Shown here one piece after another: positions 1 through 64,000 of a stretch of 64,000 nucleotides of DNA. How positions within the stretch are numbered: the first letter of the stretch is position 1; every line of letters begins with the position of its first letter. The notes under the pieces were generated by a model. That model was not told the origin of the DNA and searched no databases. It was given only the letters and a program-made list of their open reading frames with translations. This DNA is from a virus (taxonomy: Duplodnaviria; Heunggongvirae; Uroviricota; Caudoviricetes). The translations under genes were made by a program, and so were the position numbers. The stretch lies in the IMG/VR virus record IMGVR_UViG_3300037067_005176, positions 125,081-189,080 of that record, one strand, 5' to 3'.

Positions 1-1
1 T

Positions 2-208
2 TTATATTATTCTCAAGAACATGTTTATCATCAACCACATGGTGATGACTTAAGAGTAAAATATACAAAAGAAAAAAATAAGTGGGTTTCGAATGCTAAG
101 AACTTGAGTGCTTCAAGATTGCGTTTTAAAGACGTTTTAATTGAAGAGTATAAAAACCCATATAAAATTTACTATCATGATGGAACTGTGAGGTCTTATA
201 ATGAATGA
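2..208 (+). CDS. 3' end of an upstream gene (partial, hypothetical; ...KNPYKIYYHDGTVRSYNE*)
   Basis: Open frame from window start to TGA at 206-208, overlapping the next start (ATGA). Confidence 0.4.
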   Translation, partial: LYYSQEHVYHQPHGDDLRVKYTKEKNKWVSNAKNLSASRLRFKDVLIEEYKNPYKIYYHDGTVRSYNE

Positions 209-935
209 AGAGATGCGTTATGTTGAGTTAAGTTTAAAAGTTGGTTGTAAAAACGCATGTAAGTATTGTCCTCAAGATGTTTATTTAAAAGCATATAAAG
301 GTGATACTAAGGAAATGTCTTTAGATGATTTTAAAAGAATGCTAAAAAACATTCCAAACAAATATGCATTGCAAATTGCAGGAAAGGCTGAACCATTTTT
401 GAATAAAGATTTTCCTGATATGTTAATTTATGCAAGTGAACAAGGATATAAAATAAACTTGTTCACAACGCTTGTTGGATTCAATGAAGAGATTGCGAAA
501 AAGTTAAACGCAGCAAAAGTAAAAATCGATCATACGATATTACATATCTTCAATAGCCCGTCTTTTAAACCAATTGAATTCGCAAAGAATAAATCACTGT
601 TTTTGAGAAATGTATGTTCAGTTTTCACAAACACAACAGTAGTGTCAAATCCTGTTAGTATTGCTGGGAACTTGTTTAAGATTGAACCACAAACAGGTAC
701 AATGAAAAGCATATGTTCAAGAGCTTATAACAATAGCATCGATGTTGATGGAAGTATATACTTCTGTTGTATGGACTGGGCTTTAAAATATAAGCTTGGA
801 AATATATATGAGCACGCAATTGATTCTGAAGAAATAAATTTCAAGAGAATGGAGTTTATTGAAAAGATGAAATCTGATGATATGAATTTTATTTGTAGAC
901 ATTGTGAATGGTTTGATGAAAGCAAACGTCCATAA
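201..935 (+). CDS. Radical SAM domain protein (CX3CX2C: CKNACKYC near N-terminus; Cys-rich C-terminus CRHCEW)
   Basis: Canonical CX3CX2C motif at aa 16-23 and GxxEP-like segment QIAGKAEP. Start preceded by gtgagg. Confidence 0.55.
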   Translation: MNEEMRYVELSLKVGCKNACKYCPQDVYLKAYKGDTKEMSLDDFKRMLKNIPNKYALQIAGKAEPFLNKDFPDMLIYASEQGYKINLFTTLVGFNEEIAKKLNAAKVKIDHTILHIFNSPSFKPIEFAKNKSLFLRNVCSVFTNTTVVSNPVSIAGNLFKIEPQTGTMKSICSRAYNNSIDVDGSIYFCCMDWALKYKLGNIYEHAIDSEEINFKRMEFIEKMKSDDMNFICRHCEWFDESKRP

Positions 936-958
936 AGACTGATAACCTCAGTCTTTTT
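936..958 (+). terminator. Rho-independent terminator (agactgaTAACCtcagtct + TTTTT)
   Basis: Perfect 7-bp stem followed by T-run directly after the stop of 201..935. Confidence 0.6.
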
Positions 959-1082
959 CAGTATGATTTTTATAGAACTTTAGTTGACAGACTTTCATAG
1001 AAGAATTATATTTAAATACATAGAAATTTAGAAACGAAATAATTAACTTCTTCCGTTAGGAAGAAAACGATGGAGAATATAA

Positions 1083-1931
1083 ATGGCATATTTAGTTGCA
1101 ACAGCATGGATTAAAGATGAAGCACCATATTTAGCACAATGGATCGAATTTCATTTGCTTCAAGGGTTTGAGAAGTTTTACTTTTTCGATAATGGGTCCA
1201 CTGATGGAACTGCTGAAGTATTAGCTCCATACATAAAAGAAGGAATTGTTGAGTTCAATACATATCCTGCTGAAGTAACTCAACGCAAAAACTTTTGGGT
1301 TATTCGTCATTCATTAGACTCATTTAAGAATGTTCATAAATGGTTATTTCATCATTCAATTGATGAATATATGTTTTGTCCAAATGGCGAGAAAGTTTCA
1401 AACTTCTTGAAGCGATTTGAAAATAATGCAGGCGTATGTATCCCTTGGATGAATTTTAATTCTTCGGGAAAAGACATGATGGAAGATGGATTAGTGATTG
1501 AGAGATTTGATACTTGGGTTGATGATCCTAATAGACATATCAAGACTGTAGTTCAACCAGATAAAACATATGATTCGGTTGGAAACCCTCACTGTTTTAT
1601 TTATCTTAAGGATTATGCTGTATATGCAAATGGACAACAGCACAATGTAATGAAAATTCATGGTGGAGCAATGCATAACGATCCATATCTTTTAAATGAT
1701 ATTCGCATTCACCATTATTGCACAATGAGTCGTGAAGAATATGATACGAAAATGAATAAAGGTTTATTGGATATTTCTCAAGAGAAACAACGCAGAGCCG
1801 ATGCAGAAAATTTTTGGACTGCAATGCATCCAAATCAATCGCTTCAAAATAAAGATACATCACTATTTAAATATATCGAAATAGTCAAGGAAAATATGAG
1901 GAAACGATATGAGCAAGCTGGTGATATTTGA
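1083..1931 (+). CDS. Glycosyltransferase (GT-A fold, FDNGSTDGT motif)
   Basis: DNGSTDGT signature typical of family-2-like glycosyltransferases. Confidence 0.5.
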   Translation: MAYLVATAWIKDEAPYLAQWIEFHLLQGFEKFYFFDNGSTDGTAEVLAPYIKEGIVEFNTYPAEVTQRKNFWVIRHSLDSFKNVHKWLFHHSIDEYMFCPNGEKVSNFLKRFENNAGVCIPWMNFNSSGKDMMEDGLVIERFDTWVDDPNRHIKTVVQPDKTYDSVGNPHCFIYLKDYAVYANGQQHNVMKIHGGAMHNDPYLLNDIRIHHYCTMSREEYDTKMNKGLLDISQEKQRRADAENFWTAMHPNQSLQNKDTSLFKYIEIVKENMRKRYEQAGDI

Positions 1932-3291
1932 TTTGGATGGAGTTTTGATTGATTCAAGAGATTTACATTTTGAATGTTTGAATAAGGCCTTGGGTGAAAT
2001 ATCTCAAGACTTTGTTATTTCTATGAAAGAACACTTAACAAAGTATGATGGTTTATCAACTAATCAAAAGTTAAAAAAACTTAACACAAATAAAGGATTA
2101 TCTGAAAAGTATTTTGAACAAGTTTGGAAAAACAAACAGGAATATACATTTAAAATGCTACATAAAACAATGGATCATGATATTAAATTGGTTGAAATGT
2201 TTTCTTATATCAAGTCTAAAGGTTATAAAATTTGTGTTGCATCAAATTCTATTCGTAAGACTATTGATATTGTTTTAAAAAGAAAGGACATTGATAGATT
2301 TGTCGATTTGATTGTATCGAATGAAGATGTCGAATTTCCAAAACCAAATCCTCAGATTTATTTAACTTGTATGAGGCAATTCGGTATTGGACCAAAAAAC
2401 ACATACATTTTTGAAGATAGTCATATTGGAAGGTTATCAGCGTTTGCTTCTGGAGCAAACGTTTGTACTGTAAATAATTCAAAAGATTTAACATGGGCTT
2501 ATGTGACGGAATCAATTAATAAAAAGGATAATATGAATATGAAATGGGTTAATAAAAAAATGAATGTTTTGATTCCTATGGCAGGAGAAGGCTCACGATT
2601 TGCAAAGGCTGGGTTTACGTTTCCAAAGCCTTTAATTGAAGTTAATGGAAAACCAATGATTCAAGTGGTTATTGAAAATTTGAATATTGATGCAAACTTT
2701 ATTTTCCTTGTAAGAAAGGAACATGATGATAAGTTTAATATTGCATCAATGCTTAAAGCTATAATTCCTGATTGTAAAGTAGTTTTAGTTGACAAGTTGA
2801 CGGAAGGGGCTGCTTGTACAACATTGCTTGCTAAAGATTTCATTGATGATGATAATTCGTTGCTTATTGCAAACTCTGACCAATTTCTTGAATGGGAATC
2901 ATGTGAATTTTATCATTCAGTAAATACATCTGTAGATGGTAGCATTCTTACTTTTGAGAATTATCATCCTAAATGGTCCTATGTAAAACTTGACGAAGAT
3001 GGCAATGTGTTACATGTTGCTGAAAAGGAAGTTATTTCAAATAAAGCAACAGTCGGAATTTATTACTTTGCGAAAGGCTCGGATTATGTTAAATATGCAG
3101 AACAAATGATAGAAAAAGATATTCGATACGGTCAATCATTCAATGGAACTGGTGAATTTTATGTTGCTCCTGTTTATAACGAGGCTATTGCTGATGGAAA
3201 GATTATTAAGACCTTTGATATTAAGAAGATGCATGGACTAGGTACACCTGAAGATCTTCAAACATTTAAGGATAACAATTATGGAAATTAA
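1909..3291 (+). CDS. Bifunctional HAD-superfamily phosphatase (IFDLDGVLIDS) plus sugar-phosphate nucleotidyltransferase (IPMAGEGSRF); possibly two genes with an internal start near 2533
   Basis: HAD motif I DxDGV at N-terminus. NTP-transferase G-rich loop LIPMAGEGSRF mid-protein. The ORF overlaps the upstream gene by 23 nt. Confidence 0.55.
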   Translation: MSKLVIFDLDGVLIDSRDLHFECLNKALGEISQDFVISMKEHLTKYDGLSTNQKLKKLNTNKGLSEKYFEQVWKNKQEYTFKMLHKTMDHDIKLVEMFSYIKSKGYKICVASNSIRKTIDIVLKRKDIDRFVDLIVSNEDVEFPKPNPQIYLTCMRQFGIGPKNTYIFEDSHIGRLSAFASGANVCTVNNSKDLTWAYVTESINKKDNMNMKWVNKKMNVLIPMAGEGSRFAKAGFTFPKPLIEVNGKPMIQVVIENLNIDANFIFLVRKEHDDKFNIASMLKAIIPDCKVVLVDKLTEGAACTTLLAKDFIDDDNSLLIANSDQFLEWESCEFYHSVNTSVDGSILTFENYHPKWSYVKLDEDGNVLHVAEKEVISNKATVGIYYFAKGSDYVKYAEQMIEKDIRYGQSFNGTGEFYVAPVYNEAIADGKIIKTFDIKKMHGLGTPEDLQTFKDNNYGN

Positions 3292-3357
3292 CACTTATAC
3301 AAAGATGCAAGAAAAACAATATGAGAATTGGATATTCTTTAGCGCGGAGAAATAAAA

Positions 3358-3669
3358 ATGAATGTTGATAATTTTGTGAAAGGCTGGCTTGTAGGTGACT
3401 TTGACCCAGTATTGATTAAGTCGAAAGATATTGAAGTTGGTCTTAAATATTACAATGCTGGTGCAACAGAATGTCGTCATGTTCATAACATTGTTAAGGA
3501 ATACACCATAGTCGTTTCTGGTCTCATTTCGATGAATAACCAGACTTATGGACCTGGACGTATTGTGGAAATATTGCCTGGAGTTTCTACCGACTTTAAA
3601 GCCCTGGAAATGACGACAACGCTAGTAATAAAAACACCAAGCATTCCAAGCGATAAGGAGTTTGTATGA
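3358..3669 (+). CDS. Small cupin-fold protein
   Basis: 103-aa beta-rich protein with cupin-like G(x)5HxH-type segments. Start overlaps the context of the next gene. Confidence 0.3.
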   Translation: MNVDNFVKGWLVGDFDPVLIKSKDIEVGLKYYNAGATECRHVHNIVKEYTIVVSGLISMNNQTYGPGRIVEILPGVSTDFKALEMTTTLVIKTPSIPSDKEFV

Positions 3670-4100
3670 TATTGATTTCCCATCGCGGTAATTTGAAAGG
3701 AAGCAATAAAGAACGAGAAAATACGCCTGATTATATCGATGAGGCTATTAACGGTTTGAACTTTGTTGAAGTTGACATACGAATGATAAAAGGAGATTTT
3801 TATTTAGGGCATGACGAACCTAAATATAAAGTATCCCGTTCATGGTTGAATACAAGAAATCACTTCTTAATTCTTCATTGCAAAAATGTTGAAGCGTTAA
3901 AAGAACTAAAGGCTGATTTTAAATGTTTCTCGCATGATAAAGACGATTGTGTTTTGATGTCAAATTGTTTTTGGATTTGGACATATCCGGGTTCTGAACT
4001 TACTGAAGATTCGATTGCTGTAATGCCAGAAGATGCCTTCGGTTGGAATATAAGCAAATGTTACGGAATTTGTTCTGATTTTATTGAAAACTATAAGTGA
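3666..4100 (+). CDS. Glycerophosphodiester phosphodiesterase (GDPD)-like protein
   Basis: N-terminal ISHRG...ENTP...EVDIRM...HDEP matches the GDPD HRG/ENT/E-D/HD motif order. Confidence 0.45.
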   Translation: MILISHRGNLKGSNKERENTPDYIDEAINGLNFVEVDIRMIKGDFYLGHDEPKYKVSRSWLNTRNHFLILHCKNVEALKELKADFKCFSHDKDDCVLMSNCFWIWTYPGSELTEDSIAVMPEDAFGWNISKCYGICSDFIENYK

Positions 4101-4106
4101 GGGTTT

Positions 4107-4850
4107 ATGAAAGATTTGAGTTTAATCACATGTTCGTTTGAAACACCTTTAATTACTGAAACAATGTTAAAGTCGTTTAAATCTATACACAACGAATTTG
4201 ATTCAATGAATATAGTTATTATGGAGAATTCAAGAGACGAAGAAACTCGTAATATGCTTGATTCTTACGGAATTCCATATGTAAAGAATTCAGGAGGAAC
4301 TCATTCTAAGTCAATGGATATTGCGTTTGAAAAGTGCAAGACTAAATACGCTTTAGTTGTTGACACTGATATCATTTTCAAGAAGAATATCGTTCCTGTT
4401 TTTGGGATGATTCAAAATAATAAAATTGATTTATGCGGTCTTGAATGTGGCGATCGCGGTGGATATAAGTTGATGACTCGCATTCATCCTTGGTTTATGT
4501 TTGTTAATGTTGAAAAGATTAATAAGTTAGGAATAAAGTTTCACGATGAAGACAGAATTAATAAAACACAGTCTCAAGGCTTTTATCAAAATGTGCCAAT
4601 CAATAACATCAAGCTTGATGAACCAATGTATGATGTCGGATCAACTTTTTATGAAGATGTAAAGAATCATGGTTTAAAAATTGCAAACACTCCAGTAATT
4701 CAAAATTGGTTCCAACATTATGAAGGATCGTCTTGGCAAAGAAAGTCTGGCCATGCCGGATTTGAACAACTTGGAAATTATGTTTGGGATTTGTATCAAA
4801 AAGAAATTTCAGCTGTGAAGGATATTGATATAAAAGGATACTACATATAA
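4107..4850 (+). CDS. Hypothetical protein (possible glycosyltransferase; DTD motif)
   Basis: 247-aa ORF with RBS gtgagggtttATG. LVVDTDIIF resembles a GT DxD motif. Confidence 0.3.
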   Translation: MKDLSLITCSFETPLITETMLKSFKSIHNEFDSMNIVIMENSRDEETRNMLDSYGIPYVKNSGGTHSKSMDIAFEKCKTKYALVVDTDIIFKKNIVPVFGMIQNNKIDLCGLECGDRGGYKLMTRIHPWFMFVNVEKINKLGIKFHDEDRINKTQSQGFYQNVPINNIKLDEPMYDVGSTFYEDVKNHGLKIANTPVIQNWFQHYEGSSWQRKSGHAGFEQLGNYVWDLYQKEISAVKDIDIKGYYI

Positions 4851-4858
4851 ATATTCGT

Positions 4859-6013
4859 ATGAAATACATAAAACAAATTATTCTTATATTGTTGCTTTCT
4901 GTTGCAACAATAAATGCGGCGATATATAGTTCAAAATGTCCAGATTGGAGCAGCGCAATACCTTATGCTGTTGGTTCATGCGTATCAGATGAAGGAAATA
5001 ATTACATTGCACATGTACCAATTGGCGCATATCAAAGACCTATTTATGGAAATCAATGGGATGCTTGTTCACCTGGAGAATGTGAAGATCAATTTTTAAC
5101 TTGTGCAGATAATTCTTCTGTAGTTAATGATACTATTCACGTTGTTGAATATGACACTACGAATGTTGCTGTAAGTATATTTGATACTACACATTTCGCT
5201 GTGAACTTGTTTGATACAACACGAACTGCAGTTTCAATTTTTGATACGACACGATTTGCTGTAAGTTTATATGACACTACAAGATTTGCTGTTAGCATAT
5301 ATGATACGACTAAGTTCGTTATTAATAAATATGACACTGTAAATAATATCATTAATGTATATGATACTACAAGATTTGCTGTAAGTATTTTTGACACAAC
5401 TAGGTTTGCTGTTAATATGTACGATACAACAAACATATACGATACAAATTATGTAAGTATCACAGACACCGTTCGCGATACAACAAACATATACGATACA
5501 ACGCATCAGCAAGTTGTTATTTATGATATTACATATGAAGATGTTTATTCATATGATACTATCACATTAACTGATACATTGTTTTATTTAGATACTAATA
5601 AGTTCAGTATATTGGATAGTGTTTATATAAACAATAAAATGTTTACCGTTTCAACTATCGTTAAAGACGACTTAGAATCAGCTCCTATATTGGTCACATT
5701 AATTGACACCAACATATTTAATGTTGGTGTCGGAGATACTGTTACTTTTCATTTCGATCTTAATGTATATGATAATGCAGGACAATTTGTTAATAGAATT
5801 AAAGGTGTTGAAATATTATTTGATGGTTATGAGTTTCACGTTAGTAAAATACAGCTTATAAGTATTGATAGCGATGGGTATTTAATATCAAAAGCTGGAA
5901 AAAAACTTGGAAATGGCGTTTATATTTTAAAAGGTATTGGTTTAATAAAAGTAAATGGTAATAACCAAAAAACATACTTTTATAATAGTACTGAAGGATA
6001 TAGGAGAAAATAA
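4859..6013 (+). CDS. Secreted protein with N-terminal signal peptide and about 8 tandem 13-aa repeats (FDTTRFAVSIYDTT)
   Basis: Signal-peptide-like MKYIKQIILILLLSVATINAA. Tandem 39-bp coding repeats at about 5141-5445. Confidence 0.6.
   Translation: MKYIKQIILILLLSVATINAAIYSSKCPDWSSAIPYAVGSCVSDEGNNYIAHVPIGAYQRPIYGNQWDACSPGECEDQFLTCADNSSVVNDTIHVVEYDTTNVAVSIFDTTHFAVNLFDTTRTAVSIFDTTRFAVSLYDTTRFAVSIYDTTKFVINKYDTVNNIINVYDTTRFAVSIFDTTRFAVNMYDTTNIYDTNYVSITDTVRDTTNIYDTTHQQVVIYDITYEDVYSYDTITLTDTLFYLDTNKFSILDSVYINNKMFTVSTIVKDDLESAPILVTLIDTNIFNVGVGDTVTFHFDLNVYDNAGQFVNRIKGVEILFDGYEFHVSKIQLISIDSDGYLISKAGKKLGNGVYILKGIGLIKVNGNNQKTYFYNSTEGYRRK
5141..5445 (+). repeat. 39-bp tandem coding repeats (about 8 units) inside 4859..6013
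   Basis: Repeated tttgatacNacacgatttgctgtaagtata-type units giving the peptide repeats. Confidence 0.6.
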
Positions 6014-6540
6014 TGGGTATTCCTAATACATTTCAAAACGATTCGTGGTCGTTAATATTTTCTAATATTCCAAATGCTGATCCTAGTGAAGCGATTGATA
6101 ATAAATTATTTGACTTATATGTAAAAAGCTTTGCTTTACCAGATTTACAACTTGATACCGCAAACACGGATTTTAAAGAAGGATCAATTAGACAAGTAAT
6201 GTCAAGAGCAAATGATAATCTTCAACAATTATCTATTGAGTTTAAAGTTTCTGAAGATATGAGAAACTATTTTATCCTATATCAATACTTAATGGCAACA
6301 CGATATGGTAAGATTTTAGATAAACAACAATGGCTTAGAAACAATGTTATAAAAAACATTAAGCTTGTTTGTTTAGATAATCAAAGACGCGAAATTGGCG
6401 GCATGATTTTTACAAATGCGATTATAACAAGCGTTGGCTCTTTGAGTTTACAAATGGGTGTTGCGGACCAGGTAACATTTTCCGTCACATTCTTTTACGA
6501 AGAATCTAAACTTTACACTAAGGAAATATTTGGAACGTAA
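6013..6540 (+). CDS. Hypothetical protein
   Basis: 175-aa ORF, start overlaps previous stop (TAATG). RBS taggag. Confidence 0.5.
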   Translation: MGIPNTFQNDSWSLIFSNIPNADPSEAIDNKLFDLYVKSFALPDLQLDTANTDFKEGSIRQVMSRANDNLQQLSIEFKVSEDMRNYFILYQYLMATRYGKILDKQQWLRNNVIKNIKLVCLDNQRREIGGMIFTNAIITSVGSLSLQMGVADQVTFSVTFFYEESKLYTKEIFGT

Positions 6541-7358
6541 TGTATCAATATCACTACTTGTATAAAATAACCAATCTTATTAACAATAAGATTTATATAG
6601 GAGTACATTCCACTGATAAATTGGATGACGGTTATTTTGGTTCTGGTAGTGCAATAATTTATTCTTTAAAGAAGCACGGTAAAGAAAACTTCAAGAAAGA
6701 AATCCTCGAATGGTTTGATTGGCGTTGTGAAGCTTTAAATCGTGAAGCTGAAATTGTTAATTTTGAATTTGTTAAACAAAGAGATACATATAATCTTCAA
6801 ACCGGTGGATTCAATCCTATTTTGGTATCCAATGAAAGTAAATTAAAAATGCGAAATGCAAAACTTGGAACGCATTCATGGTTGTATGGAAAAAAAGGGA
6901 TGGGATTTGTAAAATCTTGGAACAAAGGTTTAAAATTGAAGCCACTTTCCGTTGAACATAAACAAAAGATTTCAATTAAAGGGCTCGGAATTAAGCGAAG
7001 CGAAACATTTAAACAAAAGTTAAAGGCTGCAGACAAATCTCATCTTTTTGTCGGATGCGAAATTGATAATATAAAATTTCAGTCTATAAAAGAAGCAAAC
7101 GTATATGCTAAGTTTAAATATAATATGGATCCTCATCATGTTATTATTGCTATGAATGATGAAAGTAATAATAAATTTAAGAGATTAAGAAATTTTAAAT
7201 CTTCACAATGCGTAAAGGTTTCAATTGATGGTATAATTTTTGATTCAAAACGATTAGCTGAAGTATATGTTAAAGGAAAATATGGTATAGGACGTTTACA
7301 AATGGAAAACCGATTGACGTCTAACAAGTTTGAAAATTGGGTTACTATAGGAGAATAA
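6540..7358 (+). CDS. GIY-YIG homing endonuclease (Seg-like) with NUMOD3-type repeats
   Basis: YLYKITN...IYIGVHS (GIY-YIG) and repeated G..H..E.K.KIS motifs. Confidence 0.75.
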   Translation: MYQYHYLYKITNLINNKIYIGVHSTDKLDDGYFGSGSAIIYSLKKHGKENFKKEILEWFDWRCEALNREAEIVNFEFVKQRDTYNLQTGGFNPILVSNESKLKMRNAKLGTHSWLYGKKGMGFVKSWNKGLKLKPLSVEHKQKISIKGLGIKRSETFKQKLKAADKSHLFVGCEIDNIKFQSIKEANVYAKFKYNMDPHHVIIAMNDESNNKFKRLRNFKSSQCVKVSIDGIIFDSKRLAEVYVKGKYGIGRLQMENRLTSNKFENWVTIGE

Positions 7359-7505
7359 ATGACAAAGAAAGAAATACTTGAAAGAGATTTGAATCGTTAT
7401 TATAGTGAATACGAAGTTGCTGTTTTGTTAGATAGCGATCGTTTAAAGAAATCTACGTTAGATAAGATTGAGTTTGTCGAGAGAGAACTCAAGTCAATAG
7501 TTTAA
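7359..7505 (+). CDS. Small hypothetical protein (48 aa)
   Basis: ORF starting at TAAATG overlap with the 6540..7358 stop. Below the 60-aa ORF-track cutoff. Confidence 0.3.
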   Translation: MTKKEILERDLNRYYSEYEVAVLLDSDRLKKSTLDKIEFVERELKSIV

Positions 7506-7553
7506 CATAGCGAAGTGCTTATAATAAATAATAAAAAGTAAATGAGGTTTATT

Positions 7554-7946
7554 ATGAGTACATTCGATAAATTGATTGAAATAAAGCCAATGGTTGACAT
7601 TGCGGTGATAAATGAAACATTATCGCGATGCGGAATTGCAAATAAAAAGAAAAAAATCCTTTATCCTTCATGCTATTTGTATGAAGCTTTTGGTGTTTAT
7701 TATATTGCTCATTTTAAGCAATTATTTCTTTTGACGCGCCAAGACGGATATGGAAATTTATCTGACGATGATATAAAGAGAAGAAATGCAATAATATTTT
7801 GTCTTAAAAATTGGGGATTGATAAATGTGAATGATGATGATATAAAAGAACATGATACTTTTATATTTGTATTACCATTTAAAGAAAAAAAATTATGGAC
7901 AATATGCAATAAATTTAATATTAATAATATAGAACGGGCTGAATAA
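7554..7946 (+). CDS. regA: RegA-like translational repressor
   Basis: LSRCGIANKKKKILYPSCYLY..GVYYIAHFK matches T4 RegA (LTRMGIAN..VLYQSCHIL..GLYYIVHFK). RBS tgagg 6 nt upstream of ATG 7554 (the ORF track starts at 7542). Confidence 0.65.
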   Translation: MSTFDKLIEIKPMVDIAVINETLSRCGIANKKKKILYPSCYLYEAFGVYYIAHFKQLFLLTRQDGYGNLSDDDIKRRNAIIFCLKNWGLINVNDDDIKEHDTFIFVLPFKEKKLWTICNKFNINNIERAE

Positions 7947-7994
7947 ATCGTCAAAATAATATGATAAACATGTTATTGATATTTGGGAGAGGCA

Positions 7995-8720
7995 ATGAGA
8001 TTTAAGGAATTATATTTGATGGAAACCCCAATTGCTTATGACGATGAAACATCTGAAAAAGTTGGAACCATTGATTCTATTTCAAAAACTAAATGGGGTA
8101 AGGCTCCATCACCAAAGATTGGGTTATATGATTTGAAATATTGGGTTAATAATGCAATACATGAAAATATATTAACCGATATAACATTAGGAACAGGTGC
8201 AACAAAGATATGTAAGTTTAATGAAGATGAAAAGACTGTTTTTAAATATAATTGGAATCTTTCTTCATACGGAAATCAAATTGCAAAAGAAGTTAAAATT
8301 TATAAAAAGTATTCATCTAAATATGAATCAATTCTTCCTAAATTTTATAAATGGGGCGATCATTGGTTAATCCAAGAATATGTTGAGCCTTTGAAATATA
8401 ATGAATCAGTTTTTAAGAAAGTTACTGGCATTGATTGGAATGAATGGGACTCATATTGTTCAGTGTTTCATTTAGCACAATTATCATGGAATGAATTTCA
8501 TCATCCAAAAGATACAATATTAAGTACAATTAAAAGTCAAATGAAAAACGCCTCAGAATCATTGATTATTAAAATTAATAAAATTTTAAATAATAAAAAT
8601 CTTTATAAAATTATTGAGTTTTGTTTTAAAACTAAAGTAAGTATAAATGATATGCATGAAGGAAATTTAGCATTTACTAAAAATCGTAAAACAATAAAAA
8701 TTATCGACTTTGGTATTTAG
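7995..8720 (+). CDS. Hypothetical protein (starts MRFKELYLME)
   Basis: RBS gggagagg upstream of ATG 7995. The ORF track begins 12 nt earlier. Confidence 0.5.
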   Translation: MRFKELYLMETPIAYDDETSEKVGTIDSISKTKWGKAPSPKIGLYDLKYWVNNAIHENILTDITLGTGATKICKFNEDEKTVFKYNWNLSSYGNQIAKEVKIYKKYSSKYESILPKFYKWGDHWLIQEYVEPLKYNESVFKKVTGIDWNEWDSYCSVFHLAQLSWNEFHHPKDTILSTIKSQMKNASESLIIKINKILNNKNLYKIIEFCFKTKVSINDMHEGNLAFTKNRKTIKIIDFGI

Positions 8721-8732
8721 GAGAATTTATTA

Positions 8733-9200
8733 ATGAGATTTAAGGAATTGTATGAATCAAAAAAATTTGGCAAAGATTTGGCACCTTGTAAAAATCATTC
8801 CTATTTTGATATTAACTGTGATGATTGTGTTGACGTTAATGATATCAACATTGACGATTTTGATGATGATTGGGATGATGATTGGGATGATGAATGGAGC
8901 GCAATATCTGAAAATGACATACTTGATGAAAGCGTCAAAAAGAAATATGTCATTAGAAACAACAAGAAAGTTATTAAATATGTAACTAATAGGCCTCTAA
9001 CTAGAATTGAAATGCAAAATGGACGTCCTAAGGAAATCAAGATGATGCCTCAGGAAATATTAAAACGCAAAAGAGCCCAAAAGCGAGCTCAACTTCGTAG
9101 AAAATCCAAAATGCCAAGAATGCAAATAAAGAGAAAACGATCTATTAAAAAGCGCAAAATGATGGGTTTACCTTCAATGTTTAAAACACAAAGGAAGTAA
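8733..9200 (+). CDS. Bipolar charged protein: acidic DDW repeats (DDDWDDDWDDEW) plus Lys/Arg-rich C-terminal tail
   Basis: Composition read from the translation. Starts MRFKELYE. Confidence 0.5.
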   Translation: MRFKELYESKKFGKDLAPCKNHSYFDINCDDCVDVNDINIDDFDDDWDDDWDDEWSAISENDILDESVKKKYVIRNNKKVIKYVTNRPLTRIEMQNGRPKEIKMMPQEILKRKRAQKRAQLRRKSKMPRMQIKRKRSIKKRKMMGLPSMFKTQRK

Positions 9201-9201
9201 T

Positions 9202-9543
9202 ATGAGATTTAAAATGATATATGAAGGTGGTAGGTCGTATGATGTTATATCAGCTGGGTATAAATCATTTGAAGATTTAGCAAAAGATTTAAAAGACTTC
9301 CAATCAAAAGCTTCGATTTTAATTAATAAAATTTCAACTGACATTGGTAATTTAAAAAATAAATTATTAAATTACAACTATCATTCAAAATGGAGCTCTA
9401 AAAATGATAATATCGCTAAATATAAAATACAAAAACTTGAAGAAAAGAAAAAGAATTGGATTGATAAATTGAATAAGTTAAATGATTCAAGCAATTATTC
9501 AAATTTAAAGAAATGGATTAAGGAAGTTGAAATAGAACTTTAA
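9202..9543 (+). CDS. Hypothetical protein (starts MRFKMIYE)
   Basis: 113-aa ORF adjacent to the previous stop with an RBS. Confidence 0.45.
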   Translation: MRFKMIYEGGRSYDVISAGYKSFEDLAKDLKDFQSKASILINKISTDIGNLKNKLLNYNYHSKWSSKNDNIAKYKIQKLEEKKKNWIDKLNKLNDSSNYSNLKKWIKEVEIEL

Positions 9544-9607
9544 TGACTTATATTTAAAAGAGAGTTCCTTTGGTTTAAAAGAGTATCAAGATGCTATTTG
9601 GGCAATT

Positions 9608-10253
9608 ATGAACCAGCTTAATACTGATCTTGAAACAATAAAAAAGAAAGAAGCTGAGTTTCATCCTACTTGGAAACATACTAATGAAAAAAATAAAGAA
9701 AATGAAATGGATTCTGTAAAAAAGAAAATAAAATTTTATAATTACAGATTGAAAAATTCTAAATCCATTGATGAGAAAACTTTAAAGCTTTGGATTGATG
9801 AATTCCACAAAGAATACAACTATAAGTGATTCATATTTAGGTAGTGGATTAATTTTAAATAGAGCTATTAAGAAATATGGAAGAGAAAATTTTAATAGGG
9901 AAATACTTGAAATAGTTTCAAAAGATACTTGGCAAGAACGCGAAAAACATTGGATTAAAGACACTGATGCTATTAATAAAGGCTATAATATTATGTTTGG
10001 TGGCAATGGTGGAAATACGATTACTAATCATCCTGATAAAGCTATAATACTTGAAAAAATAAGTAAAAAATTAAAAGGTAGGATTAGCGAAAAACACGGG
10101 GTTAAAAATACAAAATTAAAAGGGCGTGTTAGTCCAACAAAAGGTATGAAAATGTCACCGCAATTTTTTAAATATATGAGCGTACTTCAAACAGGAATAG
10201 GTAATAGTTTTTTGGAAAACATCATTCTGATAGCTTTATTAAAAATAGAATAG
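9608..10253 (+). pseudogene. GIY-YIG endonuclease relic split across two frames (9608..9829 and 9795..10253)
   Basis: 9795..10253 aligns with 6540..7358 from SYLGSG..KYGRENFNREILE onward but lacks the GIY half-motif. The upstream ORF ends ...KFYNYRLKN (a GIY-like sequence) in another frame. Confidence 0.4.
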
Positions 10254-10395
10254 AAAATAATCCAAATTCTAAATGTGTAAATTATTTCGGTATTGTTTAT
10301 AAATCAAAATCAAAATGCATGAAGGCAAATAATATTACACGACATAAATTTGATAATTTGATTAAAAATGGTGTTATACACTATATTGAGGGTTT

Positions 10396-10884
10396 ATGAA
10401 ATTTAGAGACGTTTATAATAAAAAGTATGAGGTTTGGTGCGATATGGATGGCGTTTTGGTTAACTTTAAAAACGCTATTGAAAAATTAGGATTAACTATA
10501 AAAAAACTTGATGATGAACCGAATAAAGCTTGGCCAATCATTGCAAAGGCTGGTGAAAATTTTTGGTCGCAAGCTCCATGGACGAATGACGGTAAAGAGT
10601 TGTGGGATTATGTAAAGAAATATAATCCAACAATTTTATCAGCGCCTTCTCAAGCTAATTCATCAAAGACAGGTAAACGAATTTGGGTGAAAAATGAACT
10701 GGGCCAAAATGTTAAAGTTATTTTATGTAAAGCCGCAGAGAAACAACAATACGCAAATTATAAATCTATCCTTATTGATGATATGGAAAAGAACATAGAT
10801 CAATGGGTTGCGAATGGCGGTGTTGGAATTTTGCATAAGAGTGCTAAGGAAACTATAAAGAAACTACAAGATCTTGGACTTTGA
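10396..10884 (+). CDS. 5'(3')-deoxyribonucleotidase-like HAD protein (NT5C family; CDMDGVLVNF)
   Basis: N-terminal DMDGVL motif of NT5C-type nucleotidases. Confidence 0.5.
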   Translation: MKFRDVYNKKYEVWCDMDGVLVNFKNAIEKLGLTIKKLDDEPNKAWPIIAKAGENFWSQAPWTNDGKELWDYVKKYNPTILSAPSQANSSKTGKRIWVKNELGQNVKVILCKAAEKQQYANYKSILIDDMEKNIDQWVANGGVGILHKSAKETIKKLQDLGL

Positions 10885-10887
10885 CGC

Positions 10888-10941
10888 ATGAATTACCAAA
10901 GAATACATGCGAAAAACGAAGTCAACTTGGTCGTAATATAA
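10888..10941 (+). pseudogene. Footprint of an HNH homing endonuclease 5' end (MNYQRIHAKNEV...*)
   Basis: atgaattaccaaagaatacatg matches the 5' ends of the HNH genes at 14152 and 30377 (atgaactaYcaaagaatatatgatgc). Confidence 0.4.
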
Positions 10942-10968
10942 ATAATTCAAAATAATTAGAGAGGTTTT

Positions 10969-11256
10969 ATGAAAGGCGATTTTATTAAATATTTAAGAGA
11001 AGGTTCAATGTCCTTTGGATACACTACTGTTGACTGCGGTAGAGATGGCGATAATCATAGGCATCAATTTAAAGTTGATAAACAAGGAAACGGTATAACG
11101 TCCGAAAACGGTGACTCTGTTCACACGCACATGATAGTGATGGGTCAAGTACATTACGCAAATGGTCACCAACATTCGATGGGTCCTGCAATGGAAGACC
11201 AATCTGAATTCAGAACTGGCGATGAATTTGGTAATGATCTTGGCGTACATCACTAA
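10969..11256 (+). CDS. His/Gly/Asp-rich hypothetical protein (possible metal-binding)
   Basis: 95-aa ORF with RBS agagagg. Multiple H clusters (HRHQF, HTHMIVMGQVHYANGHQH). Confidence 0.45.
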   Translation: MKGDFIKYLREGSMSFGYTTVDCGRDGDNHRHQFKVDKQGNGITSENGDSVHTHMIVMGQVHYANGHQHSMGPAMEDQSEFRTGDEFGNDLGVHH

Positions 11257-11265
11257 GAGGTGAAA

Positions 11266-11910
11266 ATGAAACTTAAAGACTATATTAATGAGCATTTCAT
11301 TTTTGAAAAGACTTATAATGTCAAGTCTTTGACAAAGCAATTGACAAATTATTACAAGATACCGCAAAGTTCAAATCCAGGTGAAATTATGCAGCGTGCG
11401 GGTTCAATTGATAATGCATTAAGTATGATTCTTAAATCTGGTGATACATTTACAGCCGATGAAGAAATTCGGAACCCGGAAACTGGCGAAGTTTATTTTG
11501 CAAAAGGATTTCATAAATCAGGTAAAGACATAGCAATTGCAAACAAGAAAACCAAACAAAAGTATAAAAATATTATACGTCAAGCTAATAAAGATGTAAG
11601 TAAAGCTGAGGTTCCTCCTTTGTTTAAAAATGCAAAAGATATTTCGGACTTTGCATCTTTCTATGATATTGAAGAAAAATCATTAAGCAATATTTACGAT
11701 CATTCTGAAGAAGGCACTTCAGATTATGATTTTGATGTTTCAGTTCCTGTAAAAATTACTCGTAATGATAAGTATAAAATGAGTACTGAAGATAAAGCCA
11801 ATATGAAGAGATTGGTGACTCTTTTGAAAAAGTCGCATAACAATATTGATTTCGCTGGTGAAATGGCTCAAGGTGGAAAATTTTATACAATTGATGTGTA
11901 TTTGAAATAG
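11266..11910 (+). CDS. Hypothetical protein (starts MKLKDYINE)
   Basis: RBS aagagg 5 nt upstream of ATG 11266. The ORF track uses GTG 11260. Confidence 0.5.
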   Translation: MKLKDYINEHFIFEKTYNVKSLTKQLTNYYKIPQSSNPGEIMQRAGSIDNALSMILKSGDTFTADEEIRNPETGEVYFAKGFHKSGKDIAIANKKTKQKYKNIIRQANKDVSKAEVPPLFKNAKDISDFASFYDIEEKSLSNIYDHSEEGTSDYDFDVSVPVKITRNDKYKMSTEDKANMKRLVTLLKKSHNNIDFAGEMAQGGKFYTIDVYLK

Positions 11911-11921
11911 GAGATTTTACA

Positions 11922-12335
11922 ATGGCATTTACGAATTATTTAAAAGAAATGGATGAAGCGCGTTTTGGTGAGATTGGTGAATTTGTGTTTGATTTGTTAT
12001 TCTTTTCAGTTCAAGTTCATGCTTGGCATTTGCAGACAGGATCGTATGCAGCTCACATGGCATTGAATGATCTTTATGATGGTTTGCCAGGTTTGGCTGA
12101 TGATATTGCTGAAGCATTAATAGGCATTAATAGAAAGCTAGTTCTTCCTACAAAGCCTTATACTTTTATTCAAGATAATACCGCAGACACCAACGGAATT
12201 GTTGCAGCAATAAATAGTTTCAAAAGTAGAGCGACACAGCTTACAACCAACGATGAAGTTGGAATCGGTAATACTTTAGCTGATGTCGTTTCGTTGCTTG
12301 ATAAAACAATTTATAAATTATCAAATCTTAAGTAA
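11922..12335 (+). CDS. Dps/ferritin-like protein
   Basis: VQVHAWHLQTGSYAAHMALNDLYDGLPGLADDIAEAL matches the Dps HxWNV.G..F..H.....Y.EL...D..AER pattern. Confidence 0.45.
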   Translation: MAFTNYLKEMDEARFGEIGEFVFDLLFFSVQVHAWHLQTGSYAAHMALNDLYDGLPGLADDIAEALIGINRKLVLPTKPYTFIQDNTADTNGIVAAINSFKSRATQLTTNDEVGIGNTLADVVSLLDKTIYKLSNLK

Positions 12336-12344
12336 AAGGATTTT

Positions 12345-13184
12345 ATGAGTTTTAAACAAAATTATTATGATACGTTGATATGCGAAGCAACAAAAAGACC
12401 TGCGTATGTTTATGCGTTTGATCCATCACGTACTCATATTCCATTAACAACGGATATGATTAGGCGTGTAATTGGCACTCCTAGAATAAAAGCATATCAT
12501 ATTACAGATTCAAAAGGATTTCAAAAATTACAGTCTCTGCAAGGAAAGAAATCTCAAATAAGTTGTTTTACTAATATTGAAGATTTAGCCGGTCAAATGT
12601 CTGGAGTTAATACTACAGGAGGTGTTCTTGTAAAATTGGATGCTGATGAAATTTTAAACACTGCGTTTGATTCATATTCGGTTGTTGATACTGGAGGGAG
12701 ACGTTGGGTTTCTACTGAAGAAATGCATGGCGGATTTCACACGAAGATTTCAAACATCAAAGAAAAAATTATAAAGAAGTTTCTTCAAAATAAAAAGAAC
12801 ATTCGTTCGTGGATTGAAAGACATAATGTCAAAATTCATTCGGATATGGAAAAGAAATTATCAAGCGATTTTCTTTTATTTTATGAACAAGTTTTGAATC
12901 ATCACGCTGTTGAGTTTCTGGAATCTTGTGATAAGTCTGATTTGTATAAAGCGTTGATTGATTTTCATAATGAAATTGAACCAATATTTGAAAAACATAA
13001 AGATGATATTATGAATCAAAGAAAATTCAAAAGCGGTTCAAATTACAATGAAGTGATATGCAATAATATAACAATAACTAAAGTATATGTTATGAAAAAC
13101 ATCGTGAAAGAATTTGAGGAAATAAATCCTGGGTGGAATCCTATCCAAGTTGATTCAAAATCGCTAAAGCTAATCAAATTATAG
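12345..13184 (+). CDS. Hypothetical protein
   Basis: 279-aa ORF with RBS aaaagga. Confidence 0.5.
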   Translation: MSFKQNYYDTLICEATKRPAYVYAFDPSRTHIPLTTDMIRRVIGTPRIKAYHITDSKGFQKLQSLQGKKSQISCFTNIEDLAGQMSGVNTTGGVLVKLDADEILNTAFDSYSVVDTGGRRWVSTEEMHGGFHTKISNIKEKIIKKFLQNKKNIRSWIERHNVKIHSDMEKKLSSDFLLFYEQVLNHHAVEFLESCDKSDLYKALIDFHNEIEPIFEKHKDDIMNQRKFKSGSNYNEVICNNITITKVYVMKNIVKEFEEINPGWNPIQVDSKSLKLIKL

Positions 13185-13191
13185 GAGTGTT

Positions 13192-13470
13192 ATGTCATTT
13201 AGTAATTATATAAAAGAAAAAACAGAAGATCATTCAAATAAGAACTTTGTTGCGATAAATATGGAACGTGAAGGTAAACCTGTTATGCTTACTTCAGGTA
13301 AAGAGTTGGAAAATACGACCGTTTTGTCTTGTACAAAAAATGCTTTAACTTATATTCATGTTGAGCACGATATTGCATCAATTGAACAAATAATTTTAAC
13401 ACCGCCAAGAGAAGTAACATTGCGCTTGGATGTTAATAAATTAAAAAATAATGTAAAACATATTAAATAA
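13192..13470 (+). CDS. Hypothetical protein
   Basis: 92-aa ORF with RBS taggag. Confidence 0.45.
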   Translation: MSFSNYIKEKTEDHSNKNFVAINMEREGKPVMLTSGKELENTTVLSCTKNALTYIHVEHDIASIEQIILTPPREVTLRLDVNKLKNNVKHIK

Positions 13471-13510
13471 TTTTTAAAATCTGGTTGACAAACAATCGGA
13501 TTTTTTATTT
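13471..13510 (+). terminator. Putative weak terminator hairpin with embedded TTGACA followed by T-run
   Basis: aaaatctggTTGACAaacaatcggatttttt. Imperfect stem, T7 run. Confidence 0.3.
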
Positions 13511-13622
13511 TTGTAGATGATCTGGACGCTCTAGATGAGTTGTAATATTCTTTATGTATCAATACTTACAGTAAAACAAACGAGATCTAAAAATGATCTA
13601 AATGAAAATAGGATAAACTATA

Positions 13623-14174
13623 ATGATAAAACTAAATCAAGACAAAAAACTGTTCTTTTTATCGGATGCTCATTTGATGCATGCGAATATCATCAAATAT
13701 TGCAATCGCCCATTCGCTGATGCACAGGAGATGACCGAAACAGTTATACGAAATTGGAATAAAGTTGTTACTGATGAAGATCAGATTGTGTTTTTGGGTG
13801 ACTTTATTTGTGGATGTAAAAATGCTAAAGAAACTTCAGAATACTTTTATGAGTGCCTGAATGGCGAAAAGCATTTCATCCGTGGCAACCATGATACCGA
13901 TGATAAGATGTCGGATAAGTTGAATTGGTATAAGAATGATGAGAACCTTTATAGAACTCACTACAAAGGTTATGATTTGGTATTAAGCCACTATCCTTTT
14001 GAGCGAAAACATTTTAAGCCGTTGGCTAATGCGATTTATATTAGTGGTCATACGCATGATACGGATTTGATTTATGATAAATATAATAAATGTGTAAATG
14101 TGTGTTGCGAAGCTGTAAATTATACACCCATTTTATTTGAAAATATTTTAAATGAACTATCAAAGAATATATGA
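13623..14174 (+). CDS. Metallophosphoesterase (calcineurin-like; DAH..GDF..GNHD..GHTH motifs)
   Basis: Ordered MPP motifs read from the translation. Confidence 0.6.
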   Translation: MIKLNQDKKLFFLSDAHLMHANIIKYCNRPFADAQEMTETVIRNWNKVVTDEDQIVFLGDFICGCKNAKETSEYFYECLNGEKHFIRGNHDTDDKMSDKLNWYKNDENLYRTHYKGYDLVLSHYPFERKHFKPLANAIYISGHTHDTDLIYDKYNKCVNVCCEAVNYTPILFENILNELSKNI

Positions 14175-14757
14175 TGCTATAATTGAACGCGCTAAACTAC
14201 GCGGGCTTAACAAGAAGCTTCTTGATGGCTATTTTGAACGTCACCACATCATTCCTAAATGTATGAATGGAACAAATAACAAAGATAATTTAGTTCTTTT
14301 AACAGCTCGTGAACATTATCTTTGTCATTGGCTACTTTGGAAAGCAAATAAAGAAAATTATAAGTTGTTTTATGCATATCATATTATGACAACCGTAAAA
14401 TCGTTTAAGTTATCGTCTAAACAATTTGAAATAATAAAATATGTTCAAAGAAATGTAATGAGCGTTTTAAAGAAAGGCAAAAAATTTAGTGCCACTCATA
14501 AAGAAAACATTAAAAGAAATCATTTCGATTGTTCAAATTGTAATAATTCATTTTTCGGAAAAATTCATTCAGAAGAATCGAGAGATAAAATAAAATTAGC
14601 GTGGGTTGAGAGAAGAAAAACACCGATGACAAAGGATGTTAAATTAAAACATTCCGAACAAAGTTTAGGACGAAAATGGTATCATAATAACAAAGGAAAT
14701 TGTATTTTTACAAAAGATGATGTTGATTGTAATACTTGGTATCCTGGTAGATCATGA
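14152..14757 (+). CDS. HNH homing endonuclease (ERHHIIPK...N...EH..CH)
   Basis: HNH motif. The 5' end overlaps the MPP gene stop. The same 5' sequence is reused at 30377 and 10888. Confidence 0.7.
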   Translation: MNYQRIYDAIIERAKLRGLNKKLLDGYFERHHIIPKCMNGTNNKDNLVLLTAREHYLCHWLLWKANKENYKLFYAYHIMTTVKSFKLSSKQFEIIKYVQRNVMSVLKKGKKFSATHKENIKRNHFDCSNCNNSFFGKIHSEESRDKIKLAWVERRKTPMTKDVKLKHSEQSLGRKWYHNNKGNCIFTKDDVDCNTWYPGRS

Positions 14758-14775
14758 CACAAAATTAATTTCAGA

Positions 14776-14859
14776 TATAAATAATCGTATAATAAACGTA
14801 TCATGTGAAGCGGCGAACTATACGCCGATTTCATTTGAAAAAATTTTGGAGGTGTTTAA
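14776..14859 (+). other. Relic duplicate of the 3' end of the MPP gene (encodes ..NVSCEAANYTPISFEKILEVFK*), left downstream of the HNH insertion
   Basis: Translates to a near-copy of the C-terminus of 13623..14174 (CVNVCCEAVNYTPILFENILNELSKNI) and carries the RBS ggaggtg of the next gene. Confidence 0.5.
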
Positions 14860-15180
14860 ATGAAATTTAAAGATTATGTAAAAGAAAGTCTTTTGCTTGA
14901 GAAGAAAATTACAATCGGCGGAAAGGAGTTCAATTCGGCTAAAGAAGCTGGACTTTATCTTGGATCAATCGGTAAAACTGCAAAAGAGATTATGAAGCTT
15001 ATTGATACAACCGAATCAATGGCCACCTATTATGCAAGAGTTGGATCAAAGATTAAAAGTTCTGCTCCAAAAACTGCTTCGCTTCCAGTTGTTGCGAAGA
15101 CTACAGGAACTTTAACCGGCACAAAAACAATTGCTCCTGGTGCACGGCTTGGGCAAAAACACAAGAATTTAAGTCGGTAA
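14860..15180 (+). CDS. Hypothetical protein, N-terminal-domain paralog of 47333..47830 (GGKEF..DTTE.MA)
   Basis: Strong similarity to 47333 over aa 1-70. RBS ggaggtg. Confidence 0.55.
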   Translation: MKFKDYVKESLLLEKKITIGGKEFNSAKEAGLYLGSIGKTAKEIMKLIDTTESMATYYARVGSKIKSSAPKTASLPVVAKTTGTLTGTKTIAPGARLGQKHKNLSR

Positions 15181-15257
15181 AAGATGTTTCTGATATTCTT
15201 GGACCTCGCGGAAAGTCAAGTGAAGAAGCCGTTATTGCATTCCTTAAAAAGAATAAG

Positions 15258-15491
15258 ATGAGTGATGATCTTATGGCAAATGTTATTGGTTATTACGGTA
15301 TTGATGGTGAAGATTATTTTGATGATAATGGAAATTGGAAAGATACATCAAAGAAAACTGAATCTAAGAAGACTGTACCCAATAAGAAATTCGCTGATAA
15401 GAAAACATTTTCAGAAGATAAACCGTTTATAAAGCATCGTCAGGATAAAAACTTCACACTTGTTGTAAAAAATAAAAAACAACGCCTTTAG
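15258..15491 (+). CDS. Hypothetical protein; possibly the frameshifted C-terminal part of the 14860 gene (frame open from 15057)
   Basis: Frame 0 is open 15057-15491 overlapping the 14860 ORF. GIDGEDYFDDNGN resembles YHDGTGDF..GDEYGN in the single-ORF paralog 47333. Confidence 0.35.
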   Translation: MSDDLMANVIGYYGIDGEDYFDDNGNWKDTSKKTESKKTVPNKKFADKKTFSEDKPFIKHRQDKNFTLVVKNKKQRL

Positions 15492-15747
15492 TATAAATGT
15501 TGGTCCAACTATTGGCGGAGATAAATGACGTACACATTATTCGGGCGAAGCCATTTCAGATAATAACGCTGGTATTATGAAAATTATAAATTCATATTTT
15601 CCAAACACTGTAAAGGAAATGAGTGGTGGCGGATTGTTTGGAAACATTTCCGATGAGAATCCTGATAAAGCTAAAATAGAAAAAATGTATAATGAACTTG
15701 ACACATATTTGGATGAATTGCGAAGCAAAGTAAAGAAATAAATTTGA

Positions 15748-15779
15748 AGACCGGTTGACAAAACAGCCGGTCTTTTTTA
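15748..15779 (+). terminator. Rho-independent terminator (gaccggTTGACAaaacagccggtc + TTTTTT), also containing a TTGACA -35-like hexamer
   Basis: GC stem plus T6. Confidence 0.6.
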
Positions 15780-15808
15780 TTTTTGTTTTTTACTTTGGAG
15801 ACAAAATA

Positions 15809-16444
15809 ATGCTTATTAATATTGAAGTTCCTGATAAGAATGATAACGCTAAAACTATCGCACTTGTTCGTTATGCTATTGATCGAAGAGAAGAACCTAC
15901 AGCAGTTTTATTTGGTTGTTTTTCTCCATTCACAGGTCCAAACGGTCACGGACGAATGCTTCGTTTTGCTTTTGAAAACAACATAAAGAAGTTTGCAGTT
16001 GTGATGCCAACTAAGGATGATTCAAAAGACACTGATAGAAATATGTTTACCCAAGAACAACGACTTAAAATTGCAAAGATTGGCGCAAAAGAATGCGGAT
16101 TTGATGTTGATGTATTCAATGTTGAAACAACAAATCCTCTTGGTATGTTCAGAGAGATCGCAAGTAAGATCGCTAGACCTGTGTTGATTGTTGGGCCTGA
16201 TAGGAAGATTCAGTTTGAAAAGATGTTTTTAACATTCAGTAAAGAAAATAAATATATTACTGATCCTAACGAAAAGAATTTCGGTAAAGGTGAAATGTTA
16301 GGCATGATTGATAGAGGTGATGTTAACACTTCAGCTACCGATGTTAGAAATTCATTGAAAGAAAACAACAAAGCACAATTCATTCGCCTTACAGGCTATT
16401 CAAGTAAGATATATAAATATTTGAAAAGTTTAATAATGCAATGA
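15809..16444 (+). CDS. Cytidylyltransferase-like nucleotidyltransferase (GCFSPFTGPNGHGRML, an (H/T)xGH-type motif)
   Basis: HxGH-like motif of class I nucleotidyltransferases (NMNAT/PPAT/TagD family). RBS tttggagacaaaataATG at 15809; the ORF track starts inside the terminator. Confidence 0.4.
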   Translation: MLINIEVPDKNDNAKTIALVRYAIDRREEPTAVLFGCFSPFTGPNGHGRMLRFAFENNIKKFAVVMPTKDDSKDTDRNMFTQEQRLKIAKIGAKECGFDVDVFNVETTNPLGMFREIASKIARPVLIVGPDRKIQFEKMFLTFSKENKYITDPNEKNFGKGEMLGMIDRGDVNTSATDVRNSLKENNKAQFIRLTGYSSKIYKYLKSLIMQ

Positions 16445-16450
16445 GGCATA

Positions 16451-17380
16451 ATGCGATTTAAACAATTATTTGAAGCTGAAGAAACCGATAGCAACGAAAT
16501 GAATATAAAGGATGTGTTTAAGGTTAAGACAAAACATCCTTTAAACAAATTCGCTAAGCTCACCGTTTATGGTGTACTTAAAAAGTACGTCAAATCTGAG
16601 GATCTTGGAAAAGTTGCTGAAACGCTTGCATCAAGAAAGTTTAATCTTTCTCAAGGAACTCATTCAATTGACGATGCAATTTCTGATATTCCAGTTTCAA
16701 AAGATTTCTTTGAAGAGATTTACAACAAAAAGAAAGACAGGAATATGAATATGATGGGTCCTGGCGAATTGATGCTTTGGGCTATGTATTCAAACGTGAA
16801 TTTCAATCCTACAGCAGGCGATTTAATTATTGATGGAAAGGTTGTTGAAGTCAAAGCCGCAAGAGGACAATTTGGCGGTGATCCTAAGAAAGGATGGAAA
16901 TCTTGGTCTGATGCAAAAGAAAAAGTGAAGAAAGTAGCTGATGATTTGGATATTGATACAAAGGACTTGGATAAAAACAGAAGTTTGGTTCAGGCAAACT
17001 TACCATCATTATTTTCAATCATAAAAGATACTTTTGATTCAAAGAATAGCAAGGAAATATTTGATCTTGCGACTGCGCTTGTCAATAATGAATCCGCAAC
17101 AATCTTTACAACGCAATTGGAAAAATCATTAAAGAAAGCAAAAGATGCTAACGATGCTTGGCTGATGATGCTTGCGGTTCATTCTCAAATTTATCAAGCG
17201 AAGTATAAGTTTGAATATATTATAAAGTTCAATAGCACAAATAGAAAGTTCCCTCATTCTATAACTGTTATAAATCCTAACGCACATTCAATTGAAAGCC
17301 TCGTTGAGTTTTTCAAATCGAATAACATAAGACCTGAAGAATGGGCATCAACTCGCTCAGGTGGAATGGCTGCAAAGTAA
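16451..17380 (+). CDS. Hypothetical protein with possible PD-(D/E)xK nuclease core (GPGEL...GDLIID...VEVKA)
   Basis: E...D...E-V-K order consistent with the restriction-endonuclease-like fold. Starts MRFKQLFE. Confidence 0.3.
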   Translation: MRFKQLFEAEETDSNEMNIKDVFKVKTKHPLNKFAKLTVYGVLKKYVKSEDLGKVAETLASRKFNLSQGTHSIDDAISDIPVSKDFFEEIYNKKKDRNMNMMGPGELMLWAMYSNVNFNPTAGDLIIDGKVVEVKAARGQFGGDPKKGWKSWSDAKEKVKKVADDLDIDTKDLDKNRSLVQANLPSLFSIIKDTFDSKNSKEIFDLATALVNNESATIFTTQLEKSLKKAKDANDAWLMMLAVHSQIYQAKYKFEYIIKFNSTNRKFPHSITVINPNAHSIESLVEFFKSNNIRPEEWASTRSGGMAAK

Positions 17381-17400
17381 AAATAAAATTATTTCTTAAA

Positions 17401-17428
17401 ATCCGGTAAAACCTACCGGATTTTTTTA
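17401..17428 (+). terminator. Rho-independent terminator (atccggtaAAACCtaccggat + T7)
   Basis: Perfect 8-bp stem plus T7. Confidence 0.65.
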
Positions 17429-17459
17429 TTATTGTTGAAACTTTAAAAAGGAATTTTTT

Positions 17460-18575
17460 ATGGGCGGAAATGTAAAACTTCCAACAGGTGAAAGAGCTGA
17501 AAAGATTAACATCGCTCTTATGAATATCGATGCGTTTAACGATTTCAAAAGAGAATTGCGCAATACATTTCATGACTTCAATATTATGTTTGAAAGAACG
17601 TACAATTATCGTTTATGGCCTAAGTATGATATTTTGTTTTCAAATCAAAAGTTATTTTCAGGCTCAACACGATTGATGTTTAAAAAGTCTTTCAGTCAAT
17701 TCGCTTTATATAAACCAAGCGTCGGCGATATTGATATTCAAGTTCCAAACGAATGTATGACAGATCTTAAATCGTTTCTTTTGAATAACCGCAATATGAT
17801 GTTTGGACACTTCAAATATCTTGGCTTTACAAATACTGGGATGCAACTTAATTGCCTTTTTAAAAGCCCTAAAGAATATAAGATGTTCTCTAAGTATGTT
17901 CAGATTGACTTTGAGGGAACTGAATATGTAAATGACGAACCTTCGGAATTTTCAGCTTTTGGACATTACAGTTCTTGGACTGATGTGAAGGCCGGGATTA
18001 AAGGATTTGCAAACAAGTATCTTTTGAGATCGCTCGCTGCAGGTATTGCAAAGGCTGAAGTTGTTATCATCTCAAGCAAGACAGGTAAACCTATTAAATC
18101 AAAGCCGATGGAAAATCTTTTTGGTTTTTCGGTTGATAAAGGATTTAGAGAAAAGATAAAACCAAATTATGATGAGAACGGAAATCATATAATGATTGAT
18201 AATAAGTATTCATATTTTAAGATTGAACCTAAAGATGCAGTTTATGATAAAGATTTGAGTTCAATATTTGAAAAGATCTTTGATGCTTTACCAAGGGATG
18301 GTGAAAAGTATTCTTTATTCTCATTCATTAGAACACTTGATCTTATGAGTACTTATTGTGCAGATTCAATTGTTGAATCGGTGTTTGAAGATTTTGTTGA
18401 ATTACTTTGGGGTAAGGAAGCACAACGGATTGAGCGTGATGATCCGAAGCTTGATGAAGAGATAAAGAACAAGATGTATAAAGCATTTGTTATAAAGTTT
18501 CCAATTCTTAAAGCGAAGAACAAAAGCATTCTTGTTGTGAAAAAATCCTTTTATGAAAATTATAAAATTTCGTAA
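17460..18575 (+). CDS. Hypothetical protein (371 aa)
   Basis: Long ORF. GS...VGDIDIQV is loosely Pol-beta-NTase-like but not convincing. Confidence 0.5.
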   Translation: MGGNVKLPTGERAEKINIALMNIDAFNDFKRELRNTFHDFNIMFERTYNYRLWPKYDILFSNQKLFSGSTRLMFKKSFSQFALYKPSVGDIDIQVPNECMTDLKSFLLNNRNMMFGHFKYLGFTNTGMQLNCLFKSPKEYKMFSKYVQIDFEGTEYVNDEPSEFSAFGHYSSWTDVKAGIKGFANKYLLRSLAAGIAKAEVVIISSKTGKPIKSKPMENLFGFSVDKGFREKIKPNYDENGNHIMIDNKYSYFKIEPKDAVYDKDLSSIFEKIFDALPRDGEKYSLFSFIRTLDLMSTYCADSIVESVFEDFVELLWGKEAQRIERDDPKLDEEIKNKMYKAFVIKFPILKAKNKSILVVKKSFYENYKIS

Positions 18576-18582
18576 AAACCAT

Positions 18583-18611
18583 TGACATTAAAAACAATTT
18601 ACTAAATTTGA
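18583..18611 (+). promoter_or_regulatory. Candidate sigma70-like promoter (ccaTTGACA, weak -10)
   Basis: TTGACA at 18583-18588, poor -10 (atttga/taaatt). Confidence 0.3.
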
Positions 18612-18643
18612 TTCGTCAAACAATTAACAAAAGGTTCTGCTAA

Positions 18644-18973
18644 ATGACAACTCCTGCTACTCTTGCAACAAAGCTCGAAAACATCATCGATCTTCATGCT
18701 GTTCAACATCGTACAACTAAGTTCAGTTATCCTTTTACATCCGACGGTCGTCCTGCTCGTTTCTGGGAAATCTGTTGCTTTGTAGCTGATCGAAAAAACA
18801 CGGCAATCTCCGACATCAATCGCAGCTTTTATGGAAGCATGAAGTCCGATTGGCATAGTGTAATTCTTTATCTTTGCAATGTTGGTTTGCTTTCTCGCCG
18901 TGATGGAGTAATTCGTCCAGGCCATAAACTTGAACAATACCGTCGCACTATTATTGCAGAGATTAATGAATGA
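18644..18973 (+). CDS. Small winged-helix-like protein with C-ending codon bias (probable highly expressed regulator)
   Basis: GC and codon usage differ from neighbours (ctc, atc, cgt, tcc). The antisense ORF 18602..18997 is taken as an artefact. Confidence 0.45.
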   Translation: MTTPATLATKLENIIDLHAVQHRTTKFSYPFTSDGRPARFWEICCFVADRKNTAISDINRSFYGSMKSDWHSVILYLCNVGLLSRRDGVIRPGHKLEQYRRTIIAEINE

Positions 18974-18988
18974 TATAAATATTTTTAT

Positions 18989-19547
18989 GAAATTCAAAAC
19001 ATTGTATGAATCGCTAAATAATATTGAAGCTTTACAAAAGGTGATTTACTCAGGGACGTCACCTGTCTATGTTGCTACTGCAGGTATACAAGGAAGCGGA
19101 AAATCAACATTTGCTAAAGAGAACTTCAAAACTATTGAAATACTTGATCTTGATGAAATCAATAAAGATATTTCAAATGGTGATATGGAAGCGTTTCAAA
19201 GAAATAGATCAAAAGCAATTTCAAAGAAGAATGAGATGCTTAGAGATTTGTTTAAGAAAAGAAAATCATTTATTGATGCAGGTACTGCAGCCAATACTCA
19301 ATCTCTGTTGAAGAAACTTACTTATGCAAAATCTTTAGGATACACAACTGCTGTAGTGTATGTGAATATTCCAATAGAAGTTGCAATTGAAAGAAACTTA
19401 AAACGAATTGAAAGCGGTTCTCATGGAGTTCCCATTGAACGTGTTCAAGAAATTATAAACCGTACAGATATGAATGTTAGACAAACTATTAAAGAAATAA
19501 AAGACAATGCTGATCTTGTTGATTTCTTTATTGAAAAAGGACTATAA
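18989..19547 (+). CDS. P-loop kinase (Walker A GIQGSGKST; AAA_33/polynucleotide-kinase-like)
   Basis: Walker A GxxGSGKST near the N-terminus. Starts MKFKTLYES. Real start likely ATG 18989, downstream of the ORF-track start. Confidence 0.5.
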
Positions 19548-19548
19548 A

Positions 19549-20454
19549 ATGACAATTCAATCAACCGCTCGTAAAGGTATTCCTCACCTTTGGTTCCCAG
19601 GCAATTCAATGGAAATGAAGCCTTTGGATTTTTTGGACTTTATCAAATTACTTAGGCGCAATGCTGGCGTTATAAGTTACAAGAATACAAGTCTTTCTGA
19701 AAAGATTGATGGCGCCGGAATTCGATTCGGATGTGATGTTGATAAAAGATTCTTTATCGAGTCTTCTCGCTCAGGTCCTATCTTTGTACCTAAAGCATTT
19801 TCTAAATTTGCTGAAAACAAATTCGGCTCAACCAACGCAACAGCAAATGGGTATGATGCGATATTCGACGAGTTGGATGCGGATAATGTTTTATACTTTA
19901 TACTCAATAAGTATAACAAAAATGGTATAAAGGTTATAGGCGAAGTTCTTTTAAACCAATTTGGAGTTAAACATGATACTGAACAGAATCTTGTTAAATT
20001 TGTCAATACTTGGTATGATAGTACCAAGTTGGGGTCGTTTGCAACTTTTGTGTTATTTACCGTTCAAGATTCTGAAGGCAATACGCATAGAAGTTCAGAT
20101 GAAATTATAAGCCTACTAAAAGCAATATCAAATGACCGTATAAAATTTGAGACTGCTGAGATCAATGAATTTGAACCTTTAGATTTCTCAAAGCATATTG
20201 AGGGATTTGCAAAGGTTATGAAAACTGCATTTGATAATGACATAGATAACTTTATCTTGAAAAAGAAGAAGGATGCTGATGTTATTCTTTACATAAACAC
20301 TCTCCAAAAAATTCTCAATGCCCATTTATCTGCTTTAATCAATAAAGGAAAGTTTGGGCCAAACTATGAAGGACTTGTATTTGAATTTGATAATAAAATC
20401 AAGTTTAAGATTACAACGGAAACATTTAAAGATGCTAAAAGAAAATCCAAATAA
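19549..20454 (+). CDS. Ligase-like nucleotidyltransferase (motif I KIDGAG, motif IV EGLVFEF, motif V KIKFKI); candidate RNA ligase
   Basis: KxDG lysine-adenylation motif plus EGxV and KxK motifs in the correct order. Lies immediately downstream of the P-loop kinase. Confidence 0.4.
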   Translation: MTIQSTARKGIPHLWFPGNSMEMKPLDFLDFIKLLRRNAGVISYKNTSLSEKIDGAGIRFGCDVDKRFFIESSRSGPIFVPKAFSKFAENKFGSTNATANGYDAIFDELDADNVLYFILNKYNKNGIKVIGEVLLNQFGVKHDTEQNLVKFVNTWYDSTKLGSFATFVLFTVQDSEGNTHRSSDEIISLLKAISNDRIKFETAEINEFEPLDFSKHIEGFAKVMKTAFDNDIDNFILKKKKDADVILYINTLQKILNAHLSALINKGKFGPNYEGLVFEFDNKIKFKITTETFKDAKRKSK

Positions 20455-21481
20455 AATATATTTTAACCTATCAATCACTCCAGATGCAACGACTATAGGT
20501 TGTATTGATAAACATAATCCGCATTGCGAAATTATATTTGATGAAATTTCACGATTGTTAATGAGAACCGAAATTAACAAAGGTTTTCAACACTTCTGGA
20601 AAAAGAAGAAAAATGATAAGCTTTTAAATGAACGAAAACTAATGCATTCGCAATTTATTCAATCCTATACTCTTAAAAACTATTTAAGCGAAATTGATAA
20701 AATTGGACGCGTCTTTGCTAAGCATACATTCGATTGTAAAGATGGAGTGTATCCTTTAAGTGAACTAACAAAAGAAGTTTCAAAATACTTCAATCCCATA
20801 TTCTTTGATAGAATTCTCAATACAAAAATAAAGATCACTCAACCTGTAGAAGGTCCTGGTGAAAACTATTTGTGGTCTTTATTTTCAAATCTTGACTTTG
20901 CTCAAAGCAAGGGAGATTTGGTTGATACGATAAACAACTACAAGATAGAAGTAAAAGGCGATTCAGGTTCATTAGGTTCAAATACTACTGGGCGCGAATG
21001 GAATGAAAAATCTTCTAAAGATTTGTGTTCATTGATTGATACTTCAATAAGTGAAAAAGAAAGAACTTACTTGATGAAGTCTTGTACATTCGGAACTGAA
21101 GTTGCCCGTTGTTTAGAAACCGCTTTAAAATCAAATCCTTCTGATCAGGTGCTTGAAAAGATATGCTATATCATTTCAAATTACAATGACATACCTAAAG
21201 AAGATATTAAAAGCTTTATTCAATTGGTACGCCTTAAACCAGATTATCAAAACATTCTAAAACTTGTTATTGCATTGCATATGAAGCTTTATTCTGAAGA
21301 TGAGAACTTTGATAAATTATTTCTCTTCAACGGAGGATCTGAAAGAAGTATAAATAAATTAATAGTAATGACTGCGAAACAAGACATTTATACTTTGCTT
21401 ACGGATATTGATAAGTATAACATTACTTCAAAGAATTGGGGCGCAGGCAAGAAAGGAATTAGAATAGCAGCAAACATCTGA
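20366..21481 (+). CDS. Hypothetical protein (start uncertain: 20354 TTG, 20366 ATG or about 20429 ATG)
   Basis: Long ORF overlapping the 3' end of the upstream gene. Confidence 0.45.
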   Translation: MKDLYLNLIIKSSLRLQRKHLKMLKENPNKIYFNLSITPDATTIGCIDKHNPHCEIIFDEISRLLMRTEINKGFQHFWKKKKNDKLLNERKLMHSQFIQSYTLKNYLSEIDKIGRVFAKHTFDCKDGVYPLSELTKEVSKYFNPIFFDRILNTKIKITQPVEGPGENYLWSLFSNLDFAQSKGDLVDTINNYKIEVKGDSGSLGSNTTGREWNEKSSKDLCSLIDTSISEKERTYLMKSCTFGTEVARCLETALKSNPSDQVLEKICYIISNYNDIPKEDIKSFIQLVRLKPDYQNILKLVIALHMKLYSEDENFDKLFLFNGGSERSINKLIVMTAKQDIYTLLTDIDKYNITSKNWGAGKKGIRIAANI

Positions 21482-21488
21482 GGTATTG

Positions 21489-22064
21489 ATGAAGTTTAAA
21501 TCTTTATATGAATCAAGCGGAATGCTTTTTGAATATACTCATAGAGAGTTAGTAAAAATGTCAGATGCTGGTCGTAAGCAACGTTCAAAAGGAATGCCTG
21601 CTTATTATAAAGGTTTAACTCAAACCGATGACAAGAAACATCTCAAAACAATTTGGAATGTTAATAGTGCATCAAAACCTGATGTTGTATATGAACAAGT
21701 TGTAGAAGTTATTCCGAAAAAGTCGAATGTATTTAAAATATCAAAAGATAAATGGGATCTTAAACGCTTTGTAGATGTAATGAAAAACTCGGATGTGAAA
21801 GTTTATTGCTCCTGCCCAGATTTCTTGTGGGGTGGCCAAAAGTACAACATTGGACCTCATGGAGATTATGATGATTCTTTAGCACCTGGAAATATTGGTG
21901 ATTTCTTTGATGGAGATAAAGAAGTTGTTGATATTGCTCCAAATGTCAGAGACCCAGAACGTGAACATGTTTTGTGCAAACACTTAATTGCTGTAACAAA
22001 AGTATTCGACGCGAATACAATTGATATTATGAAAGATGCAAAGCGTTTTAAAGTCATTAAGTGA
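21489..22064 (+). CDS. SWIM zinc-finger domain protein (CSCPDF...CKH)
   Basis: CxC-x(n)-CxH arrangement. Starts MKFKSLYES. Confidence 0.4.
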   Translation: MKFKSLYESSGMLFEYTHRELVKMSDAGRKQRSKGMPAYYKGLTQTDDKKHLKTIWNVNSASKPDVVYEQVVEVIPKKSNVFKISKDKWDLKRFVDVMKNSDVKVYCSCPDFLWGGQKYNIGPHGDYDDSLAPGNIGDFFDGDKEVVDIAPNVRDPEREHVLCKHLIAVTKVFDANTIDIMKDAKRFKVIK

Positions 22065-22105
22065 TCATCAATATAAATAATTAAAATTTTAATACGAGGT
22101 TCAAA

Positions 22106-22576
22106 ATGGATAAATATTTAAGCAAAGCTTCTTACTTTATGACTGATTCAGATCAGCTTATTACAGAAGCGAAGAAAGAAGATGCTGCAGCTGCTGTTGT
22201 TATTGCAACAGAAGGCAAGAAAGAAGATGCTGATAAAAAAGTTGTTGCCGCTCTTTCTAAGGACAATTTAACAAAGTTTCCAAACAAGGCTGGGATGTTT
22301 AAAAAGAAGAAAGCGATCAAGGAAGAAGAAGACGAAGAAGATGTCGATGCTGATACTCTTGAAGAGAAGGTTGAAGAGAAGGACGCAGTTCGCGAAGATG
22401 AAGATGACGGTTCCGAAGATGGTGAGAAAGACGAATTGACTGAAGGTGAAGAAGATGATGAAACTGGTGAAGAAGAAGGCGATGAAATTGCTGACGACGA
22501 CCAAGTTGAAGATCCTAAGAAAAAGAAGAATGTTGTTGAAAGCTATTTAGCTCATGCTTCTCGTTGGGTTGACTAA
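22106..22576 (+). CDS. Highly acidic Glu/Asp-rich protein (candidate DNA mimic or scaffold)
   Basis: C-terminal half is more than 50% D/E. Confidence 0.5.
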   Translation: MDKYLSKASYFMTDSDQLITEAKKEDAAAAVVIATEGKKEDADKKVVAALSKDNLTKFPNKAGMFKKKKAIKEEEDEEDVDADTLEEKVEEKDAVREDEDDGSEDGEKDELTEGEEDDETGEEEGDEIADDDQVEDPKKKKNVVESYLAHASRWVD

Positions 22577-22604
22577 TGACTCTAAGTTTTAAATAAACAC
22601 ATAG

Positions 22605-22631
22605 AGCCTGAGACTAGTCTCAGGCTTTTTA
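22605..22631 (+). terminator. Rho-independent terminator (agcctgagac TAG tctcaggct + TTTTT)
   Basis: Perfect palindromic 10-bp stem plus T5. Confidence 0.7.
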
Positions 22632-22693
22632 TCGGATCTCGTGAGAGAAAACCGCTAGGCTAAAGACCTAGCGAATGAATCGAACAAAAATAA

Positions 22694-23614
22694 TTTAACT
22701 TTTTTCGAGGAAATGCTGAATTCCCTAGCTTCAAATCAAGAAAATCAAAGAATTCCTTCCGTGTTCCTCAACACATAACAATTGAAGAAGGTAAAATCCG
22801 AGTTCCAAAATTCAATGACGGTATCAAATTAATAAAACATAGAGAATTCAAAGGCGAGATTCGCCAATGCGCATTCTCAAGAGATTGTAGAAATCAATAT
22901 TTCGTATCTATCTTGGTAGCAACTACCCATGAACAACTACCACACACAGGTAAGCCAGTTGGTATTGATCTAGGTATTAAGGATTTCGCTATAACAAGCG
23001 ATGGTGTTAAGTACAAGAATCATCGTTATACTAAGCGATATGAAAGAGAACTGAAAGTAGCACAACAACATCTATCTCGTAAACAGAAAGGTAGTCGTCA
23101 ATCCGAAAAACAAAGATTGAAGGTTGCTCGTATTCATGAGAAGATATCTAATTCACGAAAAGATACGCTTCACAAAATATCTACCAAAATAGTTGCATCA
23201 TACGATGTGATTTGCTTGGAAGATTTGAATGTGAAAGGTATGGTAAAAAACCATAAGTTAGCTAAACATATTTCGGATTGTGGATGGGGTCTGTTTGTTT
23301 CCATGTTAGAATACAAAGCTAAGTGGAATAATAAACAGATCGTTAGAATCAATAGATTCTTTCCATCATCAAAGACATGCGCTGATTGCGGTTGGATCAA
23401 ATCTAATTTAACGCTGAATGATCGTGAATGGGTATGTGAATCATGTGGATGTGAGCATGATCGAGATGTAAATGCTGCTAAAAACATATTAACAGAAGGT
23501 GTAAGCCTTCTTTCGGTGGGAACCATCGAATACACTGATGGAGACGATGTTAGCCGTAGCAATACGCTGTTGTTTATGAAGTCAGAAGCCCATGAGTCTT
23601 TAGCTCAAGGGTAG
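22694..23614 (+). pseudogene. tnpB: 5'-truncated TnpB (IS200/IS605-family OrfB, RuvC-like; reads ..FRGNAEFPSFKSRK..GIDLGIKDF..CxxC..CxxC..DRDVNAAKNI)
   Basis: Frame open from 22694 (no start codon). RuvC-I GIDLG, zinc finger CADCG..CESCG and RuvC-III DVNAAKNI are present. About 100 N-terminal residues are missing. Confidence 0.6.
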
Positions 23615-23925
23615 TTCACAACATCGATGGAATTGAACAAGCTTTAAGACTTCATCGTGGATACAAATATTTTAAACGCAAATCAATTCACCGACTTGTT
23701 GCAAAGGCATATTGTGAAGAGTGGTTTGATGGTTGTGAGATTCACCACTTGGATCATAACAAGCTTAACAATGACATTTCTAACTTAGTATGTATTTCCA
23801 AATCAGAACATAAAAAATTCCATGCCAACGACATCCAAACGACGATAAAAGAAGTTGGTAAGTCAAGACGCAAGAAGAAAACTCAGAAGCATTGTTTCAA
23901 CAAGAAGTTCGTTATAAACAAATAA
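23596..23925 (+). pseudogene. HNH endonuclease C-terminal fragment (..HRLVAKAY..GCEIHHLDHNKLNNDISNL..SEHKKFHA)
   Basis: Open frame without start codon, beginning where the TnpB frame ends. HNH_3-type motif. Confidence 0.5.
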
Positions 23926-23930
23926 CAAAA

Positions 23931-23963
23931 AAGAGGAATCGTTTTGATTCCTCTTTTCGTTTT
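23931..23963 (+). terminator. Rho-independent terminator (gaggaatcGTTTTgattcctc + TTTTCGTTTT)
   Basis: 8-bp stem plus T-rich tail. Confidence 0.65.
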
Positions 23964-24083
23964 GACGATTGTAAGTTTTCTTTTTGTCTTTACGAATCCT
24001 AGTCATTAAGGTTCGTCCGTTGTTTGACTCACTTATACGATCTTGTCGTAAATAGTGATCAAGATTTTTCTTTTGGTCCTGGA

Positions 24084-24480
24084 TCATATATTTTTCCTTT
24101 TATAGATTCTTCCTAATACCCACCCTAAATTAACATAACTATCAACATCATTTTTATTTATAAATTTTGATGCCTTGTTATTTGTTATCCAAACTTTATT
24201 ACATTGAACTTTTGAAATATTATTTCGCCATTCGCTTGTCAATTTACGTCCTGTCATCGATGCTTTTGACACTTGTGATATAATCTTTTTAGTTTCTTCT
24301 GTATGGTTAAGATGTATTGCTCCATGCCCACCAATACACATGTTATATGTATCGTTTTGATTTATAAAAGCTTTTGTGATTATTGAGTGTTCTCTATTAA
24401 AAGCTTTGCATTTTCAATCAAACCATTCCAAAATCTCTTTCTTGAAATTTTCTTTACGATACTTCTTTATTGATTGTTTA
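24084..24480 (-). pseudogene. GIY-YIG endonuclease pseudogene (copy of 6540..7358 with in-frame stop: ..KENFKKEILEWFD*KCKAFNREHS..)
   Basis: Minus-strand translation aligns with 6540..7358 (KENFKKEILEWFDWRCEALNREAE) but has a stop and lacks the N-terminal domain. NUMOD3-like C-terminus at 24084..24341. Confidence 0.5.
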
Positions 24481-24492
24481 ACTTTATTTTAT

Positions 24493-24519
24493 AGAGGTTA
24501 TTAGTAGTAACCTCTTTTA
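24493..24519. terminator. Stem-loop terminator (agaggttaTTAGTAGtaacctct with T/A-rich flanks), usable in either direction
   Basis: Perfect 8-bp stem. + strand tail tttatatctattt. Confidence 0.4.
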
Positions 24520-24603
24520 TATCTATTTATAATTGCAGTAAGATTATTCCAAGAATAAAAATAATCAAATGACTACTAATCATCCGTCCTGCATCAATAT
24601 TTA

Positions 24604-24885
24604 TTATTTAGTTAATTCGTCAATTTCTTTAGAAATCATTTCGCATTTAGTGTTATAATCATATATAATCATAGCGATTTCACACCAAGAATAGAAGTCA
24701 GTAATATAAATGGATGCATCTTCTTGTGAATTAAGAAGATGCACATACTCTTCCATCATAAACTTGAAGTTCTCAATCCCAATGCGAGAAAGAGCCATTT
24801 TTTCCGAATCAGTCAAACTGATCGCGTGAGCCTCGTACTCTTCTAATGGGCGTGACTTCTTAAGTCTTTTTTCATCATGAAACAT
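24604..24885 (-). CDS. Hypothetical protein (93 aa), second gene of a leftward two-gene unit
   Basis: RBS ggagagaatgaATG. Overlap-coupled to the upstream 58-aa ORF. Confidence 0.45.
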   Translation of the reverse strand: MFHDEKRLKKSRPLEEYEAHAISLTDSEKMALSRIGIENFKFMMEEYVHLLNSQEDASIYITDFYSWCEIAMIIYDYNTKCEMISKEIDELTK

Positions 24886-24896
24886 TCATTCTCTCC

Positions 24897-25073
24897 TTAG
24901 GGACAAGTCCAAGTGTTGTATGCTTTTTCGCTAATCACCTTGTCTGTGCGAAGCGCATCTGTAAAACTGTTCCGAGCTTCACTTCTCATAACAGCATCAC
25001 CTTTCGGTAAATTTTTATGAGATTCCCTAAAGAGAGAAACAACTTCTTTCTTTGTCAATTGTTTTCTGGACAT
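24897..25073 (-). CDS. Small hypothetical protein (58 aa, MSRKQLTKKEVVSLFRESHKNLPKGDAV...)
   Basis: ORF below the track cutoff, read by hand. Divergent from the 25373 gene. Confidence 0.35.
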   Translation of the reverse strand: MSRKQLTKKEVVSLFRESHKNLPKGDAVMRSEARNSFTDALRTDKVISEKAYNTWTCP

Positions 25074-25303
25074 AAAAACTCCGGTTAAAATTGAACTTCA
25101 AATATAATAATAATCTAGAGATCTGTCAATCGAACTTTTTCTCCCGGAATTCGTGAAATTCCTTAAGTTATGAGATTTTAGTGAGAAAAATATGAAAAAC
25201 TATTGACGGCAGAGATTTTTAGTTGTATATTTGATTCATAAGGTTGGTAAACAACTGATTCGTTAAGAAAAAGGTTTATAAGAAAAAAGTTCAAATAAAC
25301 CAT

Positions 25304-25332
25304 TGACAAACGAAAAACAGATTGTTATATTA
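25304..25332 (+). promoter_or_regulatory. Consensus sigma70-like promoter TTGACA-N17-TATATT
   Basis: TTGACA 25304-25309, 17-nt spacer, TATATT 25327-25332, followed by RBS aaaaggag and ATG 25373. Confidence 0.6.
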
Positions 25333-25372
25333 ACCACATAACTGATAACAAACCACTCGAAAAGGAGTCAAC

Positions 25373-25900
25373 ATGACCACTGCAACAAAGTCCACCGCCG
25401 CCAAGTCTTCTTCCAAGTCCAAGAAGGCTGCTGAACCAAAAACCGAAGCTGTTGTGCTGCCTGTTGCTGCACCTGCAGTTGAAGTTGAAGGCTCTGCACC
25501 AATTGCAGAGCCCATTGCCGAAAAGACCAAGAAGGTTTTGACACCTTCCGACAAGATCGCCCTGAAGGTTGTTTCCGCAATCCGTTCCGATCGCTCGCAG
25601 TTCAACAAGGCCTTCGAACTTTCCGAAGACGGCAATACCGCGACCCATACTTTCTCCGCAAAGCTTGGATCCGCAATTGTTACCTTCGGCCGTCATGAAG
25701 TTGCAGGCAAGAAGACCCGCGAGACAATCGCCCGTGCATTCATCCATGTCAAGCCCGAAGGTTCCGAGAAGCATCTCGAAATCACCGGACCAATGGCTGC
25801 CCGTGCATGGTACGCAATGAACCATGCTCCTAAGGGTCACATCAAGTCCGAACCTGATGCAGAAGCTGTTGCCGCAGCTGAAGCCGCTCTCGGCCTGTAA
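25373..25900 (+). CDS. GC-rich (about 50% vs about 35% locally) protein with Lys/Ala/Ser-rich N-terminal tail and a conserved about 115-aa core ending ..EAALGL; paralog of 26023..26373
   Basis: Strong C-ending codon bias. The many overlapping ORFs on both strands here are GC artefacts. The core aligns with 26023..26373 (SDKIALKVV../..EALIALGLE). Confidence 0.6.
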   Translation: MTTATKSTAAKSSSKSKKAAEPKTEAVVLPVAAPAVEVEGSAPIAEPIAEKTKKVLTPSDKIALKVVSAIRSDRSQFNKAFELSEDGNTATHTFSAKLGSAIVTFGRHEVAGKKTRETIARAFIHVKPEGSEKHLEITGPMAARAWYAMNHAPKGHIKSEPDAEAVAAAEAALGL

Positions 25901-26022
25901 TCAAATCGTTACACAGACTGAATGGGTTTAGGGTGTGGGTTTTATCGCCCACGTAATTCCTGGGAGGACTCGATTGCCTCCCTCAGTCCTATCAAATCAA
26001 AACCTCTAAAGGAGAATAGTGT

Positions 26023-26373
26023 ATGTCCGTAAAGTTCACCCTTTCCGATAAGATTGCAGTCGCTGTAATTGAAAGCTTGCGTGCAGGCGTTCAACTTCGG
26101 CCAACGATCGGAAAGACAGCTCATGGAAATATGAATGGGTTTATGTTTACAAATGAAAAGAATGCAACAATTCATATTCAAGCCTTCACAAAGGAAGGCG
26201 GAAAAAATGCAAAGTTTGTTATCGCAATAACTCCAGCTGAAGGTCGCACCACGGAAATTTTTGGTAAACATGCTTCGCTCGCATGGAAGATAATCAATAA
26301 TCCAACGACTTCAAGACGTGAAGTTGATATTGAAACTTTAAACGAAGCACTTATAGCTCTTGGTTTAGAATAA
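26023..26373 (+). CDS. Paralog of the 25373 protein core (116 aa, ends ..EALIALGLE)
   Basis: Shared motifs SDKIA[LV].V[VI]..R and C-terminal A..ALGL. RBS aaaggag. Confidence 0.55.
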   Translation: MSVKFTLSDKIAVAVIESLRAGVQLRPTIGKTAHGNMNGFMFTNEKNATIHIQAFTKEGGKNAKFVIAITPAEGRTTEIFGKHASLAWKIINNPTTSRREVDIETLNEALIALGLE

Positions 26374-26410
26374 TATTATATTCAATCCTAGCAAGAAAAA
26401 AATAAAAATT

Positions 26411-26449
26411 AAAAGTTCTAGATAACTTCAAAAATCCAGAACTTTTTTA
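26411..26449 (+). terminator. Rho-independent terminator (aaaagttctag...ccagaactttt + T6)
   Basis: 7/8-bp stem plus T6. Confidence 0.45.
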
Positions 26450-26490
26450 TATTTAAATTTCCATTAAAACAATAAACAAGGAAGGTTAAA

Positions 26491-26676
26491 ATGGTCACTT
26501 TCACAGTACTCGCATATTCAGTTGATTCTACAGGTCGTATTTATGGTGAGGCAAAGCCGAAGCATGTTTGGACGAAGGAGTTAATGGAATCCTACCGAGG
26601 GATGCGTTATGTGTCAATGATTTTTGAAAATGAGAACGGAAAGTCTAAACTTATTTGGGAAAATCGTCGGGGTTAA
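26491..26676 (+). CDS. Small hypothetical protein (61 aa)
   Basis: RBS aaggaagg. Confidence 0.4.
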   Translation: MVTFTVLAYSVDSTGRIYGEAKPKHVWTKELMESYRGMRYVSMIFENENGKSKLIWENRRG

Positions 26677-26961
26677 TTATGACAAAGAAAACGGTGATTG
26701 TTAATAAGATACCGTTTTCCTAGTCAAGTGTTCATCTCGTGGTTATAATGTACAAAATTTGAACACAAAGATTTGGATGAAAGTTTGTGTTAGAAACGAA
26801 AAGAACTTGAATTACATTTAAGAGGTATATGATGCAATGATTATGAAGGACGTCCTTAGCGCAAAGTAACTTGTCCGCCCAGAGAGCGATGAATCCGTTG
26901 AAACTTTTGGTGAAGCGGAAGAACTTATTAAATGCCTCTTTAACAAACTGGGAATTTGTAA

Positions 26962-27489
26962 ATGATTAAAATTATATCCGATGGTGAAACTGGTGTTGGA
27001 CAAGCTGCCCTAGCTGCGGCTTTTCTATGTGATACTGAATATATTGGCTATGTCAGGGCCGGTTATATAACATGTAACGGCCCATGCGAAAAATTAAAGC
27101 ATTTAAATTGTCAAACTTTAGAAACTGATCGTCTTCGTGACTGTGCTCAAAAGTGCATTGATGAATGTAATGGTGTTCTTATTTTCCGTTCGGGTGAATG
27201 CTCAAAGATTGAAGACAATGTTAAGTCTTTAATAGGTGAGTCTCGCCCTGTTATGGAATTTGATTTTCTAAAGCCAATTGATCCAAGATCAATTACAGTT
27301 TGGCTCCTCACTGAAGGAATCACAAAGCTGTATGTGACTGGACGCAACGATACAATGGGTTTAGATATCTTTTATAATAAAGCGTTACCTTTGATGACTC
27401 ATATTATAAAAGATATTAACAACGAGCTTGAAAGAAAAGAGCTTGACAACAAAAGAAAAGCAAAAGCAAAAGCTGAAGTGAAAAAGTAA
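26962..27489 (+). CDS. SLOG-superfamily protein (YpsA / putative MoCo-carrier-like; ISDGETGVGQAALAAA)
   Basis: N-terminal GxTGVxxAAL motif characteristic of the YpsA/MoCo_carrier SLOG family. Confidence 0.45.
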   Translation: MIKIISDGETGVGQAALAAAFLCDTEYIGYVRAGYITCNGPCEKLKHLNCQTLETDRLRDCAQKCIDECNGVLIFRSGECSKIEDNVKSLIGESRPVMEFDFLKPIDPRSITVWLLTEGITKLYVTGRNDTMGLDIFYNKALPLMTHIIKDINNELERKELDNKRKAKAKAEVKK

Positions 27490-27527
27490 TTCGGCTTGTT
27501 TATAAGTTACGACGCAGGAGTGATAAT

Positions 27528-28328
27528 ATGTTAAAAGGTTTTGTGATTTCGGATATTCACATTGATCATATTGGTAATGGAAGTCCAAGCAGAGACAAGA
27601 TGCTTCGGTATCTTGAACCAAAGTTATGTCCCGCTGATGTAGTTTTTATTGGCGGAGATATTTCAAATAGCGGCTCTGCGTTCTCAAAGCTCGTCGATAC
27701 ACTTAGTGAGTTATATCCTAAGGTTGTATATTGTCTTGGTAATCATGATTACGCAGTGCATCCAAACAAGAATGAAACTTCTTTTCAAAAAGTTGAGCGT
27801 TCTGTTAATGGTGTAAAATCTATCAACTCCGTATTTCTTAATGGTGGGCATCATGATCTTTCAGACTTCACAAGAGTCGGAGGAACTATGGGTGCTTATG
27901 ATATGTCATATTCTGAAAAGCATTTTGGTTTATCATATGATCACATGTTAAGAGAATGGAATAATTGGTATGATGGTCGTTATTGGGATTTGAACGGGAT
28001 GACATACACAGAATTTATGAACCGTGAATTTGATAAGATTGATGATTTGATAAATGATAAGCAGTGCAATATAATGCTTACACATATCGGTCCATTTGCT
28101 TGGGGAATACCACCAAAGTTTCATAACGCACAGACTGGATTCTTTTACTTTGATGGGAAAAGATATCTTGATGCGATGCCAAACGATTCTGTTTGGATTT
28201 TTGGCCATACTCACGATCAAAAAATTCTTGACCTTGGCAACGTTCGTCTTCTTTGCAATCCTCTTGGGTACATTGGAGAAAGCAGAACAACGATTCCAAA
28301 AGAAGAGTTTTTATTTGATATAAAATAA
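27528..28328 (+). CDS. Metallophosphoesterase (calcineurin-like; GDISNSG..GNHDY..GHTHD)
   Basis: Ordered MPP motifs. RBS gcaggag. Confidence 0.55.
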   Translation: MLKGFVISDIHIDHIGNGSPSRDKMLRYLEPKLCPADVVFIGGDISNSGSAFSKLVDTLSELYPKVVYCLGNHDYAVHPNKNETSFQKVERSVNGVKSINSVFLNGGHHDLSDFTRVGGTMGAYDMSYSEKHFGLSYDHMLREWNNWYDGRYWDLNGMTYTEFMNREFDKIDDLINDKQCNIMLTHIGPFAWGIPPKFHNAQTGFFYFDGKRYLDAMPNDSVWIFGHTHDQKILDLGNVRLLCNPLGYIGESRTTIPKEEFLFDIK

Positions 28329-28343
28329 ACAAAGAAGGTATAA

Positions 28344-28802
28344 ATGATAGTATATGTTGATATGGATAATGTGATGTGTGATTTTAATCGCGCAAAGAAA
28401 TTAGCAATTAAAAACACTCCTGATAATGCGTATCCTCATAGTCAAGTAGATTTTTTTAGACAACTTGAAGAAATTGATGGAGCTATTGATGCTTTGATTG
28501 ACTTATGCGAGGCTGGAATTGACGTTTATATTCTTACTGCACCTTCGACATTGAATCCAATGAGTTATATGGAAAAGATGCTTTGGGTCCGTGATCATCT
28601 TGGACAATGGTGGGTTGAGCGGTTAATTATTAGTAAGCATAAACATCTTAATGTTGGCGATTACCTTGTTGATGATATGGCAGGAGGGTGTGGACAAGAA
28701 CAATTTATAGGCACTCTCCTTCAATTCGGAAGTAAGCAATATCCAAATTGGATCACTGTAAAAGAATTTCTTATTCACAAAAAACAAAGTGAGGATGTAT
28801 GA
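28344..28802 (+). CDS. 5'(3')-deoxyribonucleotidase (NT5C-family HAD; VYVDMDNVMCDF)
   Basis: DMDxV motif I and overall size typical of NT5C. Confidence 0.5.
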   Translation: MIVYVDMDNVMCDFNRAKKLAIKNTPDNAYPHSQVDFFRQLEEIDGAIDALIDLCEAGIDVYILTAPSTLNPMSYMEKMLWVRDHLGQWWVERLIISKHKHLNVGDYLVDDMAGGCGQEQFIGTLLQFGSKQYPNWITVKEFLIHKKQSEDV

Positions 28803-29173
28803 GTTTATATAATATGCTATTTGGGGTGAATGCTTTATCCCCTGTGCTTTTGAAAATCATCAATCTTGAAATGGGAATTATACCAAGATTCAGAGATTGC
28901 TATATTGACGGCGAATACATTATTGTTCATACACGGTCGGGTGGTGGAAACAGAGAATGGCTTGAAGAAGAAAATAATATGCTTGAAGCAAATGAAAATT
29001 ATTCGCATGATGAAGACGATGATTTTGATTGTACTTATGCGAATTTTTATTTCAACATTCCAAGTGAATATGCTGAAGATATTAATGCCCTTGTAAATAA
29101 AGATGAAACTTATAAACCTTCAGAGAAGTGGGCAAAACTATTTGAAGGATTGGAAAAGAAAGATGAAAATTGA
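28799..29173 (+). CDS. Acidic hypothetical protein (124 aa)
   Basis: ATGA-overlap start. RBS gtgagg. Confidence 0.45.
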   Translation: MSLYNMLFGVNALSPVLLKIINLEMGIIPRFRDCYIDGEYIIVHTRSGGGNREWLEEENNMLEANENYSHDEDDDFDCTYANFYFNIPSEYAEDINALVNKDETYKPSEKWAKLFEGLEKKDEN

Positions 29174-29242
29174 ATATAAAATTGTTAATGCAAATGATGA
29201 AACTAAAGTACTTTTTGAAGATGGCTTCGGAAAGGAGATTGA

Positions 29243-29395
29243 ATGAAATGCGGAAAATGTAATATTGGTAAACTTAAATATAATGAGAAAGGTATTTATT
29301 TTTGGTATACTTGTAATAATTGTGATTATGAAACACGCAAAGAAGTAAATACAATAAATAAAAGACTTATAAAAGAGAAAACTTATGGGACGTAA
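29243..29395 (+). CDS. Small zinc-ribbon protein (50 aa; CGKC...CNNCDYE)
   Basis: RBS aaaggag 5 nt upstream. Below the ORF-track cutoff. Same architecture as the - strand zinc-ribbon family. Confidence 0.4.
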   Translation: MKCGKCNIGKLKYNEKGIYFWYTCNNCDYETRKEVNTINKRLIKEKTYGT

Positions 29396-30380
29396 ACTTG
29401 CATCAATTCAGCGCATTTGGAAAATTGAACCAATTGAAGGAGCTGACAGAATTGAATTAGTTCGTGTAATGGGCTGGCAGTGTATAGCAAAGAAAGAAGA
29501 GTTCGAAAAGTATGATCTATGTGTATACATCGAAATTGACTCTGTATGCCCAAAAGAAGATGAACGATTTGCTATGCTTGCTTCAACCAATTGGAAGGTT
29601 AAAACAAGAAAGATGAAAAATACTCTCTCGCAAGGTATTGCATTACCACTTTCTTTATTCGGCTGGACTGATGCTGATGTTACACTTGAAGAGGATGTTT
29701 CTGAAAAGCTAGGTATTAAACTTTTTGAAAATTATGAAACATTTAATGCAGTCGAAGCAAAAGGTGGATTTCCAGGATTCATTCGTAAGACTGACCAAGA
29801 AAGATCAGCCAATTTAAGTCAAAAAACTTATGAAAATTATAGCAAAATGAAATTTGAAGTTACTGAAAAATGCGAAGGATCTAGTTCCACTTGGTTTTTA
29901 CGCGATAATGAATTCTTTGCATGTTCTCGCAATCTTGTGATGAGACTTATTGACGGTTCTCGTTGGAAATATTTAAACTACAAATACAATCTTGAAAATA
30001 AGTTAAAAACTTATGGAAAGAATATTGCTATTCAAGCGGAAATATTAGGGCCAGGAATACAGAAAAATTATTATGGTTTAAGTTCTTATGAGATTAAAAT
30101 ATTTGATGTGTTTGATATTGATGCACAAAGATATTTAAATCCTGATGAAAGATATAAAGTTCTTGAAGAGCTAGGTCTTATGCATATTCATGTTCCAATT
30201 GTGCATAAAGAATTTTCGTTTGAAGGAATAACTCATGATGAGTTGATGAAATTAGCCAACGGAAAATCTATGATTTCTTCAAACAAGATTCGTGAAGGTT
30301 TGGTTTATAAGTGCATATCAAATGGAGATTATCACTTTAAAACCGTTGATCCAATTTACTTGCTCAAAGAAGATCAATGA
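29385..30380 (+). CDS. RNA-ligase-family nucleotidyltransferase-like protein (variant motif I EKCEGSS, motif IV EGLVYK, motif V FKTVD) with N-terminal extra domain
   Basis: EGxVxK motif IV and K-x-[DE]-G motif I in appropriate order and spacing. Confidence 0.4.
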   Translation: MGRKLASIQRIWKIEPIEGADRIELVRVMGWQCIAKKEEFEKYDLCVYIEIDSVCPKEDERFAMLASTNWKVKTRKMKNTLSQGIALPLSLFGWTDADVTLEEDVSEKLGIKLFENYETFNAVEAKGGFPGFIRKTDQERSANLSQKTYENYSKMKFEVTEKCEGSSSTWFLRDNEFFACSRNLVMRLIDGSRWKYLNYKYNLENKLKTYGKNIAIQAEILGPGIQKNYYGLSSYEIKIFDVFDIDAQRYLNPDERYKVLEELGLMHIHVPIVHKEFSFEGITHDELMKLANGKSMISSNKIREGLVYKCISNGDYHFKTVDPIYLLKEDQ

Positions 30381-30637
30381 ACTACCAAAGAATATATGAT
30401 GCAATAAAAAGAACTTCTATTGCTAATAAAGGCCGTAAAAATACAATTGAATCGAATAAGCGAATAAGCGACTCTATAATTGGAAAGCACAAAGGCTTAA
30501 AAAATCCAAACTTTGGAAAGTATAATACGGATTCACCAAACTATGGAAGAAGATGGTTTCATAATAAAATCGGTGAACGCGTATACAAAAATCCGGATGA
30601 AGTTGATCATAACATTTGGATTTTTGGTATGAAATGA
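30377..30637 (+). pseudogene. Internally deleted HNH endonuclease relic (MNYQRIYDAI... lacks the HNH catalytic motif)
   Basis: N- and C-termini match 14152..14757 but the middle (ERHHIIPK...EHYLCH) is absent. Confidence 0.45.
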
Positions 30638-30700
30638 CATAAATTTTCACTATAGTTTATTTTTCGTGAAATACCGCGAGAAAAAAAATCATTTTTACCA

Positions 30701-30729
30701 TTGCAAAGTGGTAAAATAGTTTGTATATT
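30701..30729 (+). promoter_or_regulatory. sigma70-like promoter TTGCAA-N17-TATATT within a repeated promoter-leader cassette
   Basis: Near-identical to the cassette at 48069-48192. Confidence 0.5.
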
Positions 30730-30770
30730 GTATCTATCGAAAGGCAACAAACTCCAAAGAGGATACTAAA

Positions 30771-31151
30771 ATGATTAGGTTTTTCTATAATGGTTTTAAA
30801 ATTGATGATGACAAAAAGTTGTATAAAGTATACTTTACACCATGCACCAATGGAACGATTCGTGTTACATCTGAAGATTATATAGCCTTCCCAAAAGCAA
30901 CCCGCGATCAATTTGTAGTCGTTAATAATACTAACATTATGATTGATTATTTTGAGAATGAATATTTTGAAATTTCAACGACCCATGAGTTGTTCAAATT
31001 TGCAAAAATTGCTTTGTTACAAAATTCCCTTAAATATTTTACTAGCCAATATAAGAAATGCCTAAAATATTCTTGGGAAAAGAAAGGTGAGTTTGTCCAA
31101 GCCAAAATAAATGAGTATCAAGAACAAATAAAAGCTTTGGAGAACGCATGA
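30771..31151 (+). CDS. Hypothetical protein (126 aa)
   Basis: RBS aaagagga downstream of the repeated promoter cassette. Confidence 0.5.
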   Translation: MIRFFYNGFKIDDDKKLYKVYFTPCTNGTIRVTSEDYIAFPKATRDQFVVVNNTNIMIDYFENEYFEISTTHELFKFAKIALLQNSLKYFTSQYKKCLKYSWEKKGEFVQAKINEYQEQIKALENA

Positions 31152-31348
31152 AGATAAATGACTTTATGAAAGAACTTGAAATTGAAATCCAAAATGCTAA
31201 AATTGATGAAAATTTATTGTATGTTTTGGTTCGTATCAGTGATCAAAAACATATTTCTCCTGCAATGCCAATGAAAGATTCTGTGATTCAATGGATTAAG
31301 AAAAACACCGAAGAAATTTATTTCAAGCTATTTTATGAGGAGGATTAA
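31148..31348 (+). CDS. Hypothetical protein (66 aa)
   Basis: ATGA overlap with upstream gene. Confidence 0.4.
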   Translation: MKINDFMKELEIEIQNAKIDENLLYVLVRISDQKHISPAMPMKDSVIQWIKKNTEEIYFKLFYEED

Positions 31349-31548
31349 TGAAGCCCATTGGTTTGACTAAGAAAGGCTGCGCGTGGGATTTTATTGATAT
31401 TCGCGCATTTAAAAATTCTAATGATAGACATTCAACGTCGGGAGATCGTTCCGCACGTAAAACATTACGACGAATCGTTCGTTCGTTAAAGAGATCGGAA
31501 AAGCAAAAATTTATAACACAACGTCTTAACGAGGAGATGAATGAATGA
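31348..31548 (+). CDS. Small basic protein (66 aa, Arg/Lys-rich)
   Basis: TAATG overlap. RBS gaggagg. Confidence 0.4.
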   Translation: MKPIGLTKKGCAWDFIDIRAFKNSNDRHSTSGDRSARKTLRRIVRSLKRSEKQKFITQRLNEEMNE

Positions 31549-31661
31549 ACTAAATATTTTAAAACTAAAAATCTGTAAATTCAAGTATTAGCAATGTATG
31601 CTATAATCAAGTTCAAAATTTCAAATCGTAAAACATAATCACTTAAATAGGAGACATAAAT

Positions 31662-32852
31662 ATGTCAATTTATAAATTATTCTCAATTGTAGGAATTACA
31701 ATTTTAATTTTTGCAGTGCTTTTCACTCTTCCAAGAATTATTGAAAACATTGATACAACAGAATATAAAATCAAGCAAGCAGCAATATCTGGTGATATGT
31801 CTTGTCATAATGAATCTGGGTGGTTTTGGCAAAGTTTAGGTAATGTTGTAACATACGACAAAACCGGTACTTTTTATTTTTCTGAAGAAAATATTGATGG
31901 TGGCGAAGGCGAAGACGCTGATCCATTGCATGCTACATTCCAAGGTAATTCCACAGGAAAGATTAGTGGTTATCTTAAATATAGATTGCCTTCAAAATGT
32001 GATAATCAGTTATCACTGAATTCTGAATATAAGAATAAAGAGTCTGTTCGTATGGATTTAATTCGAAATGCAATTTCAACTGCTATTGGTCAAGCAGGGC
32101 CATTGTTCACTGCTGAAGAAGCAAATATTGATCGTCGTCCAGAGTTTACAAAAATTATTCGAGATATTCTTGAAGAAGGCGAATTTTTAACAGTTACATC
32201 CGAAGTTAATAGGATTGAAGATAATGATTCAACTAACATTCAAAGGTTTAAAGTAACAAAGATGTGGTTGGATTCGACAGGCAAACGAATGATCACAAAA
32301 CCATCAGTTTTAAAACGTTATGGAATTGAAGTGATTGCTTTGGATATTAAGAAAATTAATTTTGATATCAAGACAAGAGAATTGATGGATGCAAAGAAGA
32401 ATGCTGAACAACAACGAATTGCTTCTAAAGCTTTAGCGGAAAAATCTAAGCAAGACGCTATTACCGAACGTGAACAAGGTAATGCTCGTGTTGCAAAAGC
32501 AAAAGCTGATGAAGAAGTTATTAAAATTGCTGAAGTGACACAAGCTGAAAAACAATTTGAAGTTGCACGATTAGCTGCGGCAACTGCTTTAGAAGATGCA
32601 AAGAAAGTTAAAGCTCAAGGTGAAGCTGAAGCGTATGCTGCACGTGCTAAGGTATCCGCAGGTTTAACACCACAAGAACGTGCAGAATGGGATTTCAAAA
32701 TCGCTGATGCTGTATCACGAAATCTTGCTCAATCTACAGTTAAATGGGTGCCTGAAATTATAATTAGCGGTGAAGGTAAAGGTGGATCAAATCCGTTGGA
32801 TGCTGTAGGCATGAATATGTTGTTAGATGTTGCAAGTAAAATGAAAAAGTAA
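31662..32852 (+). CDS. SPFH/band-7 (stomatin/flotillin-like) membrane protein
   Basis: N-terminal TM helix, then Ala/Glu/Lys-rich coiled-coil region typical of the SPFH family. Confidence 0.5.
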   Translation: MSIYKLFSIVGITILIFAVLFTLPRIIENIDTTEYKIKQAAISGDMSCHNESGWFWQSLGNVVTYDKTGTFYFSEENIDGGEGEDADPLHATFQGNSTGKISGYLKYRLPSKCDNQLSLNSEYKNKESVRMDLIRNAISTAIGQAGPLFTAEEANIDRRPEFTKIIRDILEEGEFLTVTSEVNRIEDNDSTNIQRFKVTKMWLDSTGKRMITKPSVLKRYGIEVIALDIKKINFDIKTRELMDAKKNAEQQRIASKALAEKSKQDAITEREQGNARVAKAKADEEVIKIAEVTQAEKQFEVARLAAATALEDAKKVKAQGEAEAYAARAKVSAGLTPQERAEWDFKIADAVSRNLAQSTVKWVPEIIISGEGKGGSNPLDAVGMNMLLDVASKMKK

Positions 32853-32874
32853 TATTTAAAACAAAGGAATGATT

Positions 32875-33996
32875 ATGAATAAGAAATACAAATTAACTAA
32901 AGAGACTATAGTCATTAGTTCATCAACTTTATATAGAATAAAGGCTCTAATTGACATTCCTTCTTCTAATGTTAAAAAAGGTGATCCGGGTGGATTCATT
33001 GAAAATGAATCCAATCTAAGTCATGAAGGTTCTTGCTGGGTCGCTGATAATGCAAGAGTCTTTGGTGATGCATGGGTCTTTGGTGATGCATGGGTCTTTG
33101 GTTCTGCAAGAGTTTATGGTAATGCAGGTGTCTTTGGTAATGCATTGGTCTTTGGTAATGCATTGGTCTTTGGTAATGCAAAGGTCTTTGGTTCTGCAAA
33201 GGTCTCTGATAATGCAAGAGTCTATGATAATGCATGGGTCTATGGTAATGCAAGAGTTTATGGTTCTGCATGGGTCTCTGGTAATGCAAAGGTCTTTGGT
33301 AATACATGGGTCTATGATAATGCAAGAGTTTATGGTAATACAAATGTCTATGATAATGCAAAGGCCTATGGTGATGCATCGGTCTATGGTGATGCAAAGG
33401 TCTATGGTGATGCATTGGTCTATGATAATGTAAAGGTCGCTGATAATGCAAGAGTCTTTGGTGATGCATGGGTCTTTGGTGATGCATGGGTCTTTGGTTC
33501 TGCAAAGGTCTCTGATTCTGCAAGAGTTTATGGTTCTGCAAGAGTCTCTGGTGATGCAAGAGTCTATGGTTCTGCAAAGGTCGCTGGCAATGCAAATGTC
33601 TTTAGTAATGCAAAGGTCGCTGATAATGCATGGGTCTATGGTAATGCAAGAGTCTCTGATAATGCAAGAGTCTTTGGTAATGCAAAGGTCTATGATAATG
33701 CATTGGTCTATGATAATGCAATAGTCTCTGGTTCTGCAAAGGTATATGGTGATGCAAAGGTCTATGATACTGCAAGAATCTATGATAATGCATTGGTCTT
33801 TGGTAATACATGGGTCTATGGTAATGCATTGGTCTCTGATAATGCACCTGCGGTAGCGAAGTATTATATTGATGGTGAACAGGTTTTATTTGAAGTATTT
33901 AAAGAGCGGACTAAAGAACCTGAAAATGAAGTTGTTATGACCATAAAAGAAATTGAACAAAAACTTGGAATACCTAATTTAAAAATTACACGGTAA
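32875..33996 (+). CDS. Hexapeptide-repeat (left-handed beta-helix-like) protein, family copy 1: conserved 55-aa N-module plus about 45 tandem x-V-[FYS]-[GD]-[NDS]-A repeats
   Basis: Protein periodicity of 6 aa, DNA periodicity of 18 bp. N-terminus MNKKYKLTKET..TLYRIKAL..KKGD.GGFIENESNLSHEG.CWV shared with 43431 and 47016. Confidence 0.65.
   Translation: MNKKYKLTKETIVISSSTLYRIKALIDIPSSNVKKGDPGGFIENESNLSHEGSCWVADNARVFGDAWVFGDAWVFGSARVYGNAGVFGNALVFGNALVFGNAKVFGSAKVSDNARVYDNAWVYGNARVYGSAWVSGNAKVFGNTWVYDNARVYGNTNVYDNAKAYGDASVYGDAKVYGDALVYDNVKVADNARVFGDAWVFGDAWVFGSAKVSDSARVYGSARVSGDARVYGSAKVAGNANVFSNAKVADNAWVYGNARVSDNARVFGNAKVYDNALVYDNAIVSGSAKVYGDAKVYDTARIYDNALVFGNTWVYGNALVSDNAPAVAKYYIDGEQVLFEVFKERTKEPENEVVMTIKEIEQKLGIPNLKITR
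33041..33850 (+). repeat. 18-bp tandem coding repeat array (hexapeptide repeats)
   Basis: Units of the form ggtaatgcaaaggtcttt repeated about 45 times with variation. Confidence 0.7.
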
Positions 33997-34147
33997 AGGA
34001 ATATTTCAAACGCAAAATGGAACATTAGTAACTTATGGCTTTTAACTTACATTTTACACAAAGGTGCATTTAACTATTGCACCTTAATTAAATAAGTTGT
34101 ATATTATATTTAGACAGGTACAACTAAACATTAAAGAGGATAAGTCA

Positions 34148-35059
34148 ATGAAAAAGATAGCCTTAACAATTCTGCTCTTAGCCTTGATAGGATGCAGTTC
34201 GCCATCATCAATAAATGGTGCAACAGAATATTCGTCTCAAGAAACTATGTTGTCATCCCAAGAAGAATACTCTTCTTCTATTGTTGACTTATCCTCTTCA
34301 TCCTCCTCTGATAGCACTCCACAATATTCCTCTTCGGATATTGTTGCAACCATAAGTTCTTCAATCGTTACAATTCAATCAAGTTCATCTATTGTAAGAA
34401 GCAGTAGTTCGTTGATTGCATTAAGTTCTTCAACTGTGTTACCTTCTTCAAGCAGTAGTTCGTTGATTGCATTAAGTTCTTCAACTGTGTTACCTTCTTC
34501 AAGCAGTATCGCCGTATCATCAAGTTCAATAATTGAACCGTCGTCTTCAAGCATTGCAAGTTCTTCTTCACTTGCACAAAGTAGCTCTTCTTATAAGACT
34601 GCTATTTATATGTTTGATCTTGCCTATGCATCAGGAGTAGAGTTTTATAAGACTCATGGAACAAGCACCTCTCCTGATTATGAAATAATCGGTAATGTTA
34701 TTAAAGGGTACGAACATTATTATGGGCTTGATACATTGGTTGTAGGTGAATTAATCGAATCTCTCAACATTGAACGCAGAAGAATGAATACTGCGTCCTC
34801 TTGGGTTAAAGATTTGACATCAGGTGAAATTATATCCGTTGTGTCGGGTGTTATAAATTTACAAGGAACGCCTTTCGTTGCAAGCGCTGTTCATACAGTA
34901 AATAACAAAAGCGTATTTGTTTTAAAGAGAACTAATTGGGGTGATGAAGTATGTTTTTGGTATGACACTAATTCATTGAAGTGGATAGGATCAGGAACGC
35001 AAGCAAGCGATACTAATTTTCAAAATGTATGTGGTAATATAAACGATTATAGTTTTTAG
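34148..35059 (+). CDS. Lipoprotein (lipobox LIGC) with Ser-rich low-complexity region containing an exact 52-bp tandem duplication
   Basis: MKKIALTILLLALIGCSS. 34409-34460 is duplicated at 34461-34512. Confidence 0.55.
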   Translation: MKKIALTILLLALIGCSSPSSINGATEYSSQETMLSSQEEYSSSIVDLSSSSSSDSTPQYSSSDIVATISSSIVTIQSSSSIVRSSSSLIALSSSTVLPSSSSSSLIALSSSTVLPSSSSIAVSSSSIIEPSSSSIASSSSLAQSSSSYKTAIYMFDLAYASGVEFYKTHGTSTSPDYEIIGNVIKGYEHYYGLDTLVVGELIESLNIERRRMNTASSWVKDLTSGEIISVVSGVINLQGTPFVASAVHTVNNKSVFVLKRTNWGDEVCFWYDTNSLKWIGSGTQASDTNFQNVCGNINDYSF

Positions 35060-35072
35060 TGAGGACTTTTTA

Positions 35073-35465
35073 ATGAATTATGGATTTGATTATCACGGCG
35101 TGTTGAATCTTGAAAGTGATAAATTTAGAAATATTGCGGCACAGTTAGTTTCAGAAGGACATGAAGTCCATGTGATGACTGGGTCCACCGAAAAGTATTG
35201 GTTAGAAGAATCTAAAGATTTGCTTGAAAAAGGAATTCATTATACACACTTCTTTAGTGTTGCGGATTATCTTAAAGATTTAGGAATTCCAAGTGGCGGC
35301 ACATACGATAGTCCTCGTTATGAAGATGATCGTTGGAATTCTGCAAAAGGTGAATATGCTTTTTATATTGGACTTATTGAACATACTGATGATTGTAGTA
35401 AATATCAGGAACATTTTCCAAAGTCCTGCAAATTCAATCTTGTGATTAATGGAGAGATTATATGA
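35073..35465 (+). CDS. Hypothetical protein (130 aa)
   Basis: ORF with RBS gtgagga. Confidence 0.45.
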   Translation: MNYGFDYHGVLNLESDKFRNIAAQLVSEGHEVHVMTGSTEKYWLEESKDLLEKGIHYTHFFSVADYLKDLGIPSGGTYDSPRYEDDRWNSAKGEYAFYIGLIEHTDDCSKYQEHFPKSCKFNLVINGEII

Positions 35466-35959
35466 GTATGAAGTTTTCAGAATATGCAAAAGATGTAATG
35501 GGGAAAATTTCCGCGGCATGTTTATTGTACAGAGAAGATCGCGGCCCAAGAGAATATTTTATTGTTCATCCGGGTGGTCCTTATTATACTAACAAATGGA
35601 AAGGTTATTGGAGCATTCCAAAAGGTATGGCTGAAAACGACGAAGACTTGAAGATCGCTGCTCGTAGAGAGTTGAAAGAAGAAACTGGTTTAGTGCCTGA
35701 TGGATTTTTAACTGATCTTGGCACTACAGTTTTGAACTCTGGGAAAATCATTCATGCGTTTCTTGCTAAAGGCAGTGGTGAATGGCAAGGCTCTAATACT
35801 TTTGAAATGGAATGGCCACCTAAGTCAGGGAAGAAAGAGAAGTTCCCTGAAATTGACTCGGGCGAATGGTACAATGCTGAAGCCTGCAAAGAGATGTTAG
35901 GAATCAATCAAACTATTTTCATAGACCGAGCTGAGAAGATTCTAGACAAGGTCAAATAA
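35462..35959 (+). CDS. Nudix hydrolase
   Basis: Nudix box G(x5)E(x7)REL.EETG (GMAENDEDLKIAARRELKEETGL). Confidence 0.65.
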   Translation: MSMKFSEYAKDVMGKISAACLLYREDRGPREYFIVHPGGPYYTNKWKGYWSIPKGMAENDEDLKIAARRELKEETGLVPDGFLTDLGTTVLNSGKIIHAFLAKGSGEWQGSNTFEMEWPPKSGKKEKFPEIDSGEWYNAEACKEMLGINQTIFIDRAEKILDKVK

Positions 35960-36049
35960 ACTTTTCATATATTCCATCATAAAATTTTTACGATGTTCAA
36001 AACACATTTAAACGACGAAAAAATTATTTCAAAAAAATTGTTTTTGCTA

Positions 36050-36078
36050 TTGTCAATATCGTAAAAAGTTTTTATATT
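36050..36078 (+). promoter_or_regulatory. sigma70-like promoter TTGTCA-N17-TATATT
   Basis: Same architecture as the other ccaTTGaCA promoters. Confidence 0.4.
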
Positions 36079-36236
36079 GATTGCATAAAGAAAACTCAAA
36101 ACAGTGCTTAGGAGATATAATGTATCGCATTGCTTTATTCGTCCAAAAATACCATCGTGATGCAATGACATCAGAGCCGTTCGTCAACCTCATTAGTGCA
36201 TCAATTTGCTTTGCAATTCAAGGATCGGGTATTTAA

Positions 36237-36431
36237 ATGACAAAGGCATTCAAGGCATTTCCAAGTCCTAAGGATTGTATTTTGCCCAATGATGATGAGT
36301 TTGAAGATATCGTTTTATTAGATGAAGAAGATGAGCTTGAAGAGCAATACCTTCCAAATATGAAGAAGGCTCAAAAACGTCAAGCCGCCGCTGCTGATTC
36401 AAAAAAGAATCGTTGGCGCATAAGGGATTAA
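36237..36431 (+). CDS. Small acidic hypothetical protein
   Basis: 64-aa ORF. Confidence 0.35.
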   Translation: MTKAFKAFPSPKDCILPNDDEFEDIVLLDEEDELEEQYLPNMKKAQKRQAAAADSKKNRWRIRD

Positions 36432-36452
36432 CACAAACGGCATGGAGGCTGT

Positions 36453-36638
36453 ATGAATGTTACTGAAGTAAAACTTACAAACGCTTTAGAGTGTGAGACG
36501 AAACTCAAGACTGACCTTCAAAAAGAGAAGGACAGAAACAAAAAACTTGAGGGCACTCTTGCAAAAGTTACTCAGCATAACATTGCCCTTTCATCCGAGC
36601 TTAAAGGAACTGGTGGAAACATTAACTTGATAGGATAA
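36453..36638 (+). CDS. Small hypothetical protein (coiled-coil-like)
   Basis: 61-aa ORF with RBS tggaggc. Confidence 0.35.
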   Translation: MNVTEVKLTNALECETKLKTDLQKEKDRNKKLEGTLAKVTQHNIALSSELKGTGGNINLIG

Positions 36639-36642
36639 GCTT

Positions 36643-36900
36643 ATGCATACTTTACCAAAACATTTTGTGTTTATAAAAAACGCAAATGTTATAAGCGAAG
36701 AATTATTCAATTTGCTTTTGCGGCAGATTGATAAGTATGAACTTCATGAAGCATTGAAAACTATTGATGTGATTCATAAGATTCTAGGTCCTTTACCATC
36801 TCGCATTAGTATAAGCGGATATCGTAATAACACGATTCTTCGATTGAACTCTATTAAGAAGGTACTCAATGCCCATTTGGACACAAGAACAACTTTTTGA
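36643..36900 (+). CDS. Hypothetical protein (85 aa)
   Basis: ORF. Confidence 0.35.
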   Translation: MHTLPKHFVFIKNANVISEELFNLLLRQIDKYELHEALKTIDVIHKILGPLPSRISISGYRNNTILRLNSIKKVLNAHLDTRTTF

Positions 36901-37072
36901 AATTGTTGTAAGCAACTATAAAGGTATCAAAGAAGCTGAAGGAAAGGCTCCTCAAGATCAACTTGATAAGGCGTTACAACAAACACAACTTATGGAATCG
37001 TGGCTTGACGCTCCTTTCCGTGATCAGCTTGATGAAATGTTTGAAAGGACTTATGATGAAGAAACAAACTGA
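36869..37072 (+). CDS. Hypothetical acidic protein (67 aa)
   Basis: ORF overlapping the upstream gene by 32 nt. Confidence 0.35.
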   Translation: MPIWTQEQLFEIVVSNYKGIKEAEGKAPQDQLDKALQQTQLMESWLDAPFRDQLDEMFERTYDEETN

Positions 37073-37334
37073 TACATTTCATTGTACAAAGAAAGACGTA
37101 ATGGAAATTGCGTTGTATCAAGCTGTAAGACATGAAGGTTTTGCAGGTGAAGCGCAAAATGTGATTGAATTTATAAAAGCACAAAATGAAACATTTGGAT
37201 ATGAGTCTTTTATGTGTAAGATCATTCCAAATTTCAAAAGCGGAAAGCTGCATGACAGTGTTGATAGATTCATCAGACCATTTATGATTTGCATGAAGAA
37301 ATACAAACAAGGTAAGGACTGGAAACTAATATGA
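37053..37334 (+). CDS. Hypothetical protein (93 aa; start taken at MMKKQTD with RBS aaagga)
   Basis: The ORF-track start 36963 lies inside the upstream gene. Confidence 0.4.
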   Translation: MMKKQTDTFHCTKKDVMEIALYQAVRHEGFAGEAQNVIEFIKAQNETFGYESFMCKIIPNFKSGKLHDSVDRFIRPFMICMKKYKQGKDWKLI

Positions 37335-37603
37335 TTAGTTTATTAGGAATCTTAGGTGCAATATTCTTTGGCATTTGCGCCTTGCCACAAGTAGTGCAAG
37401 TTTGGAAAACTCAAGACACGTCATCCTTATCAAAATTGTTTTTAATTTTTTGGGGATTAGGTGAAGTTTGCATGTGGATTTATATCATTATGCAAAACGC
37501 ATCAGTTGGAATTATTCAATGGCCATTGCACGCAAACTATTTCTTTAATGGTTTGATGTTGATTTATCTACTTTACAAAAAGTTAACGGAGAAAAAGAAA
37601 TGA
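37331..37603 (+). CDS. PQ-loop / SemiSWEET-like 3-TM membrane protein
   Basis: About 90 aa, three hydrophobic helices, LPQ motif in TM1 (ICALPQVVQ). Confidence 0.4.
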   Translation: MISLLGILGAIFFGICALPQVVQVWKTQDTSSLSKLFLIFWGLGEVCMWIYIIMQNASVGIIQWPLHANYFFNGLMLIYLLYKKLTEKKK

Positions 37604-37881
37604 AATATTATTATTCGGAACCAAATAATACGACAAAATATAAAATTATTGAAACATGGTATCAAGGGGATGTATCTTATACAATACAGTGTATATATTT
37701 TCAACGAAAATTTACTTTTTTTGGAAAAAAAGTTGAAAAGACTTCATTATTGACTCATATAGGTTGTAAAGCTATTGCTAGTTTTTCATCACTTAGTGAA
37801 GCCCAAAAAGAATTAATTAAATTCAACACCAATTCTGTAAAAGTTGTTAAAGAAATTGAAAAGCGTCAAATAAAGGAATGA
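37600..37881 (+). CDS. Hypothetical protein (93 aa)
   Basis: ATGA overlap. Confidence 0.4.
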   Translation: MKYYYSEPNNTTKYKIIETWYQGDVSYTIQCIYFQRKFTFFGKKVEKTSLLTHIGCKAIASFSSLSEAQKELIKFNTNSVKVVKEIEKRQIKE

Positions 37882-37882
37882 T

Positions 37883-38224
37883 ATGATCATAAACATTGTT
37901 GATGAAGAATTAAGAAAGGAAGTGAGACGGGTTTTTACTGAAGAGATTACACGCACAATGCGTTCAGATATTGATACATTGCTTCCTGAAATGATTGTGA
38001 AGAGGTTGGATAACAATTATAAAACTATTGTGAATGATAGAGTTGGAAAAACTCTCGCTGATCACATGGAAATTGCAACTACAATATTCCTTCAGAAAGA
38101 ATTACTGAAGCAAGAATCATTCATGCGTCAACGATTTGATGAATGCATTGAAAAGGTTCTTGCTGGAATTGACTTTGACAATTACTTCAAGACATTACTA
38201 GGAAGAAATATATGCGATCGTTGA
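37883..38224 (+). CDS. Hypothetical protein (113 aa)
   Basis: ORF with RBS. Confidence 0.4.
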   Translation: MIINIVDEELRKEVRRVFTEEITRTMRSDIDTLLPEMIVKRLDNNYKTIVNDRVGKTLADHMEIATTIFLQKELLKQESFMRQRFDECIEKVLAGIDFDNYFKTLLGRNICDR

Positions 38225-38284
38225 TGAACGTATCAAGCAGCAGTTAAAGAAATCGTTTACAGTTGAAATCAAGGAGAACAAATA

Positions 38285-38548
38285 ATGCTAGGACTTGCAT
38301 TGATGATTATTGGTACCGTAGCATGGGCTTGGAAAGGTTATATTGAACTTGGCCTTATTATTTGCGCTTGGCGTCGCCGTGTTGAAATTAAGAACACTGA
38401 AAACAAAACTGTATGTGCGATAAATCATAAAAAGGTTGACGCAATACCATTTAACATTGGTCTCGCTGGTGGACAATACAGTGTTGAAGACGAAAATATT
38501 GAAAACTTTATAAAGGATTCAGAGGCAATGTTTAAATATGTACGATGA
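38285..38548 (+). CDS. Small membrane protein (N-terminal TM)
   Basis: MLGLALMIIGTVAWAW hydrophobic N-terminus. Confidence 0.4.
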   Translation: MLGLALMIIGTVAWAWKGYIELGLIICAWRRRVEIKNTENKTVCAINHKKVDAIPFNIGLAGGQYSVEDENIENFIKDSEAMFKYVR

Positions 38549-39080
38549 AGAAATTAAAAGAAGAAGATTAATAGATAAACAACTTCGGGATTCATTTCCA
38601 TACTACTTACCAAATGACAGCGAAGGAAGCGGCGTATTTTTTAGTGCGCATATTGGAACTTCCGATGAATACTCTATACTTATACGAATAAACTTCGATA
38701 AGTCATCTGTGACATTTGGTATAGTTGATGATCATCATCATCAGTTTCTTTTAAACAATATTGAAGATCTCAAAGCAAAAGCATCTGAGATTATAAAGAA
38801 GCGTATTGATAAAGATAAAGATAGCAAAAAGAATGCTATGAAAGCAGATTTGGAATCAATGAAGCTTTGTGGATTTCTTACACGGAATGATCTTACATAT
38901 TCTCTTGAGAAAAATGTTACGCGTACTGTTGTAAATATCTTCGGAACGGCTTTTGAGAAGTTACCAATTTACATTTACAAGAGTGATCCTAATGTATATG
39001 TTATTGTAACTCCTAGAGCTTCATTTAACCAAAAACAAGTCGAATCGTTTGTTTTAACATGTAAATCATTGAAGGAGTAA
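38538..39080 (+). CDS. Hypothetical protein (180 aa)
   Basis: ORF overlapping upstream stop. Confidence 0.45.
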   Translation: MYDEEIKRRRLIDKQLRDSFPYYLPNDSEGSGVFFSAHIGTSDEYSILIRINFDKSSVTFGIVDDHHHQFLLNNIEDLKAKASEIIKKRIDKDKDSKKNAMKADLESMKLCGFLTRNDLTYSLEKNVTRTVVNIFGTAFEKLPIYIYKSDPNVYVIVTPRASFNQKQVESFVLTCKSLKE

Positions 39081-39084
39081 CACT

Positions 39085-39261
39085 ATGAAGATAGAAATTT
39101 TGAAAGAACTACTTAAAGGCTCAAAGCCATATTCAACGAATCATCAGTTTGCTCCTATACTGGAAGAAATGTTTTGGAATGGAGAAGTTTCATTCCGTGG
39201 AAATTTGGTTGAAATTACCGATTTAGGTAGAAAACATTATGCTGAATTGACCATACAATAA
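39085..39261 (+). CDS. Small hypothetical protein (58 aa)
   Basis: RBS gaaggag 8 nt upstream. Below the ORF-track cutoff. Confidence 0.35.
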   Translation: MKIEILKELLKGSKPYSTNHQFAPILEEMFWNGEVSFRGNLVEITDLGRKHYAELTIQ

Positions 39262-39291
39262 TTTATAAAAATTATTAAGGAGAATACGTAA

Positions 39292-39651
39292 ATGGATTAT
39301 AAAGATTTTCTTTATTATATAGACGAGTCAACAAACGTAATTTATTTTAACCCAATTTCAACTTGGGAATCTGAAGGAAGTTTAGCTGATTCTTATACTG
39401 ATGAAGAGGACTGTTTTATTGAAGAAGTTGCTAAAGAGCTTGGTTTATTTGGTTCTATTAAATCTGGATATGAACCTATTAAAATAAAGAACGTTATTGG
39501 GTATGAATCGAAACTATTAAATCTTGGATTTATTTATGATAAATCATTTGTAAGATTTATGAAATCATGCTTGGGGAAAATCAACGAAGAAGATGCTGAT
39601 TTGTTTGAAGATTCTTTGGATGAACCTGAAGAACTTAATTTTGATGCATAA
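39292..39651 (+). CDS. Acidic hypothetical protein (119 aa)
   Basis: RBS aaggag. Confidence 0.45.
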   Translation: MDYKDFLYYIDESTNVIYFNPISTWESEGSLADSYTDEEDCFIEEVAKELGLFGSIKSGYEPIKIKNVIGYESKLLNLGFIYDKSFVRFMKSCLGKINEEDADLFEDSLDEPEELNFDA

Positions 39652-39716
39652 ATAAAAAAGAAGTATGCTGAAGGTTTAAATTTAATAATTGGCTACTTGG
39701 ATAATAAGGAGATATA

Positions 39717-40022
39717 ATGAAAACGAATAACGATAAAATCTTTGTGCAAGAAATTGAAGTTAAAGACCGTAAATTGGGAGGAATTTATATTCCAAACGCT
39801 ATAGGATTAACAATTAAGAAAGGCGAAGTTGTTGAAGTTGGCCCAGGCCGTCTTAATGCCGACGGCACTCGAACTCCATGTTCATGCAAAGTGGGAGATA
39901 TTATTATGTTTGCAGCCCACGCCGGAATGCCAATCGAGTTTAAAAAGAACGGAGAAACATTAAAGCTTTTAGTGATGCCTGATATTGAAATCATTGGAAC
40001 ATTTGAATCAGACGAAGAATAA
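39717..40022 (+). CDS. groES: GroES-like co-chaperonin (cpn10 family)
   Basis: Typical cpn10 length (101 aa) and mobile-loop/roof pattern (..KLGGIYIPN...GEVVEVGPG...VKVGDIIMF..). Confidence 0.55.
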   Translation: MKTNNDKIFVQEIEVKDRKLGGIYIPNAIGLTIKKGEVVEVGPGRLNADGTRTPCSCKVGDIIMFAAHAGMPIEFKKNGETLKLLVMPDIEIIGTFESDEE

Positions 40023-40166
40023 GCTTATAGGCTTTTAAATTTCAGAAAAAACATTGATTATCAAAAAACCAATGTTTTTATGTAGAAAAAAGTTCATTTT
40101 TGCCATTGCCGAATTGTAAAAATGTTTTTAAATTGAATCAATGATTTTGAAAAATAGAATCGATTT

Positions 40167-40550
40167 ATGAAAATTACTCTTGACTTAAAAGAAATTGAGT
40201 ATATAATCAATTTAGGCGTAAAAGCATTATTTAAAGAGACATCTAATGTCACAGATATCGTCACTCCATTAGGAACATTTCATATTAATAATGCTCGCAT
40301 TAATCGCAAAAATATATGCGATACAATTATTGAAGCAACAGATCGCAAAAATATATTAGAAGCAACAAAATATGTTCGTTTGAATATTGGATGCAGACTT
40401 AAAGACGCAAAATATTTTTGTGAAAAGATTAGAGACGATCAGAATTTTCGTGATTCTTGGGTCAACGGAAGCGATGATTGGATTCATGCCAATTGGGACC
40501 CAACAAGCATAGATTTTTATTTGATTTGGCTAAACAAAACGGAGACTTGA
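40167..40550 (+). CDS. Hypothetical protein (127 aa)
   Basis: ORF. Confidence 0.4.
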   Translation: MKITLDLKEIEYIINLGVKALFKETSNVTDIVTPLGTFHINNARINRKNICDTIIEATDRKNILEATKYVRLNIGCRLKDAKYFCEKIRDDQNFRDSWVNGSDDWIHANWDPTSIDFYLIWLNKTET

Positions 40551-40553
40551 AAT

Positions 40554-40796
40554 ATGGAATATGAACATATAAAATTTCATTATATAACTTTTGGACACAT
40601 CAAGTCTGGGCTTATTTGTAATTGCTGTAAAATGGTAACAATTAAACCGGCATATATACTTCCTTTAATAAACACTAATGAGATTCCTGAAGATGAATCT
40701 TATCAATCTATTGTATGCTTACAAGAAGTCATTGATACAAATAATAAGCATGTACTTTTATATTTTGGTGTTTGGGTTGAACACACAGGAGAATGA
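40554..40796 (+). CDS. Hypothetical protein (80 aa, CNCCK)
   Basis: ORF. Confidence 0.35.
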   Translation: MEYEHIKFHYITFGHIKSGLICNCCKMVTIKPAYILPLINTNEIPEDESYQSIVCLQEVIDTNNKHVLLYFGVWVEHTGE

Positions 40797-40916
40797 TGTG
40801 ATTGTACAATATAGCACGATGATTAATGGATTTCTTGAAGCCAAAATTGGCGGAGTTTGGCATATTCTTAAATATGGACGTTGGGTTGTTAATACCAATC
40901 GCTTAAAGGTTTGATT

Positions 40917-41672
40917 ATGTATGATTTAGTTTATGACATCGAAGAAATGAAAAAATTTCATTCGTTTATGCATCCTCTTAAACCAGGTGAAGCATACTTT
41001 GTTTCAATGTCCGCAAGAGACAAATATTTGACAAAAGAAGAACGCGTCGAGTTCTCCTTAGGCCGTCCAGAAATGTTCGGTCGTAAAATTGTAAAAGGAC
41101 CAACATTTGATGAGTTCCTTCGCGTTGTCCGTTCAATGGAAGTGAATGAAGGTGGATATACAACTCGCAATGGTTTGAATATTCCAAAGAAGTGTATGAT
41201 TATTTATGTAAATATTAACGCGAGCTCAGGTTATAAAGCTCTGAAAGAATTCAATGGAAAGATTAACGAGCTTATGTTTGAAACACTTCACAATGTTGAT
41301 ACTCTCAAGCATTTCGCAAGTCTTGATTCCATGCTTATGAATTGTTTTCAAAGGCAAGCAGGAACAAAGTATCTTATTGATGCAGACTTTGATGTTCCTA
41401 AGAACGAGCGTGGGTTTGAACTTCTTCAGATGTTCCTTTGCCATTTGAGAGGAAACAGAACCACTTATAAGGTTATTGAAACACATGGTGGTTATCATGT
41501 CCTTATGGTTCGTGATACTCTTCGTTTCAATTATGTCGCCGAACTCAATGCGCTTGATGTAATTGCAAAGAAAGAGTTTGGTAAGGCTGAAATCGTCCGT
41601 AATGTGAATGATATGGTTCCTCTTCCTGGGTGTTATCAGGGCCTATTTCCTGTTCATTTTATTGATGTTTAA
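40917..41672 (+). CDS. Hypothetical protein (about 251 aa)
   Basis: Long ORF. ATG 40917 chosen over TTG 40911. Confidence 0.5.
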   Translation: MYDLVYDIEEMKKFHSFMHPLKPGEAYFVSMSARDKYLTKEERVEFSLGRPEMFGRKIVKGPTFDEFLRVVRSMEVNEGGYTTRNGLNIPKKCMIIYVNINASSGYKALKEFNGKINELMFETLHNVDTLKHFASLDSMLMNCFQRQAGTKYLIDADFDVPKNERGFELLQMFLCHLRGNRTTYKVIETHGGYHVLMVRDTLRFNYVAELNALDVIAKKEFGKAEIVRNVNDMVPLPGCYQGLFPVHFIDV

Positions 41673-41729
41673 AATATTTTCTTTGGTATTTTATAAATAA
41701 AAATAATATGATACCAAAGAGAGGTTAAA

Positions 41730-42602
41730 ATGGGAATTATTTATAAGTTAATTTCACCAAGCGGGAAAATTTACATTGGAAAAGCGAATGACTTTGATAC
41801 GCGAATGAAAGGACATCTGTATTGTGCAAATAAAGGTAGAAAGAACGCATTATACGAATCAATAAGAATGCATGGATTTGATTCATTTAAAAAGATTATT
41901 ATTGATTGTGAAGATATTCAAAGCGTTTTAAATGACAAAGAAAAGTTTTGGATAAGCCATTACAAATCAAACGAACGCAAGTTCGGTTATAATATGACTG
42001 TTGGCGGAGATGGTGGCGATACACGAAAAGGATTATCAAATGATAAGTTGAATGAAATTAAACAAAAAGCAAAACAAAGATGTGCTGAAAGAAATCCAAA
42101 TAGAAGTCATTTGATAGAAGTAAAACAAAAAATATCCAAATCGATTTTAAAGCATCTTGAAACATTAAGTGAATCTGAAAAGCAAAGACGATTCAATATG
42201 ACTAAAAGAGGCTTGATTGAATATTATAAATCTGAAAAAGGTAAACTACATGCTTTAAGTACACAAGAAAGAATGAAAGGTGAAAAGAATCCACAATATG
42301 GACTTAAAGGGGAGCTTTCGCCAAATTGGAAAAGACAACAAAGCGAATATTGTAAAAGAAAAGCTTTTGAAACGCATAAAGGAAAACTTGTTTCAGAAAC
42401 TACAAAAAGAAAACAACAATTAAGGTGCGAAGAACGAAACTTGTTAATGAACATAAAGAATAATATTTCAAATGAAATATTTGAAACAAAAAATCTTTTA
42501 AAGTTTTGTGATGAACATAATTTGAATTACAATGTTATGTACAATAAGTTAAAAGGCGCGACATCAAGAACTTTAAAAGAATGGGAATTCATTGAGGTAT
42601 AA
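41730..42602 (+). CDS. GIY-YIG homing endonuclease with NUMOD repeats
   Basis: GIIYKLISPSGKIYIGKAND...R...H. Multiple NPN.S..K.KIS repeats. Confidence 0.75.
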   Translation: MGIIYKLISPSGKIYIGKANDFDTRMKGHLYCANKGRKNALYESIRMHGFDSFKKIIIDCEDIQSVLNDKEKFWISHYKSNERKFGYNMTVGGDGGDTRKGLSNDKLNEIKQKAKQRCAERNPNRSHLIEVKQKISKSILKHLETLSESEKQRRFNMTKRGLIEYYKSEKGKLHALSTQERMKGEKNPQYGLKGELSPNWKRQQSEYCKRKAFETHKGKLVSETTKRKQQLRCEERNLLMNIKNNISNEIFETKNLLKFCDEHNLNYNVMYNKLKGATSRTLKEWEFIEV

Positions 42603-42604
42603 CA

Positions 42605-42754
42605 ATGTTTAAAGTTGTTATTATCAAATCGTATCTTGATCAAAGAGATCTTGAAAATGCATTGAAGGATGGGTATGAAATTTATCATACAACATCCTGT
42701 CATAGTGAGCATGGGTTTATTGTTTACACACTCAAAAAGGAAAAGACGAAATGA
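42605..42754 (+). CDS. Small hypothetical protein (49 aa)
   Basis: Below the ORF-track cutoff. ATGA overlap with downstream gene. Confidence 0.3.
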   Translation: MFKVVIIKSYLDQRDLENALKDGYEIYHTTSCHSEHGFIVYTLKKEKTK

Positions 42755-43428
42755 ATAAGTATCACATCATCAAAGACATCATAATCCTTATATGCATTAT
42801 ACGCGTTGGGTTTGGTGTTAAAATTGGATATGATTCGGTTCAACATAATAAAGAAAAGCTGAATCACTTTGAAAGATCTTTGACCGAAATGGGAACAGGA
42901 ATCTCAATTGATAACCAAAGAAAGGCAAAGATTCAAAAAGGAACAGAGATGATCCTTTTGAGAAACAAAAAGATACCTTATGAAGTTGCAATGAACTATG
43001 CAGAATGGTTTGTTGATGAAGCTGATAAATATCCCAATGTTGACTTCGTATTGCTTATAGCGATTGCATCACAAGAGTCGGCATTCAATTATAAAGCTTT
43101 AAGTCCAACAGGTGCAAAGGGCTTGATGCAACTTATACCGACTACAGCGATGGATGTATGTGAATATTTAAGAATTAGTTATAATGATACACTTCTATAT
43201 GACCCCAAAACTAATATTAGGTTGGGAGCAAGATATGTTAATCATATGATGACATACTTTAACAATGTTGAGCATACCATATCAGCATATAATGCAGGTC
43301 CTGGCGGAGCAATGAAATATAAGTTATACAAAGCAGGAAAATTAGGAAAGGAATTTGTTGCTGAAGAAAACTTAAAGTATATTCCTGCCGTATTAAACTT
43401 CAAAGCACAATTCGAAAAATTATTATAA
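42751..43428 (+). CDS. Lytic transglycosylase (SLT domain) with N-terminal TM anchor
   Basis: SQESAFNYKALSPTGAKGLMQLIPTTA matches the SLT ES..N...S..GA.GLMQ motif. Confidence 0.65.
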   Translation: MNKYHIIKDIIILICIIRVGFGVKIGYDSVQHNKEKLNHFERSLTEMGTGISIDNQRKAKIQKGTEMILLRNKKIPYEVAMNYAEWFVDEADKYPNVDFVLLIAIASQESAFNYKALSPTGAKGLMQLIPTTAMDVCEYLRISYNDTLLYDPKTNIRLGARYVNHMMTYFNNVEHTISAYNAGPGGAMKYKLYKAGKLGKEFVAEENLKYIPAVLNFKAQFEKLL

Positions 43429-43430
43429 TT

Positions 43431-44162
43431 ATGAAAAAGAAATATGAATTAACCAAAGAGACCATTATTGTTGGTTCATCAACTCTATATAAAATCAAAG
43501 CTCTGATTGACATTCCTTCTAAAGATATTAAAAAAGGTGATCTAGGTGGATTCATTGAAAATGAATCCAATCTAAGTCATGAAAATACTTGCTGGGTCTA
43601 TGATAATGCATTGGTCTCTGGTTCTGCAAGAGTCTCTGGTAATGCAGGTGTCTCTGGTGATGCATCGGTCTCTGGTAATGCAAAGGTCTATGGTGATGCA
43701 TGGGTCTCTGGTAATGCAGAGGTCTTTGGTAATGCAAAGGTCTTTGGTAATGCAAAGGTCTATGGTGATGCAAAGGTCTATGATGATGCAAGAGTTTATG
43801 GTAATGCAGAGGTCTTTGGTTATGCAAATGTCTTTGGTAATGCAAATGTCTTTGGTAATGCATGGGTCTTTGGTAATGTATGGGTCTCTGATTCTGCAAG
43901 AGTCTCTGGTGATGCAGTTGTCTTTGATTCTGTAAAGGTCTATGGTAATGCAAAGGTCTATGGTAATGCAAAGGTCTATGGTAATGCAAGAGTTTATGGT
44001 TCTGCAAGAGTCTCTGGTAATACAAATGTCTATGGTGATGCAGGTGTCTTTGGTAATGCATTGGTCTATGGTAATGCAAAGGTCTTTGGTAATGCAAAGG
44101 TCTTTGGTAATGCAAAGGTCTATGATAAATTCACATTAACTGATGATGAAATTTTATGCTGA
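43431..44162 (+). CDS. Hexapeptide-repeat protein, family copy 2 (about 30 repeats; C-terminus ..YDKFTLTDDEILC)
   Basis: Same N-module and repeat type as 32875..33996. Confidence 0.65.
   Translation: MKKKYELTKETIIVGSSTLYKIKALIDIPSKDIKKGDLGGFIENESNLSHENTCWVYDNALVSGSARVSGNAGVSGDASVSGNAKVYGDAWVSGNAEVFGNAKVFGNAKVYGDAKVYDDARVYGNAEVFGYANVFGNANVFGNAWVFGNVWVSDSARVSGDAVVFDSVKVYGNAKVYGNAKVYGNARVYGSARVSGNTNVYGDAGVFGNALVYGNAKVFGNAKVFGNAKVYDKFTLTDDEILC
43600..44130 (+). repeat. 18-bp tandem coding repeat array
   Basis: ggtaatgcaaaggtctat-type units. Confidence 0.7.
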
Positions 44163-44172
44163 AGGATGTATA

Positions 44173-44361
44173 ATGAATGAAAAGTTATTGATAAAGATTC
44201 TTGAGGAAATGCAAAAGACTGGTGATATGTCATTTACATGTCCTGTATGCAAAGATATTATTGCCTTTGATAATCCTAAATGCGATTGTGGATTCTTGAA
44301 TCCAGTGCAGAATGGAGCAATAGAAAAGAAGAATATAAACAATCATAGGTGGTTAACATGA
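44173..44361 (+). CDS. Small zinc-finger protein (CPVC...CDC)
   Basis: RBS gaagg. The ORF track starts earlier at MMKFYAE, which overlaps the hexapeptide gene end exactly as at 63556. Confidence 0.4.
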   Translation: MNEKLLIKILEEMQKTGDMSFTCPVCKDIIAFDNPKCDCGFLNPVQNGAIEKKNINNHRWLT

Positions 44362-44606
44362 AATACTTATTAGTGTTATTGATTTTATCGTTTTTAGTTG
44401 TATGGATCCTTGGTGATGATAAACAATACGCCCATCCTTTAATGAGTTGTCTCCCTGCTGAAGCTCACTTCATTAAGGCTTATAAAGATAATCATAACGA
44501 TAGCTTAAAGAATTCACAATGGATCAAATATGAATTAGAAGGTGAATGCTTTATCTTTTCAAGTTATTATAACAATATGAACACTAAAGTTGATTGTAAT
44601 CCATGA
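44358..44606 (+). CDS. Small secreted protein (signal peptide MKYLLVLLILSFLVVWILG)
   Basis: RBS aggtgg 5 nt upstream of ATG 44358. Confidence 0.45.
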   Translation: MKYLLVLLILSFLVVWILGDDKQYAHPLMSCLPAEAHFIKAYKDNHNDSLKNSQWIKYELEGECFIFSSYYNNMNTKVDCNP

Positions 44607-44745
44607 AATTGATGGACCTGTTCCAAAATTGATGCGTCCAAAAGAAAATGGGTATGGTGATTACATCGTTATGGATATTGACGAAAATGGTCAAATCCAA
44701 AAATGGACATCTAACCTAAAAGATTTTATTGAAGATTAAACGTGT

Positions 44746-44778
44746 TGCCTAACAGTCATTGATCGTGACTGTTAGGCA
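44746..44778 (+). promoter_or_regulatory. Perfect 13-bp stem-loop (tgcctaacagtcaTTGATCGtgactgttaggca) without U-tract
   Basis: Read directly. Sits just upstream of the RBS of 44801. Confidence 0.5.
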
Positions 44779-44800
44779 TACGAAACAAAGCGAGGAAGAT

Positions 44801-44977
44801 ATGAAAAAGCAAATAACAAAGTTCACAAAAGAACAAGAATCAAAAATATTAGCGCTAATTAAATGTTATCTAAATGAACACGAGGCATGGGGAGGCGAAA
44901 TAGTTTCACAAGATGATCAAGCGCAAACAGATGCGACGGAAGCTTGCTTGCGACATAGCCGATACAGTTTCTTTTGA
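44801..44977 (+). CDS. Small hypothetical protein (58 aa)
   Basis: RBS gaggaag upstream of ATG 44801. The ORF-track start 44759 lies inside the hairpin. Confidence 0.35.
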   Translation: MKKQITKFTKEQESKILALIKCYLNEHEAWGGEIVSQDDQAQTDATEACLRHSRYSFF

Positions 44978-45042
44978 ATTTGGGGGATACTCGGACTAAA
45001 ATTCCTGTTGCAAACTTTTTTTCACTTTTTTATAAAAACCTA

Positions 45043-45071
45043 TTGACAACCTAATCTAGATTAGTTATATT
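45043..45071 (+). promoter_or_regulatory. Consensus sigma70-like promoter TTGACA-N17-TATATT
   Basis: TTGACA 45043-45048, TATATT 45066-45071. Confidence 0.55.
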
Positions 45072-45118
45072 ATCTGTATGGACGAAAGCAATACCACAGA
45101 GTCTAAAAGGAATAAAAA

Positions 45119-45322
45119 ATGAAAATCGAAATCGATATGGTGAACGGAATGGATGTAGTAACTGAATTTTCTGCTGAAACAGAAATCGTTACAGGATCTT
45201 TGAAACTCAAAGATTTTTTAAAAGATGAGTTAGATAACTGCCTTGGCTTTGAAGTTACAGAAGATGAGGCGCAAGAAATTTTAGACATGAACTACGGAAT
45301 AAAAGGCTTTACTGGAAAATGA
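45119..45322 (+). CDS. Small acidic protein (67 aa)
   Basis: Downstream of a consensus promoter. RBS aaaagga. Confidence 0.45.
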   Translation: MKIEIDMVNGMDVVTEFSAETEIVTGSLKLKDFLKDELDNCLGFEVTEDEAQEILDMNYGIKGFTGK

Positions 45323-45350
45323 TCTGCCCACACTGCAAAAAACAACGAAA

Positions 45351-45374
45351 AGAGAGCGGTCACCGCTCTCTTTT
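45351..45374 (+). terminator. Rho-independent terminator (gagagcggTCAccgctctc + TTTT)
   Basis: 8-bp GC-rich stem plus T4. Confidence 0.55.
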
Positions 45375-45500
45375 CGGATACGATGCCTAACAAACGGTGA
45401 TGCCGATAGCGCCTTAACTGGGCACAATGTCGCCGTATATCTTGATATATAGCATACAAAATTAAAAAAATTACATTTCTATTTTACAAGGATTAAAAAT

Positions 45501-45962
45501 ATGGCTGGATGTTTTGGCGGATCTGACATTGATCGTTGGATGAAACAAAATCTTGATCGTTATCTTGATGAAGGAAAATCAGGAAATCGTGAATTGCTTC
45601 TCAAGCTGTTCAAAGGAAAGAAGTTAATCAAAGAGTTTTGGAAAGATGTTTCAAATGAAGACGATTGTTATCATGTGATGAAAGAAGCACTTATTGAAAT
45701 TCACACTCGTCAGTTGAAGAAATATCTTTACGAGATGACTTCTGGGCCAACTTTGTTTCACACTCCTTATAAAGGTGCTCACACTTTTTATAACCCCGAA
45801 ACTTGCTGCAGTTATTATTGGTCAATTGACAAATATGCTCAACAAAAGATTCTTGAGAAGTGGGCAATGTTACCAAAGACTTTTCACATTAAGAATAAAG
45901 AATTCAACTTGTTACGAATGGGTAAGTACTCAATCGTATGCTCAGACATATATGAACAATAA
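45501..45962 (+). CDS. Hypothetical protein (153 aa)
   Basis: ORF with RBS aaggatt. Confidence 0.45.
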   Translation: MAGCFGGSDIDRWMKQNLDRYLDEGKSGNRELLLKLFKGKKLIKEFWKDVSNEDDCYHVMKEALIEIHTRQLKKYLYEMTSGPTLFHTPYKGAHTFYNPETCCSYYWSIDKYAQQKILEKWAMLPKTFHIKNKEFNLLRMGKYSIVCSDIYEQ

Positions 45963-45984
45963 ACCAAAAAGGAAGAGACACAAA

Positions 45985-47019
45985 ATGAATGAAAAAAAAG
46001 AAAAGACATATTGTGTTTATGTTGGACGCTTTCAGCCTTGCCACTTGGCACATGTGAAGACAATTCAAAATGCTTTAGCGATCGCTGATGAAGTTTGTAT
46101 TATCATCGGCTCTTATCGCCAAACTCCTACGGTGAAAAACCCATGGACGTTTGATATGCGAGAGAAGATGATTCGCGCTTGCTTCAGCATTCAAGACAAT
46201 GAACGAATCAAAGTGGCTCCTATGCGAGACTATCTTTACAACGATAATACTTGGATCACTTCCATGTATGACATCATTGCAAAGATGACAAACAATTCCG
46301 AGAATGTTCAAATCATTGGACATAAAAAGGATAAGTCCACCGAGTATCTTGAATTCTTTCCATCCTGGACTTGGGTCCCTCAACCAAATTTCGACAACAT
46401 CAATGCAACAGACATCCGCATGGATTTGTTTACTCACTGTATGGTGAAAGAAACATCCGGCACTGTGCATCCTGAAGTTGTAAAACTTATTCACAATTGG
46501 AAAGCAGGCAACGAGCTCTTTACGAATCTTGTTGCTGAATTTGAATTTGTGAAGAAGTATCGTGAATCTTGGAAGGTTGCACCATATCCTCCAACATTTG
46601 TTACATCTGATGCAGTATGTGTCAAGTCTGGGCATGTGTTGGTAATCAAGAGAGGTATGAATCCTGGTAAAGGGCTCTTTGCTCTCCCAGGTGGATTTGT
46701 AAATCAAAATGAAGATGTTCGTACAGCATCTATCCGCGAGCTTCGAGAAGAGACTGGAAAATGGATGAGCGTTGATGATCTTGATGAAAAGATTGTTGCA
46801 GAACATGTCTTTGATCATCCTAAACGCGATCCTCGTGGTCGTTGCATTACACATGCGTTTTTGTTCAAGCTTAATGATAAAGGACCTCTTCCTTTAGTTA
46901 AGGCTGACGATGATGCAAGCGATGCAATTTGGATGCCGTTCTCTGATGTGATTGCAAGTGAAGAAAGCTTCTATGCTGATCATGCGCATATAATTTGTTA
47001 TTTTGTTAATAAGCTATGA
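45985..47019 (+). CDS. Bifunctional NMN adenylyltransferase / Nudix hydrolase (NadM-Nudix, NatV-like)
   Basis: N-terminal GRFQPCHLAH (HxGH-type NMNAT motif) and C-terminal Nudix box SIRELREETGKW. RBS aaaggaagag upstream of ATG 45985; the ORF-track start 45775 overlaps the upstream gene. Confidence 0.65.
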   Translation: MNEKKEKTYCVYVGRFQPCHLAHVKTIQNALAIADEVCIIIGSYRQTPTVKNPWTFDMREKMIRACFSIQDNERIKVAPMRDYLYNDNTWITSMYDIIAKMTNNSENVQIIGHKKDKSTEYLEFFPSWTWVPQPNFDNINATDIRMDLFTHCMVKETSGTVHPEVVKLIHNWKAGNELFTNLVAEFEFVKKYRESWKVAPYPPTFVTSDAVCVKSGHVLVIKRGMNPGKGLFALPGGFVNQNEDVRTASIRELREETGKWMSVDDLDEKIVAEHVFDHPKRDPRGRCITHAFLFKLNDKGPLPLVKADDDASDAIWMPFSDVIASEESFYADHAHIICYFVNKL

Positions 47020-47201
47020 ATAAGAAATACAAATTAACCAAAGAGACCATTATTGTTGATTCATCAACTCTATATAGAATAAAGGCTCTAAACGACATTC
47101 CTTCTTCTAATGTTAAAAAAGGTGATCTAGGTGGATTCATTGAAAATGAATCCAATCTAAGTCATGAAGGTTCTTGCTGGGTCGATCGCGATGTTTATTA
47201 A
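47016..47201 (+). pseudogene. Truncated hexapeptide-repeat gene: conserved N-module only (61 aa), repeat array deleted
   Basis: MNKKYKLTKETIIVDSSTLYRIKALNDIPSSNVKKGDLGGFIENESNLSHEGSCWV then stop. Confidence 0.55.
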
Positions 47202-47218
47202 TCGTCTTTAATTGATTT

Positions 47219-47249
47219 AAGATTCCCACCTTTCAGTGGGAATCTTTTC
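47219..47249 (+). terminator. Rho-independent terminator (gattcccacCTTTCAGgtgggaatc + TTTT)
   Basis: 9-bp stem plus T4. Confidence 0.6.
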
Positions 47250-47332
47250 AGTATATAAATAATCAAAACAATATTTAGTTGGATTTTGATGATATTGTAT
47301 AATGAATACAATAAATTTAGTATGAGGTTATA

Positions 47333-47830
47333 ATGGGATTTAAAGATTATATTTCGGAATCATTGATTATTACTGAAGCCAAAGTAAAAGTTGGCGGTAA
47401 GGAGTTTTCTTCAAAGCGTGAGGCAGCAATTGCGATGGCCAAAGCAGGGGCAACATTTCAAAAAATTATAAAAGCTGTTGATACAACCGAAAGAATGGCG
47501 AAACATTTTGTTTCAAAGTATGGAAATGAAAACAGAAACGGTATCACTCCTGCCACTAAAGGCCAACAGGCTCTTGATAAAGAAAATGCTGATCGTAAGA
47601 AAGAACAATCTTTAAAATTAACTAAGCATTTTAATTTGAAGGGGGCTAATCATATCAAATTAAAAGGTTACACCCATAATCTTCAAGCGATATATCATGA
47701 TGGAACTGGTGATTTTCCTAAAGGTTATGAAATTGGCGATGAATATGGTAACGAAATTTATACTGGTCCAGATAAAGAAAAAGCGATACGCCGCATTTTA
47801 AAACACAAAGAAACTAAAATCAAAAACTAA
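47333..47830 (+). CDS. Hypothetical protein, full-length paralog of 14860..15491
   Basis: MGFKDYISESLIITEAKVKVGGKEFSSK..DTTERMAKHF aligns with 14860. Confidence 0.55.
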   Translation: MGFKDYISESLIITEAKVKVGGKEFSSKREAAIAMAKAGATFQKIIKAVDTTERMAKHFVSKYGNENRNGITPATKGQQALDKENADRKKEQSLKLTKHFNLKGANHIKLKGYTHNLQAIYHDGTGDFPKGYEIGDEYGNEIYTGPDKEKAIRRILKHKETKIKN

Positions 47831-47954
47831 AAAGCACAGGTTTATTTATTGAAGCTGGTGAATTGAACGATAAGTTAAAAGTTGCTGAAGATAAAATGAA
47901 AGTTCTTATAAAGAAGGAACAAGACGCAATCGGTTAAACTTTAAACGTCATATC

Positions 47955-47992
47955 AGACCTCTCAAAAGTGATTTTGAGAGGTCTTTCTGTTT
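47955..47992 (+). terminator. Rho-independent terminator (13-bp stem agacctctcaaaa GTGA ttttgagaggtct + T-rich)
   Basis: Long perfect stem. Confidence 0.65.
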
Positions 47993-48133
47993 CCATTGTA
48001 TCAATACCAAGAAAATTTTGTTCCAAAGCCACAAAGCTTTAAAATGACAAAGAAAGTATAGTGCTTTTTAATGAAATTTTCACTATAGTTCATTTAAAGC
48101 ATAAAACCGGAAGAAAAAAGTTCATTATAACCA

Positions 48134-48162
48134 TTGCAAGCGGATGAAATAGTTTGTATATT
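48134..48162 (+). promoter_or_regulatory. sigma70-like promoter TTGCAA-N17-TATATT in the second copy of the repeated promoter-leader cassette
   Basis: 48069-48192 closely matches 30641-30770. Confidence 0.5.
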
Positions 48163-48192
48163 GTATCTATCAAACGGAACAAAGGATATACA

Positions 48193-48291
48193 ATGAAACA
48201 CATGACCGCAAAAGAGTTGCGTACAAAGCCAAATTTGATTGCAAAATTCATGTTGATTCAAATGAAGAAGAGGATATCTTTCATTAATTAA
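48193..48291 (+). CDS. Very small ORF (32 aa) at the position equivalent to gene 30771 downstream of the repeated cassette
   Basis: RBS aaagga 6 nt upstream. Confidence 0.3.
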   Translation: MKHMTAKELRTKPNLIAKFMLIQMKKRISFIN

Positions 48292-48308
48292 TTTATGATA
48301 AAATTATT

Positions 48309-49574
48309 ATGGCAGATTTAAAATCTAATTGCGACAAATTGAACAATAATGAGTTTAATATGCGAATGCTTGAACTTGGTAAAGAATTGCTTCATGATAT
48401 TGTAAAAGCAAATTATGAAGCATATATCGTTGGCGGTACTGTAAGAGATATCGCAATGGGCCATGATGACATTCATGATGTTGACATTGCAACTAATATG
48501 CCGATTGAAATTATCAAAAATACCTACAAGACTGTTGAATATGGTGGTGGTGAAAAGCACGGTACTATTATTGTAGTTTACAAAGGTTATTCATTTGAGT
48601 TGACACAATTTAGATGTGATGGATTTTATACTGATGGACGACGTCCTGATGATGTAACATTCGTTGAAGACTTCAAGACGGATTGTTCTCGCAGAGATTT
48701 TACAATCAATGCAATGGGAATGAATACTTTTGGAAGCATTGTAGACTTCTTTAATGGAATGTCAGATATTCAATTAGGTATAATCAAAACAGTAGGCAAT
48801 GCTCACGACAGGTTCAATGAAGATGCATTGAGAATGATTCGTGCTTGCAGATTTGCTGGTCGTTTTAACTTTAAGATTGAAGATGATACCATTGAAGCAA
48901 TAAAATCAAATAAACATCTTATATCAAATGTTTCTAAAGAACGTATACTTGATGAAATTAAAAAAGCAAGTTCTTATGGCGGAATCGCCTTTGCGAAGTT
49001 CATTACATACATGTACACAACGGGACTTCTTGATCTTATTATATGCATTAAGTTATCAAGTAAAAATTTTAAAGAAATAATAAGTGCCTTAGAATATAAC
49101 GACTCAAAAGACTTCAACACAAATCTTGTAATTCTTTTATTTGAATGCGATGAAAGTGTTAAAGACGATTTGAAACTTTCAAATGAAAATTTGGAAGTTA
49201 TTAAGTTTGTAAATGATAATTACAGTTCTTATTCTTTACTTAATCAAATGTCAAGAATAAAAGCATATGAAATATGCTCTCATAAGCATTTCAAAGTCTT
49301 AAGAGCGTGTTATATTGCATTTGAAAAACATTGTGAGTTACAAGACACTATGGTTTCTTATGTCTTGGAATACAAAGACGCATATGATCAGCAATCAATC
49401 ATCAGTGACGAGATGCTTAAAACTGTTAAGCCAAGTAAAGCATTTGGATTTATGAAAAGAGAGATGTTAGAATCTCACTTACATGAATTTGAAATGACTA
49501 AAAAGTTGAAAAGCGAAGATAAGATTCGTATATGGGTTGATGAATGGCTACAAGAAGATAAAATTTTTGGATGA
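48309..49574 (+). CDS. cca: CCA-adding enzyme / tRNA nucleotidyltransferase (class II Pol-beta NTase with C-terminal HD-like region)
   Basis: GGTVRD...DVDIAT...RRDFTINAM motifs. Confidence 0.6.
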   Translation: MADLKSNCDKLNNNEFNMRMLELGKELLHDIVKANYEAYIVGGTVRDIAMGHDDIHDVDIATNMPIEIIKNTYKTVEYGGGEKHGTIIVVYKGYSFELTQFRCDGFYTDGRRPDDVTFVEDFKTDCSRRDFTINAMGMNTFGSIVDFFNGMSDIQLGIIKTVGNAHDRFNEDALRMIRACRFAGRFNFKIEDDTIEAIKSNKHLISNVSKERILDEIKKASSYGGIAFAKFITYMYTTGLLDLIICIKLSSKNFKEIISALEYNDSKDFNTNLVILLFECDESVKDDLKLSNENLEVIKFVNDNYSSYSLLNQMSRIKAYEICSHKHFKVLRACYIAFEKHCELQDTMVSYVLEYKDAYDQQSIISDEMLKTVKPSKAFGFMKREMLESHLHEFEMTKKLKSEDKIRIWVDEWLQEDKIFG

Positions 49575-49583
49575 GGAGTTTAT

Positions 49584-49823
49584 GTGTTAGTAAAATTCAA
49601 AAAAGCAAATGTTTCTCAAGCACAGATAAATTGGGGAGGTCATAACGACCCTCGCGGTGTGCTTGAAGTTGGAAAGGAATATGAAATTGCTTATGCTGAT
49701 GTACGATCATCGCATACAAAGATATTCTTGAAGGACTTCCCAATGATAGCGTTCAATTCAGTTTGGTTCACTTGGTCGGAAACTGACGATATTTTTGAAC
49801 TTCCTGGCATAAATCGGTCGTAA
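49584..49823 (+). CDS. Hypothetical protein (79 aa)
   Basis: RBS gaggag. Confidence 0.45.
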   Translation: MLVKFKKANVSQAQINWGGHNDPRGVLEVGKEYEIAYADVRSSHTKIFLKDFPMIAFNSVWFTWSETDDIFELPGINRS

Positions 49824-49912
49824 AGAATTTGAATACAGAAAAAGTAATGTTATTCAAGTTATAGATTTCGTTGATAATTATAAAGATGCACAAGCATATG
49901 TTTAACCGTTAA

Positions 49913-50380
49913 ATGCATATGAAAATAGACACAAACATAAATACAAAACATTGTGATTTACAATCATTAAGAACACCTAAAATTTCTGATGTTCCTGATT
50001 TTATTCATTGTCCTTACTTTGTTACTGGTAGTGTGAAATTTGGATGTGCAAAGCGGAGCAGTGATTTGGATATTGCAATTCCTATTAACTACAAAAGTAG
50101 CATTTTCAAAAGTAAATATTTTCCATCTGAATATAATGCAGGATTCAAATTTATGCACAACGGCATTTGCCTAAATATTATTCCATTACACCCTTTGGAT
50201 TATGTTGCTTGGAATCATGCATCAAAAATTATTTGTACGCTTGGCCTGTTTATTAACCCAATGCCTTTATCAAAATATAAGCGTTATTCTTTACATGAAA
50301 TGTATATAGCAGCATCAAAAATGGCTATTGGCCAATATAATATTGATTTTGAAAATTATGAAGAGTTTTTAAAATTTTAA
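49913..50380 (+). CDS. Minimal nucleotidyltransferase (Pol-beta superfamily; GSVKFGCAKRSSDLDIAI)
   Basis: GS-x9-DxD NTase signature. Confidence 0.45.
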   Translation: MHMKIDTNINTKHCDLQSLRTPKISDVPDFIHCPYFVTGSVKFGCAKRSSDLDIAIPINYKSSIFKSKYFPSEYNAGFKFMHNGICLNIIPLHPLDYVAWNHASKIICTLGLFINPMPLSKYKRYSLHEMYIAASKMAIGQYNIDFENYEEFLKF

Positions 50381-50599
50381 ATCTGAGGAAGTATTCAATT
50401 GAATATAAAATCAAAGCAATAAATTATTAAAGTAAAGGAATACTATGATTGAATTGTTCAAAAGAAATAGATTTGTTCAATGGCCGTTTGTCATTATATG
50501 TCTTTCTTATTCCTGTATGTGTTGTTATAATCGCAGGAGTTGCGATTACATGGTCGTTTCATAAGTTAGGTGATTAAGATTAAAATATGAGGAAAGAAA

Positions 50600-51760
50600 A
50601 TGATTGAATTACAAGGTAAGTATAATACCGCAAAGGTATTTACTGATAATTTGGATGAAGGAAGTACTTCACAAATTATAAAGATGATGAATCATCAAGT
50701 TTTTAAAGATTCGTCTGTTCGTATAATGCCCGATTGCCATTTAGGAAAGGGTTCGGTAATTGGATTTACTGCATCGCTAACAGACAAAGTAATTCCTAAT
50801 GTGATTGGCGTTGATATTGGCTGTTCCATTAGTATTGGAAAAATTGAATCCAAAAAACCATGGACATTTGAAACTCTTGATAAGATTATTCGCGGTCACA
50901 TTCCATTTGGAACTAATACGCATTCAAGCCAAGTAAAAATCTTAAAGAATTCAAATTCAAAGCTTGGGGTGATTTTTAATTCAATTGAAAGCGACGTTGA
51001 AAAAATTTCAAAGAAGATCGGTATTGATGTTGATCGCATAAAGTGTTCAATTGGGTCTCTTGGTTCTGGTAACCACTTTATTGAAATTGATACAAACTCC
51101 AATGATGAAAAATATTTAGCATTACATTCAGGTTCAAGAAACTTTGGATTGCAGGTTGCGAATTATCATCAAAAGAAAGCAATCAATTTTATTGAAAAAT
51201 CCCAAGGAACACTTGACGGTTCAGCAAAAGAACTTGCATGGCTTGAAGGAACTGATGCTGAAGAATATTACAAAGATATGAAGACTGCGCAAATTTATGC
51301 GTCGTTGAATCGTTTAACGATGCAGCATATTATATGTTCCGAAATGAATTGGAATATTGATGAAAGTAATTACATTGAAAGCATTCATAATTATATTGAT
51401 TTTGATGCAAAGATGATTAGAAAAGGCGCAATCTCTGCGCAGAAAGATGAAATGGTTGTTGTTCCAATTTCAATGGGCGATGGAATTATTATCGGACGAG
51501 GTCTTGGAAACAAAGACTGGAATTTCAGTTGTGCGCATGGAGCAGGAAGAATTTATTCAAGATCAAAAGCGAAAGAACTTTTATCAATGGATGAGTTTAA
51601 GCAGCGTATGAATGGAATTTGGTCTTCATGTATTTCAACTTCCACATTGGATGAAAGTCCTATGTCATATAAGTCTTTGGATTATATTGTTGAATATGTA
51701 AAGCCGACCATCGAAGTTGTTGAAATCATTAAACCTGTGTACAACTTTAAGGCTAATTGA
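50600..51760 (+). CDS. rtcB: RtcB-family RNA ligase (3'-phosphate/5'-hydroxyl)
   Basis: MPDCHLGKGSVIG, GVDIGC, GSGNHFIEI, AHGAGR motifs. Confidence 0.7.
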   Translation: MIELQGKYNTAKVFTDNLDEGSTSQIIKMMNHQVFKDSSVRIMPDCHLGKGSVIGFTASLTDKVIPNVIGVDIGCSISIGKIESKKPWTFETLDKIIRGHIPFGTNTHSSQVKILKNSNSKLGVIFNSIESDVEKISKKIGIDVDRIKCSIGSLGSGNHFIEIDTNSNDEKYLALHSGSRNFGLQVANYHQKKAINFIEKSQGTLDGSAKELAWLEGTDAEEYYKDMKTAQIYASLNRLTMQHIICSEMNWNIDESNYIESIHNYIDFDAKMIRKGAISAQKDEMVVVPISMGDGIIIGRGLGNKDWNFSCAHGAGRIYSRSKAKELLSMDEFKQRMNGIWSSCISTSTLDESPMSYKSLDYIVEYVKPTIEVVEIIKPVYNFKAN

Positions 51761-51829
51761 TGAAGCTTTGTTTGAAATGTCAGAAGCCTGTCTTACAATT
51801 TTTAGACAGGCTTCTGTAATTCGTATAGA

Positions 51830-52363
51830 GATAAAAGCGGTGTAAATAATCCTTTCTTTGGTAAGACTCATAGCATTGAAACAATTGATGCAATGAAAAT
51901 AAAATGCAGAATAAAATCAAAAGAACTTTGGTTAAAAGATGATTACAGAAGCAAAGTGATTGAAAGATCTTCAAAGCCAAGACATAAAGATTTTAAAACA
52001 GATCAAAGTAAAAGCACAAAGAAATATTATAATGAACACCAAGAACAAAAAGTCATTCGTTCAATTAAAATGAAAAAACGTTGGCTTTCAGGTGAAATGA
52101 ATGGTATCGTTAAAAAGGAAAGTCTTGCTGAAAAGGAAATGTTCAACGCATTAAAGCTTTTGTTTGTCGATGTTGAAAAGAAACTGATTATTATAAATGA
52201 AAAGGCTTATGTTCCTGATTGTATATGCTTTGGAAATACAATCATAGAATATTATGGTGATTGTTGGCACGCTAATCTAAATAAGTATAAAAAGAATGAT
52301 ATAGTGCATAGTAATAAAACTGCTGAAAAGACTCAAAAGTTACTTGAAGGCAAACAATCGTAA
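51830..52363 (+). pseudogene. Homing-endonuclease-related fragment: NUMOD3 motif (NPFFGKTHS) plus C-terminal nuclease-like domain (PDCI...IEYYGDCWH), no N-terminal catalytic domain
   Basis: Frame open from 51830 without start. The ORF track begins at an internal Met 51893. Confidence 0.4.
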
Positions 52364-52391
52364 CAAAACAAACGAGATTTATAACACATTT

Positions 52392-52418
52392 AAAGGCGAT
52401 CGTATTGACCGCCTTTTT
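52392..52418 (+). terminator. Rho-independent terminator closing the rightward gene block
   Basis: aaaggcg...cgccttt + T5. Confidence 0.55.
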
Positions 52419-52584
52419 AGTCTTTTTTCGTGAAATTTATGATGGTACTTTGATTGTTCTCTAATGTCATTTTAATGCTTTATAAACACTTCCAGTTTTC
52501 TGACATATATTGTATCAAATAATCTATCCGGTAAGTATCCGGATCATTCTGGTGTCCGTTTAAAACACGATTTCTTGTTATAAA

Positions 52585-52617
52585 GACAAAAAACCGCAAG
52601 CTTTTGATCTGCGGTTA
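52585..52617 (-). terminator. Rho-independent terminator closing the leftward gene block
   Basis: On the - strand: aaccgcaGATCAAAAGCTtgcggtt + T6. Confidence 0.55.
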
Positions 52618-52634
52618 ATTTTATGCTTTATATT

Positions 52635-52913
52635 TTAAACGGAATTTACTTCACCGCTTCTTTCAGGAAATGAAAGAGGAACTGATTGACTGTTCTTTGA
52701 ATCGTTTTTTGAATCTTCTCTTGACATTGAAAGATCTTTTAATCTTACTTCAATATCTTTTCCATCGACACTTATCCAAAGATGATTCTTATCATTGGTT
52801 TCTTTATCAATAATTTTTACTTTGTTTCCTTTGTAGTATCTTTGATTGTCAGGCATGTCAGAGAAGTGATTGTTCATGCCTTCAGTTTTATAATAATGTG
52901 TCTTAAATTTCAT
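52635..52913 (-). CDS. Hypothetical protein (92 aa)
   Basis: ORF with RBS. Confidence 0.45.
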   Translation of the reverse strand: MKFKTHYYKTEGMNNHFSDMPDNQRYYKGNKVKIIDKETNDKNHLWISVDGKDIEVRLKDLSMSREDSKNDSKNSQSVPLSFPERSGEVNSV

Positions 52914-53074
52914 TGTGAAACCTCATGAGATTGTTTCAAGTATTTATTGTTTCATTATTGTTATGAAATTATTTTCATATCCGCATTTAGTTCTGTGCTT
53001 ATTAAAACAAAAAGAACAACTATGACCCTTTGTCTTAGTTGTTCTCAATAATTTATTAATATCTTTTTGTATAA

Positions 53075-53257
53075 TCATAAGAGTGTTAGTCTATGAACTT
53101 GTGATGTACAAAACATTCCACTTTTATCAATATGTGTTTTCCATTCGGTGATTATTTTATATCTTAAGCCGCAGACGAAACATTCAATCACATCATCAGA
53201 TTTGTAATCTTTGCCGTCTTTCATTAAAATATCATTACACATTCCACATCGTTTCAT
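53075..53257 (-). CDS. Small Cys4 zinc-ribbon protein (CGMC...CFVCG)
   Basis: Two CxxC pairs. Confidence 0.4.
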   Translation of the reverse strand: MKRCGMCNDILMKDGKDYKSDDVIECFVCGLRYKIITEWKTHIDKSGMFCTSQVHRLTLL

Positions 53258-53276
53258 ATCAACACCTCAATGATAT

Positions 53277-53591
53277 TTATTTAAAGCCTTTCCTTCGTCG
53301 TTCATATTCTTCCAATTCTTTCATAACGTTTTCGTAATAAGGCTCGGGATCATCGGCATAAACCAAATCGCAAAAAGGACAAGCATAAAAAGCATCAAGA
53401 ATTATTAACTTCGTATGTCCTGTCCTAAAGTCAAATCCAATTTTATAAGGAACAGCGTTAACGAATACTTTATCAGCTTGTCCAAAGTATTCGCTCCAAC
53501 CGAAACGAGATACAAACTCTTCATCTACGATCATTTGTATTCGATCAACATAAGGAACGAAATGTTTTCTACAAGATGGGCATTGTTTCAT
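53277..53591 (-). CDS. Zinc-ribbon family protein (CPSC...CPFCD), 104 aa
   Basis: CPxC...CP[FY]CD pattern. Confidence 0.45.
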   Translation of the reverse strand: MKQCPSCRKHFVPYVDRIQMIVDEEFVSRFGWSEYFGQADKVFVNAVPYKIGFDFRTGHTKLIILDAFYACPFCDLVYADDPEPYYENVMKELEEYERRRKGFK

Positions 53592-53633
53592 TTAAGATGT
53601 TCTCTAAAATCAATTGCACTAGGTTCATTACAC

Positions 53634-53861
53634 TTAGGACAACTGATAACTAATGTATATCCTTTTTCTTTCTTTTTCTTTTACACAATTTTCGATATAA
53701 GAAAACAATTCAATAGGATTGCTATTCTCACCAGTCATGAATGATTTGTAAAAGCTTTTACAAGAAGGACAGCGTGTTTCATAGAACTTGTTGCCCTTTT
53801 TATACTTGAAGTTATCTTGAATAAAAGGATGAAGCTTATCAAATGTTATTTCTTCTTTCAT
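53634..53861 (-). CDS. Zinc-ribbon family protein (CPSCKSFY), 75 aa
   Basis: CxxC motif, family N-terminal pattern. Confidence 0.4.
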   Translation of the reverse strand: MKEEITFDKLHPFIQDNFKYKKGNKFYETRCPSCKSFYKSFMTGENSNPIELFSYIENCVKEKERKRIYISYQLS

Positions 53862-53872
53862 AAAATTTCCAA

Positions 53873-54292
53873 TTACCCGTTCAAGATTTCCTTAAGAATA
53901 GTTGAAGCAATCTTCATATCCATTCCTTCATGAGATTTGAATTCACCCATGAACTTTCCAACAGGTGTACCATGACCAAGACGATCAACAGCTTCTTCAA
54001 CGATTGCGCGAATGGCAATCTCATGTAAAGACTTTGGTCTGAAATTGTCAAGCACAGAAATCAAATGAACTGACTCGGAATAATCAACGCCTTTGTCTTT
54101 GCACATTGCGATTGTTTCTTCGGCATTCTTTGCCATCTTTTGAACGACAGTAACAATCACATCATCAGCAGTGCCTTTGATATCTTTGATTCTGTCAACT
54201 TCTCCAAGCAACACAGTAAGAACACCTTTAAGAGCCTCGTCCTTAGCTTTCATTGCAGTCATTCTCATTTCTTTAATCCTTTCGTAAATCAT
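53873..54292 (-). CDS. GatB/YqeY-domain protein
   Basis: MIYERIKEMRMTAMKAKDEALKGVLTVLLGEVDR... matches the YqeY pattern (MKAKD...L..L...I). Confidence 0.5.
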   Translation of the reverse strand: MIYERIKEMRMTAMKAKDEALKGVLTVLLGEVDRIKDIKGTADDVIVTVVQKMAKNAEETIAMCKDKGVDYSESVHLISVLDNFRPKSLHEIAIRAIVEEAVDRLGHGTPVGKFMGEFKSHEGMDMKIASTILKEILNG

Positions 54293-54301
54293 ATAATCTC
54301 C

Positions 54302-54568
54302 TTAATCGTAATACGATTCTCTATATGTGTATGTAGTTGCAAACTTTTTAATATAAACGTAGTGCAGTTGAGTGTTGTTCCATGCATCTAAAGAATTCTT
54401 TCTTAATGTTATAACTACAGGATAACACTTAGGACAACCGAACACATCAATAAGTTGCTTATCAGGTGACTTATCCCATCCGCATTTGTAAACTTTAGCA
54501 ATGAAGGCTTTGAATTCATCAAAGTTGTTTATCAACACGCCGTTTGATTCTTGGTTATCTTTAATCAT
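54302..54568 (-). CDS. Hypothetical protein (88 aa)
   Basis: ATGA-coupled to queC. Confidence 0.4.
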   Translation of the reverse strand: MIKDNQESNGVLINNFDEFKAFIAKVYKCGWDKSPDKQLIDVFGCPKCYPVVITLRKNSLDAWNNTQLHYVYIKKFATTYTYRESYYD

Positions 54569-55287
54569 GAGTGTACCGGATCAAGATCTTTAAGTTGTTC
54601 AACCGGTTCATCAACACATTTCAATACTTCGCATTCATAATCAAACTTACAATCATACACAAGATTTGCAAATTGAAATGAACCATTTCTGTTTCTCTTA
54701 TGGATATCCATCATCGTTAATGCGTCCTCATAAGTTCTACAAGGAACGCATTCACCACATCGTCCTGTTGCGATATTTCTATTAGGATATTCGCAGAAGT
54801 GAGTCAACTTATCCAATCCCCATTCTTGAATCGTTGCAACTATTTGTTCTTTAGTTGAAAATCGTAATGGAAAACTAAATTTGATATTCTTGTCGCCCAT
54901 AACTTTAAGCATGAGATCGGATGCTTTGAGCATATTATGTTGATGAGCAAAGAAGTCATCACCCTTATGATATCCCATGTGATAAGTTGTTTCGTCTTCA
55001 CCAAATATAGAAAGCATGGTGATCATGGCAGGCTGTTGAAACATACCTCCATTATAACCTTTAAGTCCATTTGTTATTGGGAAGTCAAGCTTAACCTTTT
55101 GAACATCAATCTCTTTCTTTAAATAACGCATAATATCAAATCTTGCGCGTTCTTCAAACTCTTTCTTGAGAATTCCAAAGTTATCAGTTTCAAACACAAT
55201 AGCATTCACTTTTACGCCTTTATTTACAAGATCGCAAAGAATCAAAGTTGAATCCATTCCACCTGACCAAACTACAGTATGCTTCAT
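54565..55287 (-). CDS. queC: QueC-like 7-cyano-7-deazaguanine synthase (PP-loop ATP pyrophosphatase)
   Basis: VVWSGGMDST PP-loop and C-terminal CGxCxxCxxR zinc motif (CGECVPCRTY). RBS gaggt upstream of ATG 55287. Confidence 0.6.
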   Translation of the reverse strand: MKHTVVWSGGMDSTLILCDLVNKGVKVNAIVFETDNFGILKKEFEERARFDIMRYLKKEIDVQKVKLDFPITNGLKGYNGGMFQQPAMITMLSIFGEDETTYHMGYHKGDDFFAHQHNMLKASDLMLKVMGDKNIKFSFPLRFSTKEQIVATIQEWGLDKLTHFCEYPNRNIATGRCGECVPCRTYEDALTMMDIHKRNRNGSFQFANLVYDCKFDYECEVLKCVDEPVEQLKDLDPVHS

Positions 55288-55443
55288 ATTACCTCGGGAT
55301 TTATGCAAACTTATAAAAAGTATTATGCATCAGTTTAATAAATATAACAAAAATGTAACGATTATGAATTTAAATTCGAAAAATAATTTTTATGCTTATA
55401 TAAGATCGCAGGATTCAATCACAGCCAAAGCTGGAACTCCATA

Positions 55444-55659
55444 TTACATAGGTAAAGGTTGTGGAATGCGAGCGTTTAAAAAACACAGAAATGGTATAAA
55501 AGTAAACAAAGACAATGCAACGGCGAAATTTATAAAGGGTACAAGGCCGATGATCATATAAAATACACTGCGCATATTATACTTCTTTGCCATATTCTTA
55601 AAGAATATTACACTAAAGACATACATCGTAATAATCGTTACAAGAGCAAATACTATCAT
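55444..55659 (-). CDS. Small 2-TM membrane protein (71 aa)
   Basis: RBS aggaga. The ORF-track start 55728 overlaps the upstream gene. Confidence 0.4.
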   Translation of the reverse strand: MIVFALVTIITMYVFSVIFFKNMAKKYNMRSVFYMIIGLVPFINFAVALSLFTFIPFLCFLNARIPQPLPM

Positions 55660-55669
55660 TGTGATTCTC

Positions 55670-56083
55670 CTATTTTTCGCTGCAAACAACAACAGAAACA
55701 TCGTCCGTTGTCCATGAACCAGTGCCAAATATATTCAACCCTTTGTTATGTATAACACATAGTTGTTCAGGCTTGTATTCTCTAATCAATTCAACTTCAT
55801 TTCTTTTTGATGTTCTATAACTCTCACTACCTTTTAAGTAATAATTAATCTCATAGAATCCGCCTGATTCATTTAATGTGTTTGAAACAATTGCATTCTC
55901 TTGCTTCTTTATTGAAAATTCTGACACTTCAAGATATGCAACAGCTAGGCCTACAAGTATAAGGGAAGAGAATGCTAATGCAACCTTTTTATCTCCATCA
56001 TCTAAAGCTATACTTAATCCTGCAATACCTATAATGAATAAAACAAGCATCACAACTAAAGCAAATAATTCAAGTATGATCAT
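55670..56083 (-). CDS. Membrane-anchored protein (N-terminal TM plus soluble domain)
   Basis: RBS ggag. ATGA overlap with upstream small ORF. Confidence 0.45.
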   Translation of the reverse strand: MIILELFALVVMLVLFIIGIAGLSIALDDGDKKVALAFSSLILVGLAVAYLEVSEFSIKKQENAIVSNTLNESGGFYEINYYLKGSESYRTSKRNEVELIREYKPEQLCVIHNKGLNIFGTGSWTTDDVSVVVCSEK

Positions 56084-56084
56084 T

Positions 56085-56249
56085 TTTTAATCTCCTGTTT
56101 GTTAATTATTGGAATTTGACATTTATCACCGCCACAAAACTGATGAACGTTATCAGAATTTAAAAGTTGTTTAAGTTTCATACATCCATTATATGGAACA
56201 CCATTTAATATCACGCTTTTAAAGTATGGACAGTTTATTTGATATTGCA
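56085..56249 (-). CDS. Small zinc-ribbon-like protein (54 aa; CPYF...C..GGDKC)
   Basis: Below the track cutoff, read by hand. Confidence 0.3.
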
Positions 56250-56283
56250 TTCAGTTGTCTCCTTAATTTCTTGTAAAACAAAT

Positions 56284-56487
56284 TTAATAAATTCTTTGGA
56301 AAATTGTTGATTTGTTTTGAAAAATATTTACTTTTTTATGAAGAAATAAACAATCACAATAAGGACAACATACTAATGAACGCCAAACATCACCATAAAC
56401 TCTTGCATCAAGAAATATATCACCGCCAAATTCGTTTTTGCATTTAATACATTTTATTGATTGAGGGCCGCATTCTAAATACATCAC
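56284..56487 (-). CDS. Zinc-ribbon family protein (CIKCKNEF...CPYCDCLF)
   Basis: Family motif. Confidence 0.45.
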   Translation of the reverse strand: MMYLECGPQSIKCIKCKNEFGGDIFLDARVYGDVWRSLVCCPYCDCLFLHKKVNIFQNKSTIFQRIY

Positions 56488-56675
56488 ATCCTCATCTTGA
56501 AAACAACTTTAATATACTTATCGCATATAGGACAAATAGTCAGCATTGACCTATCGCTTGAGTTTTCTTTATAGTGAGTGAATTGTCTTTTACATTTGTA
56601 ACAATACACATACACAAAGGTTGCATTTGCTCCTTTGTTATCCATATTTTTTTCAAAGATTGTTATATTCATCAT
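56484..56675 (-). CDS. Zinc-ribbon family protein (CYKCKRQF...CPICDKY)
   Basis: Family motif. ATGA-coupled. Confidence 0.45.
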   Translation of the reverse strand: MMNITIFEKNMDNKGANATFVYVYCYKCKRQFTHYKENSSDRSMLTICPICDKYIKVVFKMRM

Positions 56676-56694
56676 TATAATAGTTTTGTAATTT

Positions 56695-56937
56695 TTATAT
56701 CATTTTAATTAGTTTATCACCCGCACGCCTTAAAAATTTTTTATCGCAATAAGGACACATTACAAACTCATAATATTTATCTTTATATGTTATCATCAAT
56801 GAATCACTAAAAATATTTTTTCTTTCTATATCAAAATGTTTCATACACTCAAAGCAATATAATGTTCTATTAACAGGGTGTTCAATCCACCATGATTCAT
56901 TATTTTTATAAGCCCATACAGCATTATGTTTCTTCAT
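56695..56937 (-). CDS. Zinc-ribbon family protein (CFECMKHF...CPYCDKKF)
   Basis: Family motif. Confidence 0.45.
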   Translation of the reverse strand: MKKHNAVWAYKNNESWWIEHPVNRTLYCFECMKHFDIERKNIFSDSLMITYKDKYYEFVMCPYCDKKFLRRAGDKLIKMI

Positions 56938-57103
56938 ATCCAGCCTTCACAACAATTATGTAATCACAGTAAGGGCATTGAGATATTAAAAGGGCATGTG
57001 AAGCAAATTCATTAATTAAATTATTGCTTTTATCAACATACGCTTTTACATTACCATTACAATGTTCGCATTTCCATAAAACTATTTGCTCATTAACAAT
57101 CAT
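56924..57103 (-). CDS. Zinc-ribbon family protein (59 aa; CEHC...CPYCDY), not in the ORF track
   Basis: Hand-translated. Overlaps neighbours by a few codons. Confidence 0.35.
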   Translation of the reverse strand: MIVNEQIVLWKCEHCNGNVKAYVDKSNNLINEFASHALLISQCPYCDYIIVVKAGYEET

Positions 57104-57453
57104 TTAATATACCATTTTGTCCAAAAATGATTTATTGTTTTCTTTAATAATATACTTGCACAATTGCATCTTGGGCAACACGCAATATTGTTCTCATTGA
57201 ATGAATTGAAAACTTTATTACATTGTAGGCAAAGAATATCAACCCACACAAAAATCTTACCAACAAACATTCCTCGTGATTTCAATATTTTATATGACAA
57301 ATTATCATCTATAAATATGATAGAATTTGCTTTTGCTATAAGAAACGTATTTTCGATAAATAGTTTAAAACAAAGAACATCAATGTGACGAATCTCAGTA
57401 TAATATCGTTCAGGTTTTAAATCTTTTCTTGTAAGTATTAATTCATTCATCAT
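57100..57453 (-). CDS. Zinc-ribbon family protein (CLQCNKVF...CPRCNC), 117 aa
   Basis: Family motif at C-terminus. Confidence 0.45.
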   Translation of the reverse strand: MMNELILTRKDLKPERYYTEIRHIDVLCFKLFIENTFLIAKANSIIFIDDNLSYKILKSRGMFVGKIFVWVDILCLQCNKVFNSFNENNIACCPRCNCASILLKKTINHFWTKWYIK

Positions 57454-57812
57454 TTACCTGCAAGCCTTAAAGCAATACGATCAAGAATCAAATTGCGATC
57501 ACTTTCGGTTGGTTCATAATCCCCCATAAACATTGAAGGGATTCCTTCAAATGAATCACTATAATTTGTAACATTAAAGCCACGACGAATACATTCATCA
57601 AAAATTGTTTTATAGCGAGCTTGCAAAAACGCAATGCGAGTATAAAAGAACTTGACATGACCTTGGCCAAGAGTAAATTGTTTAGGCTGACCTGTCAAAT
57701 GGAAACGACCCGACTTGATAACATTAGGAATACGTTTGATCTCTCTATGTTCAGCAATCAACATCTTGGTATTAAGCTCACGAGGATCAACACCAACATT
57801 TATTCTTGTCAT
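57450..57812 (-). CDS. denV: Endonuclease V (DenV, pyrimidine-dimer DNA glycosylase)
   Basis: MTRINVGVDPRELNTKMLIAEHREIKRIP and later GHVKFFY / RGFNV match T4 DenV ([27 protein letters not shown] ... GHVTFFY ... RGFNI). Start moved to Met 57812. Confidence 0.65.
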   Translation of the reverse strand: MTRINVGVDPRELNTKMLIAEHREIKRIPNVIKSGRFHLTGQPKQFTLGQGHVKFFYTRIAFLQARYKTIFDECIRRGFNVTNYSDSFEGIPSMFMGDYEPTESDRNLILDRIALRLAGK

Positions 57813-57897
57813 AAAAATTCCTTTGAAATAATTAAAACAAAAATACAAAAAGATTCCAATTTTGTCAATAGGAATTTAAGTACCAAAAAATGGTTGA

Positions 57898-58139
57898 TTA
57901 GTTTGAATATTCTGTGTGAATAAAAACTTTATCACATCGTAGGCAAGAGTAAATTCTATCTTCAAACTCACCGCCATAATTGCTTTCCAAGTCTGGGCGA
58001 ATGCTTATCAATTCACAATCAGTATGATGAACTAAAAAGTTTCTTTTACATTCATATCAATAAAAACATTATTCTCATCAATATAAAAGTCGTCGGCTAA
58101 CCTGTTGCATCCATTGCATTCAATGTTGTGCGCAGTCAT
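57898..58139 (-). pseudogene. Frameshifted zinc-ribbon family gene (N-terminus MTAHNIECNGCNRL.., C-terminus ..YSCLRCDKVF in another frame)
   Basis: Two halves in different frames. Length is not a multiple of 3. Confidence 0.35.
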
Positions 58140-58265
58140 TCATCAACCTTTACGCATATGTTATAACTTCTGAAACTCTGTAAAAATCGCAAAAGGAACA
58201 TGTGAATAAAGCATTTGATTTTTGATTATCTTTAAACAACTTTCGTTTACTCATAGCATATGCCT

Positions 58266-58544
58266 TCAAAGATAATAAACAATATCAACAACAATCACAT
58301 CACCATTCAAATCAACACCTAAGCTTCTCTTTTGTTGTCCGCCATAATGTTTAACAAAAACACAATCACAATAAGGACAAACAAAGCAATGCTTTAACAA
58401 AAAGGAATTATACACTTCTATTTGAGCACGGAACTCTTGCTTGCAAGAAGTGCAAGCAAGCTTAAAGAACAATAAAGAATCTCGAATAAAGTCGATATCA
58501 TCAATCTTCTCTGTCATCATCACTCCTAGCAAACATCGTTGCAA
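58266..58544 (-). CDS. Zinc-ribbon family protein (CTSCKQEF...CPYCDCVF)
   Basis: Family motif. Confidence 0.45.
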   Translation of the reverse strand: MQRCLLGVMMTEKIDDIDFIRDSLLFFKLACTSCKQEFRAQIEVYNSFLLKHCFVCPYCDCVFVKHYGGQQKRSLGVDLNGDVIVVDIVYYL

Positions 58545-58547
58545 ACT

Positions 58548-58772
58548 CTATGCTATACACCCGTTTCTTTTATGTCCGTACTTCCCAAGAGAAACCTCTT
58601 TAAAACGAACTTTCCTTATCAAAATACTATCACAAAAACAACAAGAGATATCTTTAACAAACTCTCTTTCAAGGAACCCAGAAATATCATTGTAATAATC
58701 GTAATATAACTTAAACTCTCTATTACAATAATCACATAAAATAACACAATCATAAGAGCTCATAAAAACCAT
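58548..58772 (-). CDS. Zinc-ribbon family protein (CDYCNREF...CCFCDS)
   Basis: Family motif. Confidence 0.45.
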   Translation of the reverse strand: MVFMSSYDCVILCDYCNREFKLYYDYYNDISGFLEREFVKDISCCFCDSILIRKVRFKEVSLGKYGHKRNGCIA

Positions 58773-58973
58773 ACAAACATTAAAACTTTGTCAGAAACAA
58801 AATACAACAAAAACAAATATAATTTCATTAACAAAATCTGCAATGGAATCAATAGAAAATAATTATACAATAAACGAAGAAGTGGTTGCATAAAAATAAG
58901 AAAGAAATACAATACAGAAACATACATAAAGAGAGAACAAAACAATAGAGAAAATACTGTTACAACTTTAAAC

Positions 58974-58990
58974 TCTCTCTCTCTCTCTTT
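58974..58990. repeat. (CT)8 dinucleotide microsatellite
   Basis: ctctctctctctctct read directly. Confidence 0.8.
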
Positions 58991-59704
58991 CACCCAATTC
59001 ATTCACCGTAGTATATAAGTACATACATGTCCTCCGCCTTCGCACTGTAGCACTAGATTTAAACAGTGTGTGTCTTCGCACTATCTAACTAAAAATTTTT
59101 TACCAAGTAGCGTACACACTATGTGATCACATGAATCCTATATTCTATATGGCATTCTACTCATTTGATTCTATCATTCTTTTCAAACCGCAAAAGGATC
59201 TGTACTTCCATTTACCACAAACGCTTGAACTAAATTTCTTTAAACGCCATCCTTCGTATATTCTTATAACAAAGTTCTTATGGCGGTGTGTTCCTTGCCA
59301 AGTAAAATTTCTTTTCTTTAATAAGTTATTATTGTATATCATTTGTTCATCATTCCGTACCAACTCCTACAGTGTCCACCTTTTAGTGTTTGAGTTTGTA
59401 TATTCCAATTGGTTGTTGTAAAGATTGCGCACTGTTCTCTTTTATACTTGGGAGTAACAATTATTTGCATATGCATTGTATGGTTTGTATTATATGGAAA
59501 TGAAATATCATTTCCATCTTTGAATATTGTCTACTATTGTATTGTTTGGTTCATTTGAGTTTTATAGCAAGCTTCTTCAAAAGTTATCCTATTAGTGATT
59601 GCATAATATAAACAATCAGTCCAGAGGCGAGAGTGCAGTCTTGTGAATCTTTTGTTTTGATATGGCATTGAGAAGATTGAATTCTTTGACATGTAAGAGG
59701 TATT

Positions 59705-59893
59705 TTATTGTTGTATATCATATATGTGTACCAATACATCTGAACCATTATTCAATATAATGAACTGCACTATACAATTGCAATATGGACAAGGAGAGAT
59801 GAAGGATGCTGCTTTACCTAAAGGTAAAATCGTTTGCTCCATATAGCTGAAATATTGTTTGCAGTGAGGGCATGTAAGAGGTATTTTATTCAT
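59705..59893 (-). CDS. Zinc-ribbon family protein (CPHCKQYF...CPYCNC)
   Basis: Family motif. Confidence 0.45.
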   Translation of the reverse strand: MNKIPLTCPHCKQYFSYMEQTILPLGKAASFISPCPYCNCIVQFIILNNGSDVLVHIYDIQQ

Positions 59894-59899
59894 AATATT

Positions 59900-60085
59900 T
59901 CATCTGACATTTGAACCATATAAGTTCGTGGAGCACGATTCATGATTTTGTCTAGGGATTTCTGTCATTCGTGCCATAAGGACTGTATATTTTTTATAGT
60001 GTGAAAATTGATCATCTATACCATATACATTCGTTACACAAGTATATGGTTCCATCTTATTTGTCATATTGCTCAATATAACCAA
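59900..60085 (-). CDS. Hypothetical protein (61 aa)
   Basis: ORF. Confidence 0.3.
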   Translation of the reverse strand: MVILSNMTNKMEPYTCVTNVYGIDDQFSHYKKYTVLMARMTEIPRQNHESCSTNLYGSNVR

Positions 60086-60241
60086 GCACTTAAATTGTTG
60101 CTCTCTTATCTAAACCTAATTGCGTACCAATTTCAAGTTTCCTAATTGATTTGCAACCATAATAGGATACACGAGCCTTTGAGCATTTTGTTATTCTTTT
60201 GTTTGCGCTACTTGACAAACATAATTTCATTAACTTATAAA

Positions 60242-60430
60242 TCATATATGTTGCATCCTACTTATTGAGCGACGATTAGTTTTTGATCGCATAAAACATT
60301 TTGCTTCAAACCAATTGCTTTTAACATACCTTCGAATATAAGTGCAAATTGAGTTGTGGATTGCAACTGAACCGAAAGCTTTATCAAATCCAAGCTTTAC
60401 CTTACCGCCTTTTATTGATTTGTATATCAT
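60242..60430 (-). CDS. Hypothetical protein (62 aa)
   Basis: ORF. Confidence 0.3.
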   Translation of the reverse strand: MIYKSIKGGKVKLGFDKAFGSVAIHNSICTYIRRYVKSNWFEAKCFMRSKTNRRSISRMQHI

Positions 60431-60758
60431 CCTATTTTACTTGAGAGCATATTGTGCATACCGCAATTTGTTGAATCGTTTTCAGTCCATAGAATATCGT
60501 AATGAGTATTGAAACAAAAGGAGCGCCTTGATTTTGTTGTCTTCTGTTGTTCATCGTTATTCCTATTGCGGAATAACGATAACCTTTCTTGTCAACATTC
60601 CACAAGGAGCGTATGTTTCTTGTTGTATAACGCAGTAGAATAAGTATAAGAAATTCTTTTGTTTATACAACAAAAAACAAGTTCATTGCATTCAAATTTG
60701 TTCAGTGAACTTATTGGTTTTTGATTACATCTTGACTTTTGCAAATAAGTTTTTAATA

Positions 60759-60962
60759 TCATAGTGTGTACTTATCCCTATACCAACAAAGGCTTAGATA
60801 ACCGAACATATGAAAACCACAACGGATATATAAATCGTTTTTAATCACTATTGTATGGCACTTATTATTTGCAAGCGAACATTCTCTTTGCTTACAACAA
60901 GTTTTCCTCAATGCAATTGTCTTTGATAGCGATGCGTTAAATACATTGTATATCATTATCAA
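60759..60962 (-). CDS. Hypothetical Cys-rich protein (67 aa)
   Basis: ORF. Confidence 0.3.
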   Translation of the reverse strand: MIMIYNVFNASLSKTIALRKTCCKQRECSLANNKCHTIVIKNDLYIRCGFHMFGYLSLCWYRDKYTL

Positions 60963-61273
60963 TAATCCTTAGTACAATTCAAATATCAATTAAACTTATA
61001 TTCACAAGTGAGAATAAGGCTATATAAAATAACCTTATAACTTATACACTTATATTCCATAAGTCTTCATAAGGGTAGGTTGATATAAGGCTTATGCAAC
61101 AGGCATCCGAATTGTTGCAACTATATTCTTAATACTACAATGCGCCATTTTGATGAGTCGTTAATTCATCATCTCGTTCAATCAATTATTTTATTTGTTA
61201 GGGTGTTCAAACTAATCTCAAATTCACCCATGACCTAGTGCACTCCTTTGGGCCGATCAAAGGCCGTACTCGG

Positions 61274-61600
61274 TTATACAATCAGGATTTTAATGTCTTT
61301 AATACTTTCTAAAAATACATCAACTTTATTTGATTCAATACAAATACTTTCATTGATATACCCTTTCTTGTTCAATCTTACAATGTCATTTTTCATCATT
61401 ATATACGCACCTGTTAGATACGCATAATCAAATATCTTGGTCAACAAATAATGAGCCATACAGTGCTCAGAATATGTTAAAAGCATTATGTTTGATTCAA
61501 CATCCTTACCTCCAATACAACGAGGTATTATATGATGAATTTCAAGATAACCTCTATGCTTGCATTTGCTAATACCTCTATATTGAGCCTTTGAAATCAA
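61274..61600 (-). CDS. HNH endonuclease domain protein (LEIHHIIPRCIGG...N...EH..AH), probably a fragment (TTG start, no RBS)
   Basis: HNH motif. Short (108 aa). Confidence 0.5.
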   Translation of the reverse strand: MISKAQYRGISKCKHRGYLEIHHIIPRCIGGKDVESNIMLLTYSEHCMAHYLLTKIFDYAYLTGAYIMMKNDIVRLNKKGYINESICIESNKVDVFLESIKDIKILIV

Positions 61601-62198
61601 TTGACAATAAGCATCAATATAGGAGCTTGTAATAGTCGGTTCGATATAGAACGAGGCTTCCTACGCTTGACAATTGATGCAGGCCTTAGCTTCCTATATT
61701 CCTGCAACGTAACACATCGTAAATTGCTTGGAATATTGTTGAAATAATTTCCACCAATATGAACGATATAACAGCCCTTAAACCAACCGTCAATTGAGCG
61801 TTGAGTTTAGCGATCGCAAAATGATCTTGCTTAGGTCGTCCTGATTTATAAAAATTCATAAAACAAATATAACAAAAATTTATCAATAATACAGCAGGCA
61901 TATACAAAAATTTTATCAGCGATCATACTCCTAGCGATCACTAAAAATATCTCACTGACACCAGCACCATATACATGAAAGGAACCAGCGAACTCACTAA
62001 GGAACTATCAGTAAATGGATAGGTGTGTTAAGCCGTGTTAAGTCTCTTACTTTTTTCTGGTGCACCATGGCCACCATGGTGATGGTGCCAATAACTAATA
62101 TGCAAGTGTGTGTGTCGTTCTAGAAGGTTCTTGGTAATTGTTGTATCTCATTTTTTCCATGGAGCGTTTTCTATAATCTCTGACCATTCAAAAAATTT

Positions 62199-62378
62199 CT
62201 AGAAAATTTTAATCTCTACCATAGTCGTCCCATAATTGATCGTATTCTTTTTTTTGAGCTTTTCATATTCCTTATATTCAACCCAGTTGCCATTGTCACT
62301 TGATATCATCATTGCGTATGGAGTTACATTAGGATTGCCAAAAGCAATCGGTTCGTATCTTTGTATTGGTTTGTTCAT
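62199..62378 (-). CDS. Small hypothetical protein (59 aa), not in the ORF track
   Basis: Hand-translated ORF with weak RBS aagg. Confidence 0.25.
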   Translation of the reverse strand: MNKPIQRYEPIAFGNPNVTPYAMMISSDNGNWVEYKEYEKLKKKNTINYGTTMVEIKIF

Positions 62379-62628
62379 AATGTACCTTTTAATATTGGTA
62401 TCTTGCTAACGAATGTTAGCTTTGATGTGTTTCTGATAAAGTCACAATAAGGGCAGGAGTACAAATAAGGACTTGGGTTGATTGTCATCTGTTGGATTAC
62501 TGAAAAATAAGGCTCCCTGCCGTGACTATATTTTTCTTGAGCATTTAGAAATGTATTGAATTGCTTTGAGCAATTCTTGCAGACAATCCGATAGACATAA
62601 TCATAAAGATAGTCAGGATGCGTGATTC

Positions 62629-62916
62629 CTATTCACCTTTATATTGATAAAGTATTGCGTTGCATAATGAATGTACGGCTCCTATTGTCATGCCAGTATT
62701 GTGATCATGATGGAGATGTATTAGATGTCTGAAGAATCCTATTGGGAATAAATCATTATTGATTGGAAGCTTTGTAATGTCTCCTGTGGGTTTTTTGTTT
62801 AATGGTTGACCACAAGCCCAGCATAAACCTTTTTGTTCGTTTGTATATTGCTCCCTTGCTTCCTTTCTTTGTTTGAAGGTTGCGTCATCATATTTTATTG
62901 GGAGATTCAATATCAT
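62629..62916 (-). CDS. Endonuclease VII-family His-Me finger nuclease (CWACG...HLHHDHNTG..GAVHSLCNAIL)
   Basis: Recombination endonuclease VII motif CxxC...HxDHDHxTG...LC..CN. Confidence 0.55.
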   Translation of the reverse strand: MILNLPIKYDDATFKQRKEAREQYTNEQKGLCWACGQPLNKKPTGDITKLPINNDLFPIGFFRHLIHLHHDHNTGMTIGAVHSLCNAILYQYKGE

Positions 62917-63115
62917 TTATGTTTTCCTCGTTATGTATGTCTTTTATAAATCATGGGCAATATGTTAGAGGTAAATGGTTACATGTTGAATTGCAAGCCC
63001 TTTGAACTCCTAATTTCTTAAGGTTTGATTTATCATGATGAATATTTGAATTGATTAATTTTTCATCCCAGACTTTGAAAGCCTATATGAATTTATCCAA
63101 TTCATGAATATCATA

Positions 63116-63556
63116 TTACCAACAATCTCTATAATACATTGTTTTTGATTTACCAAAGAACTCAGCATTCCCTTTTATAGTTTCAAGAGCAGGTCCTTTT
63201 GGTAACTTCTCCCCTTTGATTTTGACATTTCCACAGTCTGTAGAAGCATCACCAGTGAGATCTCCATTGATTGTAATATTTCCACAATCGTTAGTAACAT
63301 TTCCGTATACTGAAGCGTTTATTGTGATGTTACCACTGTCTACAGCTACTAATTCGACATGTTCAGCGTTCACAATCACTTCAGTAACACAAAATTTTGT
63401 ATCTTTATTAAGTGTCAACTCAACGTCATCAACAAAGATCTTTCCATTGCAAATTGATATGTTACTGGAAGTAACATAAATCGACTTATCATTACCTAAT
63501 AGTCGATTTATGAATTTCTTAATATGTTTAACAACTTCAGCATAAAATTTCATCAT
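63116..63556 (-). CDS. Bactofilin-like beta-helical repeat protein (GNITINASVYGNVTNDCGNITINGDLTGDA), translationally coupled to the hexapeptide-repeat gene
   Basis: Starts MMKFYAE overlapping the hexapeptide gene stop exactly as at 44143. Repetitive G-N-[IV]-T-I-N segments. Confidence 0.4.
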   Translation of the reverse strand: MMKFYAEVVKHIKKFINRLLGNDKSIYVTSSNISICNGKIFVDDVELTLNKDTKFCVTEVIVNAEHVELVAVDSGNITINASVYGNVTNDCGNITINGDLTGDASTDCGNVKIKGEKLPKGPALETIKGNAEFFGKSKTMYYRDCW

Positions 63557-64000
63557 CAGTTAATGTAAATTTATCAATCTTTGCAGAACCATAGACTCTT
63601 GCAGAACCATAAACTCTTGCATTACCATAGACCCATGCATTATCATAGATTCTTGCAGTATCATAGACCTTTGCATCACCATATACATTTGCAGAACCAG
63701 AGACTATTGCATTACCAGAGACCTTTGCATCACCATAGACCTTTGCATTATCATAGACCTCTGCATTATCATAGACCGATGCATTGCCAAAGATCCTTGC
63801 ATTACCAGAGACCCATGCATTACCATAGACCCATGTATTATCATAGACTCTTGCATTATCAGAGACCGATGCATCACCAAAGATCCATACAGAACCAGAG
63901 ACCTCTGCATTATCATAAACTCTTGCATAATCAAAGACCTTTGCATCACCAAAGATCCATACAGAACCAGAGACCTCTGCATTATCATAGACCAATGCAT
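63537..64000 (-). CDS. Hexapeptide-repeat protein, family copy 3 (inverted orientation; 3' part only, gene continues beyond window end)
   Basis: C-terminus ..KIDKFTLTDDEILC identical in type to copy 2. 18-bp repeats. Confidence 0.6.
   Translation of the reverse strand, partial: ALVYDNAEVSGSVWIFGDAKVFDYARVYDNAEVSGSVWIFGDASVSDNARVYDNTWVYGNAWVSGNARIFGNASVYDNAEVYDNAKVYGDAKVSGNAIVSGSANVYGDAKVYDTARIYDNAWVYGNARVYGSARVYGSAKIDKFTLTDDEILC
63600..64000 (-). repeat. 18-bp tandem coding repeat array (inverted relative to arrays at 33.0-33.9 kb and 43.6-44.1 kb)
   Basis: accatagacYYttgcattacc-type units. Confidence 0.7.

Follow-up and report, generated by a model that had tools for sequence, protein, structure and literature searches.

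A putative RNA end-repair gene set with a conserved nucleotidyltransferase–RtcB pair in a large T4-like phage

Do neighboring genes for a CCA-adding enzyme, a small nucleotidyltransferase (NTase), and the RNA ligase RtcB form one module for tRNA repair? We addressed this question in a 64,000-nt stretch of phage DNA (hereafter, the window) from a contig of 189 kb, slightly below the usual jumbo size, in which T4-like backbone genes were detected (RegA, a GroES/gp31-like protein, DenV, and Seg-like endonucleases). A preliminary description of this DNA had proposed such a three-gene module. All three ORFs were found on the + strand, and the ORF list bore out the coordinates given for them there. 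The locus comprises the following features:

47955–47984, + strand: intrinsic-terminator-like hairpin from a terminator scan (13-bp stem, then TTTCTGTTT), closing the preceding unit
48074–48192, + strand: promoter-leader cassette (A-tract, −35 TTGCAA, 17-nt spacer, TG-extended −10 TATATT, and 5′ leader with a Shine-Dalgarno sequence)
48193–48291, + strand: candidate 32-aa leader ORF (MKHMTAKE...), read from the sequence behind the Shine-Dalgarno of the cassette
48309–49574, + strand: class II CCA-adding enzyme (tRNA nucleotidyltransferase), 421 aa (Pfam, PHROG, PDB 1miv)
49584–49823, + strand: 79-aa protein with no assigned function (homologues in the related genomes L004, L011, and L013)
49913–50380, + strand: stand-alone Pol-β-fold NTase of an uncurated family, 155 aa (motif, fold, relatives)
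50449–50577, + strand: candidate 42-aa transmembrane ORF (ORF list, sequence)
50600–51760, + strand: RtcB 3′-phosphate/5′-hydroxyl RNA ligase, short phage type, 386 aa (Pfam, PHROG, catalytic residues)
51760–52363, + strand: decayed homing-endonuclease gene (zinc finger, NUMOD3, PD-(D/E)xK-like nuclease; comparison with L013)
51781–51818, + strand: perfect 13-bp hairpin without a U-tract, beginning 20 nt past the rtcB stop codon
52392–52416, + strand: terminator-like hairpin and T-run (sequence), the likely end of the + strand unit
53873–54292, − strand: YqeY/GatB-like domain protein (Pfam YqeY, 3.3e-12)

The cluster is bounded by the terminator at 47955–47984 and the terminator-like hairpin at 52392–52416, and the genes between them share one strand. 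The upstream hairpin has a predicted folding energy of −19.5 kcal/mol (z = −4.45), and none of 200 shuffled sequences folded equally well. The terminator signal at the downstream end is weak, because that hairpin reaches only −10 kcal/mol (z = −1.59). Both ORF strand and GC skew switch at about 52.5 kb, where the + strand unit converges on − strand genes. The hairpin at 51781–51818 (−24.2 kcal/mol, z = −5.75; 0 of 200 shuffles folded equally well) arose by local inverted duplication and sits where the endonuclease gene is disrupted near its 5′ end; it is a possible 3′-end stabilizer or processing site.

The repeated promoter-leader cassette that had been noted ahead of the cluster proved to be real. 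The window contains four copies of its core motif (GAAAAAANNTCAN6CCATTG and then TTGCAA-17-TATATT), where chance would give 0.31; one of them, at 48113–48162, lies directly upstream of the repair cluster. The −35 (48134–48139) and −10 (48157–48162) elements of this copy were also listed by a promoter scan, and the cassette is 80% identical to positions 30641–30744 across 104 nt. The cassette is kept in L004, L011, and L013 as well, where it comes after the homologue of the 79-aa protein; in the window, it precedes the CCA gene. Gene content on both sides of the cassette varies between related genomes, which places it at indel or rearrangement junctions. The leader ORF behind it may be the remnant of a gene that the cassette drives in relatives.

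As judged from family and motifs, the product of 48309–49574 is a CCA-adding enzyme. It matched the Pfam PolyA_pol head (PF01743; E = 4.8e-29, 101.7 bits against a cut-off of 23), the PolyA_pol_RNAbd neck (PF12627; 1.4e-10, above the cut-off), and phrog_2244, "tRNA nucleotidyltransferase" (5.2e-56). The top solved relative was the CCA-adding enzyme of B. stearothermophilus (1miv, E = 7.6e-50), to which the head and neck align over 213 residues. Class II motifs A (GGxVRD...DxD), B (RRD), C, and D (EDxxR) are all present in this alignment, which is free of gaps across GGxVRD/DxD, the flexible loop, RRDFTINAM, and EDALRMxRAxRF. The flexible loop between motifs A and B is required for terminal A addition and is lost in CC-adding enzymes; in the window enzyme, this loop (FRCDGFYTDGRRPDDVTF) pairs without gaps with that of 1miv (FKTDGDYEDYRRPESVTF). 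The enzyme differs from 1miv in its divergent C-terminal body and tail (residues ~240–421), which are conserved among phage relatives only. Matches to CCA enzymes ranged from 1e-50 to 1e-31, as against ~1e-21 for poly(A) polymerases and A-adding enzymes; such scores by themselves are no proof of CCA specificity. GG[TA]VRD, D[VI]DIAT, RRDFTIN, and ED.LR..RA.RFA are kept in all eight phage relatives compared, with G42, G43, V45, R46, D47, D57, D59, R128–N134, E171, D172, and R175 invariant, and relatives at 58–70% identity retain every motif. The true start codon is probably at 48360 or 48366, since relatives begin at M18 or M20 of the ORF.

The product of 50600–51760 is likewise, by its sequence, an RtcB RNA ligase with intact catalytic residues. 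It matched PF01139 at 2.6e-58 (198.7 bits against a cut-off of 27) over profile positions 13–425 of 426, and phrog_1075 at 3.1e-125. Residues D72 and C75 (GVDIGC), N158 and H159 (GNHF), H176 (HSGSR), H263 (HNY), and H313 (HGAGR), which we take to be the metal ligands and the guanylylated histidine, align with RtcB from P. horikoshii (1uc2) and human (9i8v) and are invariant among four phage RtcBs. Its identity to the RtcBs encoded by phages of Clostridioides, Bacillus, and Staphylococcus is 43–46%.

The 155-aa NTase itself had no Pfam (E ≤ 0.01) or PHROG match. Among its 119 relatives, 56 matched PF01909 NTP_transf_2 (best 7.1e-7) and 26 matched PF18765. The signature hG[GS]-x9-13-Dh[DE]h is present as F-V-T-G39-S40-x10-D51-L-D53-I, with D51 conserved in 119/119 relatives, G and D53 in 118, and S in 115, and the protein is predicted to have the Pol-β NTase fold. 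At the position expected for the third carboxylate, which was derived from the predicted secondary structure rather than from model coordinates, Asn88 (predicted strand 85–92) is conserved in every one of the 119. No further Asp or Glu at positions 30–135 reaches 90% conservation among these relatives, and Asp96 is kept as D/E only among eight close ones. The family has no curated profile, and all of its 233 cluster representatives were detected in metagenomic or viral contigs; distant homologues are located among DNA-replication genes. We considered whether the protein is RlaP (PF10127) and rejected this assignment: the query had no PF10127 match, and only 7 of the 119 relatives matched weakly (best 1.2e-5). 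RlaP proteins are roughly 100 aa longer. Thus, the family assignments and catalytic motifs first read from the letters hold for all three proteins, by Pfam and PHROG profile searches for the CCA enzyme and RtcB, and by motif and relatives for the NTase.

One element of this gene set is new, namely the conserved pairing of RtcB with the 155-aa NTase. The NTase-to-RtcB adjacency is kept in every close relative with visible downstream DNA. The NTase gene lies 12–219 nt upstream of rtcB in the window and L008, in L023, in L024 and L025, and in an ERZ22666135 contig, and it is directly upstream of rtcB in three independent relatives at 57–70% NTase identity. Alignment with L023 and L024 showed that ~180 nt of extra DNA between the two genes in the window, which holds the 42-aa transmembrane ORF, is missing in relatives; this ORF was not called as a gene in L008. 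At 80 other phage RtcB loci, neither an NTase of this family nor a CCA enzyme was found within 4 kb. RtcB and the NTase cannot share one RNA end without a phosphatase step, because RtcB needs a 3′-phosphate and the NTase a 3′-OH. The NTase could instead act outside RNA repair, by nucleotidylating a protein, modifying a small molecule, or modifying RtcB or another partner. For instance, it could mimic the MNT antitoxin, which AMPylates and silences HEPN RNase toxins. We consider such a role improbable.

The conserved pairing does not include the CCA gene, which is a movable cassette and not a conserved neighbor of rtcB. Of two relatives with identical flanks around this site, L011 has the gene and L004 does not; in L011, RtcB was not found within 5 kb downstream of it. 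In L013, it lies 7.5 kb from rtcB on the opposite strand, and the block from rtcB to the YqeY homologue, which is located between them, is inverted relative to it. Homologues of the 79-aa protein (76–88% identical; no Pfam match for the window protein) are encoded right behind the CCA enzyme in both L011 and L013, and one occurs in L004 without the CCA gene. More distant CCA homologues adjoin HAD_SAK_1 and Nudix genes; the name HAD_SAK_1 derives from an RNA-repair context. Of the proposed three-gene module, the NTase–RtcB pair therefore stands, and the CCA gene, gained or lost and located elsewhere in relatives, does not. The endonuclease gene was considered as a repair component and rejected as a decayed homing endonuclease. 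In the window, this gene is frameshifted and interrupted by a stop codon, and the C-terminus that it encodes is truncated; the L013 copy, which abuts rtcB, is intact (238 aa) and has weak Pfam matches to NUMOD3, I-TevI_ZnF, and MTES_1575.

The gain, loss, and inversion described above, the homing endonuclease next to rtcB, and the 80 RtcB loci with no CCA gene nearby are what would be expected if the CCA gene, the NTase–RtcB pair, and the endonuclease were independent pieces of accessory cargo that cassette shuffling had made neighbors only incidentally. The position of the promoter cassette points the same way. PeSL promoter/stem-loop cassettes of T4-like phages lie at indel junctions between related genomes (PMC2839356, PMC4122927), and the cassette here resembles them in layout, being a short conserved regulatory unit repeated in variable regions at such junctions. 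It differs in that an adjoining stem-loop is clear only in the 40-kb copy, where it is directly attached; the 48-kb copy has a terminator ~130 nt upstream. However, the NTase–RtcB pair is clearly conserved, CCA and rtcB are still within ~8 kb of each other in L013, with YqeY between, and phage pCD1602_4 independently has RtcB and CCA genes 1.5 kb apart. Cooperation would also be possible without a conserved operon. We regard incidental adjacency as a serious but somewhat unlikely account of the whole cluster.

The YqeY protein recurs as a neighbor of CCA, RtcB, and the NTase family: its homologue in L013 is 93% identical, and in L017–L019 it is encoded two genes upstream of the NTase homologue. 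It is possibly a tRNA-binding accessory. Tentatively, we suggest that the 155-aa NTase represents an undescribed minimal Pol-β family that is a dedicated RtcB partner in a T4-like clade. It might be an RlaP analogue independent of PF10127 and form with RtcB, and possibly the YqeY protein, a two- or three-protein device for repairing tRNAs from which host tRNases have removed nucleotides.

Three further RNA-repair genes, claimed in the preliminary description as a kinase/ligase pair and an Rnl-like protein, were confirmed elsewhere in the window by Pfam, PHROG, and PDB matches:

18996–19547, + strand: P-loop polynucleotide-kinase-like protein (Pfam AAA_33, 2.4e-11; phrog_505 "polynucleotide kinase," 2.9e-12)
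19546–20454, + strand: divergent ATP-dependent RNA-ligase-like protein of 5′-P/3′-OH chemistry (fold and motifs)
29385–30380, + strand: Rnl5/NgrRnl-type RNA ligase with an N-terminal OB domain and KCEG as motif I (Pfam, PHROG, PDB)

The top PDB matches of the kinase were 4gp7 (E = 9.5e-5), presumably the CthPnkp kinase domain, and PSTK. In the divergent ligase, motifs IV and V and the lysine of motif I (KxDG) are present within an adenylyltransferase fold. The Rnl5-type ligase matched PHA02142 OB (2.6e-24) and RNA_ligase (4e-21) in Pfam, phrog_968 (7.2e-69), and PDB 5cot (1.5e-52). Because these family assignments and catalytic motifs hold, the genome does encode, as had been proposed, both 5′-P/3′-OH and 3′-P/5′-OH sealing chemistries together with a CCA-adding enzyme.

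What we observed directly are the families to which the enzymes belong, their intact active-site residues, the signals for promoter and terminator, and the NTase–RtcB adjacency. We lean toward an early-expressed gene set for the repair of RNA ends, mainly of tRNA, lying in a hyperplastic part of the genome of this large T4-like phage. From these observations, we infer the substrates, co-transcription, cooperation of the enzymes, and a counter-defense purpose. The sigma-70-type cassette promoter at 48113–48162 would drive a single unit ending near 52416, in the order CCA-adding enzyme, 79-aa protein, 155-aa NTase, RtcB, and dead homing endonuclease. RtcB would directly reseal RNAs with a 2′,3′-cyclic phosphate or 3′-phosphate and a 5′-OH, ends that are left by metal-independent host tRNases such as PrrC, RloC, or colicin-type anticodon nucleases. 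The CCA enzyme would restore trimmed or missing 3′-CCA on host tRNAs, and on phage tRNAs if there are any. The small NTase would most likely act like RlaP, adding one or two nucleotides to damaged RNA 3′-OH ends and so restoring the repaired RNA. With the kinase-like protein and divergent ligase (19–20.5 kb) and the Rnl5 ligase (29.4 kb), both types of broken end would be sealable.

A counter-defense role is plausible on this reading of the genes. The same genes could serve as housekeeping for phage translation, with the CCA enzyme maturing CCA-less phage tRNAs and RtcB providing general RNA maintenance or processing, so that translation of a low-GC phage is boosted. The host's own CCA enzyme normally carries out CCA addition, which counts against this account, as does the presence of RtcB, three RNA ligases, and a polynucleotide kinase together in a single genome, for which it gives no reason. 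In its favor, L015, which has a 41%-identical CCA enzyme, carries 10 tRNA genes 6–10 kb downstream, none of which encodes CCA; the authors of the RaK2 report proposed maturation of phage tRNAs as the role of its CCA enzyme (PMC3622015), and jumbo phages with RNA-repair genes usually have many tRNAs (PMC7824862). Here, neither tRNA genes nor a host tRNase were visible within the 64-kb window, and the contigs of close relatives also had no tRNA gene. We judge this housekeeping account rather unlikely. The housekeeping and counter-defense roles are not mutually exclusive.

Much current work concerns the host defenses that cleave tRNA (PrrC, RloC, HEPN toxins, and others) and the ways in which phages respond. 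For such work, the locus is a compact test case, with a catalytically intact RtcB, a tightly linked tiny NTase unnamed in databases, and a CCA gene gained or lost between sister phages. The preliminary view that the combination is not a commonly described phage module was overstated. In jumbo phages, Iyer, Anantharaman, Krishnan, Burroughs & Aravind (2021) described RtcB, Rnl1/Rnl2, PNK, phosphoesterases, ligase-associated Pol-β NTases, and the CCA enzyme, interpreted this repertoire as a counter to tRNA-cleaving defenses, and reported RtcB with two ATP-dependent ligases in BcepSaruman and BcepSauron (PMC7824862). RaK2 was reported in 2013 to have a CCA enzyme, PNK, and RNA ligase (PMC3622015). 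Because the concept and the list of enzyme types were already published, our finding as a whole is a confirmation and extension rather than a new kind.

The jumbo-phage repertoire shares with this genome its component list and its proposed purpose, the reversal of host attack on tRNA. In contrast, the NTase here belongs to a much smaller uncurated family and is not RlaP, and the ATP-dependent ligases are an Rnl5-like and a divergent form instead of Rnl1/Rnl2.

A further precedent is the large Clostridioides phage pCD1602_4 (CP069348), in which the genes for RtcB and a CCA enzyme share a strand and lie within 3 kb of each other. Its order (RtcB, a 299-aa DHH-like protein, and a 507-aa CCA enzyme) is the reverse of that in the window. 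The intervening gene resembles, by motif reading, a DHH/DHHA1 phosphoesterase and not the small NTase, and the longer CCA enzyme has an HD domain read from the sequence of this unannotated record.

Pnkp and Rnl1 of T4 repair PrrC-cleaved tRNA-Lys, and to our knowledge they are almost the only phage RNA-repair enzymes studied experimentally. The window likewise comes from a T4-like phage with tRNA healing and sealing enzymes, including the kinase-ligase pair at 19–20.5 kb. It differs in encoding RtcB, which seals 3′-P/5′-OH ends directly, without a healing step; as far as we know, T4 has neither RtcB nor a CCA enzyme.

The closest parallel to the NTase–RtcB pair is RlaP, known from rtcB-rlaP-rtcA operons of Pseudomonas and as T4 NrdC.11, a Pol-β NTase that is encoded between rtcB and rtcA and adds 1–2 nt to damaged RNA 3′-OH ends (PMC12776372). 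The window NTase differs in lacking a PF10127 match and in its invariant Asn at the expected third acidic position, and its cluster has no RtcA by Pfam or PHROG. Its gene likewise adjoins rtcB, and by analogy it may carry out the same short addition. If the small NTase does work with RtcB, the idea of a ligase-associated NTase, which has so far rested on RlaP, would come to cover a second family, and an easily studied enzyme of 155 residues would become available.

The three plus-strand ORFs that the preliminary description had grouped as a second tRNA-repair module at 48309-51760 lie exactly where it placed them. Profile searches confirmed its CCA-adding enzyme and its RtcB ligase, both with their catalytic motifs or residues. 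The region contains the following features.

47955-47984, plus strand: terminator-like hairpin closing the preceding unit (dG -19.5 kcal/mol, z -4.45)
25282-25335, 30680-30733, 40085-40138 and 48113-48166: four copies of a promoter-leader cassette, by core motif
48309-49574, plus strand: class II CCA-adding enzyme, 421 aa (Pfam, phrog_2244, 1miv)
49584-49823, plus strand: ORF79, an uncharacterised 79-aa protein
49913-50380, plus strand: small Pol-beta nucleotidyltransferase (NTase), 155 aa (motif, fold model, transitive Pfam matches)
50600-51760, plus strand: RtcB RNA ligase, 386 aa (Pfam, phrog_1075, catalytic residues)
51760-52363, plus strand: decayed homing-endonuclease gene abutting the rtcB stop codon (intact homologue in the related contig L013)
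52392-52416, plus strand: weaker hairpin with a T-run, likely end of the unit

The 421-aa ORF matched the Pfam PolyA_pol head (4.8e-29) and PolyA_pol_RNAbd (1.4e-10) domains, both over the curated cut-offs, and phrog_2244, annotated 'tRNA nucleotidyltransferase' (5.2e-56). Its closest solved structure is the CCA-adding enzyme of B. stearothermophilus (1miv, E = 7.6e-50), and the alignment is free of gaps across GGTVRD...DVD, the flexible loop FRCDGFYTDGRRPDDVTF, RRDFTINAM and EDALRMIRACRF. A-adding enzymes and poly(A) polymerases scored about 28 orders of magnitude more poorly than 1miv. All motifs are kept in seven metagenomic relatives (44-70% identity). Because these relatives begin at M18 or M20 of the window ORF, the actual start of the gene is probably 48360 or 48366.

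The RtcB ORF matched Pfam across the entire profile (2.6e-58) and phrog_1075 (3.1e-125). Residues D72, C75, N158, H159, H176, H263 and H313 match the metal ligands and guanylylated histidine of archaeal and human RtcB and are identical in the four phage RtcBs compared. RtcBs encoded by phages of Clostridioides, Bacillus and Staphylococcus (43-46% identity) are its nearest annotated relatives.

The 155-aa ORF matched nothing in Pfam or PHROGs, and a word-indexed search returned only eight relatives. The GS..DLD motif by which it had been recognised as a Pol-beta NTase is nonetheless conserved: F-V-T-G-S-x10-D-L-D-I is invariant among close relatives, and G39, S40, S50, D51 and D53 are each kept in 115-119 of 119 relatives. 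These 119 proteins include 56 with matches to PF01909 (NTP_transf_2), 26 to PF18765 (Polbeta) and 7 to PF10127 (RlaP). A profile search of 1.84 billion representatives yielded 233 proteins at E <= 0.001, nearly all of them stand-alone and 130-190 aa long, and the AlphaFold2 model of the window protein is confident (pLDDT 85.6, pTM 0.79). From these relationships, we accept the protein as a predicted small Pol-beta nucleotidyltransferase that falls outside every curated family. Its active-site pattern is unusual. Asn88 is present in 119 of 119 relatives, on the beta-strand where a third carboxylate would be expected, and apart from the motif aspartates no acidic residue reaches 90% conservation in the alignment. 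By profile (PF10127), it is not an RlaP.

A different substrate for this NTase, either a protein or a small molecule, is a rival reading; it might, for instance, act like an MNT antitoxin. An MNT antitoxin was the only match of the NTase profile in the PDB, at a non-significant E of 0.95, and the BFVD fold search gave nothing beyond uncharacterised phage proteins. A locus search with A2, a close alignment of NTase relatives, found one IMG/VR locus and, in GTDB genomes, no member of the family. Because this search was pattern-limited, the absence from cellular genomes is only suggestive of a family confined to the metagenomic and viral contigs in which it was found.

To place the cluster among its relatives, we compared metagenomic contigs carrying homologues with all window ORFs by tblastn; no near-identical DNA was present among 50,697 phage records. 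Contig L008, from a second sample, carries an identical copy of the three-gene cluster. The NTase and RtcB genes are paired more widely. The L023 NTase has 69% identity, with an RtcB N-terminus (87% identity) beginning 63 nt downstream; the spacing is 12 nt in L024 and L025, whose NTase is 57% identical. An ERZ22666135 contig carries an NTase gene at 196-699, followed by a full 386-aa PF01139 protein at 711-1871. The only other close NTase homologues are on L004 and L005, contigs that stop right past the NTase gene. Distant NTase homologues (38-46% identity) do not adjoin RtcB: one lies among genes for a YqeJ-type exonuclease, a primase-helicase, a DNA methylase and PolA, and another lies two genes past a YqeY-domain gene.

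The CCA gene behaves differently. With ORF79 behind it, it is conserved as a unit in L011 and L013 as well as in the window. The entire RtcB-to-YqeY block is flipped with respect to the CCA gene in L013, so that CCA and RtcB are 7.5 kb apart on opposite strands, and L011 has no RtcB in the 5 kb downstream of CCA. In L004, the homologue of window ORF 62629-62916 directly adjoins the ORF79 homologue, and the CCA gene between them is missing. L011 (1658-3526) and L004 (1484-2008) share these two flanks (homologues of 62629-62916 and 49584-49823) and differ by a clean single-gene indel. Among 80 IMG/VR phage loci with RtcB 40-47% identical, many from one sample and probably redundant, the 4-kb flanks contained no member of the NTase family and no CCA enzyme. 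Together with the synteny of the relatives, this result indicates that the tight three-gene cluster is particular to this phage.

Collectively, these searches and comparisons establish the enzyme identities and the gene linkage. They support the proposed module only in part: the genes lie within the interval, but on the alignments the sole evolutionarily maintained unit is NTase-RtcB, and the comparison shows clearly that the CCA gene behaves as a cassette gained and lost within this clade. An incidental adjacency, in which cassette shuffling put the CCA gene beside NTase-RtcB, is a rival to a shared function for the three genes.

A YqeY/GatB-like domain protein (53873-54292, minus strand, in the window; 5507-5923 in L013; 4934-5371 in L017) recurs, across three different phage lineages, in the neighbourhood of the genes for CCA, RtcB and the small NTase. 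A role as tRNA-binding accessory to the repair gene set is possible.

The repeated promoter-leader cassette that the preliminary description had reported ahead of the cluster is real. It lies about 130 nt downstream of the terminator-like hairpin at 47955-47984 and consists of an A-tract, CCATTGCAA, a 17-nt spacer, tTGTATATT and a leader with a Shine-Dalgarno sequence; it is also seen as an A-tract, CCATTGC, a 17-nt spacer, TGTATATT and a leader with AAGAGGA. Four copies of the core motif were counted in the window versus 0.31 expected by chance, and the 48-kb and 30-kb copies are 80% identical over 104 nt. The cassette is conserved almost base for base in L004 (~2034-2120), L011 (~3551-3637) and L013 (2939-3049), where it sits at junctions at which gene content differs. 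Every gene from 48193 to 52363 is on the plus strand, and a strand switch at ~52.5 kb, with the hairpin at 52392-52416, marks the end of the unit. The cassette, the shared strand and the bracketing hairpins make a single early-type transcription unit plausible. In gene content the window looks T4-like, with RegA, a GroES/gp31-like protein, DenV and several endonucleases of Seg-like, GIY-YIG or HNH type. PeSL elements have been reported at such junctions in the hyperplastic regions of T4-like phages (PMC2839356, PMC4122927), and the window cassette resembles them in its position.

Between the NTase gene and rtcB, the window has about 180 nt of extra DNA (within 50381-50599) that is missing in L023 and L024. 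It opens with ATGATTGAATT, the same 11 nt as the start of rtcB, and could encode a 42-aa transmembrane peptide. A perfect 13-bp hairpin without a U-tract (51781-51818; dG -24.2 kcal/mol, z -5.75) lies 20 nt past the rtcB stop codon and arises from a local inverted duplication in the decayed endonuclease gene. In L013 the homologue (9462-10178, minus strand) is intact and also abuts rtcB; its 238-aa product combines a PD-(D/E)xK-like nuclease with a CxxC...CxxC zinc finger and a NUMOD3 motif. In the window, the gene is interrupted by a frameshift and a stop codon, and its C-terminus is truncated. The 156-aa ORF of this copy (51893-52363) was considered as an RtcB cofactor such as archease and rejected: it had no Pfam match at E <= 0.01 and is part of the broken homing endonuclease.

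Further RNA-repair genes are encoded elsewhere in the window.

18996-19547, plus strand: P-loop kinase (AAA_33, 2.4e-11; phrog_505 'polynucleotide kinase', 2.9e-12)
19546-20454, plus strand: RNA-ligase-like ORF overlapping the kinase (K-x-D-G, E-G-x-V, motif V lysine)
29385-30380, plus strand: Rnl5/NgrRnl-type ligase (5cot, E = 1.5e-52; N-terminal OB domain)
13623-14174 and 27528-28328: metallophosphoesterases, candidates for 3'-end healing

The best solved matches of the kinase are a 171-aa chain, 4gp7 (E = 9.5e-5), and L-seryl-tRNA(Sec) kinase. We take 4gp7, deposited under the molecule name 'Metallophosphoesterase', to be the kinase domain of C. thermocellum Pnkp. The overlapping ORF has an RNA_ligase score under the Pfam cut-off, several of its homologues carry PF09414, and its K-x-D-G, E-G-x-V and motif V lysine are invariant in the alignment. 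Motif I of the third protein is KCEG rather than KxDG, an Asp-to-Glu change beside the adenylylated lysine that may or may not affect activity. Since the kinase, the two ligases, RtcB and the CCA enzyme are all real, the genome has genes for both sealing chemistries and for restoring CCA, as had been proposed from the kinase/ligase pair at 19-20 kb, the Rnl-like protein at 29385 and the cluster. RlaP, Pth, Thg1 and 2H phosphoesterase were absent from the ~65 ORFs scanned with Pfam, a set that covers a minority of the ORFs under 100 aa and many, though not all, of the larger ORFs. The 29385 ligase ends a plus-strand run (26962-30380) encoding a circularly permuted YpsA SLOG protein, a calcineurin-like metallophosphoesterase, an NT5C-type 5'-nucleotidase, a 124-aa uncharacterised protein and the ligase itself; this may be a heal-and-seal or nucleotide-signal-degrading group.

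Metal-independent tRNases leave 2',3'-cyclic phosphate and 5'-OH ends. A difficulty for joint action is that RtcB requires a 3'-phosphate and an NTase a 3'-OH, so each would have to take a separate end or come in at a separate step. We lean slightly towards an early-expressed RNA-end repair set, in which RtcB would reseal tRNAs cut by such enzymes, the CCA enzyme would restore tRNA 3' ends, and the small NTase, as the conserved partner of RtcB, would put back lost nucleotides in the style reported for RlaP (PMC12776372). For the substrates, the cooperation of the enzymes and a counter-defence purpose, we infer from established family knowledge and from Iyer et al. 2021 (PMC7824862). Alternatively, the CCA enzyme may chiefly mature phage tRNAs. 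The unrelated phage contig L015, whose CCA enzyme is 41% identical, has ten tRNA genes (Pro, Asn, Arg, Glu; 16816-21172) 6-10 kb downstream of the CCA gene, and none of the ten encodes CCA. However, tRNA and Rfam scans covering the 64-kb window, out of a 189-kb genome, found no tRNA gene, no Rfam family at gathering score, and no tRNA-like or riboswitch element accounting for the intergenic gaps.

Several other loci deserve mention. An NMN-adenylyltransferase-Nudix fusion (45985-47019, plus strand; phrog_395, 4.4e-71) and a separate Nudix protein (35462-35959, plus strand) are encoded; in large phages, such fusions have been tied to the salvage of NAD+ and to counteracting defences that deplete it (PMC7824862). 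A TnpB/OrfB_IS605-like protein with a Cas12f-like TNB domain (22913-23614, plus strand) is apparently truncated at 233 aa, and L015 has a full-length copy (426 aa, 51% identical); the GC skew reverses nearby, at 24-26 kb. Beta-solenoid paralogues of YdcK or bactofilin type, with 18-nt (6-aa) repeats and a common N-terminus, MNKKYKLTKE..., are at 32869-33996, 43431-44162 and 47016-47201 (plus strand) and 63537-64000 (minus strand), the third being a fragment of 61 aa immediately ahead of the cluster. A QueC-like protein on the convergent strand (54565-55308, minus; partial match to PF06508, 1.8e-10) could be related to 7-deazaguanine modification of tRNA or DNA. The ORF at 34097-35059 contains a perfect 51-nt tandem duplication (34399-34500).

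The combination had been described as not a commonly described phage module. This did not hold, as both the repertoire and its interpretation are published. Iyer et al. 2021 reported RtcB, Rnl1/Rnl2, polynucleotide kinases, phosphoesterases, a ligase-associated RlaP NTase, a CCA-adding enzyme, Thg1 and peptidyl-tRNA hydrolase in jumbo phages, some with RtcB plus two ATP-dependent ligases, and read the set as repair of tRNA damage by the host (PMC7824862). A CCA enzyme, PNK and RNA ligase were noted in RaK2 in 2013 (PMC3622015). Homologues of RtcB and the CCA enzyme occur in 667 and 460 phage records, respectively. Three phages failed as precedents for the RtcB-CCA linkage: phiCD211, a relative of pCD1602_4, has a peptidyl-tRNA hydrolase 1.1 kb upstream and no CCA enzyme in its annotated surroundings, and the CCA genes of Myrna and CcrColossus do not adjoin RtcB (in CcrColossus, a gene annotated as tRNA-His guanylyltransferase is ~6 kb away). 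HAD_SAK_1 and Nudix genes come after the CCA gene in the more distant phages L015 and L016; there, the CCA gene also lies beside split terminase genes, one of which carries a LAGLIDADG domain in L016. The concept is therefore already published, and what is new here is modest: the conserved pairing of RtcB with a very small NTase family that has no database name and an unusual active-site pattern, and the evidence for gain and loss of the CCA gene in this clade. A known arrangement close to this one is that of Clostridioides phage pCD1602_4, which has RtcB, a DHH-like protein (by motif reading) and a CCA enzyme consecutively; RtcB is near the CCA enzyme as in the window, with the DHH-like gene rather than a small NTase between them.
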